Assembly (NCBI RefSeq): GCF_000981785.2
Contig: NZ_CP011304.1
Coordinates: 4,262,214 to 4,294,213, forward strand
DNA length: 32,000 nucleotides
Direction: 5' to 3'
Origin: Microcystis aeruginosa NIES-2549
Lineage (GTDB): Bacteria; Cyanobacteriota; Cyanobacteriia; Cyanobacteriales; Microcystaceae
Part shown: piece after piece, positions 1 through 32,000 of the stretch
Position numbering within the stretch: the stretch's first letter is position 1
Layout of the letters: every line of letters begins with the position of its first letter
Translations under genes and position numbers: made by a program
Notes under the pieces: model-generated
Told to the model about the DNA's origin: nothing
Database searches by the model: none
The model's input: the letters and a program-made list of their open reading frames with translations, nothing else

Positions 1-150
1 CTCCTCATCGCTGACATCAGCAGTACGCTGAACGATGAGAGTAATATCATGATTTTTGCTGAGATATTTGAGTAAATTAAAAGTTCTGCCCTGAGTTCCT
101 CCTTTGCTAGGTGGATAGGGAAAGGTGGAACTAATCATTAAGATATTCAT
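1..150 (-). CDS. glycosyltransferase (GT-B / family 4-like), first 50 codons only; the gene runs off the window start
   Basis: Manual minus-strand translation from the ATG at 150-148 gives MNILMISSTFPYPPSKGGTQGRTFNLLKYLSKNHDITLIVQRTADVSDEE, a typical GT4 N-terminus. It is the last gene of the minus-strand operon GT2-gmd-GT4 and starts 2 nt after the gmd stop. Confidence 0.6.
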   Translation of the reverse strand, partial: MNILMISSTFPYPPSKGGTQGRTFNLLKYLSKNHDITLIVQRTADVSDEE

Positions 151-152
151 AG

Positions 153-1112
153 CTATTCCTCTAAACGATTTTCTACCATCATGCGGACAATATCGGTCAT
201 TTTGTATCGTGCTTGCCAACCTAATTTTTCCTTAGCTTTGTGGGGATTGCCGCGACTAATGGCTAAATCTGTTGGTCTTAATAAACTTCGATCAGAAATT
301 ACATGATCTTGCCAATTTAAGCCAACAGTAGCAAAAGCTGTGGCGACAAAATCCTCTAGTTTTGAACTTTCTCCCGTGGCAATGACGTAATCATCGGGTT
401 GCTCCTGTTGCAACATTAAATACATCGCTTCAACGTACTCCGGCGCCCAACCCCAATCCCTTTGAATGTCCATATTCCCTAAGTGTAAAGTATCGGGACT
501 TCCCCGGGCAATTTTAGCCACGGCAGCGATAATTTTTTGGGTAACAAAGCGCTCGGGGCGTAGGGGAGATTCATGATTGAAAAGTATGCCTGAACAGGCA
601 AAAATTCCGTAGGCTTCTCGATAATTGGCTACTTCCCAAAAAGCCGCCGATTTGGCAACAGCGTAGGGACTGCGAGGACGAAAAGGGGTATTTTCGTCGG
701 CAGAATTATCGCCGATATCCCCGAAACATTCACTCGATCCCGCATTATATAATTTAATTTTTGCTCCGGTAAATCGAATTGCTTCTAAGAGATTTAAGGT
801 TCCCGTGGCAATACTTTCTAAGGTTTCCACTGGCTGCTCAAAAGATAAACCCACAGAACTTTGTCCAGCCAAATTATAGACCTCATCGGGCTGAATTTTA
901 ATTAACACCTGTAGGACACTGCGAAAGTCATTTAGTGCCATTGATTCTAGTTTTACCTGTTCCTTGATTCCCAAACGTTTCAGATTACTAAAAGAGGACA
1001 TTTGGGCATCCCGGGAGGTGCCACAAACTGTATAGCCAGCTTTTAACAGTAATTCGGCGAGGTAGGCTCCATCCTGCCCCGATATACCACAAATTAACGC
1101 TTTTTTACTCAT
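153..1112 (-). CDS. gmd: GDP-mannose 4,6-dehydratase
   Basis: 319-aa ORF with a Rossmann motif (GISGQDGAYLAELLL), a YAVAK (YxxxK) catalytic motif and a short-chain dehydratase layout, colinear with Gmd over its whole length. Confidence 0.92.
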   Translation of the reverse strand: MSKKALICGISGQDGAYLAELLLKAGYTVCGTSRDAQMSSFSNLKRLGIKEQVKLESMALNDFRSVLQVLIKIQPDEVYNLAGQSSVGLSFEQPVETLESIATGTLNLLEAIRFTGAKIKLYNAGSSECFGDIGDNSADENTPFRPRSPYAVAKSAAFWEVANYREAYGIFACSGILFNHESPLRPERFVTQKIIAAVAKIARGSPDTLHLGNMDIQRDWGWAPEYVEAMYLMLQQEQPDDYVIATGESSKLEDFVATAFATVGLNWQDHVISDRSLLRPTDLAISRGNPHKAKEKLGWQARYKMTDIVRMMVENRLEE

Positions 1113-1126
1113 TTATTTACAATAAT

Positions 1127-2056
1127 TTACTTTTGAGGGTTTAACATCGCCTTGGCGGCTTCGCTTAAATAACCGATTTGTCCATAGGCATAGAGAAGAT
1201 TATCAAAGCTTTTAGCGGGATCATTGATAAATTTGACAGATTTAACCAATCCTCTCACCAAACGCTCACCTCCTCGCCCAAATTGAGCCAATCCCGTCTT
1301 TCCTGCCACTTCTTCCCGGTAGTGTTCGCTGATGCCTTGCCACCAACTGCGACGCATAAACCATTGACGATTGATTCTTTCCGGGGCAACATTGTGTTCC
1401 ACCAATGCTGCGGGAAAATAGCCTACTTGCCATCCCTGGGCGAGTGCTAGTTCTGTAGTGTATAATTCCTCGTTAGAAAGAAGTTTTTTACCAATTCTTC
1501 CCAAATTAGGGTCAAAACCGCCAATCTTCTCCCAGAAATCTCGCCGGATTGAGTAATTAACCCCTCGCGGAGTTAAATCCGCCTGGCTGATATATACCAC
1601 ATTGTCGCCCAAATCGAAGGCCCCTAAACCACCGGCTAACTGATCGGATAACCAATTGGGTTGACTGTAGCCTTGCGGCCAAATTAAGGTGACTTTTCCC
1701 CCAGCTACTGCCAGTTTTTGGTTATTTTCGTAGGCATTTAACAGAATTTGCAACCATTGAGGACTAGCGATCGCATCGTCATCCAAATAGGCTAAAATCG
1801 GCGCTCTAGTTTCCTTCGCCCCGCGATTTCTGGCGGTAGATAGCCCTAAAATAGGTTCGTAAACGTATTTTAGCCGCCCATCTCCCAGACGCGACTCGAC
1901 CACCTGACGGGTTTTATCGGTAGATGCGTTATCAACCACTAAAATCTCACAATCTGGGCAAGTTTGCGCCAAAAGACTATCGATCGCTGCTGCTAGGTAG
2001 TGATCGCGGTTGTAGGTACAGATAATCCCTGCTATTTTAGGAGCCATGGCTATCAA
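1127..2056 (-). CDS. glycosyltransferase family 2
   Basis: N-terminal GT-A signature (IICTYNRDHYL..., VVDNASTDKT) and a DxD motif (LDDDA). The true start may be the internal MAPK a few codons downstream. Confidence 0.85.
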   Translation of the reverse strand: MIAMAPKIAGIICTYNRDHYLAAAIDSLLAQTCPDCEILVVDNASTDKTRQVVESRLGDGRLKYVYEPILGLSTARNRGAKETRAPILAYLDDDAIASPQWLQILLNAYENNQKLAVAGGKVTLIWPQGYSQPNWLSDQLAGGLGAFDLGDNVVYISQADLTPRGVNYSIRRDFWEKIGGFDPNLGRIGKKLLSNEELYTTELALAQGWQVGYFPAALVEHNVAPERINRQWFMRRSWWQGISEHYREEVAGKTGLAQFGRGGERLVRGLVKSVKFINDPAKSFDNLLYAYGQIGYLSEAAKAMLNPQK

Positions 2057-2123
2057 GGTTACTCATTCAATACCCTAAAACTTAACATTCCTTTGCAAAA
2101 ATGTAAAAATGCTTTTTTAACCC

Positions 2124-2159
2124 GGAGACAGGAGACTCCGAGACAGGAGACAGGAGATT
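2124..2159. repeat. short tandem heptamer repeat (GGAGACA-type, STRR-like)
   Basis: Reads ggagaca ggagact cc gagaca ggagaca ggagatt directly. A related patch lies at about 10523-10550. Confidence 0.6.
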
Positions 2160-2165
2160 GCTTTT

Positions 2166-2271
2166 TACTGATAGCGTTTCTCGTAAAGATGAAGTATAAC
2201 CTAATTTGGTATTGACGACCGACTGCCCAAAAGGAAAACTTCCTATCTCACCATTAAGATAACTGCTATAA
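2166..2271. repeat. about 106-bp repeat, left arm of an inverted pair flanking the GT2 gene
   Basis: The reverse complement of 2166-2271 aligns with 3305-3410. Identical blocks include ttatagcagttatctta, taggaagtttt, ataccaaattaggtta and acttcatcttt. Roughly 80 percent identity by eye. Confidence 0.8.
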
Positions 2272-2280
2272 CACTCTCCA

Positions 2281-2308
2281 CTGATAACTGATTACTGATT
2301 ACTGAAAA
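2281..2308. repeat. heptamer tandem repeat (CTGATAA-type)
   Basis: Reads ctgataa ctgatta ctgatta ctgaaaa, immediately upstream of the GT2 start codon. Confidence 0.8.
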
Positions 2309-2312
2309 TATT

Positions 2313-3296
2313 ATGCCGAAAGTAACTGTTTGTATTCCCACCTATAACCGCGCCGATTATCTCAGCTATTCGATTAATAGTGTCTTGGGGCAGACTTATG
2401 AAGATTTTGAGTTAATTGTTTGTGATGATGGTTCTTCTGATCGTACCCCAGAAGTGGTGACAGCATTTCAGGATTCGAGAATAATTTATCTGCGTCATCC
2501 CCAAAATCTTGGCAGAAGTTTAAATATGCGATCGGGTTTTACGGCTGCTCGGGGAGAATATTTTATTAAATTCGATGATGATGATGGACTAACTCCCGAA
2601 TTTTTAGCGAAAACTGTCCCTATTTTAGATCAAGAAAAAAACGTTGATTTTGTCTGTACCGATCACTGGATTATTGATAAATTTGGACAAAAAGTTACGG
2701 CTGCCACCCAAGAAAATTCAGCCAAATGGGGCAAGGACAGATTACAAAAAGGGATTATTCCCGATTTAGAAAGACAAACTTTTTCCTATCAAAGTTTACA
2801 GGTGGGTTCGACTCTTTTTCGTTATCAATCCTTAGCCGATGTGGATTATATGCGCCCTCAAGCGGATGGTTGTGAAGATTTTGATTTATTAGTGCGTTTA
2901 GCCTTAGTGGGAAAACAAGCTTATTTTCTGCCAGAATTATTAATGGAATATCGTTTTCATGGCGGTCAAACTAGCTTAAAACAAGCGGTTCACTTTTTGC
3001 AAGCAAAATTGTTTTGTACGGAAAGTTATCAATTTAATGATCTAAAATTAGAAGAAGAAAGAGTAAAAAAGGCGGCTTTTTTACAGGAATCTTTGGGAAT
3101 AAAATTAATTGAAAAGGGAGAAACCGAAGCTGGGCGATTTTTAATAGAAAAAGCCTCGAAATTGTCAGGAAAATCCCGACGAGCTAGACTGGGTTTACTG
3201 CTTTCCTATTTACCTCTAAACTTGAGACAATTGGCTTTTCAAGGTTTCCGTCAACTACGTCCTAAAGATTACGCTGAACAGGTCAGAGCCGTATAA
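2313..3296 (+). CDS. glycosyltransferase family 2
   Basis: GT-A signature (VCIPTYNRADYL, CDDGSSDRT) and a DxD motif (FDDDD). 327-aa ORF. Confidence 0.85.
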   Translation: MPKVTVCIPTYNRADYLSYSINSVLGQTYEDFELIVCDDGSSDRTPEVVTAFQDSRIIYLRHPQNLGRSLNMRSGFTAARGEYFIKFDDDDGLTPEFLAKTVPILDQEKNVDFVCTDHWIIDKFGQKVTAATQENSAKWGKDRLQKGIIPDLERQTFSYQSLQVGSTLFRYQSLADVDYMRPQADGCEDFDLLVRLALVGKQAYFLPELLMEYRFHGGQTSLKQAVHFLQAKLFCTESYQFNDLKLEEERVKKAAFLQESLGIKLIEKGETEAGRFLIEKASKLSGKSRRARLGLLLSYLPLNLRQLAFQGFRQLRPKDYAEQVRAV

Positions 3297-3304
3297 ACTA
3301 TAAC

Positions 3305-3410
3305 TTATAGCAGTTATCTTATCTGGTTGGGTAGGAAGTTTTCGTTTTGGAGAGTGGGTTTTCCATACCAAATTAGGTTACACTTCATCTTTGTGACCAA
3401 CGCTACCAGT
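3305..3410. repeat. about 106-bp repeat, right arm of the inverted pair flanking the GT2 gene
   Basis: See 2166-2271. It begins 9 nt after the GT2 stop codon. Confidence 0.8.
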
Positions 3411-3428
3411 TTTTTAATTTAACTATCT

Positions 3429-3785
3429 ATGGATACTATTCACGTTACAGGAATTCGTGCCTACGGTTACACAGGATATCTGGCCGAAGAACAGGTTTTA
3501 GGTCAATGGTTTGAGGTGGATTTATCCCTAGAAGTTGATATCAGCATTGCTGGCAAAAGTGACGCAATTGAAGATACTCTAGATTATCGACAGGCGATCG
3601 AAATTGTCAAACACCAGATTGAAACCAGCAAATTTGCCCTCGTGGAAAAATTGGCCACGGTTATCGCTGAGGATATCCTAAAACTCGAGGGAGTGCGACA
3701 GGTAAGAGTACAATTATCAAAACCCGCCGCCCCAATTCCCAACTTTACCGGTAAAATCACCATCGATATCACTAGATCTCGTTGA
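3429..3785 (+). CDS. folB: dihydroneopterin aldolase
   Basis: 118 aa, with the FolB pattern IHVTGIRAYGYTGYLAEEQVLGQWFEVDL...DTLDYRQA...VEKLA. Confidence 0.88.
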   Translation: MDTIHVTGIRAYGYTGYLAEEQVLGQWFEVDLSLEVDISIAGKSDAIEDTLDYRQAIEIVKHQIETSKFALVEKLATVIAEDILKLEGVRQVRVQLSKPAAPIPNFTGKITIDITRSR

Positions 3786-4314
3786 GTTTACGCGTATTAT
3801 CGACTAAACTTTGCGCAAAAGCGTCAAAACGTTGGGAAAGCTTCTCGTCAAGGATTTTTCCTTCTTCGTTGAAGACTTTCCACGCTTGTCCTAAGCTAAT
3901 TTGTTCCGGAATTACCCAAGCATGAACCCAACGGAGAATTATTCTTAAATCATTGAGGGCGTTACTATTGGATTGGCCGCCTAAAACACTGATTAACCCG
4001 GCAACCTTTCCCGATAACTCCTCAAAACTCATTAAATCTAGGGCATTCTTCATCACACCACTGACACTACCATGATATTCCGGTGTCGCCAAAATTAATC
4101 CTGCTGCCGATTTAACCGTTTGCTGCATTTTGGCTACATCGGGATAGTCAGAATAGTCATCTCCCCCGTTACAGAAGGGTAAAGAGAGTTTTCTTAGGTC
4201 AATTATCTCCGTTTCTACTCCTAACGCCCCTAATCGACTGATAGCAACTTCTAACGCCATCGCACTATAGGATCCGCTGCGTAAACTGCCATTAATACCA
4301 ACGATTTTGATCAT
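3772..4314 (-). CDS. NADPH-dependent FMN reductase family oxidoreductase
   Basis: Flavodoxin-like N-terminus (KIVGINGSLRSGSY) and the motif ATPEYHGSVSGVMKNALD. Its 3' end overlaps the folB 3' end by 14 nt (convergent genes). Confidence 0.85.
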   Translation of the reverse strand: MIKIVGINGSLRSGSYSAMALEVAISRLGALGVETEIIDLRKLSLPFCNGGDDYSDYPDVAKMQQTVKSAAGLILATPEYHGSVSGVMKNALDLMSFEELSGKVAGLISVLGGQSNSNALNDLRIILRWVHAWVIPEQISLGQAWKVFNEEGKILDEKLSQRFDAFAQSLVDNTRKLNEI

Positions 4315-4475
4315 AGAACTTATACAAACTCATAACGACTACATATAAGCTAACAAAAAAAGAGACAATTGGGGCAAGCTTAGTTAAAAAAATATGTCGA
4401 TGGGGCGGAGGGAGCGATCGATCTAAGTTTTAATGGGAGTAGAAAGAAAGATTTATTCCATTTCCCCTGATTGCC

Positions 4476-4802
4476 ATGCCAGAATTTCTCGATTTTCTCA
4501 AACATAAATATGCCTATGTGGCTATTGGTGAATTCAAACCGGGGTGTTTTTCCGAGGCCCAAAAACTCTACGAAAAGGCCGTTTCCACCTATTCCACGGG
4601 ATTCCAGGGGGCTTTTCTGTTGCAAAAACCCGGAACCGATGAAGGAATTGCCGTGATCATCTGGGATAAAATCGATGATATGGAGGCAAATAAAAGCGAA
4701 GCCCATGAATTATTGCTGAAATCCATGGCTCCTCTGTTTGCGAAACCGCCTGTGACCGATTTTTATGAAGTATGTAGCGAGATAGAAGGGTCCCCCATTT
4801 AG
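4476..4802 (+). CDS. hypothetical protein (small alpha+beta, ABM-like)
   Basis: 108-aa ORF with plausible codon usage. The opposite-strand ORF 4380..4706 looks like its shadow. No motif is firmly recognised. Confidence 0.5.
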   Translation: MPEFLDFLKHKYAYVAIGEFKPGCFSEAQKLYEKAVSTYSTGFQGAFLLQKPGTDEGIAVIIWDKIDDMEANKSEAHELLLKSMAPLFAKPPVTDFYEVCSEIEGSPI

Positions 4803-5407
4803 GGATAATGTTTCTTTTCGGTGGCGATTAATTTGGCGGCTAAAACCCCGCCTAGAAAACCGAATAAATGTCCTTGCCAAGAAATCCCCGGACGGGAAGG
4901 CAAAACGCCCCAAATTGTGCCACCGTAGAGTAAAAAGACTAGAATTGACAAGAGTATAGAAGGAATATTTCTTTGGAAATAGCCCCGCAGTAATAAAAAA
5001 CCTAAATAGCCAAAAATCAAGATACTTGCCCCGATATGGATGGATCCGGGAGCAGCAAATAACCAGACTCCTAACCCCCCCACCAGCATAGTCAACCCAG
5101 TCACAATAAAAAAGTCACTGGTTTCCTGTAACATCACCAACCAACCGAGAATCAGGAAAGGAACCGTATTAGCAATAAGATGGGGAAAGTCACCGTGTAG
5201 GAAAGGTGCGAAAAGAATACCCCGCAATCCGATGACTTGATGGGGAATAATCCCGAAAATGTCTAAACTGCCCCGAAAAACAAATTGATCTAAAATCTCT
5301 AACAGCCAAAAAATCGCCACAAAGGTAGCGAGGATTATTGCTTGGGTTTTTATTTCTTGCCGTGATCCTTGACTCATAAGATTGATGGATGAGCTATTTT
5401 TTCCCAT
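4799..5407 (-). CDS. rhomboid family intramembrane serine protease
   Basis: Polytopic membrane protein with the catalytic GASILIFG (GxSxxxxG) motif and the downstream H in WQGHLFGFLGG. Confidence 0.85.
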   Translation of the reverse strand: MGKNSSSINLMSQGSRQEIKTQAIILATFVAIFWLLEILDQFVFRGSLDIFGIIPHQVIGLRGILFAPFLHGDFPHLIANTVPFLILGWLVMLQETSDFFIVTGLTMLVGGLGVWLFAAPGSIHIGASILIFGYLGFLLLRGYFQRNIPSILLSILVFLLYGGTIWGVLPSRPGISWQGHLFGFLGGVLAAKLIATEKKHYP

Positions 5408-5415
5408 TTTGACTC

Positions 5416-5450
5416 TCCCCCGCTAACCGCTCGCGCGGTGTAGCGGGGGA
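5416..5450 (-). other. subterminal hairpin of the IS right end (expected 3' part of the TnpB omega-RNA region)
   Basis: tcccccgctaaccgc (5416-5430) pairs with gcggt-g-tagcggggga (5435-5450). This gives a 15-bp stem with one bulge and a 4-nt loop. It overlaps the last tnpB codons and the stop. Confidence 0.7.
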
Positions 5451-6682
5451 TTCTCGGTTCTTAGGCTTTTAACTAGATCGACCTGGTTTAACCGGTCGAT
5501 CCCCGTCAAATCGCCTCCGCGAGCGTTTTCTAACACGGTCAGTCCGACCGCGTTTTTTCCTCGGTTCTCGATTACCTTCGCTGATGCCGTATCTCTTGGT
5601 TCAATGTGGCCGCAGAAATTGCATCGGTGAACTCTTTCTGATAACGCTTTTTTGCCGGTAATCGCGCCACAATTAGGACACTCTTGCGAAGTTCCGTTTT
5701 TATCAACCTTAAGATAATATTTTCCCCGTTTCCAAACGACAAACGGTAGTATCTCGTTAATAAAACTACCGATGCCTGAATCCAGAGATTGTTTTCTAAC
5801 GATCCCTCTAGACCAGGAAACAAAGTTAATATCCTCAACGAAGATGTTATCAGCGAGATCGCAAAGGTAATGACTTAGTTTAAAGTGCCAATCTCTACGA
5901 GTATTAGACACTTTTTCGTGTAATCTTGCTATCTTCTCCTGAATTTTTAACCAATTGCTAGAGCCTTTGACTTGATGTTTCAAGCGTCTTTGTAGCAATT
6001 TAAGCTTACTCTGTACTTTCAACAAAAATCGAGGGGCTTTGATTAAATATCCCTGTGAAGTAGCGACAAAACTCTCAATTCCTGCGTCGATTCCTAAACA
6101 GGTTTTCCCAGCCGTTATATCGGGGACGGATTCTTGGGACTTAAAGGAAACCGAAACGTAAAATCCCGACGCTTTGCGGATAATTTGAGCTTGTTTAGGC
6201 TCAAACCCAGACGGGTACTCCCTAGATTTCCTAATCCGAATTTTTCCCAATTGTGGAAAATTTAAGTATTCGTCACCTAGAAAGTTTTTTGACAGCGCGG
6301 GGAAAACAAAACTTCGCATCTTTTTCTTAAATCTAGGAAAGCCGAAGCCTTTCGATTTCATGCGGTCAAACGCTTTATCTAAAGTTTTTAAGACTTGCTG
6401 TAAGACTTGAGCGTTAACCGTCTTTAATATCGGGTAAACTTTTTTAGCTTCCGTTAGATTTTTAGCTTGAACGAAGTAATTAGGATAGGGTTCATCCGCA
6501 GGAATTATGTACTCAGAAACTAGCGAACAGCGATCCGCAAGACACTTTCGAGAGTTCAACCAATCCTTCCGTTCCGAGAGCGCGTAATTGTAAACGCTCT
6601 TGCCAACATCAAGAATGTGGACGATCTCCCGTTCCTGTTGCCTGTTTACCTTTAGTTTGTACTGGTAGGTAAGCGTTATCAC
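5423..6682 (-). CDS. tnpB: RNA-guided endonuclease TnpB (IS200/IS605 OrfB)
   Basis: 419 aa with the layout N-terminal MITLTYQYKL..., a RuvC-like IDAGIESF, and the C-terminal zinc ribbon CPNCG...CNFCGHIEPRDTASAKVI. The ORF is intact. Confidence 0.9.
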   Translation of the reverse strand: MITLTYQYKLKVNRQQEREIVHILDVGKSVYNYALSERKDWLNSRKCLADRCSLVSEYIIPADEPYPNYFVQAKNLTEAKKVYPILKTVNAQVLQQVLKTLDKAFDRMKSKGFGFPRFKKKMRSFVFPALSKNFLGDEYLNFPQLGKIRIRKSREYPSGFEPKQAQIIRKASGFYVSVSFKSQESVPDITAGKTCLGIDAGIESFVATSQGYLIKAPRFLLKVQSKLKLLQRRLKHQVKGSSNWLKIQEKIARLHEKVSNTRRDWHFKLSHYLCDLADNIFVEDINFVSWSRGIVRKQSLDSGIGSFINEILPFVVWKRGKYYLKVDKNGTSQECPNCGAITGKKALSERVHRCNFCGHIEPRDTASAKVIENRGKNAVGLTVLENARGGDLTGIDRLNQVDLVKSLRTENPPLHRASG

Positions 6683-6732
6683 TGTCGTTTGTTTCGTGAT
6701 GTAGAATTAGATTATAACACTTATCGCCTAAT

Positions 6733-7163
6733 ATGTCAACCGATTATAATCATGGATTTCGCTCCGTTTATAGACTTACCGCTCATGTCGTATTCGTCAT
6801 CAAATACCGACCATTGCTATTAACAATGAAATCTTAGCCCGACTTAAAGAAATCTTGGTGTCAACGCTGACAAAATGGGAAAGCGTGTTGCTTGATTTCA
6901 ACGGTGAATCGGATCACGTTCACCGGATTATCGATTACAAACCTGAGATCGCTTTATCCAAATTAATCGCTAACCTTAAAACAGTTAGTAGTCGCTTAAT
7001 TAGAAAAGAATTTCCGTACTTAGCGGCAAAGTATTTCTACAACAAACCCTATTTTTGGACGGGAGGTTATTTCGTGGCCAGTTGTCGCGGCGTTACCATC
7101 GAACAACTAAAAAAATACGTCGATAACCAAAACTACCCGAAAGTGGAAACGCTACCGCGTTAG
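6733..7163 (+). pseudogene. tnpA: IS200/IS605 Y1 (HUH) transposase TnpA, disrupted by a 1-nt frameshift near 6811
   Basis: Frame 1 gives MSTDYNHGFRSVYRLTAHVVFVIKYRP... and stops at 6835-6837. The conserved continuation IAINNEILARLKEIL...ESDHVHRII (HUH)...KKYVDNQ (catalytic Tyr) reads in the frame starting at 6813. The two parts join only if one nucleotide is restored after cga cc. Confidence 0.8.
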
Positions 7164-7210
7164 TTTCATTCTGGTCGCGATTCATCTCGCTCCATTGAGA
7201 TAGCCCCCAG

Positions 7211-7296
7211 ATCAGTTATCAATGATTCAGTTCTCAGTTATCAGTGATTCAGTTACCAGTTATCAGGTGTGAGTTTACAGTTTACTGTTTACTGTT
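7211..7296. repeat. heptamer-periodic tandem repeat (CAGTTAT / TTACTGT-type)
   Basis: Reads atcagtt atcaatg attcagt tctcagt tatcagt gattcag ttaccag ttatcag ... tttacag tttactg tttactg. It runs into the last codons and stop of nth. Confidence 0.75.
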
Positions 7297-7941
7297 TGCT
7301 GCGGGACAAAGAGAGGCTAATTGACAGGAAAAACAAGCGGGATTTCTTGCTTTACAAACCGCCCGGCCGTGGTAAATAATACTAATAGAAAAAGTTTCCC
7401 AATCCGGTTGAGGTAGTAAAGCCATTAAATCCCGTTCAATTTTCACCGGATCGTTATTAGTAGTTAAACCCAAACGATTACTTAAGCGCTTAACGTGGGT
7501 ATCTACTGTCACCCCCTCAATAATCGCGTAAGCGTGAGCAAGTACCACATTAGCCGTTTTTCTAGCTACTCCGGGTAAAGTTAATAATTCCTCCATTGTC
7601 TTGGGTACTTCCCCCTGAAAATCCTTAAGAATTTTTTGACAAGCACCCTGAATATTTTTGGCTTTATTGCGATAGAATCCCGTGGAACGAATCAGAGTTT
7701 CTAACTCCTCTCGCTCGGCAAAAGCTAAGGATTTAGCATCGGGAAAACGAGCAAATAAAGCAGGAGTCACCTTATTTACCCGCTCATCAGTGCATTGTGC
7801 CGAGAGGATCACTGCCACCAATAACTGCACGGGAGTTTGATAATTTAAGCTACAGGTTGCCTCTGGATATAATCGCTTTAAGTTGCTTAAAATCTCTAGG
7901 ACGTGCAGTTGAAGCTGAGTTTTTTTTCGAGGGGCCATCAC
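7282..7941 (-). CDS. nth: endonuclease III (DNA glycosylase/AP lyase)
   Basis: HhH motif (LPGVARKTANVVL), catalytic K/D region, and a C-terminal 4Fe-4S ligand pattern C-x6-C-x2-C-x5-C (CKARNPACFSCQLASLC). Confidence 0.92.
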   Translation of the reverse strand: MMAPRKKTQLQLHVLEILSNLKRLYPEATCSLNYQTPVQLLVAVILSAQCTDERVNKVTPALFARFPDAKSLAFAEREELETLIRSTGFYRNKAKNIQGACQKILKDFQGEVPKTMEELLTLPGVARKTANVVLAHAYAIIEGVTVDTHVKRLSNRLGLTTNNDPVKIERDLMALLPQPDWETFSISIIYHGRAVCKARNPACFSCQLASLCPAANSKQ

Positions 7942-9038
7942 TGGAATAAATCCTGAAAAACTGCTAGGTTAGCCGTGTCGCGCACGATTAAGAAAACTCC
8001 TAATCCTAAGAGTAAAACTAGACCTGTTTGCATGATGTTATCTTGCAGTTTAGTTGGGAGAGGTTTACCTACTAAAGCCTCGATTAATAAAAATACCAAC
8101 TGACCACCATCAAGAGCAGGTAAAGGCAGAATATTAATCACCGCTAAGTTAATACTAATTAGGGCGGCAAATTGAAAAAGATTACCCGCATCATTACGAG
8201 CGATTGCTGCTCCGTATTCAACAATTTTAACCGGTCCGGCTACCTGTTGAACATTTTCTTTAAAGTTACTAAATAACTGCCCAAAACCTTGAATGGTTAA
8301 TAGGATTAATCGTTGAAATTCACCCGCACCCAAGCTAAAAGCTTGACCAAAATTATCGGCTTTCAGGTGAGTTTCTTCACCGTTAGGAGCCAATCTCACC
8401 CCAATTTTACCCTGACCATCACTGCCCAATTCAGGAGTAACAATTAAATCGAGAGTTTCTGTGGGGCGTTTGATGGTTAATTTTAGGGGTTGATCGGGGG
8501 AAGATTGAATAATGTCACGGAAGTCAATAACGGCATTTTGAGAAGCACCAAGGGGCTGATCATTGATAGCGAGAACAATATCACCCGCTTTCATTCCCGC
8601 TTGTTTAGCGACGGAATTTTCAGCAGTGAAAACCTCTGGAATAATTACCCCTTCTTGATAGTTAATTTGGGGAAAACCCACCGTAGCGACTTGGGTAACA
8701 AGCAAAAAATAGGCAAAAATTAAATTAGCAATTACTCCCGCACTAATGACGATAGCTCGATCGAAAACGGGACGATTGCGTAATAAATCAGGATCGTTAT
8801 TGGGAATTTGACTATCGGGATCGTCATCGGGAAAACCAACGTAACCCCCTAAAGGAATGGCGCGGAGGGCGTATTCTGTTTCTTTACCTTGATATTTAGC
8901 TAAAGCTGGACCAAAACCGATGGAAAAGCGATTAACATGGATAGATTGCCAACGAGCAGCGGCAAAATGACCTAATTCGTGAACGACAATTAATAGGGCA
9001 AGGACACCGATCGCTATTAAAACTGACATGATGATCAA
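7938..9038 (-). CDS. rseP: RIP site-2 metalloprotease RseP family
   Basis: HELGH zinc motif in the first TM helix, a central PDZ-like segment (GDIVLAIND) and the NILPLPALDGG motif. It overlaps nth by 4 nt, suggesting an operon. Confidence 0.9.
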   Translation of the reverse strand: MIIMSVLIAIGVLALLIVVHELGHFAAARWQSIHVNRFSIGFGPALAKYQGKETEYALRAIPLGGYVGFPDDDPDSQIPNNDPDLLRNRPVFDRAIVISAGVIANLIFAYFLLVTQVATVGFPQINYQEGVIIPEVFTAENSVAKQAGMKAGDIVLAINDQPLGASQNAVIDFRDIIQSSPDQPLKLTIKRPTETLDLIVTPELGSDGQGKIGVRLAPNGEETHLKADNFGQAFSLGAGEFQRLILLTIQGFGQLFSNFKENVQQVAGPVKIVEYGAAIARNDAGNLFQFAALISINLAVINILPLPALDGGQLVFLLIEALVGKPLPTKLQDNIMQTGLVLLLGLGVFLIVRDTANLAVFQDLFQ

Positions 9039-9178
9039 AATATAATGAATTAGCTTTTGTTAATTGTAAGCGATCCTCCCGGGCAGATTGCAAAAAATCT
9101 CTAGTTATCGCTAATTTTTCGATCATTTATGCTAAAAGTGATCTTAACCGCCTAATTTGACCCGACGGAGAGCGATCG

Positions 9179-9742
9179 ATGCCTTTGAGTGAGCGCGCCC
9201 AGCAATTAATCCCAAAAGCGAGAATCATCAGTTTCGCCAATTGGCCCTATCAGCAAGCAGCGATCGCTGTTTGGCAACAAGCGGATGATCTAAATCGCTA
9301 TCTCAGCGACAGCGATTTAGATACTATCGTCAATTTAGAGCCTGATTTACTGGTTTCTAGTCAGCAAGCTCGAAAACTGCGGTATAATGCTAATAGCATC
9401 GTCGATAACGCTCGTCAGGCTTTATTAAGCCAATTTCCTACCATTCTCCAACCCGGAGGCGATCTTCATCCACCCCACCGCGCCGAAGCTTGTTGGCGTG
9501 ATTTCTGGAACTTTTTACGCTGTATTACCTACGGTGTCGCCGGACAGCAGATTCCCTACACCAGTGCCGAGGGATTGGAAAATATGCGTCTTCTTTACCA
9601 AGAATTACAAGTACCATTAGGGGCGATGATTTCGGGGTTAGAAGCCTTAAAACAATACAGTTTAGATTATTTTAGCGACTCAGAAAAAACCGCAATTGCT
9701 CCCTATTTCGATCACTTAATTACGGTTATGAAAAAGTTTTAA
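9179..9742 (+). CDS. phycobilisome-protein-like (globin-fold) protein of unknown role
   Basis: 187-aa ORF. The segment CWRDFWNFLRCITYGVAGQ...LYQELQVPLGAMISGL resembles the phycobiliprotein family fold. The assignment rests on resemblance only. Confidence 0.5.
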   Translation: MPLSERAQQLIPKARIISFANWPYQQAAIAVWQQADDLNRYLSDSDLDTIVNLEPDLLVSSQQARKLRYNANSIVDNARQALLSQFPTILQPGGDLHPPHRAEACWRDFWNFLRCITYGVAGQQIPYTSAEGLENMRLLYQELQVPLGAMISGLEALKQYSLDYFSDSEKTAIAPYFDHLITVMKKF

Positions 9743-9921
9743 AACTGCGGCATTTAATCTGTGTTAAAATAATAAGGTCAACGGTTGAAAATGCCGCTCA
9801 CCGAGGTTAAAACTCCGTTGAACCCATGAAATCATCGGCGCGGGTGGGCCTCTTAGGGCCACCAAAAACCTCGATCGAGTGCCTGGCGGGTCGAGGTACT
9901 TTATAAAATGAGGGAGATTCT

Positions 9922-10512
9922 ATGGATGCCAAAGCGAAATTACTAGAATTGATCGCTGGTAGAAATCGCGGACTCCTGGCCACGGAAAGCGACCGCGTGC
10001 GGATTTTGGCGGCGATCGAACAATTGGAGGACCACAATCCCCATCCTCATCCCCTCGAAGTTAAACAACTATTAGGGGGCAATTGGCGTTTACTATTCAC
10101 CAGCAGTCGCGACATTCTGGGACTAGATCGCCTACCTTTTTTTCAATTGGGGCAAATTTATCAATATCTTGACCTGAACAAGGCCAAACTCTATAATATT
10201 GCTGAAATTACGGGCGTACCTTGGTTAGAAGGAGCAGTGATCGTCGCCGCTACCTTTGAACCCACCTCCGAGCGTCGGGTCATGGTCAAATTTGAGCGAT
10301 CGATCCTCGGTCTGCAACGTTTTCTCAATTATCATTCTCCCCAAGAATTTATCGACGCGATCGAAAGTGGCAAAAAATTTCCTCCCCTCGATTTTTCCTT
10401 CAATAATCGTGAACAAAAAGGTTGGCTCGATATCACCTATCTCGATGAAGATCTCCGCATCGGCCGCGGCAGCGAGGGCAGCGTCTTTATTCTGGCTAAG
10501 GAAAAAACCTAA
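9922..10512 (+). CDS. PAP/fibrillin family protein
   Basis: KAKLLELIAGRNRGLLATESDRVRILAAIEQLEDHNP...LGGNWRLLFTSS is the canonical fibrillin N-terminal pattern. Confidence 0.85.
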   Translation: MDAKAKLLELIAGRNRGLLATESDRVRILAAIEQLEDHNPHPHPLEVKQLLGGNWRLLFTSSRDILGLDRLPFFQLGQIYQYLDLNKAKLYNIAEITGVPWLEGAVIVAATFEPTSERRVMVKFERSILGLQRFLNYHSPQEFIDAIESGKKFPPLDFSFNNREQKGWLDITYLDEDLRIGRGSEGSVFILAKEKT

Positions 10513-10940
10513 CTTAAGATATGTCGGGAGTCAGGAGACAGGGAACAGCTATCAGGAAGGCTCTCTTAGGTTTGCTGGGTAAAATGTATTCTAAGATACA
10601 TTCTTGCGGGCAAGTGAGTGGAACGAACCACAGAGACACAAAGGACACAAAGACCGATCACTACTATATAAGTTAAACTTATCACACAAAGAATAAGAGA
10701 GCCATCAGGGATCGGATTTGATACTAAATCCGTTGAGTATAGGCCACTTATGAGGAGAGGCAAAAGGCAATAATTTGCTATAATCAGTCTAGGATATACG
10801 AAAAATTTTCAGATATTTATTCCGAGAAATCGACTAAAAACGTTGCCAGATAAGGATTTGAGAGAATGACATTTGAGAGAATGAAACGACCCTAGTATTA
10901 AGGGGCGAGCCATCTTCGATTTAATTATAACCAGCTACTT

Positions 10941-10968
10941 AACTGATAACTGATAACTGATAACTGTT
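10941..10968. repeat. heptamer tandem repeat (AACTGAT x3 plus a variant)
   Basis: Reads aactgat aactgat aactgat aactgtt. It overlaps the bolA stop codon (10967-10969). Confidence 0.8.
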
Positions 10969-11218
10969 ATTTTTCTGCTGCCCAACTGTCGGGAGTGTAG
11001 GTTTTTAATGCCAAAGCATGGATGGCTTCGGTAGCCAGTGCCGATTGTAAAGCGCCATAAACCATTTGATGCTGTTTAACGCGGGTTTTGCCAGCAAATT
11101 CGCCAGAAATAACCACCGCTTCCAAATGATCGCCACCTCCCGTCAAATCCCGAATCATCACTTGTGCATCGGGGATTTGTTCTTGAATCATCGCTTCTAC
11201 TTGGCGAAAGTCAACCAT
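10967..11218 (-). CDS. BolA family protein
   Basis: 83 aa with the pattern [31 protein letters not shown]...[11 protein letters not shown], typical of BolA/IbaG. Confidence 0.8.
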
Positions 11219-11289
11219 CGTAACTCCTCAAAACAATTAAAGATACTCTGATCCCATTGTTACCGAAAGCTCGTCAATAGGGACAAAAT

Positions 11290-11886
11290 TTACTGCCGTG
11301 GGGGGGAGTTGTTAGGAGTTGCCGAGGTGGGAGTCGGTGCGGAGATGGGTGTGCTGACAAATCCCATCTCGTAGAGTTGTTGATAGCTTTTTTGTCCTAA
11401 TTCACTGGTGGGGTTTTGGGATTGAATCACCTGAATTAACAAAGGAACCGCCAATTCTGGCTGATTTTGCGCCCTATGGACCAAAGCAAGCTTATAGGTG
11501 GCTTCATCCCGCATTTGTCCCGTGTTTAAAGCACTTTGACGCTGAGAATCGAATACTTTCGGGTCAATTCCTGAGAAACTATTAGCTAATTGCAGATGAT
11601 AGTTAGATAGTTGGTTAAAAATCCGGCGCGCTTGATTGAGTTTGTCCACAGCGACACTGTATTTAGCGGCATTAATAGCGGCGTTCGCTTCTTCCACTAA
11701 ACGTTGTCCCCCCTGAAGACTCAGGACACTATCGGCTTGATTTAAGGGTTTTAATTCGTTAGGATCGCTGGCAGGAGTGTTAGAGTCGGGGGTTTGTGCT
11801 TGTCCGTCAGGTGCGATCGCAATAACTAAACCGATCACCAGAGTGAGCAGATAAATTAAACTATAAGGCTGTTTTCGTTTAACCAT
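11290..11886 (-). CDS. hypothetical exported or membrane-anchored protein, Pro/Thr-rich C-terminus
   Basis: The open frame extends to 12033. The likely start is the ATG at 11886-11884 (MVKRKQPYSLIYLLTLVIGLVIAIAP), which gives a signal-anchor sequence. No enzymatic motif is seen. Confidence 0.55.
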   Translation of the reverse strand: MVKRKQPYSLIYLLTLVIGLVIAIAPDGQAQTPDSNTPASDPNELKPLNQADSVLSLQGGQRLVEEANAAINAAKYSVAVDKLNQARRIFNQLSNYHLQLANSFSGIDPKVFDSQRQSALNTGQMRDEATYKLALVHRAQNQPELAVPLLIQVIQSQNPTSELGQKSYQQLYEMGFVSTPISAPTPTSATPNNSPPRQ

Positions 11887-12167
11887 AAAATTTCTCGACT
11901 TAATGTTCCCCATGGGAACGGCTATTTTTTTTAACATCGACAACTGACCTATAGTAGCTTTTTTGGGGCAGTTTCGATCCGACCCCAGCTTTCTAGACGT
12001 TGGATCTAGCGGTTTTGTCGCCATGGCAAGCACTGATTTTTCCCAAAGAATCAGTACAAGTCCCCAAAAAGTTAGTTTATCCCCCCGATTAATGGTTTAA
12101 ATACCGATAATTCACCCGTTGGAAGGCTGCCCAGATAGAATAAAGAAAAAGCAGGAGTTTAGTTGAA

Positions 12168-12749
12168 ATGTCTTTATCACTGATTACTCGTAAGTTTACG
12201 GTGGAAGAATACGAAAAAATGACAACCGAGGGAATAATCAAACCCGATGAAAAAGTGGAATTAATTCGAGGAGAAATTATCAAAATGTCACCGATGGGAA
12301 CCCGTCATGCTGCCTGTATAGCTAGATTAACACAGTTATTTTATCGAAAATTCGGTGATCTTATTCTGTTAGGAGTGCAAAACCCGATTAGATTAAATAA
12401 TAATTCTCAACCAGAACCAGATTTAAGTTTACTAATACCTCGATCGGATTTTTATGTTGCTGCCTATCCTTGTCCTCAAGATATCTATTTAATTATTGAA
12501 GTTTCCGATTCTACCCTCGATTATGATCGCTATACTAAAATCCCTCTTTATGCAGAGGCAAATATTCAAGAAGTTTGGATCGTTAATCTCAAGGAAGAAT
12601 GTTTAGAAGTTTATCGCCATCCGCTGCATGGTAGTTATCAAGCTATTCAGAAATATTATCGAGGTGAAATTATTTTTATTGAATCCTTTCCAGCAATAGA
12701 GTTAACTTTAATTGAAATACTCGGCAATAAAAGTGAGATCAAGGGGTAA
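12168..12749 (+). CDS. Uma2 (DUF820) family endonuclease
   Basis: FTVEEYEKM...GIIKPDEKVELIRGEIIKMSPMGTRHA...PEPDLSL...IIEVSDSTLDYDR...KIPLYAEANIQEVWIVNL is the standard Uma2 restriction-endonuclease-fold pattern. Confidence 0.85.
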   Translation: MSLSLITRKFTVEEYEKMTTEGIIKPDEKVELIRGEIIKMSPMGTRHAACIARLTQLFYRKFGDLILLGVQNPIRLNNNSQPEPDLSLLIPRSDFYVAAYPCPQDIYLIIEVSDSTLDYDRYTKIPLYAEANIQEVWIVNLKEECLEVYRHPLHGSYQAIQKYYRGEIIFIESFPAIELTLIEILGNKSEIKG

Positions 12750-12751
12750 AC

Positions 12752-12895
12752 TTAGATTTCGTCAGGATTAATGCCTAATTCCCGCAGTTTGTTCGCTAAT
12801 CGTTCCGCTCGTTGTTTTTCCTGATTATAGCTAGTGAAAGCTTGTCCATCGGGATAAAAAAGCAACATTTCCGGTTCCCCTAACTGAAATTGAAT
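12752..12895 (-). pseudogene. C-terminal remnant of a second Uma2-family gene
   Basis: Manual minus-strand translation gives IQFQLGEPEMLLFYPDGQAFTSYNQEKQRAERLANKLRELGINPDEI*, the typical Uma2 C-terminal tail. There is no N-terminal part, and the frame is closed by a stop next to the repeat element at 12921. Confidence 0.5.
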
Positions 12896-12962
12896 TTATT
12901 AATTGATTTTTGAAAAATGGTAAGTAGCTGGTTATAATTAAATTTAAAATGGATTTTGGGTT

Positions 12963-13036
12963 CGATCCCCCCTTAGTCCCCCCTTGATAAGGGGGGTGTC
13001 GATCCCCCCTTAGTCCCCCCTTGATAAGGTGGGTGT
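12963..13036. repeat. 2 x 37-bp tandem hairpin repeat (cgatccccccttagt-CCCCCCTTGATAAGGGGGG-tgt)
   Basis: The units at 12963-12999 and 13000-13036 differ at one position. The core is the same G/C-clamp hairpin found in the arrays at 15508-15791 (reverse orientation) and 16131-16362. Confidence 0.85.
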
Positions 13037-13128
13037 CTGATAATTTTTAACGCCTACCTACTTATAAGCCAATAACACCACTCCAAAGGGGTCTAGTATA
13101 ATTAGAAGAGGTTGATCAAAGGGGGTTT

Positions 13129-15483
13129 ATGGACGATAAAACCACAAAGCCGGAAGCATCGGAATCTGAAGAGAAAAAAGAATCAGATTTTGACCAGGAA
13201 AAGGAACAGGCTCAAGTTTGGACGGGAAAAATCACTGCTTTTGTTGCCCATCAACTCCGAACCTCCGCTCCTTCCCTTCCAATTATCGGGGGTAGCATTA
13301 CAGGTATCTTAACTTGGCTTAGTCAACATGACACGGTTAAGGCGATTATTGTCGGGGGAGTCACCTTTATCGTCACGGGCTTTTTTACCTACGGATCAGC
13401 CTGGAGTCAAGGGTTTTTAGAAATAGCAAGAACCAAAGGTAAAAATCATGGTAAAGGTTCAGCTTTAAGCTTTTTTGTTTGGCTAGACAAAGGACTGGAA
13501 AAAATACGTTGGCAATTAGCTAATCCTGACGGGAAATATTTAATTAAATTACGGGATTCAGATTGTCGTTATGATGATATTGAAGGGATTGAAGATGCAA
13601 TCTTTGGTTTTTCTACCCCAGAACTAGAAGAAATTTTTATTAATTTGGATCTGAGTCAATTAGAACTGCGCTCAGAAGAAGAGTCTAAAGGTACGGGGGA
13701 TGATATTTGGGATTTATTGCGACGGGCTAAAAAGAGGACAAATTTACGGTTGTTAATTCTGGCTCCTGGTGGCCGAGGAAAAACGACTTTATTGCGTCAT
13801 TTAGCCTATAACTACGCTCTAAAACAACCGAAACAAAATGCACCTTTTTTAATTCCTGTCTTTTTACGTTTACGGAGATGGCAGGAAGTGATTACCACCA
13901 CAGAAGGATTGGATTTACCAACCTTAATTGAGCGACATCTTAAACAAGATATTTCTCAAGAATTAGATTTACCTCAGCACTGGGCTAAAAGTCATTTAAC
14001 CCGTCAGCGAATGTTAGTGATGTTTGATGGTTTTGATGAAGTTAAACCCGAATATGCCGAAAAAATCAGTCAATGGATTGGCAAACAGTGGCATGATTTT
14101 CGCCAAAACTATTTTATTTTAACCTCTCGTCCCAAAGGCTATCAAGCGTTTAGCTCTGAGCATAAACCTCGACAAAAGGTGTTTATTAATGAATTTACCG
14201 ATAAAAATATTCATGATTTTGTCTATAAATGGTATTTCTGGCAAGAGCAGGAAACCAGAGTTAGCAGAAGTTTAAAAGCTAAACAAGAAGCTGCCGACAA
14301 TAAAGCAAAGGATTTAATTAATCAGTTATTTGCTCTCGATGATTCCGGGGAAAGTTCTACTCTATTAGCCTTAGCGAGAAATCCCTTAAATCTGAATATG
14401 ATAGTACAGTTACATCGGGCAAACTTTGGCTCGGAACAAAAATTACCTCAGCAACGAGTGGATTTATTTCGCCGAATTTTTGATCTGCAATTGATCACTC
14501 GCCCTCAAGCTAGGGGCATTGATATGATTTTAGATAATAATGAGGAAAATCATCGTCAACGGGTATTGCAACAGTTAGCCCTGAAAATGGGAAATACAAC
14601 CACGATTGAATATTCAGAATTACTGAGTTCTATACAAAATTTTATTCAGGAATTGGGTTATCCTGAAAGCACTTCGGCTAAGGATTTTGTAGAGCGGTTA
14701 ATTCATGTGAGCGAGTTAATTTTGAAAAAGGATGAATACTATGAGTTTGCCCATAATCTTTTTCAGTCCTATTTAATTGCTTTGGAGATTAAACGGTTAA
14801 AGCAAGAAAATTTACTCTGGGAAAATTGGGAACAAAATCTCTGGTACGAGACTTGCATTATGTATGCAACTTTATTGACTAATCCGACTGATTTTATTGT
14901 CTATTTTTATAATCAATCTAATCCTAAAGCTCAGGGATTAGCGGAGCGATGTTATCGAGAATTACCTGTTAAAAAACGTCGAGGTTTGGAATTTTTAGAA
15001 CAAAGACGACAGACTTCTCTCTTTACTCAACTAGAAACCTATCTGAAAAATGGCCAATGGCGCGAAGCCGATGAAGAAACGGCGCGGTTAATGTTGTTAA
15101 TTGCTAAAAGGGAAGATGAAGGCTGGCTAGATGAAGAAAGTGCTGAAAACTTTCCCTGTGAGGAATTACGCACCATTGACAAGCTCTGGGTAGATAATAG
15201 CGGCAGCAAATTTGGCTTTTCTGTGCAGAAAAAAGTCTGGCTGGATTGCGGTGGTGTCCCAGGGGAATACGATTATGATGTGTATAAAAAATTCGCTGAC
15301 GAGGTGGGTTGGCGCAGGAGCGGAAACTGGTTGAGCTATGATGAGCTAACTTTTTCATTAGAGGGTAGTCAACACGCATACCTACCGTCACCTTGGTGGA
15401 GGGTCGTGGGGCGCACACCAGGGGGGGGGGTTGGTCGCCGCGTGTGGTGGAGGGTATCTCTTTTCTCGCGCAGCGACTTGTAA
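13129..15483 (+). CDS. STAND NTPase: N-terminal transmembrane segment, NACHT domain, helical middle region, C-terminal GUN4-like domain
   Basis: Hydrophobic helices lie near residues 35-95 (ITAFVAHQL..., IIVGGVTFIVTGFFTY). NACHT motifs are Walker A LILAPGGRGKTTLLRHLA, Walker B MLVMFDGFDEV, then FILTSRP and NPLNLNM. The C-terminus (YLKNGQWREADEETARLML...FPCEELRTIDKLWVDNSGSKFGFSVQKKVW...VGWR...AYLPS) matches the GUN4 pattern. An SD-like aaggggg precedes the ATG. Confidence 0.85.
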   Translation: MDDKTTKPEASESEEKKESDFDQEKEQAQVWTGKITAFVAHQLRTSAPSLPIIGGSITGILTWLSQHDTVKAIIVGGVTFIVTGFFTYGSAWSQGFLEIARTKGKNHGKGSALSFFVWLDKGLEKIRWQLANPDGKYLIKLRDSDCRYDDIEGIEDAIFGFSTPELEEIFINLDLSQLELRSEEESKGTGDDIWDLLRRAKKRTNLRLLILAPGGRGKTTLLRHLAYNYALKQPKQNAPFLIPVFLRLRRWQEVITTTEGLDLPTLIERHLKQDISQELDLPQHWAKSHLTRQRMLVMFDGFDEVKPEYAEKISQWIGKQWHDFRQNYFILTSRPKGYQAFSSEHKPRQKVFINEFTDKNIHDFVYKWYFWQEQETRVSRSLKAKQEAADNKAKDLINQLFALDDSGESSTLLALARNPLNLNMIVQLHRANFGSEQKLPQQRVDLFRRIFDLQLITRPQARGIDMILDNNEENHRQRVLQQLALKMGNTTTIEYSELLSSIQNFIQELGYPESTSAKDFVERLIHVSELILKKDEYYEFAHNLFQSYLIALEIKRLKQENLLWENWEQNLWYETCIMYATLLTNPTDFIVYFYNQSNPKAQGLAERCYRELPVKKRRGLEFLEQRRQTSLFTQLETYLKNGQWREADEETARLMLLIAKREDEGWLDEESAENFPCEELRTIDKLWVDNSGSKFGFSVQKKVWLDCGGVPGEYDYDVYKKFADEVGWRRSGNWLSYDELTFSLEGSQHAYLPSPWWRVVGRTPGGGVGRRVWWRVSLFSRSDL

Positions 15484-15507
15484 CCTGTAATATATCACAG
15501 ATTTAGA

Positions 15508-15791
15508 CATCTTAAACCAGTAAAAAGCCCCCCTTATCAAGGGGGGTTGGGGGGATCAAACCTATGCAATTAACCCATCATCTTAAACCAGTAAAAAGCC
15601 CCCCTTATCAAGGGGGGTTGGGGGGATCAAACCTATGCAATTAACCAATCATCTTAAATCAGTAAAAAGCCCCCCTTATCAAGGGGGGTTGGGGGGATCA
15701 AACCTATGCAATTAACCAATCATCTTAAACCAGTAAAAAGCCCCCCTTATCAAGGGGGGTTGGGGGGATCAAACCTATGCAATTAACCAAT
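15508..15791. repeat. 4 x 71-bp tandem repeat, each unit carrying the hairpin module plus the DUF559 start codon region
   Basis: Units start at 15508, 15579, 15650 and 15721. Units 2 and 4 are identical; units 1 and 3 each differ at one position. The unit is catcttaaaccagtaaaaagCCCCCCTTATCAAGGGGGGttggggggatcaaacctATGcaattaaccaat. Confidence 0.95.
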
Positions 15792-16211
15792 CATCATCAT
15801 CTACCCTACAATCCCAAACTCGTAGAACGAGCCAAAGAACTCCGTAAAAATATGACCAAAGCTGAAAGAAAACTTTGGTATGAATACTTAAAAAATTTTC
15901 AATATAGAGTTCATCGTCAAAGACCGATTGATCAATTTATTGTTGACTTTTATTGCCCCGAATTAAAATTAGTGATTGAAATTGATGGTGATATTCATAA
16001 TAGGGAAGATGCTCAGAACTATGACTTAGAAAGAACCCAAATTTTATCAGGTTATGGATTAACAGTAATCCGCTTTACTAATCAAGAAGTTTTGAGTAAT
16101 TTTGAGGGAGTTTGTGGAGTAATTGGAAGTTTGATCCCCCCAACCCCCCTTGATAAGGGGGGCTTTGATCCCTCCTTATTAAGGGGCTTTGATCCCCCCA
16201 ACCCCCCTTGA
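15777..16211 (+). CDS. DUF559 (Vsr-like / restriction-endonuclease-fold) domain protein
   Basis: LPYNPKLVERAKELRKNMTKAERKLWYEYL...HRQRPIDQFIVDFYCPELKLVIEIDGDIH...DLERTQILSGYGLTVIRFTNQEVL is the DUF559 core. The first 5 codons lie in the last 71-bp repeat unit. The last roughly 25 codons (PPTPLDKGGFDPSLLRGFDPPNPP) are read-through into the downstream array. Confidence 0.85.
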   Translation: MQLTNHHHLPYNPKLVERAKELRKNMTKAERKLWYEYLKNFQYRVHRQRPIDQFIVDFYCPELKLVIEIDGDIHNREDAQNYDLERTQILSGYGLTVIRFTNQEVLSNFEGVCGVIGSLIPPTPLDKGGFDPSLLRGFDPPNPP

Positions 16212-16362
16212 TAAGGGGGGCTTTGATCCCTCCTTATTAAGGGGCTTTGATCCCCCCAACCCCCCTTGATAAGGGGGGCTTTGATCCCTCCTTATTAAGG
16301 GGCTTTGATCCCCCCAACCCCCCTTGATAAGGGGGGCTTTGATCCCTCCTTATTAAGGGGGA
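16131..16362. repeat. 4 x 58-bp tandem repeat carrying the hairpin module in the opposite orientation to the upstream array
   Basis: Units start at 16131, 16189, 16247 and 16305 and are identical until the last few nt. The unit is ttgatccccccaaCCCCCCTTGATAAGGGGGGctttgatccctccttattaaggggct. Confidence 0.95.
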
Positions 16363-16462
16363 TCTGACAATTTTTAACACCTAACTAATTAGAGAGGAAA
16401 AGAATACCCAAAAAGTTCTATTGACAACTTTTACAAGAGAGATCAAGGAGAAAATCAAGGAT

Positions 16463-17731
16463 TTACAATCTCGGTTTCAGAACAGTCCACTGGGTTACGG
16501 GGGCCATGGCTTTCCAACCTAAAAACTTACCGACCGGTTCGGCTTTTTCAATGCCAATCCGCAGCAGTTCCCCTCCTAATTTACTATGCCATTGCAAGAG
16601 GACTAATTCGCTTTCAATTGTAACAGTGTTGGCAACAAGACGACCCCCGGGGCGCAGGGCTAACCAACAGGTTTCCAATAGGTGGGGTGTGGTGATACCG
16701 CCACCAATAAAAATAGCGTCCGGTTGCGGTAAATCTTCCAAGGCACTCGGTGCGATTCCGGCGACGATTTGCAGATGGAGCGTTCCCAGGGCGGCGGCAT
16801 TATCGGCAATGTATTGTAATCTGGTGGGATGATGTTCGATCGCAATCCCCTGGCAACGGCGATCGCTACGCAGCCACTCAATGGCAATGGAACCACAACC
16901 TGCCCCCACATCCCAGAGCAATTGTCCGGGTAAGGGAGCCAATCTACTCAGCGTGATAGCACGAACTTCTCTTTTTGTCAACTGTCCGTCATGATGGTAG
17001 GCAGAATCCGGCAGTCCTGGAAGGCGCGGCGCCAGGGTGGGGGGATGGGAGGAGATGCAGCTAATGGCGATGACATTTAAATCCGCCAGATCTGTAAACT
17101 GCCAATCGTTGGCGATGCCTTGAATGTGGCGTTCTCGGGTTCCCCCTAGATGTTCTAAAACCGTGATGGAACTCTCGCCAAAACCTCCCTCCCTGAGCAG
17201 CCGAGCAGCGAGCGCCGGAGTCTGGGCATCAGCACTCAGTACCAGCAGTTTAGCGCCGGGATAAAGCACCCCATTCAAGCAGGCTGGGGGCCGACCGCAC
17301 AAACTCAAAGTTTCCACTTCACTCAGGGACCAACCCAAACGACTACAGGCAAGACTGAAGGCAGAAGGAGAGGGAATAATCGTCATTTCCTCAAGGGGAA
17401 TCTGACGGGTGAGGGTGACACCAATCCCGTAGCACATGGGATCACCACTGGCCAAAACACAGACGGATTGACCACGACGGCGGATAATCTCGTTAACAGA
17501 GTCTTGGATGGGAGAAGTCCAGAGCAGTTTTTGCCGTTGATCCTCAGGGGGTAACATTGCCAGATGACGTTCACCACCGACAATAACTGATGCTAAAGAA
17601 AGCAGACTTCGCCCCACCGAACTTAAACCTTCTAAGCCATCTTCACCAATTCCTATGATCGATAGCCATTTCGACTTACAATTGCGATCCGCCATATTAA
17701 AAAAAATCGCTACTATTTCATTATCTGCCAT
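16463..17731 (-). CDS. cobL: precorrin-6Y C5,15-methyltransferase (decarboxylating), fused CbiE/CbiT
   Basis: The N-terminal tetrapyrrole methylase half has IIGIGEDG and VLASGDPMCYGIG. The C-terminal half has the SAM-binding LWDVGAGCGSIAIEW. The start may be the internal M at codon 13. Confidence 0.9.
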   Translation of the reverse strand: MADNEIVAIFFNMADRNCKSKWLSIIGIGEDGLEGLSSVGRSLLSLASVIVGGERHLAMLPPEDQRQKLLWTSPIQDSVNEIIRRRGQSVCVLASGDPMCYGIGVTLTRQIPLEEMTIIPSPSAFSLACSRLGWSLSEVETLSLCGRPPACLNGVLYPGAKLLVLSADAQTPALAARLLREGGFGESSITVLEHLGGTRERHIQGIANDWQFTDLADLNVIAISCISSHPPTLAPRLPGLPDSAYHHDGQLTKREVRAITLSRLAPLPGQLLWDVGAGCGSIAIEWLRSDRRCQGIAIEHHPTRLQYIADNAAALGTLHLQIVAGIAPSALEDLPQPDAIFIGGGITTPHLLETCWLALRPGGRLVANTVTIESELVLLQWHSKLGGELLRIGIEKAEPVGKFLGWKAMAPVTQWTVLKPRL

Positions 17732-17794
17732 CAGGCTCTATCCTTCAAACAAGATATAATTGGGTTAGTGCCAAGTTAATTGAGATGAAAAATT

Positions 17795-18442
17795 ATGACC
17801 ACCACCGCCGATGATGTTTGGAAATTATTAGCCGAATTAGTAGAAGCTCAAAAAGAAACAGAAAGATGCTTTCAAGAAACCGAGCGACGCTTTCAAGAAA
17901 CCGAGCGTGTTCTCAAAGAACAATCTTTAAAAACCGAGCGACGCTTTCAAGAAACCGAGCGCATTCTCAAAGAACAATCTTTAAAAACCGATCGCCAAAT
18001 TACCAGAGTCAGTCAAGAAATTGGTAATCTTGGAGGTAAATGGGGACGTTTTGTCGAAAATATGGTAGCCCCAGCTTGTGAGACTTTATTTTTAAATCGT
18101 GATATTCCCGTACATCAAGTTAGTCAAAGAGTCAGAAAACGTCTCGACGGTAAAACCCTAGAAATTGATGTGTTAGTAACTAATGAGAATCATGTGCTAG
18201 TAGTGGAAGTCAAAAGTAGTTTAAGTGTAGATGATGTCAAAGAATTAATCAAGAATCTAACAGAATTTAGGCAATTTTTCCCAGAATATAACCAGAAACA
18301 ATTATATGGGGCAGTAGCAGGCATTGAAATCGAAGAGGGAGCGGATAAATATGCCTATCGTCAAGGTTTATTTGTCTTGGCACAAAGGGGAGAAAATGTA
18401 GCGATTCTTAACGATACTGAGTTTCAACCGAAAACGTGGTAG
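17795..18442 (+). CDS. coiled-coil / PD-(D/E)XK nuclease-fold protein (DUF3782-like), tandem copy 1
   Basis: The N-terminus carries heptad/undecad repeats (RFQETER, VLKEQSLKTER). The C-terminal half has LEIDVLVTNENHVLVVEVKSS, i.e. D ... E-x-K spaced as in PD-(D/E)XK nucleases. Confidence 0.7.
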   Translation: MTTTADDVWKLLAELVEAQKETERCFQETERRFQETERVLKEQSLKTERRFQETERILKEQSLKTDRQITRVSQEIGNLGGKWGRFVENMVAPACETLFLNRDIPVHQVSQRVRKRLDGKTLEIDVLVTNENHVLVVEVKSSLSVDDVKELIKNLTEFRQFFPEYNQKQLYGAVAGIEIEEGADKYAYRQGLFVLAQRGENVAILNDTEFQPKTW

Positions 18443-18499
18443 GGGCTTTAAAAACAAGATATAATCAAGTTATTGTCAAGTTAATTCAGATGAAAAATT

Positions 18500-19135
18500 A
18501 TGACCACCACCGCCGATGACGTTTGGAAATTATTAGCCGAATTAGTAGAAGCTCAAAAAGAGACAGAAAGATGCTTTCAAGAAACCGAGCGACGCTTTCA
18601 AGAAACCGAGCGGATTCTCAAAGAACAATCGTTAGAAACCGAGCGGATTCTCAAAGAACAATCTTTAAAAACCGATCGCCAAATTACTAGACTCAGTAAA
18701 GAAATTGGTAATCTTGGCGGTAAATGGGGACGTTTTGTCGAAAATATGGTAGCTCCAGCTTGTGAGACTTTATTTTTAAATCGTCAGATTCCCGTACATC
18801 AAGTTAGTCAAAGAGTCAGAAAACGTCTCGACGGTAAAACCCTAGAAATTGATGTGTTAGTAACTAATGAAAATCATGTGCTGGTAGTGGAAGTCAAAAG
18901 TAGTTTAAGTGTAGATGATGTCAAAGAATTAATCAAGAATCTAACAGAATTTAGGCAATTTTTCCCAGAATATAACCAGAAACAATTATATGGGGCAGTA
19001 GCAGGCATTGAAATCGAAGAAGGAGCAGATAAATATGCCTATCGTCAAGGTTTATTTGTCTTGGCACAAAGGGGGGAAAATGTAGCAATTCTTAACGATA
19101 CTGAGTTTCAACCGAAAACGTGGTATGATCCTTAA
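18500..19135 (+). CDS. coiled-coil / PD-(D/E)XK nuclease-fold protein (DUF3782-like), tandem copy 2
   Basis: Near-identical to copy 1 at a 705-bp period, including about 45 bp of upstream sequence. It differs by one 7-aa repeat unit, a few substitutions and a 3-aa longer C-terminus. Confidence 0.7.
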   Translation: MTTTADDVWKLLAELVEAQKETERCFQETERRFQETERILKEQSLETERILKEQSLKTDRQITRLSKEIGNLGGKWGRFVENMVAPACETLFLNRQIPVHQVSQRVRKRLDGKTLEIDVLVTNENHVLVVEVKSSLSVDDVKELIKNLTEFRQFFPEYNQKQLYGAVAGIEIEEGADKYAYRQGLFVLAQRGENVAILNDTEFQPKTWYDP

Positions 19136-19253
19136 GCTTGTCTTTGGGAAAGTCCAGTGCGATTCTGGTACTGTGCCGCAGCTGTAATCAAGTAAAAAGT
19201 AAAAAGAGTACATCTTCCCTTTTTCCTTGCGAGTCAGAATGCCAATTACAAGT
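19136..19253 (+). promoter_or_regulatory. cobalamin (B12) riboswitch upstream of cobG-cobH-cobI
   Basis: The core GGGAAAGUCCAGUGCGAUUCUGGUACUGUGCCGCAGCUGUAA closely matches the conserved cobalamin riboswitch core (compare E. coli btuB GGGAAUCCAGUGCGAAUCUGGAGCUG...GCAGCGGUAA). A B12-box-like GAGUCAGAAUGCC lies at about 19231-19243. A possible P1 pairs gcttgt (19136-19141) with acaagt (19248-19253). Confidence 0.8.
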
Positions 19254-19319
19254 TTTTAATCGGTAGATAGACAAATATTTTCTAACTACTTCTCTGCGTC
19301 GCATGGAGAACAAACAACG

Positions 19320-20735
19320 GTGAATTGGTTAGTTGAAGCAAATGCTTGTCCTGGTTTATTTTATGGAACTGCTGCCCAGGATGGGTTTTTAATTCGTCTC
19401 CGCACCCCCGGTGGATGGCTCAATTCTCCACAGGGAAAAGCGATCGCCACTTGGCTCGAACAATGGCAGACGACAATACAAGTTACCAATCGGGCAAATC
19501 TGCAAATTCGCGGACTGCAAAAATCCCCCAGTTTAGAAGAATTTCAAACCCTGCAAAAATTAGGGTTAGCCGCCCATAATCCCAGTATCGATCATCTGCG
19601 TAATATCATGTCCAGTCCCACGGCTGGAATTGACTGTCAAGAATCGATCGATACTCGTCCATTAGTCCAAGAATTAGATAATTTTATCCAAAATTATCCA
19701 TCAATTGCCCAACTAAGTCCTAAATTTAGTATCGGCATCGATGGCGGTGGTGCAGTGGGAATTGGCACCGGTTCAACTATGGCCTGGCAACACCGCTATA
19801 ATGAGATTCAGCTATCAGCAATTGTCCTCAATAATCCGAAAAATTTAACTTCTATTCTTTGCTTTCGATTAGCCCTCGGAGGAGATAAACAATTATATGA
19901 CACGGACTTATTAATTGAGCCAGAAAACTGTTTAGCTGTGGTCAAAGCTTTAGTCACAGTTTATATCGATTATGTTCAACAAAACCCCAATATCAAGGGT
20001 AAAAAACCTCGGATGAAACACCTGCTCAAAGATTGGGGATTGACAAAATATCTCGAACAAGTTAACTACCAATTACATCGGACTTCTACCGGCATAATAC
20101 AAGGGCAAGAATACCAGCAGGCTGCCCATTCTACTCAACCCTATTTTCATCTGGGAATTCATCCTCAAAAGCAACCAGGATTATCTTATATTGGTCTATC
20201 ATTAAGATTAGGACAATTGACGGCTAATCAACTATGGGGATTAGCGGCACTATCAGAAACTTTTGGCAGTGGTCAGTTACGATTAACCCCTTGGCAGACT
20301 GTTATATTACCCGATATTCCCGATGAAAAAGTCTCAGAATTGTTGCCAAAACTGGCATCCTTAGGATTATCCGCTTCTCCCGGATGGGATGCGGGGATAG
20401 TTGCCTGTAGCGGTAAACCGGGCTGTGCGGCGGCGGCCACTGCAACTCAAATTCATGCTTCTCTCTTGGCAGATTATTTGAAAGAACACTTAACCTGCAA
20501 TTCTCCTGTTAATATTCACTTGACAGGTTGTGCTAAATCCTGCGCTCAACCGGGTCCGGCCGAAATTACCCTTTTAGGAACTACCATCGAGGAAAATGGC
20601 CAAATACTAGAAGCTTATCAAGTCTATATGGGTGATAGTCAAAAATTCTTAGAAACACCCATATTTGAGGGAGAATTTACCAAGATTCCCCCCCTCATAG
20701 CCCAAATTTTAAGCTCCCAAAAATCGAAAATTTAG
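19320..20735 (+). CDS. cobG: precorrin-3B synthase
   Basis: GTG start. Sulfite/nitrite-reductase-like repeats (NRANLQIRG, LRLTPWQTV) and a Cys cluster (CSGKPGCAAA...GCAKSC). Lies in cob gene context. Confidence 0.85.
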   Translation: MNWLVEANACPGLFYGTAAQDGFLIRLRTPGGWLNSPQGKAIATWLEQWQTTIQVTNRANLQIRGLQKSPSLEEFQTLQKLGLAAHNPSIDHLRNIMSSPTAGIDCQESIDTRPLVQELDNFIQNYPSIAQLSPKFSIGIDGGGAVGIGTGSTMAWQHRYNEIQLSAIVLNNPKNLTSILCFRLALGGDKQLYDTDLLIEPENCLAVVKALVTVYIDYVQQNPNIKGKKPRMKHLLKDWGLTKYLEQVNYQLHRTSTGIIQGQEYQQAAHSTQPYFHLGIHPQKQPGLSYIGLSLRLGQLTANQLWGLAALSETFGSGQLRLTPWQTVILPDIPDEKVSELLPKLASLGLSASPGWDAGIVACSGKPGCAAAATATQIHASLLADYLKEHLTCNSPVNIHLTGCAKSCAQPGPAEITLLGTTIEENGQILEAYQVYMGDSQKFLETPIFEGEFTKIPPLIAQILSSQKSKI

Positions 20736-20744
20736 ATAAATAGA

Positions 20745-21371
20745 ATGGAATACATTAAGAATGGTGAGGAAATTTACCGCAAATCTTTTGCTATTATTCG
20801 GGCTGAAACTAACTGGGAAAATCTCCCCGATGATTTAGCTCATGTGGCGGTTCGTCTAATTCATTCCTGTGGGATGACAGACATAACAGAAGATTTAGAA
20901 GCATCACCGGATGCAGTTAAAATCGGACGAAATGCCCTCGCTGGGGGTGCAGCAATTCTCTGTGATTCTCAAATGGTCGCTAATGGCATTACCAAAGCCC
21001 GTTTACCTAAAAATAATCCGATTATTTGTACCCTCAATCATCCAGAAGTGACCGAATTAGCACGGCAAATTAATAATACTCGCTCCGCTGCCGCTTTAGA
21101 ACTTTGGCGACGTCATTTAGCTGGAGCAGTGGTGGCCATTGGTAATGCACCAACCGCACTTTTTCGCCTGCTAGAATTGCTCGATCAAAATGTAGATAAA
21201 CCGGCTTTGATTTTAGGCTTTCCCGTGGGATTTGTAGGAGCGGCAGAGTCGAAAATAGAATTAGCAACTAATAGTCGTGGCGTGCCATTTATTACCCTGC
21301 ACGGACGCAGGGGAGGAAGCGCAATCGCAGCAGCAGCAGTCAATGCTTTAGCAAAAGAGAACGAATTATGA
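20745..21371 (+). CDS. cobH: precorrin-8X methylmutase
   Basis: 208 aa with LIHSCGM, IGNAPTALFRLLEL and GFPVGFVGAAESK, typical of CobH/CbiC. Confidence 0.9.
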   Translation: MEYIKNGEEIYRKSFAIIRAETNWENLPDDLAHVAVRLIHSCGMTDITEDLEASPDAVKIGRNALAGGAAILCDSQMVANGITKARLPKNNPIICTLNHPEVTELARQINNTRSAAALELWRRHLAGAVVAIGNAPTALFRLLELLDQNVDKPALILGFPVGFVGAAESKIELATNSRGVPFITLHGRRGGSAIAAAAVNALAKENEL

Positions 21372-22072
21372 ATAAATTAGGCAAACTTTATGGATTAGGA
21401 ATCGGGCCCGGTGATCCCGAATTGTTGACGCTAAAAGCACACCGAATTCTCACAACTGTTCCGGTAATTGCCTATCCTACCTTAGAAAGTGGCAAAGTTT
21501 TGGCACGGGCAATTGTGTCGGATTTTATCCGTCCCGAGCAGATAGAAATTCCCATGCCTTTACCTTTTAGTGTCGAGCGCAGTTCTCAACCTCATTATGA
21601 TATTGCCGCCGAAAATATCGCCGAACATTTAAACTTAGGTCGAGATGTGGCGGTTTTATGTGTGGGCGATCCGATGTTGTATGGCACGTTTATGTATATC
21701 TTTAATCGCTTGTGCGATCGCTTTTCCATTGAAGTCGTGCCGGGTATTTCTTCAGTGATGGCAAGTGCAGCAATGCTGGGTGTACCTATCACTTATCGAA
21801 ATGACGTATTTAGTATTATGCCCGCTACTTTAAAGGCGGAAATATTGCGGGATCGCCTAGCCTTTATCGATGCAGCAGCGATTATTAAATTAGGCAGACA
21901 TTTCGCTAAAGTTCGCGATATTCTCGAGGAATTAGGATTATTAGAACGCGCCCTCTACATCGAACGAGCAACCTTACCCAATCAGCAAATTATTCCGATT
22001 ACAGAAGTCGATCCAGAGGCTGCTACTTACTGGTCATTAATTCTGATTCCTAGTAAAACTAAACCGCAATAA
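21368..22072 (+). CDS. cobI: precorrin-2 C20-methyltransferase
   Basis: LYGLGIGPGDPELLTLKA and VGDPMLYGTF are tetrapyrrole methylase motifs. 4-nt overlap with cobH. Confidence 0.9.
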   Translation: MNKLGKLYGLGIGPGDPELLTLKAHRILTTVPVIAYPTLESGKVLARAIVSDFIRPEQIEIPMPLPFSVERSSQPHYDIAAENIAEHLNLGRDVAVLCVGDPMLYGTFMYIFNRLCDRFSIEVVPGISSVMASAAMLGVPITYRNDVFSIMPATLKAEILRDRLAFIDAAAIIKLGRHFAKVRDILEELGLLERALYIERATLPNQQIIPITEVDPEAATYWSLILIPSKTKPQ

Positions 22073-22382
22073 CTCTATAGACACTAAGTTAAATTCTCTA
22101 TCCCCTACCGAGTGCATCTCACATTTGCAGAAATACCGACAATCAGCAATTATCAGTGACTCTTAAATGATGACAAATGTATCAGCAGCTGCCTGTAAGC
22201 ATCCCACCGAAAAGCTAATGCGCGGGGGGGGTTGACGGCGACGCTACGCCCACGACGAGGCTCAACAATACCTCAACAACTAATGGAAGGGATTCCGGCA
22301 TGATTAAAATAAATTAAGGTCATCTGGCCGCAGTTGGTTAAAACTGACTGAAAATATTACTTGGTTTGAGGAGCTTTTCAAA

Positions 22383-23531
22383 TTGACAGACGATCGCGTT
22401 TATTGGTTAGCATGGTCAAGTATTGCTGGAGTTGGGCCAATTTCCCTGAAGCGACTCTATCAACATTTTGGCAGTGTCGCTGTGGCCTGGAATGCCTCCG
22501 ATTCTGCGATCGCAGAAGGGGCGGGATTTGGCAAAAAGTTAATGGTAGCCGTACGGGAAGGGCGATCGCAAATTGACCCAGAAGCTCTTTTCGCCGAACA
22601 TATCCAGAAAAATCCCCTTTTTTGGACTCCTAGCGACCCAGAATATCCCCGCTTTCTCCGGGAAATTCCCAGTCCTCCCCCCTTACTTTACTATCAAGGA
22701 AAGGTCAATTTAGAGGAAAATCAGGGAAATATCCCCACCGTCGCCATTGTGGGTACTCGTAACCCCACGGATCACGGCAGGCGCTGGGCGCGGCGCTTAA
22801 GTACCCTTTTGGCCCAACAGGGATTTACTATTGTTTCTGGCATGGCCGAAGGAATTGATGGCGAGGCACACCAAAGCTGTTTAAAAGCCGGGGGAAGGAC
22901 GATTGCCGTCTTGGGAACAGGGGTCGATGTGGTTTATCCTAGTCGTCATCGGCAGCTACACGCGGACATCCAAAAGCAGGGTTTAGTCATTAGTGAACAT
23001 CCCGCCGCAACTCAGCCGAATAAAGCCCATTTTCCCAGTCGTAATCGCATTATCGCTGGTTTAAGTCGCGCGACTATTGTTATCGAGGCCCCCGAAAGGT
23101 CTGGCTCCCTGATTACAGCTAGTTATGCTAACGAATTTGGCGGCGATATCTATGCTTTACCCAATTCTCCCGATATTGCTGCCGCTAGAGGTTGTTTACA
23201 ACTGATTCATCAGGGGGCAGAAATTATCGTTTCTGAGGAGAAATTATTAGAAATGTTGGGGGCAATTCCCACCACGAACCAATCTGCACCGCTTAATCTC
23301 TCCCCTTCACTCCCTCTAGAGACATCCCCGGCCGTTAATGCTGCTCCTCCAGTCAATCTAGAACCTAGACTAGCACAAGTGTATCAGTTATTTGACAGAG
23401 ATGCCCTGTTGTTTGACATTATTGTTCAAAAAATGCAAATCCCCACCTCAGAAGTGGCGGGGATTTTATTGGAATTAGAATTAATAGGTTTAGTGACTCA
23501 GTTACCCGGTATGCGTTACCAGAAAACCTAG
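22383..23531 (+). CDS. dprA: DNA-processing protein DprA
   Basis: TTG start. Rossmann-like core ([10 protein letters not shown]...[11 protein letters not shown]...[11 protein letters not shown]...SEHP...[10 protein letters not shown]) and a C-terminal winged-helix tail. Confidence 0.9.
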
Positions 23532-23540
23532 TTAACCCCC

Positions 23541-23629
23541 AAATGCTTATTTATGGTATTAGCTAAAGTGGTTTTCGGTGCAGCCCCGACCACTAGATCA
23601 ACTTTTTGACCCCTTTTGAGGATCATCAG
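23541..23629. repeat. diverged tandem copy of the 3' end of trxA
   Basis: 23541-23629 aligns with 23635-23723 (period 94) with about 10 mismatches. On the minus strand it would encode [33 protein letters not shown], a paralogous thioredoxin C-terminus. Confidence 0.85.
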
Positions 23630-23954
23630 GTTTCAGGTGTTTATCTATGGTATTAGCTAAAGTGGTTTTCGGTACAGCCCCGACCACCATATCAACTTTT
23701 TGACCTCCTTTGAAAATCATCAGAGTAGGAATACTGCGAATCCCGTACTGACTAGCGATATTGGGGTTTTCGTCGGTGTTGAGTTTCACCACCTTGACTT
23801 TCCCTATGAACATTTCGGCAATTTCTGCGACAACGGGAGCCACCATTCGACAAGGACCGCACCAAGGAGCCCAGAAATCCACTAGGACAAGGTCGGTACT
23901 ATCTAAAACTTCGACTTTAAAGTTGGCATCTGTAACTGCAGGAACCTCTGACAT
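23598..23954 (-). CDS. trxA: thioredoxin
   Basis: WCGPC active site and the full Trx fold pattern ([19 protein letters not shown]...[15 protein letters not shown]). The last 11 residues ([11 protein letters not shown]) come from out-of-frame reading into the duplicated segment. Confidence 0.9.
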
Positions 23955-24331
23955 ACTTAAGAAATCCTCTAGTAATCACGGTTATCTAGAATACGCAAAA
24001 ATTTCATTCTAGAGATTCGTGGTGCGATGTTGACATTCCACTGGTGAAAAGGACGAGAACTAGCTCTAAATCCAATGTAAAGGCCTTAACTTGCATCAGA
24101 GGTAGCTTCTTGGATCAATTTCACAAGGGGCATTCTTCTATTTTATAACCCTAGAGGCTCTATTTTGACTTTTTTTTGATAAAGTTTTGTAATATTGCCG
24201 GAGTCAAGCATGGGTGATGGGAGCCAGATAAAATTTTCTTGAAGAAAAACCCCAAAAGTCATCGATTTTATCTAGGCTTAACCTGAGTTTGATTATGATT
24301 GGCACAAGCCACCTCCTAATTGAGCTTTTCT

Positions 24332-24385
24332 ATGAAAATTCTGGTCTTAAATGCGGGATCGAGCAGTCAAAAAAGTTGTTTATCA
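24332..24385 (+). pseudogene. ackA: acetate kinase, 5' fragment (first about 17 codons)
   Basis: MKILVLNAGSSSQKSCL matches the AckA N-terminus (compare Synechocystis LNAGSSSQKSCLYEL). Homology stops after tgttta, and a stop follows a few codons later. Confidence 0.7.
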
Positions 24386-24488
24386 AAAATGTCGGGGTGA
24401 AGACCCTCGTACTGACGGGATGAAACCGTTCCGACATCGGCGTGAGCTTTTGTCGAACGCTGATCTCACGGCCGAAGCCCCGACCAAT

Positions 24489-25634
24489 AGACCTCTCCAA
24501 AAATTTATAAGTCAGTCACAGCAAGGAAGAGAGGCAGATTAGACCAAGAGTCAAAATTAGCTCTCAAAACCGATTAATCAGGGTTTGAAGAGACAAAATC
24601 CAATTTTGACGGAAAACTATGGCTAATTATAACGTCAATTACTTCCCCTGATTGCTCCCCTTCTATTACTTCTAAAATTAGCGCACTAATTCTCAACCTT
24701 ACTAAGCCACAAACGGTCAGTAAAACCGATTTATATCGACTTTTATTTAATCTAAATCTTTCTTGAACTACTTTAAATACTTTGACAACTCGAATTAAAT
24801 GCTCAACAAAAATTCGCCGAGATGATAAAACTTTATTTTCTTTAATTTGATTCTCGGTTAATTCTCCATTCTTAGGTTTTTTATCAGGAGTTCTGATTTG
24901 ATTTTCTCCTAGGTAAGCTTTATCTCCAATAAAAGTTTGTTGAGAATCGAATTTGCTTAAAGTTTGCCGACAGATTTTTATGTCGCTCGTCGGACCAGGT
25001 TGACCAATAACTACATCAACAATATCTTCAGCTTTTGGCAAGACAATAAATTGACTTTTTAAAGTATGTCTTTTTTGCTTTCCCGAATAATATATTTTTT
25101 GTTCTTGATAATCGGTCGGCCTCTCCACGGGCTGTTCTGCGCTATCGACAATCAACTCATAATCCCTTAATTGTTCAATTATTATTTCCTCTTCTTGGCA
25201 CTTCTTTATTTGTTCTAACAAACTTGGCGGTAACTCTCCTTCAAAAAGTTTTTGCCAATAGGTAAAGATATTATGAGCCGTTGATTCACTCACTTGAAAT
25301 ATTAGTCCTAAGATTTGAAAGCTTAGATGATGTCTTAAATAAACCAACATTAGAACAATTTGTTCCTCTTCTGATAATTTAGGAGGTGTTCCGCTTCCTG
25401 GTTGATTAATCCTAATTTTGGTTTTTTCGATTTCTGATTGGTTTTTCCGATGTATAAGTTTTCCAAGTGCCATCAGTTGTTCTAGTTGTTGGTAGTCAAT
25501 TCCTAATAGTCTTTTAGTTTGTTTCGGATATTTTTGAATGTATTCCCAAGTGTAGTTTTTCATGGCTTTTTTGAGTTACTATTTGTTTTATTATATCCTA
25601 TATATTGTGATTTAATTAAATTATGGAGAGGTCT
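24489..25634 (-). mobile_element. IS5-family / Harbinger-like (DDE_Tnp_4) insertion sequence, 1146 bp, with a 3-bp TSD
   Basis: Terminal inverted repeats are AGACCTCTCCAAAAATTTAT (24489-) and AGACCTCTCCATAATTTAAT (reverse complement, ending at 25634). They are flanked by direct AAT at 24486-24488 and 25635-25637. Confidence 0.85.
24574..25563 (-). CDS. IS5-family DDE transposase (HTH + DDE_Tnp_4 type)
   Basis: 329 aa. The DDE triad context is LIVDSAEQPVERP ... YYSGKQKRHTLKSQ ... FIGDKAYLG ... RRIFVEHLIRVVK. Confidence 0.9.
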   Translation of the reverse strand: MKNYTWEYIQKYPKQTKRLLGIDYQQLEQLMALGKLIHRKNQSEIEKTKIRINQPGSGTPPKLSEEEQIVLMLVYLRHHLSFQILGLIFQVSESTAHNIFTYWQKLFEGELPPSLLEQIKKCQEEEIIIEQLRDYELIVDSAEQPVERPTDYQEQKIYYSGKQKRHTLKSQFIVLPKAEDIVDVVIGQPGPTSDIKICRQTLSKFDSQQTFIGDKAYLGENQIRTPDKKPKNGELTENQIKENKVLSSRRIFVEHLIRVVKVFKVVQERFRLNKSRYKSVLLTVCGLVRLRISALILEVIEGEQSGEVIDVIISHSFPSKLDFVSSNPD

Positions 25635-25749
25635 AATATAAAACAGCGAAGCACGATTAAATCCTTGACAGTTTAGCCTTGCATAGTTTATCATAGTAAA
25701 TATGGTTTGATAAACAAAATGTTAAAAGCGTTTAAGTACAGAATCTATC

Positions 25750-28120
25750 GTGCGACTCGTTCCTACCAAAAGTCTAACAGACGTGGGTAGGACAAGGTTG
25801 AGAACCTTGATAACTCAATAACCGTGAAGGTGAAAGTCCTTCCCTCCAGATGATGGAGTGACAGCATAACCCCTTCCTGTGGAGAACGGTCATCAAAATG
25901 GGAAAAGCGGGGTTAAATGGCAGTAAAGATGAATCTGACATCAAAACCTGTCTAGCATCTAACTATGTGTATGAATAAGAACTTCCGTCAGAAGTATCGT
26001 CACTGAAACCTAGCCTACACAGATTATTGGCTGGCAACAAAATGTTAACAAGCTAACGTACTGGGAAAAGATAGAGTTCAACCAGAATCATCTACACAGC
26101 TTCGGTATAGAGGAAGACACTAAAGTTAGGAATACGGTTGTTGGGAACGAAGTAATCCTTATGAATCTCTTAGATAGGTCGAAATCTAAGTAGTAACCAG
26201 CGTAAGACTCATATAGGAAAGGATTGTGTAAGAAGCCAACGCCTATCTGTAATAGATAAGGATATGCTGACGTACACACTGTTCAATGGAATGAATGGTC
26301 TTAAGTAGTAATGAAAAAGTTATGAACACGGCAACAAAACCGATGTATGAATGGAAGGACATCAACTGGCGAAAAGCTGAAAGATGTGTTTTTAAGTTAT
26401 CAAAAAGAATATTCAAAGCCAGTCAACGGGGTGATGTCAAATTAGTCCACAAATTACAAAGGCTACTCCTAAAAAGCTGGTACGCCAAACTGATAGCCGT
26501 CAGACGGGTTAGCCAAGATAATCAAGGCAAGAAAACCGCAGGGGTAGATGGGATAAAATCCTTAACACCCAAACAAAGAATGGCACTTGTCAATAATCTA
26601 AAACCTGGCAATAAATCAAAACCAACTCGTAGAGTATGGATACCAAAACCCAATACGGATGAAAAGCGACCTCTAGGGATTCCCACCATGTACGAACGGG
26701 CATTACAAGCCTTAGTAAAACTGGCATTAGAACCCGAATGGGAAGCAAAATTTGAACCTAACAGTTATGGATTTAGACCAGCACGTTCAGCCCATGACGC
26801 AATCGGAGCAATCTACATAAGCATCAACAAAAAGCCCAAATATGTGCTAGATGCGGACATAAGTAAATGCTTTGATAAAATAAACCACCAGAAACTACTG
26901 ACAAAACTTCAAACTTACCCCAAGCTAAGACAACAAATCAAAGCATGGCTAAAGAGTGGAGTCATGGATGGAAAAAACCTATTCCCTACCAATGAAGGCA
27001 CACCACAGGGAGGTGTAATCTCCCCTTTACTAGCTAACATAGCCTTACACGGCATGGAAGAAAGAGTTAAGCAATATGCAAAAACTCTGAAAGGCAATAA
27101 ATCCAAAAATGAACAAGCCTTAACCCTAATCAGATATGCAGATGATTTTGTTATCCTGCACGAAGATTTAAAGGTAATAAAGGAATGTCAAGAAATCATT
27201 AAACAATGGTTAGCAGAAATGGGGCTAGAACTGAAGCCTAGTAAAACAAGAATATCCCATACTCTTGAAACTTATGATGATTACGTTGGATTTGATTTTC
27301 TCGGATTCAACATCAGGCAATACCAAGTCGGAAAACATCACGGGGCAAAAAGTAGTAAAGGAGTCAAACTAGGTTTTAAAACCCTAATCAAGCCTAGTGC
27401 TGAAAAAGTCAAGTCCCATCTAAAGAAATTGGGAGAAGTAGTAAATAGTCAGAAGTCATCCCCACAGGATGCCTTAATCAAACGACTCAATCCAATCATT
27501 AGAGGATGGAGCAATTACTATTCATCAGTAGTAAGCTCAAAAACATTCACAGATTGTGATTACTACTTCTTTGAAAAACTCAAGAGATGGGCATACAGAC
27601 GACACCCAATGAAAAACAAAACTTGGATAATGCGTAAATATTGGCATACTGAGGGAAAAGATAATTGGGTATTCAGCACAAGAGGAGGTAAAAACCCCTT
27701 CAAACTGGCAAGACACCTAGATACAAAAATCGTAAGATACGTCAAGGTGAAAGGGGATAAAAGTCCCTATGATGGGGATTTAATATACTGGAGTAGTCGA
27801 ATGGGTAAACACCCAGAAATGCCACCAGAAAAAGCTATTCTACTCAAAAGACAGCAAGGACGTTGTGCATATTGTGGACTATATTTCCAAGATGGAGACA
27901 TACTCGAAACCGACCACATTATCCCTAAATCAAAAGGGGGTAAAAACAATCGAGATAATAAACAGTTACTCCATCGACATTGCCACGATTCTAAAACTGC
28001 ATTAGATAAAACTGGTACTCATGACAAAGAGCCATTGGAGAGAGGAGCGGTGTGAGGTGAAAGTCTCACGCACCGTTTTGAAGCCGAGCCAGAATGGTGA
28101 CATATCTGGCTTAGGGCAAC
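25750..28120 (+). mobile_element. bacterial group II intron (2371 nt) with an intron-encoded RT-maturase-HNH protein
   Basis: The 5' end is GUGCGAC and the 3' end is ...AAC. Domain V (28045-28078) is GAGCGGUGUGAGGUGAAAGUCUCACGCACCGUUU, close to the DV consensus with the AGC triad and a GAAA loop. Domain VI has a stem of 28087-28093 with 28105-28111 and a bulged A at 28113, 7 nt from the 3' splice site. Removing the intron precisely restores the conserved TnpB N-terminus. A tentative EBS1 gataga (26070-26075) pairs with IBS1 tctatc (25744-25749). Confidence 0.88.
26295..28055 (+). CDS. group II intron reverse transcriptase / maturase with a C-terminal HNH endonuclease domain
   Basis: RT motifs (RRVWIPKPN...KRPLGIPT, FDKINH, GTPQGGVISPLLANI, YADDFVIL), an X/maturase region (LNPIIRGWSNYY) and HNH (CAYCG...DHIIPKSKGGKNNRDNKQLLHRHCH). 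The start may be the internal M at 26322. Confidence 0.92.
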   Translation: MVLSSNEKVMNTATKPMYEWKDINWRKAERCVFKLSKRIFKASQRGDVKLVHKLQRLLLKSWYAKLIAVRRVSQDNQGKKTAGVDGIKSLTPKQRMALVNNLKPGNKSKPTRRVWIPKPNTDEKRPLGIPTMYERALQALVKLALEPEWEAKFEPNSYGFRPARSAHDAIGAIYISINKKPKYVLDADISKCFDKINHQKLLTKLQTYPKLRQQIKAWLKSGVMDGKNLFPTNEGTPQGGVISPLLANIALHGMEERVKQYAKTLKGNKSKNEQALTLIRYADDFVILHEDLKVIKECQEIIKQWLAEMGLELKPSKTRISHTLETYDDYVGFDFLGFNIRQYQVGKHHGAKSSKGVKLGFKTLIKPSAEKVKSHLKKLGEVVNSQKSSPQDALIKRLNPIIRGWSNYYSSVVSSKTFTDCDYYFFEKLKRWAYRRHPMKNKTWIMRKYWHTEGKDNWVFSTRGGKNPFKLARHLDTKIVRYVKVKGDKSPYDGDLIYWSSRMGKHPEMPPEKAILLKRQQGRCAYCGLYFQDGDILETDHIIPKSKGGKNNRDNKQLLHRHCHDSKTALDKTGTHDKEPLERGAV

Positions 28121-28451
28121 CGACCAGTGAGCAATCCGTTTTGCTTGCCAAGTCGTTTGGCTGTGCTAGATGGTTTTACAATTACGCTCTAAACTTGACA
28201 TCCGAAACTTACAAGCAAACTGGAAAAGGATTAAGCAGAGACGAAATAATTAAGCTGCTGCCTTCCCTAAAAAAAAGTATGAGTGGTTAAGCGAAGTACC
28301 ATCGCAGGTATTACAACAAGCCGCTTTAAATCTTTCTAGTGCTTTCCTTAACTTTTTTGAAGGTAGAGCTAAATATCCTAACTTCAAGAAAAAACAGAAT
28401 AGGCAGTCGATTAGATTTCCTCAGCACTGTAAGTTAAAAAATGATGTTCTG

Positions 28452-28554
28452 GTATTAAGTAGTCGTGCAAAATAAATTTCCTAGTGAAGATAGGCAAGAG
28501 GCAATAGGCAAGAGGCAAAAGCTTTATCGAAATGTGTAATTAATGTTGCTTAGG
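28452..28554. mobile_element. roughly 103-bp insertion (MITE-like or footprint) inside tnpB
   Basis: Deleting exactly 28452-28554 joins ...KLKNDVL to YLPKIGEVHC... in frame and with the spacing seen in TnpB proteins. The insert contains stops and an internal direct repeat (ggcaagaggcaa taggcaagaggcaa). GGTA occurs at both junctions. Confidence 0.5.
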
Positions 28555-29407
28555 TACTTACCTAAAATTGGTGAAGTCCATTGCCAAGTTTCACGGCAAC
28601 CAGAGGGAGACTTAAAGTCTGTTACGGTTTCAGTTAATCCATCAGGAGAATATTTCGCATCTTGTCTTTATGATGATGGTCAGGATTTACCCCAAAAATT
28701 AACAGAAGGAAAAACTATCGGGATAGACGTTGGACTAACCCATTTTGCTATTACATCAGATGGGACTAAACACGGGAATCCTCAATACTACCGTAAGTAC
28801 GAACAGAGATTAGCGAGGAGACAAAAGAAACTTAGTCGCAAGCAAAAAGGGTCTAACAACCGCAATAAAGCTAGAGTTAAAGTTGCTAAAGTTCACTCTA
28901 AAATTGTTCGTTGTCGTGAAGATTTTCTGCACAAACTAAGTCGTAAATTAGTTGACGAAAACCAAGTCATAGTGATAGAAAATCTGGCAGTCAGAAACAT
29001 GATCAAGAATCAAAATCTAGCCAAGTCAATTAGTGATGCTGGTTGGGGTCAATTCTGTACCATGTTGAAATATAAAGCTGAATGGGAAGGGAAAATTTAT
29101 CTTGAAGTAAATAGATTTTTTCCTAGTTCCAAGACTTGTAGTAACTGCTTAAATCGTGTTGATAGTTTGAGTTTAGATATTCGTAGTTGGCAATGTCCTA
29201 AGTGTGGAGAAACCCACGATAGAGACATCAATGCCGCTAAGAATATTCGAGATGAAGGTTTACGAATTTTGGCGGTAGGGCATACCGCTACTGCTTCTGG
29301 AGGGAGAGTAAGACCAAGTAAAGGCACTGCTTTTGCAAGGCATCTCCCCGTGAATGAAGAATCCCTCGCTTCAGTGCTTCGGGGAGTGTCAACCCATTCC
29401 CTGCCAA

Positions 29408-30097
29408 TGGACTGAACTGGGAATCCGTCGCTATGGTTTCCATGGCACCAGTCATCAGTACTGCTCGCAACGGGCCGCCGAATTGTTGGGAAAACCCCTA
29501 GAATCCTTGAAAATGGTGATCTGTCATCTGGGCAATGGTGCTTCCCTATCGGCAGTCAAGGGGGGTAAAAGTATCGATACCACTATGGGATTTACTCCCC
29601 TAGAGGGATTGATGATGGGAACCCGCAGCGGTACGATCAATCCAGTGATTCTGATTTATCTAGAGCGAGAATACCAATATAATCCCGATATTTTAAAGAT
29701 TTTACTGCATAAAGAATCTGGTTTAAAGGAAATTTCGGGTATTTCTGGGGATATGCGGGCAATTACGACGGCAATGGCCGAAGGCAACCAGAGGGCAAAA
29801 TTAGCATTTGAGATGTATATTCATCGTCTGAAAAGTTTAATCGGATCGATGATTGCTTCTCTGGAGGGGTTGGATGTGTTGGTATTTACGGCAGGAATCG
29901 GCGAAAATTCAGCTTTAGTACGGGAAAAAGCCAGTCAAGGCTGGTCTTTTTTGGGTTTAGAGTTAGATTTGGCTAAAAATGCCGCCCATCCCCGCGATGA
30001 GGATATCGCCACCGACACATCTAAAGTAAGAGTGATGGTAATTGCTACGGCGGAAGATTCGGCGATCGCAAGAGAATGCTGGCATTTATCCCCATAG
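29408..30097 (+). pseudogene. ackA: acetate kinase, 3' fragment (about the C-terminal 230 codons)
   Basis: WTELGIRRYGFHGTSHQYC...MVICHLGNGASLSAVKGGKSIDTTMGFTPLEGLMMGTRSG...VFTAGIGENS matches AckA from its mid-protein GIRRYGFHGTSH motif to the end. About 170 codons between the two fragments are absent from the window. Confidence 0.85.
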
Positions 30098-30101
30098 CTC
30101 C

Positions 30102-30653
30102 TTACCTTTGGCCATTCTCTTTTGGCTGTTCCGTTGTGGGAATCTCCATAATCGGATGGTTGAGAGCAATCATCAAATGGTCTCCCTCTTGGCTAATACT
30201 TCCCGGCCCGCTCGCCATTTGGGAGAGGGGATCATTGCGTCCCGAGATGAAGTAGGAACTAACAGCGATCGCCATAGCGGTAAAAATTGCGCCACCATAA
30301 ACATAATATTGCCGACGACGCTGACCATCGACTTTTCTGAACACCTGTTCTGCCAATCGGTCGCCGGCCATAGCAACCGGTACGGGGATTTGCTTTAAAT
30401 TAGTTTGTAATCCCAAGAGCTGCCGATAGAGTTTTTTAGCGGCAGCATCATGGTCTAACCAATGCTGAACTAGCTTCCTTTCCTCTACCGTTACTTCGTT
30501 ATCAATATAGGCGCTAATTAAATCGAAACGATGAGCTTCTTCGTTATCCTCATCTAAGAATAAAATATCCTCGGTTGCGGGGTTGGAATCGCCCTCATCG
30601 TGACGTAACAAAGACTTGATCCATTGAACGTCTTCGGGTTGATAATTATTCAT
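30102..30653 (-). CDS. anti-sigma factor (single-pass membrane protein), partner of the upstream ECF sigma
   Basis: LISAYIDNEVTVEERKLVQHWLDHDAAAKKLYRQLLGL resembles the anti-sigma N-terminal helix. A single TM helix is YVYGGAIFTAMAIAVSSYFI. It lies immediately downstream of the sigma gene. The open frame extends to 30686, but the MNNYQ start at 30653 is more likely. Confidence 0.65.
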   Translation of the reverse strand: MNNYQPEDVQWIKSLLRHDEGDSNPATEDILFLDEDNEEAHRFDLISAYIDNEVTVEERKLVQHWLDHDAAAKKLYRQLLGLQTNLKQIPVPVAMAGDRLAEQVFRKVDGQRRRQYYVYGGAIFTAMAIAVSSYFISGRNDPLSQMASGPGSISQEGDHLMIALNHPIMEIPTTEQPKENGQR

Positions 30654-30766
30654 GGTTGACCTCGACCAGAAGCGATCGGTATACAATCACTTTTCACCAG
30701 CACGTAGCTAGTTAACTTTAACGACTCCTCACTTCGACCCTTAGTGCCGAATCACCACAATTTTCC

Positions 30767-31423
30767 TTAGCCTTCCGTAAAATAGGGCTGTAAAACAGAT
30801 TGTAATTTAGCGCGAGCGCGAGCAATGCGAGATTTAACAGTTCCTAAAGAAACTCCTGTGATCTCGGCAATTTCTTCGTAGGCCATGCCTTCAATTTCTC
30901 GGAGAATAATAGTTGTCCGAAAAGCTTCTGGTAAATCAGCGATCGCAGCCTGTAATTGATCGTAGAATTCGTGGGTGGTGAGATGTTCATCGGGACTGGG
31001 GTAATCGGACTCGATATCCCAATCGATTTCGCCATCTTCCACGCGCCGGGGAGCATCCAGAGAAATGGGGTGATTAACCCGCTTGCGTTTCCGCAATTCG
31101 TCGTAAAAAAGATTGGTAGCAATGCGACTTAACCAACCACGGAACTTGAGGGGTTCATGGAGACGGTTAATATTGCGATAGACGCGAATCCAGACCTCTT
31201 GAGCCAAATCGGCGCGATCTTGCCAATCGGGAGCCAAATGATAGAGTAATTTATCAACATGAGCCTGATAGCGCCGCAGCAGTTCCGCAAAGGCTGCTCG
31301 ATCGGGCTGGCACCCTTCCTGACAGCGTGCAATCAGATCGTAGTTGGAGAGTTTGTCAGGGGACAAGGGGTTTTGAGACTTTTTGGCCTCAAGTGACCAA
31401 GATGCTGGAATCGATTGACTCAT
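30767..31423 (-). CDS. RNA polymerase sigma-70 family ECF-type sigma factor (SigG-like)
   Basis: Region 2 is DRADLAQEVWIRVYRNINRL...FRGWLSRIATNLFYDELRKR. Region 4 is the HTH YEEIAEITGVSLGTVKSRIARARAKL. Confidence 0.9.
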   Translation of the reverse strand: MSQSIPASWSLEAKKSQNPLSPDKLSNYDLIARCQEGCQPDRAAFAELLRRYQAHVDKLLYHLAPDWQDRADLAQEVWIRVYRNINRLHEPLKFRGWLSRIATNLFYDELRKRKRVNHPISLDAPRRVEDGEIDWDIESDYPSPDEHLTTHEFYDQLQAAIADLPEAFRTTIILREIEGMAYEEIAEITGVSLGTVKSRIARARAKLQSVLQPYFTEG

Positions 31424-31819
31424 GGGATTTCCTCAAGGGTATAAACTCCTCACTCAGGGCTTGAGGACGGGAGAAGTTAGCAAAGGTTCCCGAAAATAAA
31501 TAATTTTTTTTCTATATCTTGATTCTAACTGATCGAACCGATCTGAATCAGGTTGGTAGTTGCTGGACTGGGATTTGAGCGGGGCATTCAATCTCGTTCG
31601 GCCACGGGGCTAAAAACCTTACTAAGCAGTTATTTCAGCCATTGCATCCCTATTTGATGCCTAAACAGTTCCCACTTATGAGAAACGCTGTCACCACCAT
31701 CAAGAGCTAATTAGAACAAAATTACTATACAAAAATACCCCGCCAGAAAAAGGGGAAATAGCCGAAAGGCTGATGTAGCAAGGGATAGAAAAAAGATCAA
31801 AAAATTTTGCCAAAAGGGG

Positions 31820-31848
31820 TTGACAAACCTGGGGAAGTTAGATACATT
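31820..31848 (+). promoter_or_regulatory. candidate strong sigma-70 promoter firing toward the window end
   Basis: TTGACA (31820-31825), an exact 17-nt spacer, then TACATT (31843-31848). It is followed by at least 150 nt of non-coding, A-rich leader with no ORF before the window ends. Confidence 0.4.
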
Positions 31849-32000
31849 GGTAAATGCGCGGTTGAAGCAAAGCGAAAGCGAAGCGAAACAAACGACGCTG
31901 GAACCTAGACAAAACAATAGTTTGAAAGCCAAGTAAAACAGCCTCGTTTAGAAGCAATTCTATAACAAAGAAGTCAAACCCGCAAGGGGGAGACGAAAAA

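Follow-up and report, generated by a model that had tools for sequence, protein, structure and literature searches.

A DUF559 nuclease gene of Microcystis between inverted copies of a BoxC/PIT/triplex-class repeat: a candidate partner enzyme

The cataloguing of BoxC/PIT/triplex repeats goes back to the 1990s, with 23 copies in Escherichia coli K-12, hundreds in Microcystis and occurrences in more than 260 genomes, and the class is linked to local instability without an enzyme, an origin or a mechanism of spreading having been assigned to it. A partnership of enzyme and repeat is familiar from RAYT-REP/REPIN systems, where genes for HUH Y1 transposases are flanked by their cognate REPs. A 32,000-nucleotide stretch of the Microcystis aeruginosa NIES-2549 genome, called the window here, raises the question of whether such a partnership exists on other terms, for it holds a small DUF559 gene standing between inverted arrays of one hairpin-plus-run module and reading into one of them. 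Judged from the arrangement of sequences in this and other genomes, DUF559 (YcjD-type, Vsr/EDxHD fold) would be the cognate nuclease partner of its flanking repeat, a reading to which we give about an even chance, and the nuclease is the first candidate partner enzyme for the BoxC/PIT/triplex-motif class.

The features of the locus are collected in Table 1. Four 71-bp units upstream of the gene and four 58-bp units downstream, as the original prediction had counted them, were recovered in this assembly by Tandem Repeats Finder. Each upstream unit runs from an A-rich leader through the hairpin, TT, GGGGGGATC and 6 nt to the ATG and the first 6 codons, and each downstream unit joins a 34-nt long module to a 24-nt short variant, TTTGATCCCTCCTTATTAAGGGGC. 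The upstream module, with further copies at 15524-15561, 15595-15632 and 15666-15703, is a triplex-type motif in its G-form on the coding strand, and the end of its G-run lies 9 nt 5' of the ATG; the other downstream arms lie at 16188-16224, 16246-16282 and 16304-16340. Every upstream unit pairs with every downstream unit, which makes 16 inverted pairs, 100% complementary over arms of 37-38 nt, in agreement with the claim that exact inverted copies of one module bracket the gene. Matches to the hairpin pattern number 9 in the window, and 100 dinucleotide-preserving shuffles gave 0; the ninth copy belongs to a third array, within the complete MITE of Table 1, which has no adjoining DUF559. Folded as DNA with ViennaRNA, the hairpin part alone of the module core reaches about -9 kcal/mol with a stem of 8-9 bp and a 3-nt loop, where 8 bp and 3 nt had been foreseen.

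Table 1. Coordinates of features at and around the DUF559 locus (positions in the window)
Feature	Position	Strand	Remarks
Upstream tandem array	15508..15795	+	period 71 bp, 4.1 copies, 98% matches (Tandem Repeats Finder)
Downstream tandem array	16130..16360	+	period 58 bp, 4.0 copies, 100% matches (Tandem Repeats Finder)
Gene-proximal upstream module AAAGCCCCCCTTATCAAGGGGGGTTGGGGGGATCAAAC	15737..15774	+	C-stem, loop, G-stem, TT, G-run
Gene-proximal downstream module GTTTGATCCCCCCAACCCCCCTTGATAAGGGGGGCTTT	16129..16166	+	exact reverse complement of upstream module
Three overlapping 26-codon mini-ORFs	15564-15644, 15635-15715, 15706-15786	+	start region duplicated
DUF559 / YcjD-type PD-(D/E)XK nuclease ORF (Vsr/EDxHD fold), 144 aa	15777..16211	+	Pfam PF04480
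Gene-less complete MITE (TAAGTAGCTGGTTATAATTAAATT … AATTTTTAACGCCTACCTACTTA)	12921..13064	+	contains 37-bp x2.2 module array 12958-13037
MITE right terminus (…TCTGACAATTTTTAACACCTAACTAATTA)	16358..16391	+	82% identical to 13031-13064
Variable segment, 3,340 bp	12997..16336		absent from Microcystis assembly GCA_009811855.1
NACHT-GUN4 STAND NTPase, upstream neighbour	13129..15483	+	context; within variable segment

The DUF559 identity, proposed from the letters alone, is borne out by the Pfam match (E 3.9e-30, 104.4 bits against a gathering cut-off of 20.6, residues 15-116) and by the invariant residues D57, E68, D70 and H74 within an EIDGDxH stretch; only DUF559, MTES_1575 and DUF2726 match the protein in Pfam, the Vsr family model not being among them. 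The NCBIfam YcjD model (PRK09767 / NF007294) is matched over 4-106 of 117 positions at 67.3 bits, and because this match is full-length yet under the equivalog cut-off of 218 bits, the protein is of the same family as YcjD but no equivalog. The protein matches PDB 3hrl at E 6e-14, and its closest structures, both recovered by Foldseek, are 3hrl and the homing endonuclease I-Bth0305I (3r3p_A, Foldseek E 3.4e-4, TM 0.54 query-normalised and 0.78 target-normalised, rmsd 2.9 Å), the Vsr structure 1cw0 (E 0.098) ranking below the latter; PADLOC gives weak partial matches only. The gene is a free-standing intergenic ORF outside any intron or intein, and a search of 15300-16500 against Rfam, intron families and riboswitches included, matched no family. 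The folded core spans approximately residues 9-117 and residues 118-144 are repeat-encoded: since the stop falls inside the second 58-bp unit, the ORF reads into the downstream array, as had been predicted, with ATCCCC placed 18 nt past codon 113 and translated in frame as LIPPTPLDKGG. An AF2 model (pLDDT 83.7) predicts this tail with low confidence, so that it appears not to be needed for the fold.

Three 26-codon mini-ORFs open upstream of the gene just as the original prediction had them, but their standing as decoy starts gave way on comparison with strain L229, in which AGG replaces ATG in 2 of 3 upstream units; the decoy starts are not conserved between strains, and the mini-ORFs are probably by-products of the duplicated start region. 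Array units number 1, 3 and 1 upstream of the gene in three other Microcystis assemblies, the downstream array differs in composition and unit number in strains L228 and L229, and L228 carries a rearrangement at the array. Because the arrays are also present in those three assemblies, in other copy numbers, they are real and not the assembly artefact against which the original prediction had guarded. By reading the sequence, CATC is found to be common to the unit boundaries of the upstream array, which may be interpreted as duplicated at this shared tetranucleotide. The tandem arrays here are local amplifications that vary between strains and are no designed feature.

Downstream of the gene, the array and 16358-16391 belong together to a Microcystis MITE with an internal module VNTR, of which they constitute the right half. 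The complete, gene-less MITE in the window has terminal inverted repeats TAAGTAG…CTACTTA; the right-terminus sequence recurs at other Microcystis loci and in strain L325 is directly joined to the left end of a MITE; and the family occurs at other Microcystis loci, including a copy (L139) with about 14 modules by blastn and 8 exact pattern matches. No left terminus was found upstream of the DUF559 cassette, where the right one stands alone, and no consistent target-site duplication was seen. The 3,340-bp segment missing from one Microcystis assembly comprises the remainder of the complete MITE, the NACHT-GUN4 gene and the DUF559 cassette, and its breakpoint lies inside a common 19-nt hairpin, CCCCCCTTGATAAGGGGGG (12978-12996 / 16318-16336).

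The module is a member of the BoxC/PIT/"triplex motif" class and not a new repeat, as its blocks CCCCCC-TTATCAA-GGGGGG-TT-GGGGGG fit the consensus CCCTCNCCC-N3-6-GGGNGAGGG-N3-GGGNGAGGG. In M. aeruginosa NIES-843, 443 copies of the triplex motif have been reported (PMC4666352), and an excess of genome instability at triplex motifs has been published (Holder et al. 2015, PMC4666352). Gene-less module loci number at least 120, nearly all of them cyanobacterial, and DUF559 is present at 3 of 120 module loci among the matches listed. The gene-less copies are dispersed in the same genomes as the gene, mostly as doublets of about 80 nt, and outward doublets outnumber inward pairs by 70 to 5 among the matches listed; an origin as internal-deletion remnants of the cassette, for which inward pairs would be expected, was rejected on that ground. 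An ORF of at least 70 codons reads into 16 of about 140 modules, only one of these being DUF559, a count which rules out the modules as the usual 3' end of another gene family. In viral contigs the loose module pattern gave 107 matches, none near DUF559, which look like chance matches or unrelated ones.

Matching inverted modules were found on both flanks of 31 of 58 distinct DUF559 genes and of 1 of 208 control ORFs from the same contigs (upstream/downstream inverted-repeat score of at least 12; Mann-Whitney p 6e-13), about 45% of the sampled DUF559 genes having no clear flank pair. On dispersal against enrichment, the question posed in the original prediction, the answer was divided: the module is widely dispersed without DUF559, yet flanks of DUF559 show an enrichment of about 70-fold, with only 8 more copies of the gene-adjacent hairpin in 88 kb of farther flank. 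Orthologues keep their flanking inverted modules, as the prediction had supposed, in Crocosphaera, Anabaena, Floridaenema, Microcoleus and many other lineages, and the layout of the upstream module before the gene is repeated in Crocosphaera and Anabaena. The conserved unit consists of hairpin, short linker and G-run, then 0-9 nt, the ATG and the ORF, then C-run, linker and hairpin, the last 6-12 codons being repeat-derived; it occurs across the cyanobacteria, and versions with lineage-specific repeats were seen in Proteobacteria, in Deinococcus and in uncultured lineages of gut and sediment. Among cyanobacterial-type genes the distance from GGGGGGATC to the ATG is 0-9 nt, the +18 nt offset of ATCCCC after codon 113 is kept in 12 of 28, and frame 0 in 14 of 17; by inspection, most of 120 cyanobacterial homologues, among the matches listed, end in …(L/M)IPP(T/N/S)P…, intact or decayed.

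Across lineages the flank pairs vary in sequence and match within each pair, with arms of 30 nt in L262, 20 nt in L305 and 53 nt in Deinococcus and further examples in L296/L298 and L300; Azospirillum, Sinorhizobium, Neisseria and PCC 7002 have the same module layout, some on one flank only. Usually the gene lies outside the doublet with the GATC ends toward it, and in Deinococcus and L307 it lies inside, so no single canonical element structure exists. Whole-gene tandem duplication was seen in Crocosphaera and L327, and duplication of the gene end with its module in Crocosphaera, E. coli and the proteins P0005/P0040. An actively transposing or homing cassette, the second possibility raised in the original prediction in the form of a selfish homing element, found no support: the gene is syntenic within Microcystis, Crocosphaera and Anabaena, and plasmids seldom carry it, 27 of 72,556 plasmid or chromid records having the gene, each at a single place. 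What survives of the cognate-enzyme idea is a specific, RAYT/REPIN-like linkage of gene and repeat, with strong statistics, family-wide occurrence, a fixed junction and co-variation by lineage, the enzymatic action itself being putative.

By the NCBIfam YcjD model, E. coli ycjD and the Microcystis gene are members of one family, and the published TM_ECO/BoxC copy no. 9 (1,351,239-1,351,204) lies about 165 nt beyond its stop. In a 60-genome sample the median number of other repeat places is 16 in ycjD-positive and 2 in ycjD-negative genomes (p 9e-10, kinship uncorrected). This correlation is confounded by phylogroup, because B2 genomes have 1-3 copies and ycjD-negative O157:H7 still has about 14; the repeats therefore persist without the gene.

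That persistence also speaks for a passive association, in which DUF559 would be a common type of accessory or repair nuclease, perhaps a Vsr-like one, that does not act on the repeat, and the gene would merely sit in unstable intergenic regions that gather repeats, or its ancient 3' end would have seeded the repeat family. The surroundings of DUF559 are variable and rich in defence or TA genes, the repeats are known hotspots of instability, and most repeat copies have no DUF559 nearby. Caulobacter VsrA, the sole DUF559-containing protein for which the papers searched give in vivo data, has been interpreted as a mismatch nuclease, performing Vsr-like T:G mismatch repair tied to ScmA methylation (PMC12907096). 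A gene that merely gathers repeats does not account well for flanking inverted modules at only 1 of 208 neighbouring ORFs on the same contigs, for a junction that keeps its position and frame in different orders and phyla, or for matching copies on both flanks that co-vary by lineage. Nor was a cytosine methyltransferase gene noted beside DUF559, here or in the other loci inspected; the neighbours here, the NACHT-GUN4 gene and a tetrapyrrole methylase gene, are neither of them DNA methyltransferases. We consider passive association unlikely.

Somewhat less likely again is that the flanking modules serve to control the gene itself at the RNA level, the dispersed gene-less copies being unrelated to the protein. 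Under such control the 5' UTR hairpin and a G-run holding the Shine-Dalgarno sequence would be paired by the anti-SD-like C-run at the 3' end, and the 3' hairpin would stabilise or terminate the mRNA, keeping a toxic nuclease tightly repressed. The proposal fits the spacing of 0-9 nt that many lineages have between the end of the G-run and the ATG (the run reading GAGGTG in L300), the exact complementarity of upstream and downstream runs, the terminator-like score on the opposite strand of the upstream hairpin followed by CTTTTT, and a repeat-encoded tail whose low confidence makes it dispensable for the fold; since the G-run occupies the Shine-Dalgarno position, part of the upstream conservation could indeed be translational. 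It sits poorly with the hundreds of gene-less intergenic motif copies per genome (including those of PMC4666352), with the flipped orientation in Deinococcus and L307, where the C-run is upstream, and with gut lineages in which about 60 nt separate the G-run from the ATG. The fold predicted for the 5' UTR is not stabler than shuffles (z -0.5), the Rfam search returned no family for the region, and PIT/BoxC elements showed neither promoter nor terminator activity in E. coli (summarised in PMC4666352). A sigma-70 promoter scan, with 1 match against 2.5 expected, was uninformative.

A different enzyme could also be responsible, namely a RAYT-like Y1 (HUH) transposase mobilising modules that would then be ordinary REPs. 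In the Microcystis-like assembly L327 a gene for a 255-aa Y1_Tnp is divergent from DUF559, with about 20 nt between its start and the upstream module, its best NCBIfam match being 'REP-associated tyrosine transposase' (66.9 bits); a homologue in L133, 69% identical, has a doublet about 230 nt away, and the family is widespread in cyanobacteria. However, the flanks of the gene in 5 of 5 further lineages (Microcystis, Calothrix, Microcoleus, Xenococcus) are free of the C5-loop-G5 hairpin and of the triplex-type motif, which largely refutes the idea; the conserved partner of the RAYT-like gene is a convergent GUN4-domain gene; the L133 gene adjoins a GTAG-headed palindrome of the classic REP type; and around E. 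coli BoxC/TM_ECO sites transposase or integrase remnants were 'never found' (Holder et al., PMC4666352). We hold this explanation to be highly improbable. More improbable still is an invertible, phase-variable cassette made by the inverted repeats, for which it counts that 'DUF559 domain-containing protein' is 14-fold enriched among the predicted targets of programmed inversion in a systematic screen (PMC9881135). No orientation polymorphism was seen in 17 assemblies (4 Microcystis, 10 Crocosphaera, 3 Anabaena), no recombinase gene is adjacent, and the arms are merely about 37 nt long. Quite apart from the matter of inversion, the screen in PMC9881135 is an independent sighting of inverted repeats flanking DUF559.

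If DUF559 is the cognate nuclease of the repeat, it may recognise the folded module (the hairpin, possibly with the run folded back) in a single-stranded or extruded state, and would nick it at or near the boundary of run and GATC. Repair by template switching or by recombination with other copies could then yield new copies, growth or shrinkage of arrays, and deletions or insertions between copies. The effect of the enzyme on the repeats may be to spread them, to hold them in check or to process their structures. Placing the gene between two copies would keep enzyme and substrate linked, as in RAYT/REPIN, and the G-run 9 nt 5' of the ATG may double as a ribosome-binding site. The copying step is conjecture, because a nuclease of about 120 aa has no obvious strand-transfer activity. 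A bolder and more tentative generalisation, to which we give rather less than an even chance, is that YcjD/DUF559 proteins would be the enzymes behind BoxC/PIT/triplex repeats across Bacteria, structure-specific nickases that recognise DNA folded as hairpin plus run, possibly an intrastrand triplex, drive copying and instability and are kept in single copy between their own substrates.

A linkage to one small nuclease family, conserved across phyla, supplies this repeat class with a concrete candidate enzyme that is testable in E. coli. With confirmation, a large 'domain of unknown function' family would gain a function, the exceptional plasticity of Microcystis genomes would be explained in part, and the REP/RAYT paradigm would come to include a second enzyme class; refutation would still leave an in-frame, fixed overlap of coding sequence with a dispersed repeat to be explained. 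A full-text literature search found no paper joining the DUF559 gene family to the repeat, and the link appears to be undescribed so far.

Among known systems, insertion sequences differ in that DUF559 belongs to no recognised transposase family and is present once per locus or replicon. In the MITEs and small dispersed repeats of cyanobacteria, reportedly described by Elhai et al. in 2008, short structured repeats are nested in MITEs and tandem arrays, and the Microcystis MITE at 12921-13064 likewise holds a module VNTR; that study is said to have proposed no protein partner for them. I-Bth0305I and Vsr have the same fold as DUF559 and conserve the acidic/histidine motif region (EIDGDxH), but the DUF559 gene lies outside introns and inteins, has no neighbouring cytosine methyltransferase and encodes no extra DNA-binding domain. 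Caulobacter VsrA is likewise a DUF559-domain nuclease, unlinked to any methyltransferase gene and able to damage DNA in vivo; in contrast to the module-flanked DUF559, no flanking repeats are mentioned for it (PMC12907096). With BoxC/PIT/TM_ECO (Bachellier 1990s; Hoyne and Maher 2000; PMC4666352) the module has in common a three-block layout with a linker of 2-3 nt (TT/TTA), an intergenic and multi-copy occurrence, often in inverted pairs, local rearrangements and great abundance in M. aeruginosa; it departs from them in its homopolymeric blocks (C6/G6) and GATC end. The papers on that class give it no associated gene or mobility function and leave ycjD and DUF559 unmentioned; what is new relative to this literature is that a nuclease gene is consistently flanked by the repeat.

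A further parallel is RAYT/REPIN. Like RAYT genes, DUF559 is flanked by inverted short palindromic repeats, and it is probably low-copy and vertically stable; its repeat is dispersed gene-less, mostly as doublets, co-varies in sequence with the gene lineage and is less numerous in strains without the gene (E. coli sample, kinship uncorrected). Unlike them, the enzyme has a PD-(D/E)XK Vsr/EDxHD fold instead of that of an HUH tyrosine transposase, its role is putative, and the repeat is a hairpin with a homopurine/homopyrimidine run instead of a GTAG-headed palindrome and extends into the coding sequence in a fixed frame. If the wider reading across Bacteria holds, the partnership would be a second RAYT/REPIN-like symbiosis, mechanistically independent of the first and built on a restriction-endonuclease fold.

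Genes of the YcjD-type DUF559 nuclease family are physically linked to hairpin repeats of the BoxC/TM type, a linkage conserved across phyla and for which we found no description in the searchable literature. The original prediction placed a DUF559 ORF between inverted arrays of a perfect hairpin module, and this was confirmed in the window: Tandem Repeats Finder recovered both arrays, AAAGCCCCCCTTATCAAGGGGGGTTGGGGGGATCAAA is present in all upstream units and its exact reverse complement in all downstream units, and upstream units match downstream units as 16 inverted arm pairs, each 37-38 nt long and 100% complementary. The top protein matches point to Microcystis aeruginosa, and the window is accordingly treated as Microcystis DNA. 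The hairpin pattern, with nine copies in the window versus none in 100 dinucleotide-preserving shuffles, is predicted to fold as a stem of 8-9 bp with a 3-nt loop (~ -9 kcal/mol as DNA). Assignment to DUF559 was upheld by Pfam (E 3.9e-30 over residues 15-116); the NCBIfam YcjD model PRK09767 matched along the whole length with a score under its equivalog cut-off, and the closest solved structure by sequence is 3hrl. An AlphaFold2 model (pLDDT 83.7) is confident in its core and of low confidence in the repeat-translated residues 118-144, with Foldseek matches to 3hrl and the homing endonuclease I-Bth0305I, and Vsr placed lower.

Features of the window
Feature	Position	Details
STRR-type cyanobacterial heptamer tandem repeats (e.g. 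TAACTGA, ATCAGTT)	2124-2157, 2280-2305, 7211-7301, 10940-10966, 28492-28518	several adjoin mobile-element ends
IS200/IS605 element	5423-7163	TnpB-like ORF (419 aa, minus strand) and adjoining 5'-truncated Y1 TnpA ORF (102 aa)
Partial MITE left end	near 10890-10940	minus strand
Complete gene-less MITE copy	12921-13064	
Upstream tandem array	15508-15795	71 bp x4.1, 98% matches
DUF559 ORF	15777-16211	144 aa, between the two arrays
Downstream tandem array	16130-16360	58 bp x4.0, 100% matches
MITE right end	16358-16391	
Tandem paralogues, 215 and 211 aa	17795-19135	weak NERD and PD-(D/E)XK matches; N-terminal in-frame repeats of 21, 33 and 54 nt (ETERRFQ-type), number differing between the two copies
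Cobalamin riboswitch	19106-19264	Rfam, 32.4 bits; 5' of nitrite/sulfite-reductase-like (CobG-type) gene and cobalamin biosynthesis genes
Tandem duplication	23547-23723	94 nt x1.9; overlaps 3' end of putative thioredoxin gene (23598-23954, minus strand)
Nested mobile elements	26295-29415, 29354-30097	
Group II intron	26295-28055	position is that of the RT/maturase/HNH ORF; Rfam domain V matches 28042-28114
IS605-type TnpB gene	28021-28290, 28543-29415	HTH part and remainder; intron appears inserted in it; abuts 5'-truncated acetate kinase gene

Most of the 120 listed cyanobacterial homologues (62-99% identity; C-termini judged by inspection) end in …(L/M)IPP(T/N/S)P(L/P)xKGG or an eroded version of it, an ending that is the module translated in one frame, and the inverted module is visible in some N-terminal read-throughs. 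At the DNA level, 28 distinct cyanobacterial-type genes were examined for junction geometry: ATCCCC occurs no more than 80 nt from the end of the domain in 17, being in frame 0 in 14 of these and starting exactly 18 nt past codon 113 in 12, and an upstream G-run occurs in 22/28, with GGGGGGATC followed by ATG after a gap of 0-9 nt. Crocosphaera and Anabaena carry, near base-for-base, the same cassette of gene and flanking modules as the window. Gene and modules are tandemly duplicated with a period of 528 bp in Crocosphaera L311-L314 and L318 and single in L315-L317, L319 and L320; they also stand in tandem in the Microcystis-like assembly L327 (3001-3916), where the repeat unit includes a Y1 transposase gene fragment.

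Metagenome contigs were searched with a core-only alignment, which avoids bias from the repeat-encoded tail. Contigs of gut, sediment and other origin yielded homologues with 45-57% identity that are likewise arranged as (hairpin, linker, G-run), ATG … (C-run, linker, hairpin); the modules there differ completely in sequence, yet the two flanks of each gene match each other. A flank inverted-repeat score of at least 12 was reached by 31/58 distinct DUF559 genes versus 1/208 other ORFs of the same contigs (p 6e-13), and 88 kb of sequence more than 300 nt away from the gene held just 8 further copies of the gene-adjacent hairpin, a local enrichment of ~70-fold. The gene lies inside a doublet with 53-nt arms in Deinococcus proteolyticus and has modules on both flanks in Picosynechococcus PCC 7002, one upstream in Azospirillum and Neisseria gonorrhoeae, and one downstream in Sinorhizobium. 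The predicted linkage of nuclease gene and hairpin repeat family extends across phyla and is specific and old.

An active transposon, or the selfish homing cassette also proposed originally, is unlikely because the DUF559 gene is syntenic within genera, occupies one place per replicon and appears in only 27/72,556 plasmid records. A published screen that predicted inversion targets and saw DUF559 enriched 14-fold among them (PMC9881135) independently confirms the flanking inverted repeats and would favour a switch in which they flip the gene; however, we found a single orientation in 17/17 assemblies (4 Microcystis, 10 Crocosphaera, 3 Anabaena) and no recombinase gene next to DUF559. RNA-level control by the modules is plausible for the G-run as a Shine-Dalgarno sequence, but it leaves unexplained both the dispersed module copies and the flipped orientation in Deinococcus and locus L307; the fold predicted for the 5' UTR does not stand out, and the lack of any match in an Rfam search of the cassette also counts against it. 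The module might instead be partnered by a RAYT-like Y1 transposase, whose family is widespread among cyanobacteria and which adjoins DUF559 divergently in L327, but in five further lineages its flanks hold no such hairpins or triplex-type motifs, and its conserved association is with a convergently oriented GUN4-domain gene. The Y1 family (255 aa, 64-79% identical across cyanobacteria; L327 2180-2947, L133 1071-1838, L337 1501-2277, L339 1501-2295) is repeatedly convergent with this gene, often NACHT-GUN4, over a conserved common 3' intergenic sequence; the window has the NACHT-GUN4 gene without the Y1 gene.

Away from the nuclease, a module scan of the genome collection gave at least 120 loci, almost all from cyanobacteria of many orders; among the 120 listed, DUF559 is present in only 3, no more than 60 nt from the module in 2 cases. 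Modules are enriched at the flanks of DUF559; the converse is weak, as expected where a repeat has one partner gene. Gene-less copies are intergenic, mostly doublets (median 62 nt between the two ends) whose GATC ends point outward in 70 pairs versus inward in 5, and the same doublet forms the spacer separating the tandem DUF559 copies of Crocosphaera. The module's blocks run C-stem, loop, G-stem, TT(A), G-run, and this three-block form is what Holder et al. 2015 described as the intrastrand-triplex motif BoxC/PIT/'TM' (consensus CCCTCNCCC-N3-6-GGGNGAGGG-N3-GGGNGAGGG; PMC4666352). These authors counted 23 copies in E. coli K-12 and 443 G/C-rich motifs in M. aeruginosa NIES-843, with frequent inverted pairs and significantly raised local variability; a mobility function near the motifs was never found, and neither ycjD nor any endonuclease is mentioned.

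E. coli offers an independent replicate: there the family is represented by ycjD, whose end resembles the motif. In K-12 (L310, 1,351,150-1,351,800) the last ~60 nt of the gene recur downstream as a partial duplicate, and next comes BoxC/TM_ECO no. 9 (Table 1 of PMC4666352), ~165 nt beyond the stop; the chance of a TM locus so near a given gene is estimated at ~0.3% (18 TM loci in 4.6 Mb). A perfect hairpin with a 16-bp stem overlaps the annotated GTG start. The ycjD region is present in 3376/5426 complete E. coli genomes, and the sapF-fabI locus is occupied either by it or by eefRABCD (PMC12817139). In 60 genomes sampled at even spacing, the median number of other repeat places was 16 with ycjD versus 2 without (p 9e-10, n=60). 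Phylogroup confounds this difference: copies number 1-3 in B2 strains, ~14 in ycjD-negative O157:H7 and 20 in K-12.

Both tandem arrays are secondary amplifications that vary between strains, the downstream one being part of a MITE. Together with the adjoining MITE end it forms the right half of a member of a Microcystis MITE family (TAAGTAGCTGGTTATAATTAAATT … AATTTTTAACRCCTAMCTACTTA) with termini TAAGTAG…CTACTTA and an interior where the same module is arrayed in variable number, from one or two up to ~14 modules at unrelated loci and in different strains. Array copy number at the orthologous locus differs between strains L228 (one upstream unit, ~5 irregular downstream modules) and L229 (three upstream units, ~2 downstream). 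A common CATC bounds the 71-bp upstream unit, which would fit microhomology-mediated duplication with later amplification. The three 26-codon mini-ORFs described originally do exist, but their decoy starts are not conserved, with AGG replacing ATG in 2/3 upstream units of L229, and are most likely by-products. In GCA_009811855.1 (L325) the CbiE/T-like neighbour is identical to window 16463-17731, but 12997-16336 is missing, a segment of 3,340 bp in which both the NACHT-GUN4 gene and the DUF559 cassette lie; one hybrid MITE remains, its breakpoint within the 19-nt hairpin common to two MITE copies. L228 is rearranged directly after its downstream array. From array-length variation, MITE membership, cassette absence and this rearrangement, the modules are therefore recombination points within an accessory region. 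L325 also has an extra ~100-nt segment at about window position 10937; its 86% identity with window 28456-28565 makes it another small dispersed element.

We would give roughly even chances to a reading in which the nuclease acts on the folded repeat and thereby drives the copying of repeats, changes in the arrays and rearrangements from one copy to another. Such a pairing of DUF559 and module would follow a logic parallel to that of RAYT/REPIN, with an enzyme whose fold differs from that of RAYT.

Follow-up and report, generated by a model that had tools for sequence, protein, structure and literature searches.

A tnpB-only transposon and a deletion between two TTTAT motifs in the acetate kinase gene of Microcystis aeruginosa NIES-2549

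The window analyzed here is a stretch of 32,000 nucleotides from Microcystis aeruginosa NIES-2549, in which the acetate kinase gene (ackA) is broken by an IS200/IS605-family element. The first-pass annotation, made from the sequence alone, had described an ackA destroyed by a tnpB element riddled with mobile-element insertions, and every feature that it listed was found in place or close by. The locus is composed as follows.

24332-24383, plus strand: ackA 5' fragment, nt 1-52 (17 codons and 1 nt).
24384-29392, plus strand: tnpA-less (tnpB-only) IS200/IS605 element, its ends set against seven other Microcystis copies.
24391-24485, plus strand: left-end hairpin with the stem GTCGGGGT / GCCCCGAC, from DNA folds of the window and L004 copies and their alignment.
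24428-24479, plus strand: 52-nt insertion in the loop of the left-end hairpin, shared by every disrupted ackA allele and lacking in L004 and L024.
24489-25634, minus strand: IS5-family insertion sequence of 1146 bp, with an AAT duplication at 24486-24488 and 25635-25637.
24574-25563, minus strand: IS5 transposase of 329 aa (Pfam DDE_Tnp_4, HTH_Tnp_4, DDE_Tnp_1).
25665-25694, plus strand: promoter-like site just upstream of tnpB, TTGACA-18-TATCAT, 11 of 12 matches.
25719-25749, plus strand: tnpB exon 1, MLKAFKYRIY and 1 nt, ending in the 6-nt IBS1 TCTATC.
25750-28120, plus strand: group II intron of 2371 nt, GTGCG...GGCAAC, boundaries from intron-less copies.
28121-29392, plus strand: tnpB exon 2, open except for a 1-nt deletion at 28275/28276.
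28458-28557, plus strand: 100-nt insertion with a 14-nt tandem motif and a TTA duplication at 28455-28457 and 28558-28560.
29243-29392, plus strand: omega-RNA-like conserved structured RNA that overlaps both the 3' end of tnpB and the right end of the element.
29393-30097, plus strand: ackA 3' fragment, nt 502-1206 (codons 168-401), starting with PIPCQWTELGIRRY.

The 5' piece of ackA is composed of MKILVLNAGSSSQKSCL and 1 nt, and its 3' end reads TTGTTTAT. Together with the region upstream of it (24295-24383), this piece matched positions 60-148 of the intact Microcystis ackA locus L001 with 95.5% identity over 89 nt (E=6e-36), and from 29393 to 32000 the window matched positions 598-3198 of the same locus with 94.3% identity. 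A chance match of the 17-codon N-terminus, or an origin of the two fragments from different genes, has a negligible probability, since the 89-nt match extends into upstream non-coding DNA, every locus has an anti-sigma-like gene and an ECF sigma factor on the downstream side, L001 and L002 included, and thioredoxin and dprA are found upstream in the related Microcystis alleles. This match and the synteny on both sides make the fragments one gene, as had been proposed. The limits assigned to them beforehand agreed almost exactly for the 5' piece (about 24385, against 24383), while the resumption of ackA, placed at about 29408, lies 15 nt earlier, at 29393. The missing segment amounts to 449 nt (L001 149-597), which is not a multiple of three and puts the two pieces out of frame; it comprises codons 18-167, so that about 150 codons were lost and not about 170 (codons 18-190) as first estimated.

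In place of a full-length AckA domain (PF00871, profile positions 1-392 in one frame), only codons 1-17 and, in the 3' piece, positions 168-392 of the Pfam Acetate_kinase profile (E=1e-90) remain. The dN/dS of the ackA remnant was 0.24, compared with 0.057 and 0.037 for the controls. Judged by these values, ackA is an old pseudogene here, with a remnant that appears to be under relaxed constraint. No second ackA was present within the 32,000-nt window. The acetate kinase activity of the strain may have been lost. The 247-aa open reading frame of the 3' piece had no record in an exact-protein look-up, and a literature search for an ackA pseudogene in Microcystis returned no paper.

The inserted element starts with CAAAAATGTCGGGG and finishes with GGGGAGTGTCAA, and its right end closes in GTCAA, as it does throughout the family. 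In eight Microcystis copies (that of the window and seven others) the left end is immediately preceded by TTTAT, once by GTTAT, and the flanks differ; neither a target duplication nor terminal inverted repeats accompany the element. Alignment to intact ackA and to the other copies of the element identified TTTAT at 24379-24383 as the target motif (TAM) of the window copy, at the left junction where the first-pass annotation had suggested looking for one. Its assignment of the DNA between the ackA fragments to an IS605-family tnpB element was confirmed by these ends and by the Pfam domains of TnpB, HTH_OrfB_IS605 (E=1e-14), OrfB_IS605, the RuvC domain (E=1e-30), and Cas12f1-like_TNB, the zinc finger (E=2e-26). 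A gene for a Y1 (HUH) TnpA was not present in 24384-29392, and the element is therefore non-autonomous; the only tnpA of the window, at 6855-7163, is truncated.

When the intron and the 103 extra nucleotides are taken out and the G lost from AAAAAAAGAG (28275/28276) is put back, tnpB reads as a continuous TnpB of 407 aa. The reading frame has no stop inside the element and overruns its right end, the stop codon being located at 29413-29415. Upstream of the gene, the left-end block that holds the promoter-like site is conserved in about 60 loci of the family. In the omega-RNA-like region, compensatory changes were observed in 12 of the 26 consensus pairs (RNAalifold, 43 family members), and no relevant Rfam match (E<=1) was obtained for this region or for the right end. 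The predicted guide of this RNA would be the first 16-20 nt or so of the ackA 3' fragment (CCCATTCCCTGCCAAT). As for the ends themselves, the stem of the left-end hairpin is present in the window but split by the 52-nt insert, and the hairpin of the right end, which shows covariation in the family, is degenerate in this copy. With the frameshift, the 100-nt insert and these two damaged hairpins, the copy in the window is judged to be dead.

The 1146-bp insertion sequence reported in the left end of the element, with clean inverted repeats and an AAT duplication, was recovered as described, and its inverted repeat measures 21 nt. Copies identical to it at 100% were found in the M. aeruginosa sequences CP012375/CP025929 (seven copies; eight counted in all), each with a 3-bp duplication of AAT, ATT or GTT. 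The frameshift and the insertion of about 103 bp in tnpB were likewise verified, the former as the lost G and the latter as 100 nt and the 3-nt TTA duplication, for which L090 and every other copy show the empty site GGTATTACC. The 52-nt insertion in the left-end hairpin had been overlooked in the first reading. Features of a MITE were sought in both small insertions, in the window and 130 loci: for the 100-nt insert, the TTA duplication was the only such feature, as inverted repeats and other full copies are both lacking, and the 52-nt insert has no terminal inverted repeats, target duplication or further copies. Apart from the orthologous alleles, only short motif matches to either insert were obtained. 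For each of the secondary insertions, the limits are set by another copy or allele in which the site is empty. The nesting is two levels deep and not four as had been stated, with ackA interrupted by the tnpB element and the latter by four insertions in parallel.

One of these four is the group II intron, reported earlier as splitting tnpB and now delimited at 25750-28120. Its domains V/VI (approximately 28042-28114) were recognized by RF00029 with 46.4 bits (cut-off 40) and by RF04357 with 55.5 bits (cut-off 53), and it encodes an intact protein of 586 aa (26295-28055) with the Pfam domains RVT_N, RVT_1, GIIM and HNH; a search of Rfam with the 5' region of the intron (E<=1) gave nothing relevant, and the protein had no record in the exact-protein look-up. 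The two ends of the intron conform to the group II consensus (5' GUGYG and 3' AY). The insertion point is codon 10/11 of tnpB, after ...GAATCTAYC|, and removal of the intron restores the exon exactly, as intron-less copies read ...ATCTATC|CGAC.... Three loci of Microcystis have the intron at this identical site, and so does a divergent tnpB of Lyngbya. In Microcystis, EBS1 (GATAGA, 26070-26075) pairs with the IBS1 TCTATC, and the Lyngbya relative has GGTAGA and TCTACC, a compensatory change. From the presence and absence of the intron at one locus (L004 versus L024) and the repeated use of the site, it is probably capable of self-splicing and retrohoming.

The disrupted allele is common to nine other Microcystis assemblies, with the whole element spanned in two (L090 and L091) and the left junction in seven (L092-L097 and L099), and it occurs in cultured strains as well as in several metagenomes. 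In L098, with a background 98.5% identical, ackA is intact at the first insertion site, and both this locus and L001 continue there as TTTAT|ACGATT. The L090 allele lacks the frameshift and the 100-nt insertion. In L091, a further 420 bp of ackA have been deleted between ATA microhomologies, in line with the status of the gene as a pseudogene. Separately, truncated AckA proteins of the Microcystis cluster were considered as possible marks of further insertion alleles and proved uninformative; they were C-terminal fragments from an internal Met and a few frameshifted or deleted variants.

The IS5-family sequence is present in the window alone and missing from the nine other assemblies with the disrupted allele (orthologous alleles L090-L095 compared), and it therefore arrived last. 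This is the only part of the clear order of events formerly read from the locus that the comparison of alleles fixes. Other tnpB copies have the same intron at this position, with 99.8-99.9% identity, and the character patterns of the alleles conflict; for these reasons the arrival of the intron and that of the element in ackA cannot be ordered on the sequences compared.

Intact ackA reads TTTAT| at both breakpoints of the deletion, as TTGTTTAT|ACGATT on the left and as CTCTTTAT|CCCATT on the right. The coding strand of ackA has only four TTTAT, whose last bases are nt 52, 501, 768 and 1198, and the breakpoints coincide with the first two (sites 1 and 2); the four sites are found at the same positions in a relative just 84% identical. 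A random right breakpoint would fall on a TTTAT with p of about 3/1154. Since both breakpoints lie directly 3' of TTTAT, the deletion spans one target motif to the next. The event was more than a simple insertion, as had been noted, and the earlier proposal of a deletion adjacent to the element or a recombination between two copies named the right class of event, which the motif at both breakpoints now sharpens.

The explanation that we prefer, with a confidence somewhat above even, is an unequal recombination between copies of the element at both TTTAT sites, followed by secondary lesions. A tnpB-only element, mobilized in trans by a Y1 TnpA and inserting 3' of TTTAT, would have entered the first and the second of these motifs on the coding strand (nt 52 and nt 501), either within a single chromosome or in separate copies of this polyploid genome. 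We infer that unequal homologous recombination then left a single element, with the left flank of site 1 and the sequence following site 2 as its right flank, and removed the 449 bp. The immobile element would subsequently have gained the 52-nt insert in its left-end hairpin, the intron, which would retrohome to tnpB codons 9-11 through EBS1-IBS1 pairing, the 1-nt frameshift and the 100-nt insert, and finally, in this lineage only, the IS5-family sequence of 1146 bp, which is probably active at present. Against the recombination, two insertions 449 bp apart are a priori improbable unless transposition is local. A two-part chimera, to be expected from recombination of two diverged copies, was looked for in the element and gave no clean pattern; the sites diagnostic of subfamilies are at the ends only, and every copy has a mosaic coding part, which makes this check uninformative.

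Possible intermediates would be marked by their junctions: an element at site 1 with the 449 bp kept would read GGGAGTGTCAA followed by ACGATTTAGA, an element at site 2 CTCTTTAT followed by CAAAAATGTCGGGG, and a deletion free of the element TTGTTTAT followed by CCCATTCC. A metagenome scan for the site-2/left-end junction (CTTCTCTTTATCNNARATKTSGG) gave 18 matches, all by chance and outside ackA and the element. No allele with the element at only one of the sites, or at both, was found.

A one-step adjacent deletion by TnpA from a single element at site 1 is less probable and still deserves consideration. In this reaction, single-stranded DNA would be cut at the right end, before ACGATT, and, by means of the left-end guide, at the next TTTAT|CCCATT, treated like a target for integration; strand exchange would link the right end to CCCATT, and a circle of 449 nt would be freed. 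A single insertion suffices for it, both breakpoints are exact positions of the cleavage type (the GTCAA| terminus of the right end and TTTAT|), and no other TTTAT lies between the two sites on this strand. The excision and integration steps of IS608 TnpA are established, and the chemistry applied here would be a hybrid of the two. However, tnpA is lacking from the element and truncated in its only occurrence in the window; in addition, the predicted product is exactly that of the recombination, so that no sequence feature separates them. A description of adjacent deletion by IS200/IS605 elements was not found in those parts of the IS608 literature covered by the search. If this route were true, it would be an activity undescribed for IS200/IS605 elements, by which these very abundant elements could erase host DNA from target motif to target motif.

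Slippage or a microhomology deletion between the 5-nt TTTAT repeats, taking place before the element entered the fused TTTAT or after an insertion at site 2, we regard as distinctly improbable. The motif is indeed common to both sites, and the 420-bp deletion between ATA microhomologies in L091 is a precedent in the same gene. Nevertheless, the repeat has merely 5 nt with its copies 449 bp apart, it would have to be by coincidence the target motif of the element itself and abut its left end exactly, and the alleles compared include none with the deletion and without the element. An assembly artefact, in which two identical copies flanking the 449 bp were collapsed into one, has the classic repeat-unique-repeat layout in its favor and is very improbable, given that the same structure is found in a complete 4.29-Mb chromosome and at least two independent drafts with contigs through the whole element, that each assembly has private insertions or deletions, and that the ackA remnant is under relaxed constraint.

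As a whole, the locus is a neat yet unexceptional instance of a gene decaying under mobile DNA, of a known kind, and the understanding of these families of elements is not changed by it. Its value is that of a natural case in which a deletion associated with a transposon can be followed cleanly from target motif to target motif, and of a concrete substrate for the question of whether TnpA itself makes such deletions. Moreover, it points to a natural Microcystis lineage that may have been without an intact ackA for some time, which bears on the dark and fermentative acetate metabolism of a bloom-forming cyanobacterium. The set of alleles also constitutes a small time series of a dead transposon serving as a landing pad for other mobile DNA, among it an intron lineage with the conserved tnpB 5' end as its target.

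Compared with known systems, the insertion sequence in the left end shows no notable difference from IS5-family members with a PIF/Harbinger-like DDE_Tnp_4 transposase, sharing their domains, inverted repeats of about 20 nt, 3-bp duplication and many identical copies. The tnpB element resembles the tnpB-only (IS1341-type) members of IS200/IS605, whose family paradigms are IS608 and ISDra2, in its TnpB domain set, the insertion 3' of a short motif with no terminal inverted repeats or target duplication, what appear to be subterminal hairpins at both ends, although damaged in this copy, and a right end in ...TCAA like that of IS608. It also has a predicted structured RNA over the tnpB 3' end, for which the flank would supply the guide. 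In contrast to the paradigms, it has no tnpA, is a dead copy and carries a tnpB without an internal stop. As in classical IS-mediated deletion by recombination of direct IS repeats, one copy is left with the outer flank of each insertion and the middle is lost; unlike in that case, the original insertion points can be read here, because the element inserts at a fixed motif without target duplication, and no precursor alleles were found.

IStrons, in which a group I intron is fused to IS605/IS607 tnpB elements (PMC4227781, PMC10690162), are similar in associating an intron, here one that is probably self-splicing, with a tnpB transposon. The present intron differs in being of group II and in splitting the tnpB coding sequence instead of forming the transposon end, and it cannot splice the whole element from an ackA transcript. 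Intron homing into tnpB is a kind of event already reported. A cyanobacterial group II intron inside an IS605-family element was described in PCC 7107 (Kapitonov, Makarova and Koonin 2016, PMC4810608). Both cases have a group II intron with an RT/maturase/HNH protein in an IS605-family element, a likeness of type, and what the present locus adds is the exact homing site at tnpB codon 10/11, seen at four loci, three of Microcystis and one of Lyngbya, together with the covariation of EBS1 and IBS1.

The acetate kinase gene (ackA) of the window was aligned to the intact Microcystis locus L001, and two blocks were obtained: L001 60-148 matched 24295-24383 (95.5%, E=6e-36) and L001 598-3198 matched 29393-32000 (94.3%). 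Downstream of ackA, the genes for an anti-sigma-like protein and for an ECF sigma factor were syntenic with those of the intact locus. Both fragments therefore belong to one gene and, as the first-pass annotation had held, the N-terminal match is not due to chance. The nearest AckA cluster comprised 646 members, 401-aa proteins of Microcystis aeruginosa and M. flos-aquae, and the 3' fragment covered positions 168-392 of the Acetate_kinase profile (Pfam). The segment absent from the window, L001 149-597, spans 449 nt (codons 18-167) and is not a multiple of three. About 150 codons are thus missing, instead of the 170 first estimated, and ackA resumes 15 nt upstream of the point first proposed. 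The dN/dS of the remnant against intact ackA was 0.24, compared with 0.057 between intact genes and 0.037 for the neighbouring sigma factor gene, which fits a pseudogene of some age. Metagenome ackA variants with a frameshift or in-frame internal deletions were also seen in the Microcystis AckA cluster (P0129, P0002, P0007); they hint that ackA decay is perhaps recurrent across Microcystis, or they may be assembly errors.

Features of the disrupted ackA locus
24332-24383, ackA 5' fragment, nt 1-52, last base 24383 (L001 alignment)
24384-29392, tnpB element, ends set by alignment with other Microcystis copies
24428-24479, 52-nt insert, splitting the loop of the left-end hairpin GTCGGGGT...GCCCCGAC
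24489-25634, IS5-family IS, 1146 bp, inverted repeats of ~20 nt; transposase on the minus strand, 329 aa, DDE_Tnp_4/HTH_Tnp_4
25750-28120, sense to tnpB, group II intron, 2371 nt, GTGCG...GGCAAC, Rfam domain V/VI hits
28275/28276, 1-nt deletion in tnpB, AAAAAAAGAG to AAAAAAAAG
28458-28557, 100-nt insert with TTA duplication; empty site GGTATTACC in all other copies
29393-30097, ackA 3' fragment, nt 502-1206, first base 29393, reading PIPCQWTELGIRRYGFHG... (L001 alignment)

The limits of the element were taken from alignment with uninterrupted tnpB copies (L003, L005, L006, L007 and L024, plus L004 and L118). Its left end opens C(A/G)AAAAT... and lies directly behind TTTAT in seven other copies (GTTAT in one of them), as it does in the window, and its right end closes ...GGGAGTGTCAA throughout the family. 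The element has neither a target duplication nor a tnpA. On these features the element is classed as a non-autonomous IS200/IS605 element (IS1341-type), with TTTAT as its transposon-adjacent motif. A search with the TnpB C-terminus (one genome per species) found 485 relatives, the closest in Microcystis (91-97% amino-acid identity). The last ~150 nt, overlapping the tnpB 3' end, hold a conserved structure with compensatory changes in 12 of 26 pairs among 43 family members, and the terminal hairpin covaries visibly across the family. No Rfam model matched this region; its features are those expected of an omega-RNA scaffold, for which the flank CCCATTCCCTGCCAAT would serve as guide. Substitutions have degraded this hairpin (29340-29392; e.g., CCCTCGCA...TGCGATGGG in L004) in the window and the orthologous alleles, so both element ends look crippled. 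The tnpB ORF of the family has no stop inside the element and continues across the structured right end into flanking DNA (29300-29415; L003 3740-3775), stopping within ackA at 29413-29415 in the window and four codons beyond the right end in L003. A second, unrelated IS200/IS605 element lies at 5423-7163, with an intact tnpB ORF (5423-6682, minus strand, 419 aa) and, next to it, a tnpA that is truncated (6855-7163, plus strand, 102 aa, Y1_Tnp profile positions 35-121 only).

The key new observation is that TTTAT occurs at both breakpoints. In intact ackA each lies directly 3' of this motif, at TTGTTTAT/ACGATT and CTCTTTAT/CCCATT (slash, breakpoint). Only four such sites, even for TTAT, exist on the ackA coding strand, ending at nt 52, 501, 768 and 1198, and the breakpoints are therefore the first and second of them (sites 1 and 2). 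The same four positions were found in the ackA of a relative only 84% identical. The chance that a random right breakpoint would hit such a site is ~3/1154.

The present structure runs from the site-1 motif through a single element to the sequence after the site-2 motif. The 449-nt deletion probably arose by unequal homologous recombination between element copies at the two sites. Such copies could have shared one chromosome or sat on sister or homologous ones, and their recombination would leave one element and remove the intervening DNA. The host organism is polyploid. No precursor allele was found in a metagenome scan for a site-2/left-end junction. Two diverged copies that recombined should leave a two-part chimera, but subfamily-diagnostic sites occur solely at the element's ends and its coding part is mosaic in every copy, so this comparison does not discriminate. 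A one-step TnpA reaction is a less likely possibility. In it, TnpA would cut single-stranded DNA both at the right end and at the TTTAT that follows downstream, and exchange the strands; it yields the same product and is compatible with known IS608 chemistry. No description of it was found in the literature searched. Microhomology-mediated deletion between TTTAT repeats is improbable, as it needs a coincidence. Assembly collapse is hardly credible, since independent assemblies concur, each with private differences. The first-pass interpretation, a deletion adjacent to the element or recombination between two copies, was largely right, although nesting depth and event order were overstated.

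The destruction of ackA by a tnpB-element composite was borne out by the alignments, with corrected numbers and one extra insertion. The element holds four parallel insertions plus one frameshift, not the four nested levels first described. The insertion overlooked was the 52-nt insert, which L004 and L024, of the same left-end type, lack. The IS5-type IS agreed with its earlier description, and the empty site of L004, CCGACCAATATAAAAC, proves its AAT duplication. Seven more copies, 100% identical and with AAT, ATT or GTT duplications, were found in M. aeruginosa CP012375/CP025929; this IS has been active recently. The intron, frameshift and ~103-bp insertion reported in tnpB were recovered by copy alignment, the last as 100 nt plus TTA. 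When tnpB was repaired in silico (intron removed, G restored, 103 nt removed), an unbroken 407-aa ORF resulted; these are therefore its only inactivating lesions.

Intron-less copies read ...GAATCTATC/CGAC..., which places the intron in tnpB codon 10/11 in sense orientation. It codes for an RT-maturase-HNH protein of 586 aa, which is intact. Two other Microcystis tnpB loci carry the same intron (99.8-99.9% identical) in the identical position. One is L118/L119, of the other left-end subtype and with exons only 93-96% identical to those of the window; the other is L120-L122, the L004 locus, which lacks the intron in another strain (L024). In Lyngbya aestuarii and mat metagenomes, a divergent IS605 element with both tnpA and tnpB carries an 83.6%-identical intron at the homologous codon, and the intron-exon pairing partners EBS1/IBS1 covary (GATAGA/TCTATC in Microcystis, GGTAGA/TCTACC in Lyngbya). 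The intron evidently represents a tnpB-homing lineage, whose predicted retrohoming target is the conserved 5' end of tnpB that encodes YRIYP. Because a strong promoter-like site in the conserved left-end block (25665-25694) survives downstream of IS5, the intron and its protein may still be expressed.

Ten related Microcystis contigs (L090-L099) were obtained by look-up of the identical neighbouring thioredoxin (23598-23954, minus strand) and compared.

Distribution of characters among alleles
Site-1/left-end junction: present in L090-L097 and L099; absent from L098 (intact ackA, TTTAT/ACGATT..., flank 98.5% identical)
52-nt insert: present in L090-L097
Intron: present in L090-L095
Right end joined to site 2: present in L090 and L091
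IS5: present in the window only; absent from L090-L095
Frameshift and 100-nt insert: present in the window, L091 and L092; absent from L090
163-nt MITE within the intron ORF: present in L090-L095 (equivalent of 27147/27148); absent from the window

The MITE (ends GGTTCTTCCGAAC...GGTTCGGTAGAGCC, target duplications of 8-9 bp) breaks the intron-encoded protein in L090-L095, and among the disrupted alleles compared only the window's copy keeps it intact. Private differences were a second MITE copy in tnpB in L090 (at 28393), a further 420-bp loss in L091 from the 3' part of ackA, bounded by ATA microhomologies (equivalent of 29674-30094), and an IS630-like (DDE_3) insertion in tnpB in L092 (equivalent of 28653). 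IS5 is the most recent event, since the window alone carries it. The clear order of events first claimed was not upheld for the intron, because its copies are 0-1 nt apart in alleles that differ at 18/832 nt (~2%) across the tnpB 3' half. The frameshift and 100-nt characters also conflict with the MITE, all four combinations occurring. Together, these comparisons (25750-29392 against L090, L091 and L092) point to intron-copy gene conversion, allele recombination or precise excision. A 94-nt tandem duplication overlapping the thioredoxin 3' end (23547-23723, 1.9 copies, 90% match) was common to all ten contigs.

Elsewhere in the window, a cobalamin riboswitch (19106-19264, Rfam RF00174, 32.4 bits, barely over the cut-off) precedes a run of cobalamin-biosynthesis genes (19320-22072). 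Two neighbouring, near-identical paralogous ORFs (17795-18442, 215 aa; 18500-19135, 211 aa) correspond to DUF8196 (Pfam, related loci) and carry unequal numbers of internal ETERRFQ/ILKEQSL repeats.

The processes read from this locus are known ones, here well resolved: insertion of an IS200/IS605 element at a target motif, a deletion associated with an IS, retrohoming of an intron into tnpB, and transposition of IS5. The intron within an IS605 element is likewise of a known kind, since group II introns with RT-HNH proteins have been described within IS605 elements of Anabaena and Nostoc (PMC4810608).

Follow-up and report, generated by a model that had tools for sequence, protein, structure and literature searches.

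A 2,371-nt group II intron lies in codon 11 of a Microcystis tnpB gene, at positions 25750..28120 (+) of the window (the whole 32,000-nt stretch of DNA that was analysed). The explanation favoured here, and held with high confidence, is that an intact and recently mobile intron encoding a reverse transcriptase (RT)-maturase-HNH protein retrohomed into this codon by base pairing, that it belongs to a lineage specialised on the tnpB N-terminus, and that its present host is a relic. The intron RNA would recognise its site through two exon-binding sites (EBS), EBS1 pairing with the last six bases of exon 1 and EBS2 with exon positions -13 to -9, and insertion would proceed by reverse splicing and target-primed reverse transcription. 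As a target, tnpB would offer copies of the homing site that are numerous, transcribed, dispensable and able to move horizontally. The features on which this explanation is based are collected in Table 1.

Table 1. Features of the intron, its host insertion sequence (IS) and the flanking ackA gene, in window coordinates (LE stands for left end, IBS for intron-binding site and IEP for intron-encoded protein).
Feature	Position	Strand	Description
ackA N-terminal 17-18 codons	24332-24384	+	N-terminal MKILVLNAGSSSQKSCL at 24332
TTTATC motif	24379..24384	+	in ackA codons 17-18; IS left end follows immediately
LE, distal part	24385..24488	+	has GTCGGGG...CCCCGAC hairpin region
Nested IS5-family element	24489..25634	-	in LE of the tnpB element; transposase ORF 24574-25563 (-)
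LE, proximal part, and tnpB 5' UTR	25635..25718	+	conserved across family copies
tnpB exon 1	25719..25749	+	ATG, codons 2-10 and base 1 of codon 11; atgttaaaagcgtttaagtacagaatctatc
IBS2 (UACAG)	25737-25741	+	exon 1, positions -13..-9
IBS1 (UCUAUC)	25744-25749	+	exon 1, positions -6..-1
Domain I	~25757-26150	+	RNAalifold consensus
EBS2 (CUGAA)	26003..26007	+	pairs with IBS2; covariation, 7 lineages
EBS1 (GAUAGA)	26070..26075	+	loop of CUGG...CCAG hairpin; pairs with IBS1
Domain II	~26156-26218	+	RNAalifold consensus
Domain III	~26221-26284	+	RNAalifold consensus
Domain IV		+	contains the IEP ORF
IEP, 586 aa, ORF intact	26295..28055	+	RT (YADD), maturase/X domain, HNH endonuclease
Domain V	28044-28079	+	Rfam match, D5-D6 fold
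Domain VI	28083-28117	+	D5-D6 fold; branch-point candidate A28113
tnpB exon 2 (pseudogene) through IS right end	28121..29392	+	right end ...GGGAGTGTCAA; alignment to L001, L003
103-nt MITE-like insertion	28455..28557	+	breaks tnpB exon 2; absent there in L001, L002, L003
ackA C-terminal fragment	29393..30100	+	Pfam Acetate_kinase, profile positions 161-392

Boundaries, ribozyme and exon-binding sites

Rfam, Pfam, RNAalifold and the fold of domains V and VI agree in identifying the element within tnpB as a complete group II intron of the HNH type, as the first-pass annotation had proposed. Read from the sequence, the intron opens with GTGCGAC at 25750 and closes with GGGCAAC at 28120, and both ends carry the group II boundary consensus (5' GUGYG, 3' AY), with GUGCG at the former and ...CAAC at the latter. 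The exon and intron ends given by that annotation stand, whereas the insertion point, which it had placed at the junction of codons 10 and 11, lies within codon 11, after its first base (C^CG, Pro; ^ marks the insertion point throughout). Exon 2 opens with cgaccagtgagcaa, the ligated-exon junction reads AGAAUCUAUC^CGACC, and the joined exons encode MLKAFKYRIYPTSEQ..., which matches Pfam HTH_OrfB_IS605 and gives an N-terminus identical to that of intact 394-aa Microcystis TnpBs. The intron ends were fixed independently by intron-less alleles: the empty site at locus L004 (...agaatctatc^cgaccagtgagcaa) contains the ligated-exon sequence as DNA, and alignment of the orthologous intron-less alleles L154, L168 and L188 with L003 breaks exactly at both intron ends.

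The IEP matches Pfam RVT_N, RVT_1, GIIM and HNH, scores 343 bits against NCBIfam TIGR04416 (cut-off 300) and aligns over its full length, residues 9-573 with residues 21-559, with the T.el4h maturase 6ME0_C (E = 4.6e-112). Compared with NCBI Microcystis aeruginosa proteins it differs at two residues, K/R and I/V, so that identity rounds to 100%.

At the 3' end, the suggested Infernal-type search gave a match to Rfam RF00029 (D5-D6) at 28043-28114 with 46.4 bits, above the gathering score of 40, and to RF04357 (plastid-type D5) at 28042-28082 with 55.5 bits (gathering score 53). The D5-D6 fold (z = -4.9) leaves A28113 bulged 7 nt from the intron 3' end, where the first-pass annotation had placed the bulged adenosine of domain VI. 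For the 5' 551 nt, minimum free energy folding of a single sequence gave little advantage over shuffles (z = -2.1); a comparative fold was used for this region instead, and RNAalifold across seven lineages produced a three-domain layout for domains I-III with 148 pairs, 14 of them compensatory. Folding of the RNA into domains, proposed earlier as a check, in this way yielded a D1-D3 consensus and a D5-D6 fold, and EBS1 and EBS2 were located; a permissive Rfam search returned no match to a D1-D4 family. The intron is probably of the chloroplast-like (CL)/IIB kind, as judged from its best D5 match and its nearest solved IEP. That IEP, T.el4h, belongs to one of the T. elongatus introns; among known introns, the one most closely related to these is EcI5, of class CL/IIB1 (PMC2882425).

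EBS1 and IBS1 form six Watson-Crick pairs out of six in the window copy, and two of the six covary among the seven lineages. EBS2/IBS2, whose EBS2 segment is unpaired in the consensus fold, shows changes on both sides in 4/5 pairs across the same lineages and has one A.A mismatch in the window copy, at exon position -12. Over both helices and seven lineages, 96.1% of IBS/EBS cells are paired as against 27-44% in slid controls, both-sided changes occur in 6/11 pairs, and the covariation score of the two helices together was reached by none of 500 shuffles. Two further positions for EBS2 suggested by plain complementarity, GUACU at 26058 and UCUGUA at 26246, were rejected in favour of 26003-26007 on covariation. 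Exon position +1 is C in every lineage and EBS3/IBS3 covariation is therefore absent; as is expected of IIB introns, EBS3 would pair with this C.

The host element and its decay

Alignment to L001 and L003 revealed a frameshift in the host tnpB, caused by the loss of 1 nt from the A-run at 28269-28277, in addition to the 103-nt insertion, which has one copy in the window and a relative of 88.7% identity in reverse orientation at L002 1344-1449. The RuvC motifs GIDVG, IENL and DRDINAAKN of exon 2 remain readable, and the region matches Pfam OrfB_IS605 and Cas12f1-like_TNB; when repaired and spliced, the translation matches HTH_OrfB_IS605, OrfB_IS605 (RuvC) and Cas12f1-like TNB. An intact homologue, P0121, with 96% identity, scores 433 bits against NCBIfam IS200_TnpB (cut-off 425).

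A truncated left end was ruled out: the left end is present upstream, divided by an IS5-family element that has terminal inverted repeats (AGACCTCTCC / GGAGAGGTCT) and is flanked by a 3-bp duplication (AAT, 24486-24488 and 25635-25637). The transposase of this element matches Pfam DDE_Tnp_4 and HTH_Tnp_4, and its best NCBIfam match is of the IS5 family, below cut-off (65.8 vs 140 bits). The distal part of the left end carries an extra 52 nt at ~24426-24477 and otherwise aligns to the left ends of L003, L154 and L168; the proximal part holds a promoter-like site, TTGACA-18 nt-TATCAT at 25665-25694, which has 11/12 consensus matches and is kept across family copies. The right-end boundary was set from at least four copies.

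In 11 family copies TTAT(C) immediately precedes the left end, and TTTATC is probably the target or TAM-like motif of this tnpB IS family. Conserved ends and insertion 3' of a short target motif with no duplication are traits of the IS200/IS605 family. Among ORFs of at least 50 aa between the left and right ends, only the IS5 transposase, the IEP and tnpB have a domain match, and a Y1 (HUH) transposase TnpA is absent. Judged by these ends and this gene content, the host is a non-autonomous, tnpB-only IS200/IS605-family element, as PMC4810608 describes for IS605B-1_MA, which it lists with 46 copies in M. aeruginosa NIES-843. The tnpB 3' region is conserved in alignment, and a permissive Rfam search of 29200-29400 returned no match to an omega-RNA family.

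The ackA gene around the element lacks ~150 codons between its two fragments. The host copy is a relic, with a damaged tnpB and a split left end inside a broken ackA, and splicing restores no ORF here because of the tnpB frameshift, the 103-nt insertion and the division of the IS by the IS5-family element. The earlier expectation that splicing would repair the host ORF consequently does not hold at this locus, and the idea that it couples TnpB expression to intron activity is not applicable to a broken tnpB. All that the intron would depend on here is the promoter-like site of the left end, which is still intact. The decay of the host (pseudogene tnpB, split left end) had been overlooked in the first-pass annotation.

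Amid such surroundings the intron itself might be a fossil like the remaining element, no longer splicing or moving. This is unlikely: the degradation of everything around it and the EBS2/IBS2 mismatch of the window copy point that way, against an intact 586-aa IEP ORF with YADD and HNH motifs, ribozyme elements and an upstream promoter-like site that are unchanged, and a distance of only 2-5 nt from the copies at other loci. On the explanation favoured above, the intron would still be competent to splice.

Mobility in Microcystis and the choice of tnpB in related lineages

A survey of tnpB paralogues for occupied and empty sites, as had been recommended, found both. Occupied Microcystis loci represent three distinct chromosomal sites, namely the window, L001 (the same site as L002) and L003 (the same site as L005), and at the last of these the intron is present in L003/L005 and absent from the orthologous L154, L168 and L188. 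Between these loci the intron varies at 2-5 of its 2,371 nt (0.08-0.21%), whereas divergence of the host ISs is 5.4-6.5% over the stretch that runs from exon 2 to the right end and 9-14% over the left end and exon 1, so that the introns are ~30-170 times more alike than the elements carrying them. Near-identical introns in diverged ISs suggest that the copies homed independently and recently and did not spread by co-transposition; an alternative source of the near-identity could be gene conversion among the introns. No signal of exon co-conversion was seen in the window/L003 pair, in which exon 2 near the intron differs by ~4% vs 5.5% overall. At the population level these data are direct evidence for an intron that appears to have moved recently in Microcystis.

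The first-pass annotation had suggested that the intron hitch-hikes on IS elements. In its strict form, a single entry followed by spread of the IS-intron composite through TnpA-mediated transposition or TnpB-guided IS homing, this would agree with the location of the intron inside the transposable unit, between its two ends, and with the presence of the same composite at several chromosomal sites. It leaves the observed copies unexplained, the introns being far more alike than the host ISs, and is considered very unlikely: hosts 5-14% apart at the three loci carry introns only 0.08-0.21% apart, an orthologous IS copy occurs with and without the intron, the same intron lineage resides in tnpB families only 28-51% identical at the protein level, and intron and host-IS sequences are already incongruent in the present data.

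The other two occupied Microcystis tnpBs are also defective, one through a nonsense codon (TAG) and the other through a change of ATG to ATA. Intact genes make up 0/3 of the occupied and ~7/13 of the empty family copies; the difference is not significant, and hence no claim is made that occupied copies are preferentially pseudogenes. Occupancy is low, since none of the 30 tnpB sites among the matches listed in a metagenome 16-mer scan was occupied, a rough figure only, as 90 of the 120 matches listed were unrelated and the sample is also biased by assembly breaks at repeats. These observations bear on a regulatory role, under which the intron would be kept because splicing gates expression of TnpB, and of the downstream omega-RNA, and so ties the nuclease to intron and maturase activity. 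The intron does lie 31 nt into the ORF, downstream of the tnpB promoter-like site, and in an intact copy splicing would be required for TnpB translation. Nevertheless, this reading is given the least credence, as tnpB is defective in all three occupied Microcystis copies (frameshift plus insertion, TAG, ATA start), most sampled sites among the matches listed are empty, and polymorphic presence together with near-identical copies is the signature of a selfish, recently mobile element.

Homing to a specific site receives further support from related intron lineages. In eight further lineages (L006-L010, L031, L205 and L206/L207) with IEPs 79-90% identical, the intron sits at the same codon in 8/8 cases, the call for L205 being made with exon 2 covered by 5 nt only, and these insertions share the site Y-R-x-Y-C^C(Pro) in host TnpBs that are 28-96% identical to the window TnpB where measured. 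Y-R-[ILF]-Y-P, the motif encoded at this site, is the one best conserved in the TnpB N-terminus. With exon-binding sites that covary and the same codon occupied in different tnpB families, the earlier suggestion that the intron targets the conserved 5' end of tnpB is supported, and by more than had been proposed. As a component of the explanation favoured above, and with the same high confidence, the lineage would be a specialist of the tnpB N-terminus whose EBS changed to match as tnpB families were switched. Presence/absence polymorphism, diverged hosts and the eight lineages at one codon together lend indirect support to site-specific mobility, probably by retrohoming.

More widely, tnpB directly adjoins the intron at ~20 of 80 sampled intron loci, and other tnpB sites are used: RKHLRV^T in the OrfB_IS605 domain (L014), ENLNVSG^M at RuvC-II (L026), YTSQN^C at the zinc finger (L048), DADLNGAK^N at RuvC-III (L029) and possibly the non-coding 3' omega-RNA region (L043, L084). 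Exon ligation restores continuous Pfam TnpB domains in 3/3 cases tested. It may be, and is proposed here only tentatively, that cyanobacterial introns with IEPs 60-90% identical form an undescribed radiation, with the window intron at one tip, repeatedly retargeted, via EBS changes, to several conserved tnpB motifs. If this is true, TnpB-bearing IS200/IS605 elements are a principal habitat of these introns, which would enjoy a second, DNA-level drive when sites that have been emptied receive the entire IS again through TnpB/omega-RNA-guided homing. The lineages at other TnpB motifs are a lead worth following.

Relation to known nested elements

Taken singly the locus is ordinary. Other mobile DNA is a known nesting place of group II introns, and the nesting of introns in this transposon family has already been published as a concept (PMC2882425, PMC4810608). 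Mohr et al. (2010, PMC2882425) describe group II introns of a related cyanobacterium, T. elongatus, that occupy one conserved site in ISEL1, an IS200-family element, and propose insertion into another mobile element as a strategy of proliferation. These are cyanobacterial introns of the CL/IIB type, as the window intron probably is, with several copies at one conserved IS200-family site; in contrast, the host of the window intron is the mesophilic Microcystis, and the window intron has its own intact RT-HNH ORF. The ISEL1 introns are a precedent for the mechanism in close relatives. The same kind of arrangement, with an IS605-family transposon harbouring a group II intron that encodes RT and HNH, was noted in the cyanobacterium Nostoc PCC 7107 by Kapitonov, Makarova and Koonin (2016, PMC4810608), who give it a single sentence and consider it as a possible origin of the HNH domain of IscB; the main text of that paper contains no insertion site, EBS/IBS pairing, polymorphism or lineage analysis.

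The closest solved IEP homologue is that of the T.el4h/TeI4h mobile group IIB intron ribonucleoprotein (PDB 6ME0), with which the window intron is expected to share EBS/IBS-guided reverse splicing into DNA. TeI4h sits in a tRNA gene, according to PMC2882425, and the window intron in tnpB; TeI4h is a distant relative and not of the same lineage, and no T. elongatus protein occurs among the best 120 IEP relatives listed, all at least 64% identical.

To these precedents the present data add a clean case from nature of an intron tracking its homing site, with EBS1 and EBS2 changing together with the target between tnpB families. They also add evidence that the intron moved recently in Microcystis, a genus that forms blooms and whose mobilome is very active. 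A further hint is that several intron lineages preferentially find their homing sites in tnpB, which encodes an RNA-guided nuclease; this matters for TnpB surveys, for annotation and for the interplay of nested selfish elements. In annotation, 'TnpB' proteins predicted by gene callers begin within the intron and have a wrong N-terminus.

IStrons (Tourasse et al., 2014, PMC4227781; Zedaveinyte et al., 2023, PMC10690162) likewise combine a self-splicing intron with a TnpB-bearing transposon and raise the same question of how splicing interplays with TnpB and omega-RNA. In an IStron, however, a group I intron is joined to an IS605/IS607-type tnpB element, and the ribozyme flanks the whole transposon and splices it from host genes, whereas the window element is a group II retroelement inside the tnpB ORF that parasitises the transposon. 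Rfam identified no group I ribozyme between 25600 and 29500, where only group II models match.

Intron boundaries, fold and encoded protein

Exon 1, both intron termini and the start of exon 2 all match the sequences given in the first-pass annotation (see table), and its placement of the insertion at codon 10/11 was nearly correct, the intron lying inside codon 11 (C/CG, Pro), after the first base. Rfam searches recovered the D5-D6 group II model (RF00029) at 28043-28114 with 46.4 bits (gathering 40) and a plastid-type D5 model at 28042-28082 with 55.5 bits (gathering 53). The D5-D6 fold is far more stable than those of shuffled sequences (z = -4.9) and leaves A28113 as a bulge 7 nt from the intron 3' end, and a comparative fold gave 148 pairs, 14 of them compensatory, in a domain I-II-III layout. 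The intron-encoded protein (IEP) passes the NCBIfam group II RT/maturase model (343 bits, cut-off 300), differs by two residues from NCBI Microcystis aeruginosa proteins (identity rounds to 100%) and aligns along its whole length with the T.el4h maturase (PDB ID: 6ME0). Between 25600 and 29500 the Rfam matches are to group II models alone, so the arrangement differs from that of IStrons, in which a group I ribozyme flanks the transposon.

The spliced and repaired host translation matches HTH_OrfB_IS605, OrfB_IS605 and Cas12f1-like_TNB. Intact 394-aa proteins of the same TnpB family, with the N-terminus MLKAFKYRIYPTSEQ, are abundant in Microcystis (P0121, representing a cluster of 445 sequences), and P0121 passes NCBIfam IS200_TnpB. 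An ORF at 28021-28290 starts within the intron, overlaps the 3' end of the IEP and runs in frame through D5-D6 into exon 2; at L003, another occupied Microcystis locus, gene calling produced a 416-aa 'TnpB' (6727-7977) with a false, intron-derived N-terminus. Such read-through ORFs are an annotation trap for TnpB surveys.

Features of the intron and its host element (window positions)
Feature	Position	Strand	Details
ackA fragments	24332-24384 and 29393-30100		~150 codons missing between
52-nt insertion	~24426-24477		left-end hairpin region
IS5-family element, 1,146 bp	24489-25634		splits left end; inverted repeats AGACCTCTCC/GGAGAGGTCT, 3-bp duplication AAT
tnpB exon 1	25719-25749	+	reads atgttaaaagcgtttaagtacagaatctatc
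Group II intron	25750-28120	+	5' GTGCGAC, 3' GGGCAAC
EBS2 CUGAA	26003-26007	+	partner: exon positions -13 to -9
EBS1 GAUAGA	26070-26075	+	loop of CUGG/CCAG hairpin; partner: exon positions -6 to -1
IEP ORF, 586 aa	26295-28055	+	RVT_N, RVT_1, GIIM, HNH
tnpB exon 2	from 28121	+	opens cgaccagtgagcaa
103-nt MITE-like insertion	28455-28557		in tnpB exon 2, relative to L001-L003
IS right end	finishes 29392		terminal sequence GGGAGTGTCAA

Occupied and empty sites and exon-binding pairing

Both occupied and empty sites were found among the tnpB paralogues. The intron occupies three distinct chromosomal places in Microcystis, namely the window (in ackA), L001 (=L002) and L003 (=L005), and an uninterrupted copy, L004, reads ...aagtacagaatctatc followed directly by cgaccagtgagcaa, the predicted ligated exons. 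The chromosomal flanks of the occupied L003 locus (identical in L005) are 95-98% identical to three metagenomic Microcystis contigs (L154, L168 and L188) in which this IS copy is present but intron-free, and BLAST alignments of these contigs to L003 break at 4455/6826, exactly at both intron ends; intron presence is polymorphic at this single orthologous IS copy. The introns at the three places differ at 2-5 of 2,371 positions (0.08-0.21%), whereas divergence of the surrounding IS is 5.4-6.5% over exon 2 and the sequence up to the right end, and 9-14% across the left end and exon 1. The intron is thus far more recent than the divergence of its hosts. These figures indicate separate insertions into tnpB copies that had already diverged; homogenising gene conversion between intron copies is the formal alternative. 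When metagenomes were scanned with the 3'-terminal 16 bases of exon 1, at least 120 matches were obtained, and among the 120 listed all 30 tnpB N-termini were empty. Empty sites are thus plentiful and occupancy is low, in a sample biased by the partial listing of matches and by assembly breaks at repeats.

In an IEP-based scan of one genome per species (80 loci), all lineages whose IEP identity is 81% or more (Microcystis T1-4, locus L006, Lyngbya PCC 8106, Calothrix, L. aestuarii, Microseira and a Microcoleaceae MAG) were inserted at the same tnpB place, after ...Y-R-[ILF]-Y-C and before C-N (Pro), in host TnpBs only 28-96% identical to that of the window. Relatives at 90% (L206 and L207) and 79% (L205) occupy this site as well. 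EBS1 and EBS2 were located by aligning exon 1 and the intron over seven lineages, and both lie in segments unpaired in the comparative fold. Across these lineages 96.1% of EBS/IBS cells are paired, with two-sided changes in 6 of 11 pairs and a covariation score matched by none of 500 shuffles; sliding the partner by 1-3 columns as a control lowered pairing to 27-44%. The window copy has one A.A mismatch in EBS2/IBS2, and exon 2 position +1 is C in every lineage, leaving no variation that bears on EBS3. The shared codon in such divergent TnpBs, together with the EBS/IBS covariation, supports the earlier suggestion that the intron targets the conserved tnpB 5' end.

The metagenome contigs L206 and L207, with the 90%-related intron at codon 11, share an identical 41 nt 5' of the intron (316-356 and 473-513, respectively; 10 nt plus exon 1, MEKAYWFRFY), beyond which their upstream DNA is unrelated, and their second exons belong to distinct tnpB families. 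Upstream, L206 continues into chromosomal DNA whose counterpart in contig L158 is situated 17 nt from the right end of an IS, in the opposite orientation. Three origins are conceivable: recombination mediated by the intron, co-transfer of intron and 5' exon, or chimeric assembly of the contigs.

Decay of the host element and ackA

Splicing had been expected to restore the host ORF, an expectation that fails here: compared with L001-L003, the window tnpB lacks 1 nt of the A-run at 28269-28277 and contains the 103-nt insertion (a relative of which, inverted and 88.7% identical, lies at L002 1344-1449), and its left end is split by the IS5-family element. Judged from these lesions the host tnpB is a pseudogene, and splicing can restore no TnpB at this locus. 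The IS left end does not adjoin exon 1 and begins at 24385, directly after TTTATC in ackA codons 17-18; the roughly 1.3-kb IS holds four nested insertions in total. Because the promoter-like site of tnpB (TTGACA-18-TATCAT, 25665-25694) has stayed intact, the intron is probably still transcribable. Neither of the other two occupied Microcystis copies has an intact tnpB (TAC has become TAG in L001/L002, and ATG has become ATA in L003/L005), and the association of occupancy at these three places with pseudogene state is not significant because about 5-6 of 13 empty family copies are pseudogenes too.

The composite element interrupts the acetate kinase gene (ackA), leaving the two fragments listed in the table; the ackA deletion between them possibly arose when two copies of the IS recombined. 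A further copy of this IS lies at TTATC at the extreme 3' end of ackA in L004 and L206. The terminal ~60 nt of the IS up to its right end (29330-29392 in the window, with counterparts in L001, L003 and L206) include a hairpin, CTCCCCG...CGGGGAG, whose loop and stem vary among copies in a compensatory-looking manner; it probably represents the terminal stem of the right end/omega-RNA. In the window copy the tnpB frame runs through this hairpin into ackA.

Related introns at other tnpB sites

At greater distance (IEP identity 60-70%), several related introns are inserted at other conserved TnpB motifs: RKHLRV^T in the OrfB_IS605 domain (L014), ENLNVSG^M at RuvC-II ENL (L026), YTSQN^C at the zinc finger TSQxC (L048) and DADLNGAK^N at RuvC-III DxDxNAAxN (L029), with WYKDI^ (L078) and GRRDI^ (L019) also within tnpB. 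Those of L028, L037 and L082 are likewise inside tnpB at motifs other than the codon-11 site, and in L043 and L084 the intron follows tnpB closely on its 3' side, in the non-coding stretch expected to hold the omega-RNA. Exon ligation in L014, L029 and L048 gives continuous Pfam domains across the junction. As tnpB directly abuts the intron in about 20 of the 80 sampled loci, tnpB insertion is suggested to be a wider habit of the intron clade, and this multi-motif insertion is the most interesting lead of the analysis.

Group II introns are often nested in other mobile elements (PMC8919778), and insertion into another mobile element has been named as a proliferation mechanism by Mohr et al. 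(2010, PMC2882425), who reported cyanobacterial group II introns at a conserved site of an IS200-family element, ISEL1 of T. elongatus. RT-HNH introns within cyanobacterial IS605 transposons were reported by Kapitonov et al. (2016, PMC4810608). The concept is therefore already known, the intron in the window being an instance well documented by comparison; no published description of the codon-11 specialisation or of its EBS/IBS covariation was found in the literature searched. The first-pass observation was confirmed and its interpretation was largely right, if too optimistic on the host gene and on novelty.

Elsewhere in the window, a cobalamin riboswitch match (Rfam, 32.4 bits, just above the gathering value of 31.5) lies at 19106-19264 on the forward strand, upstream of the ORF at 19320-20735.
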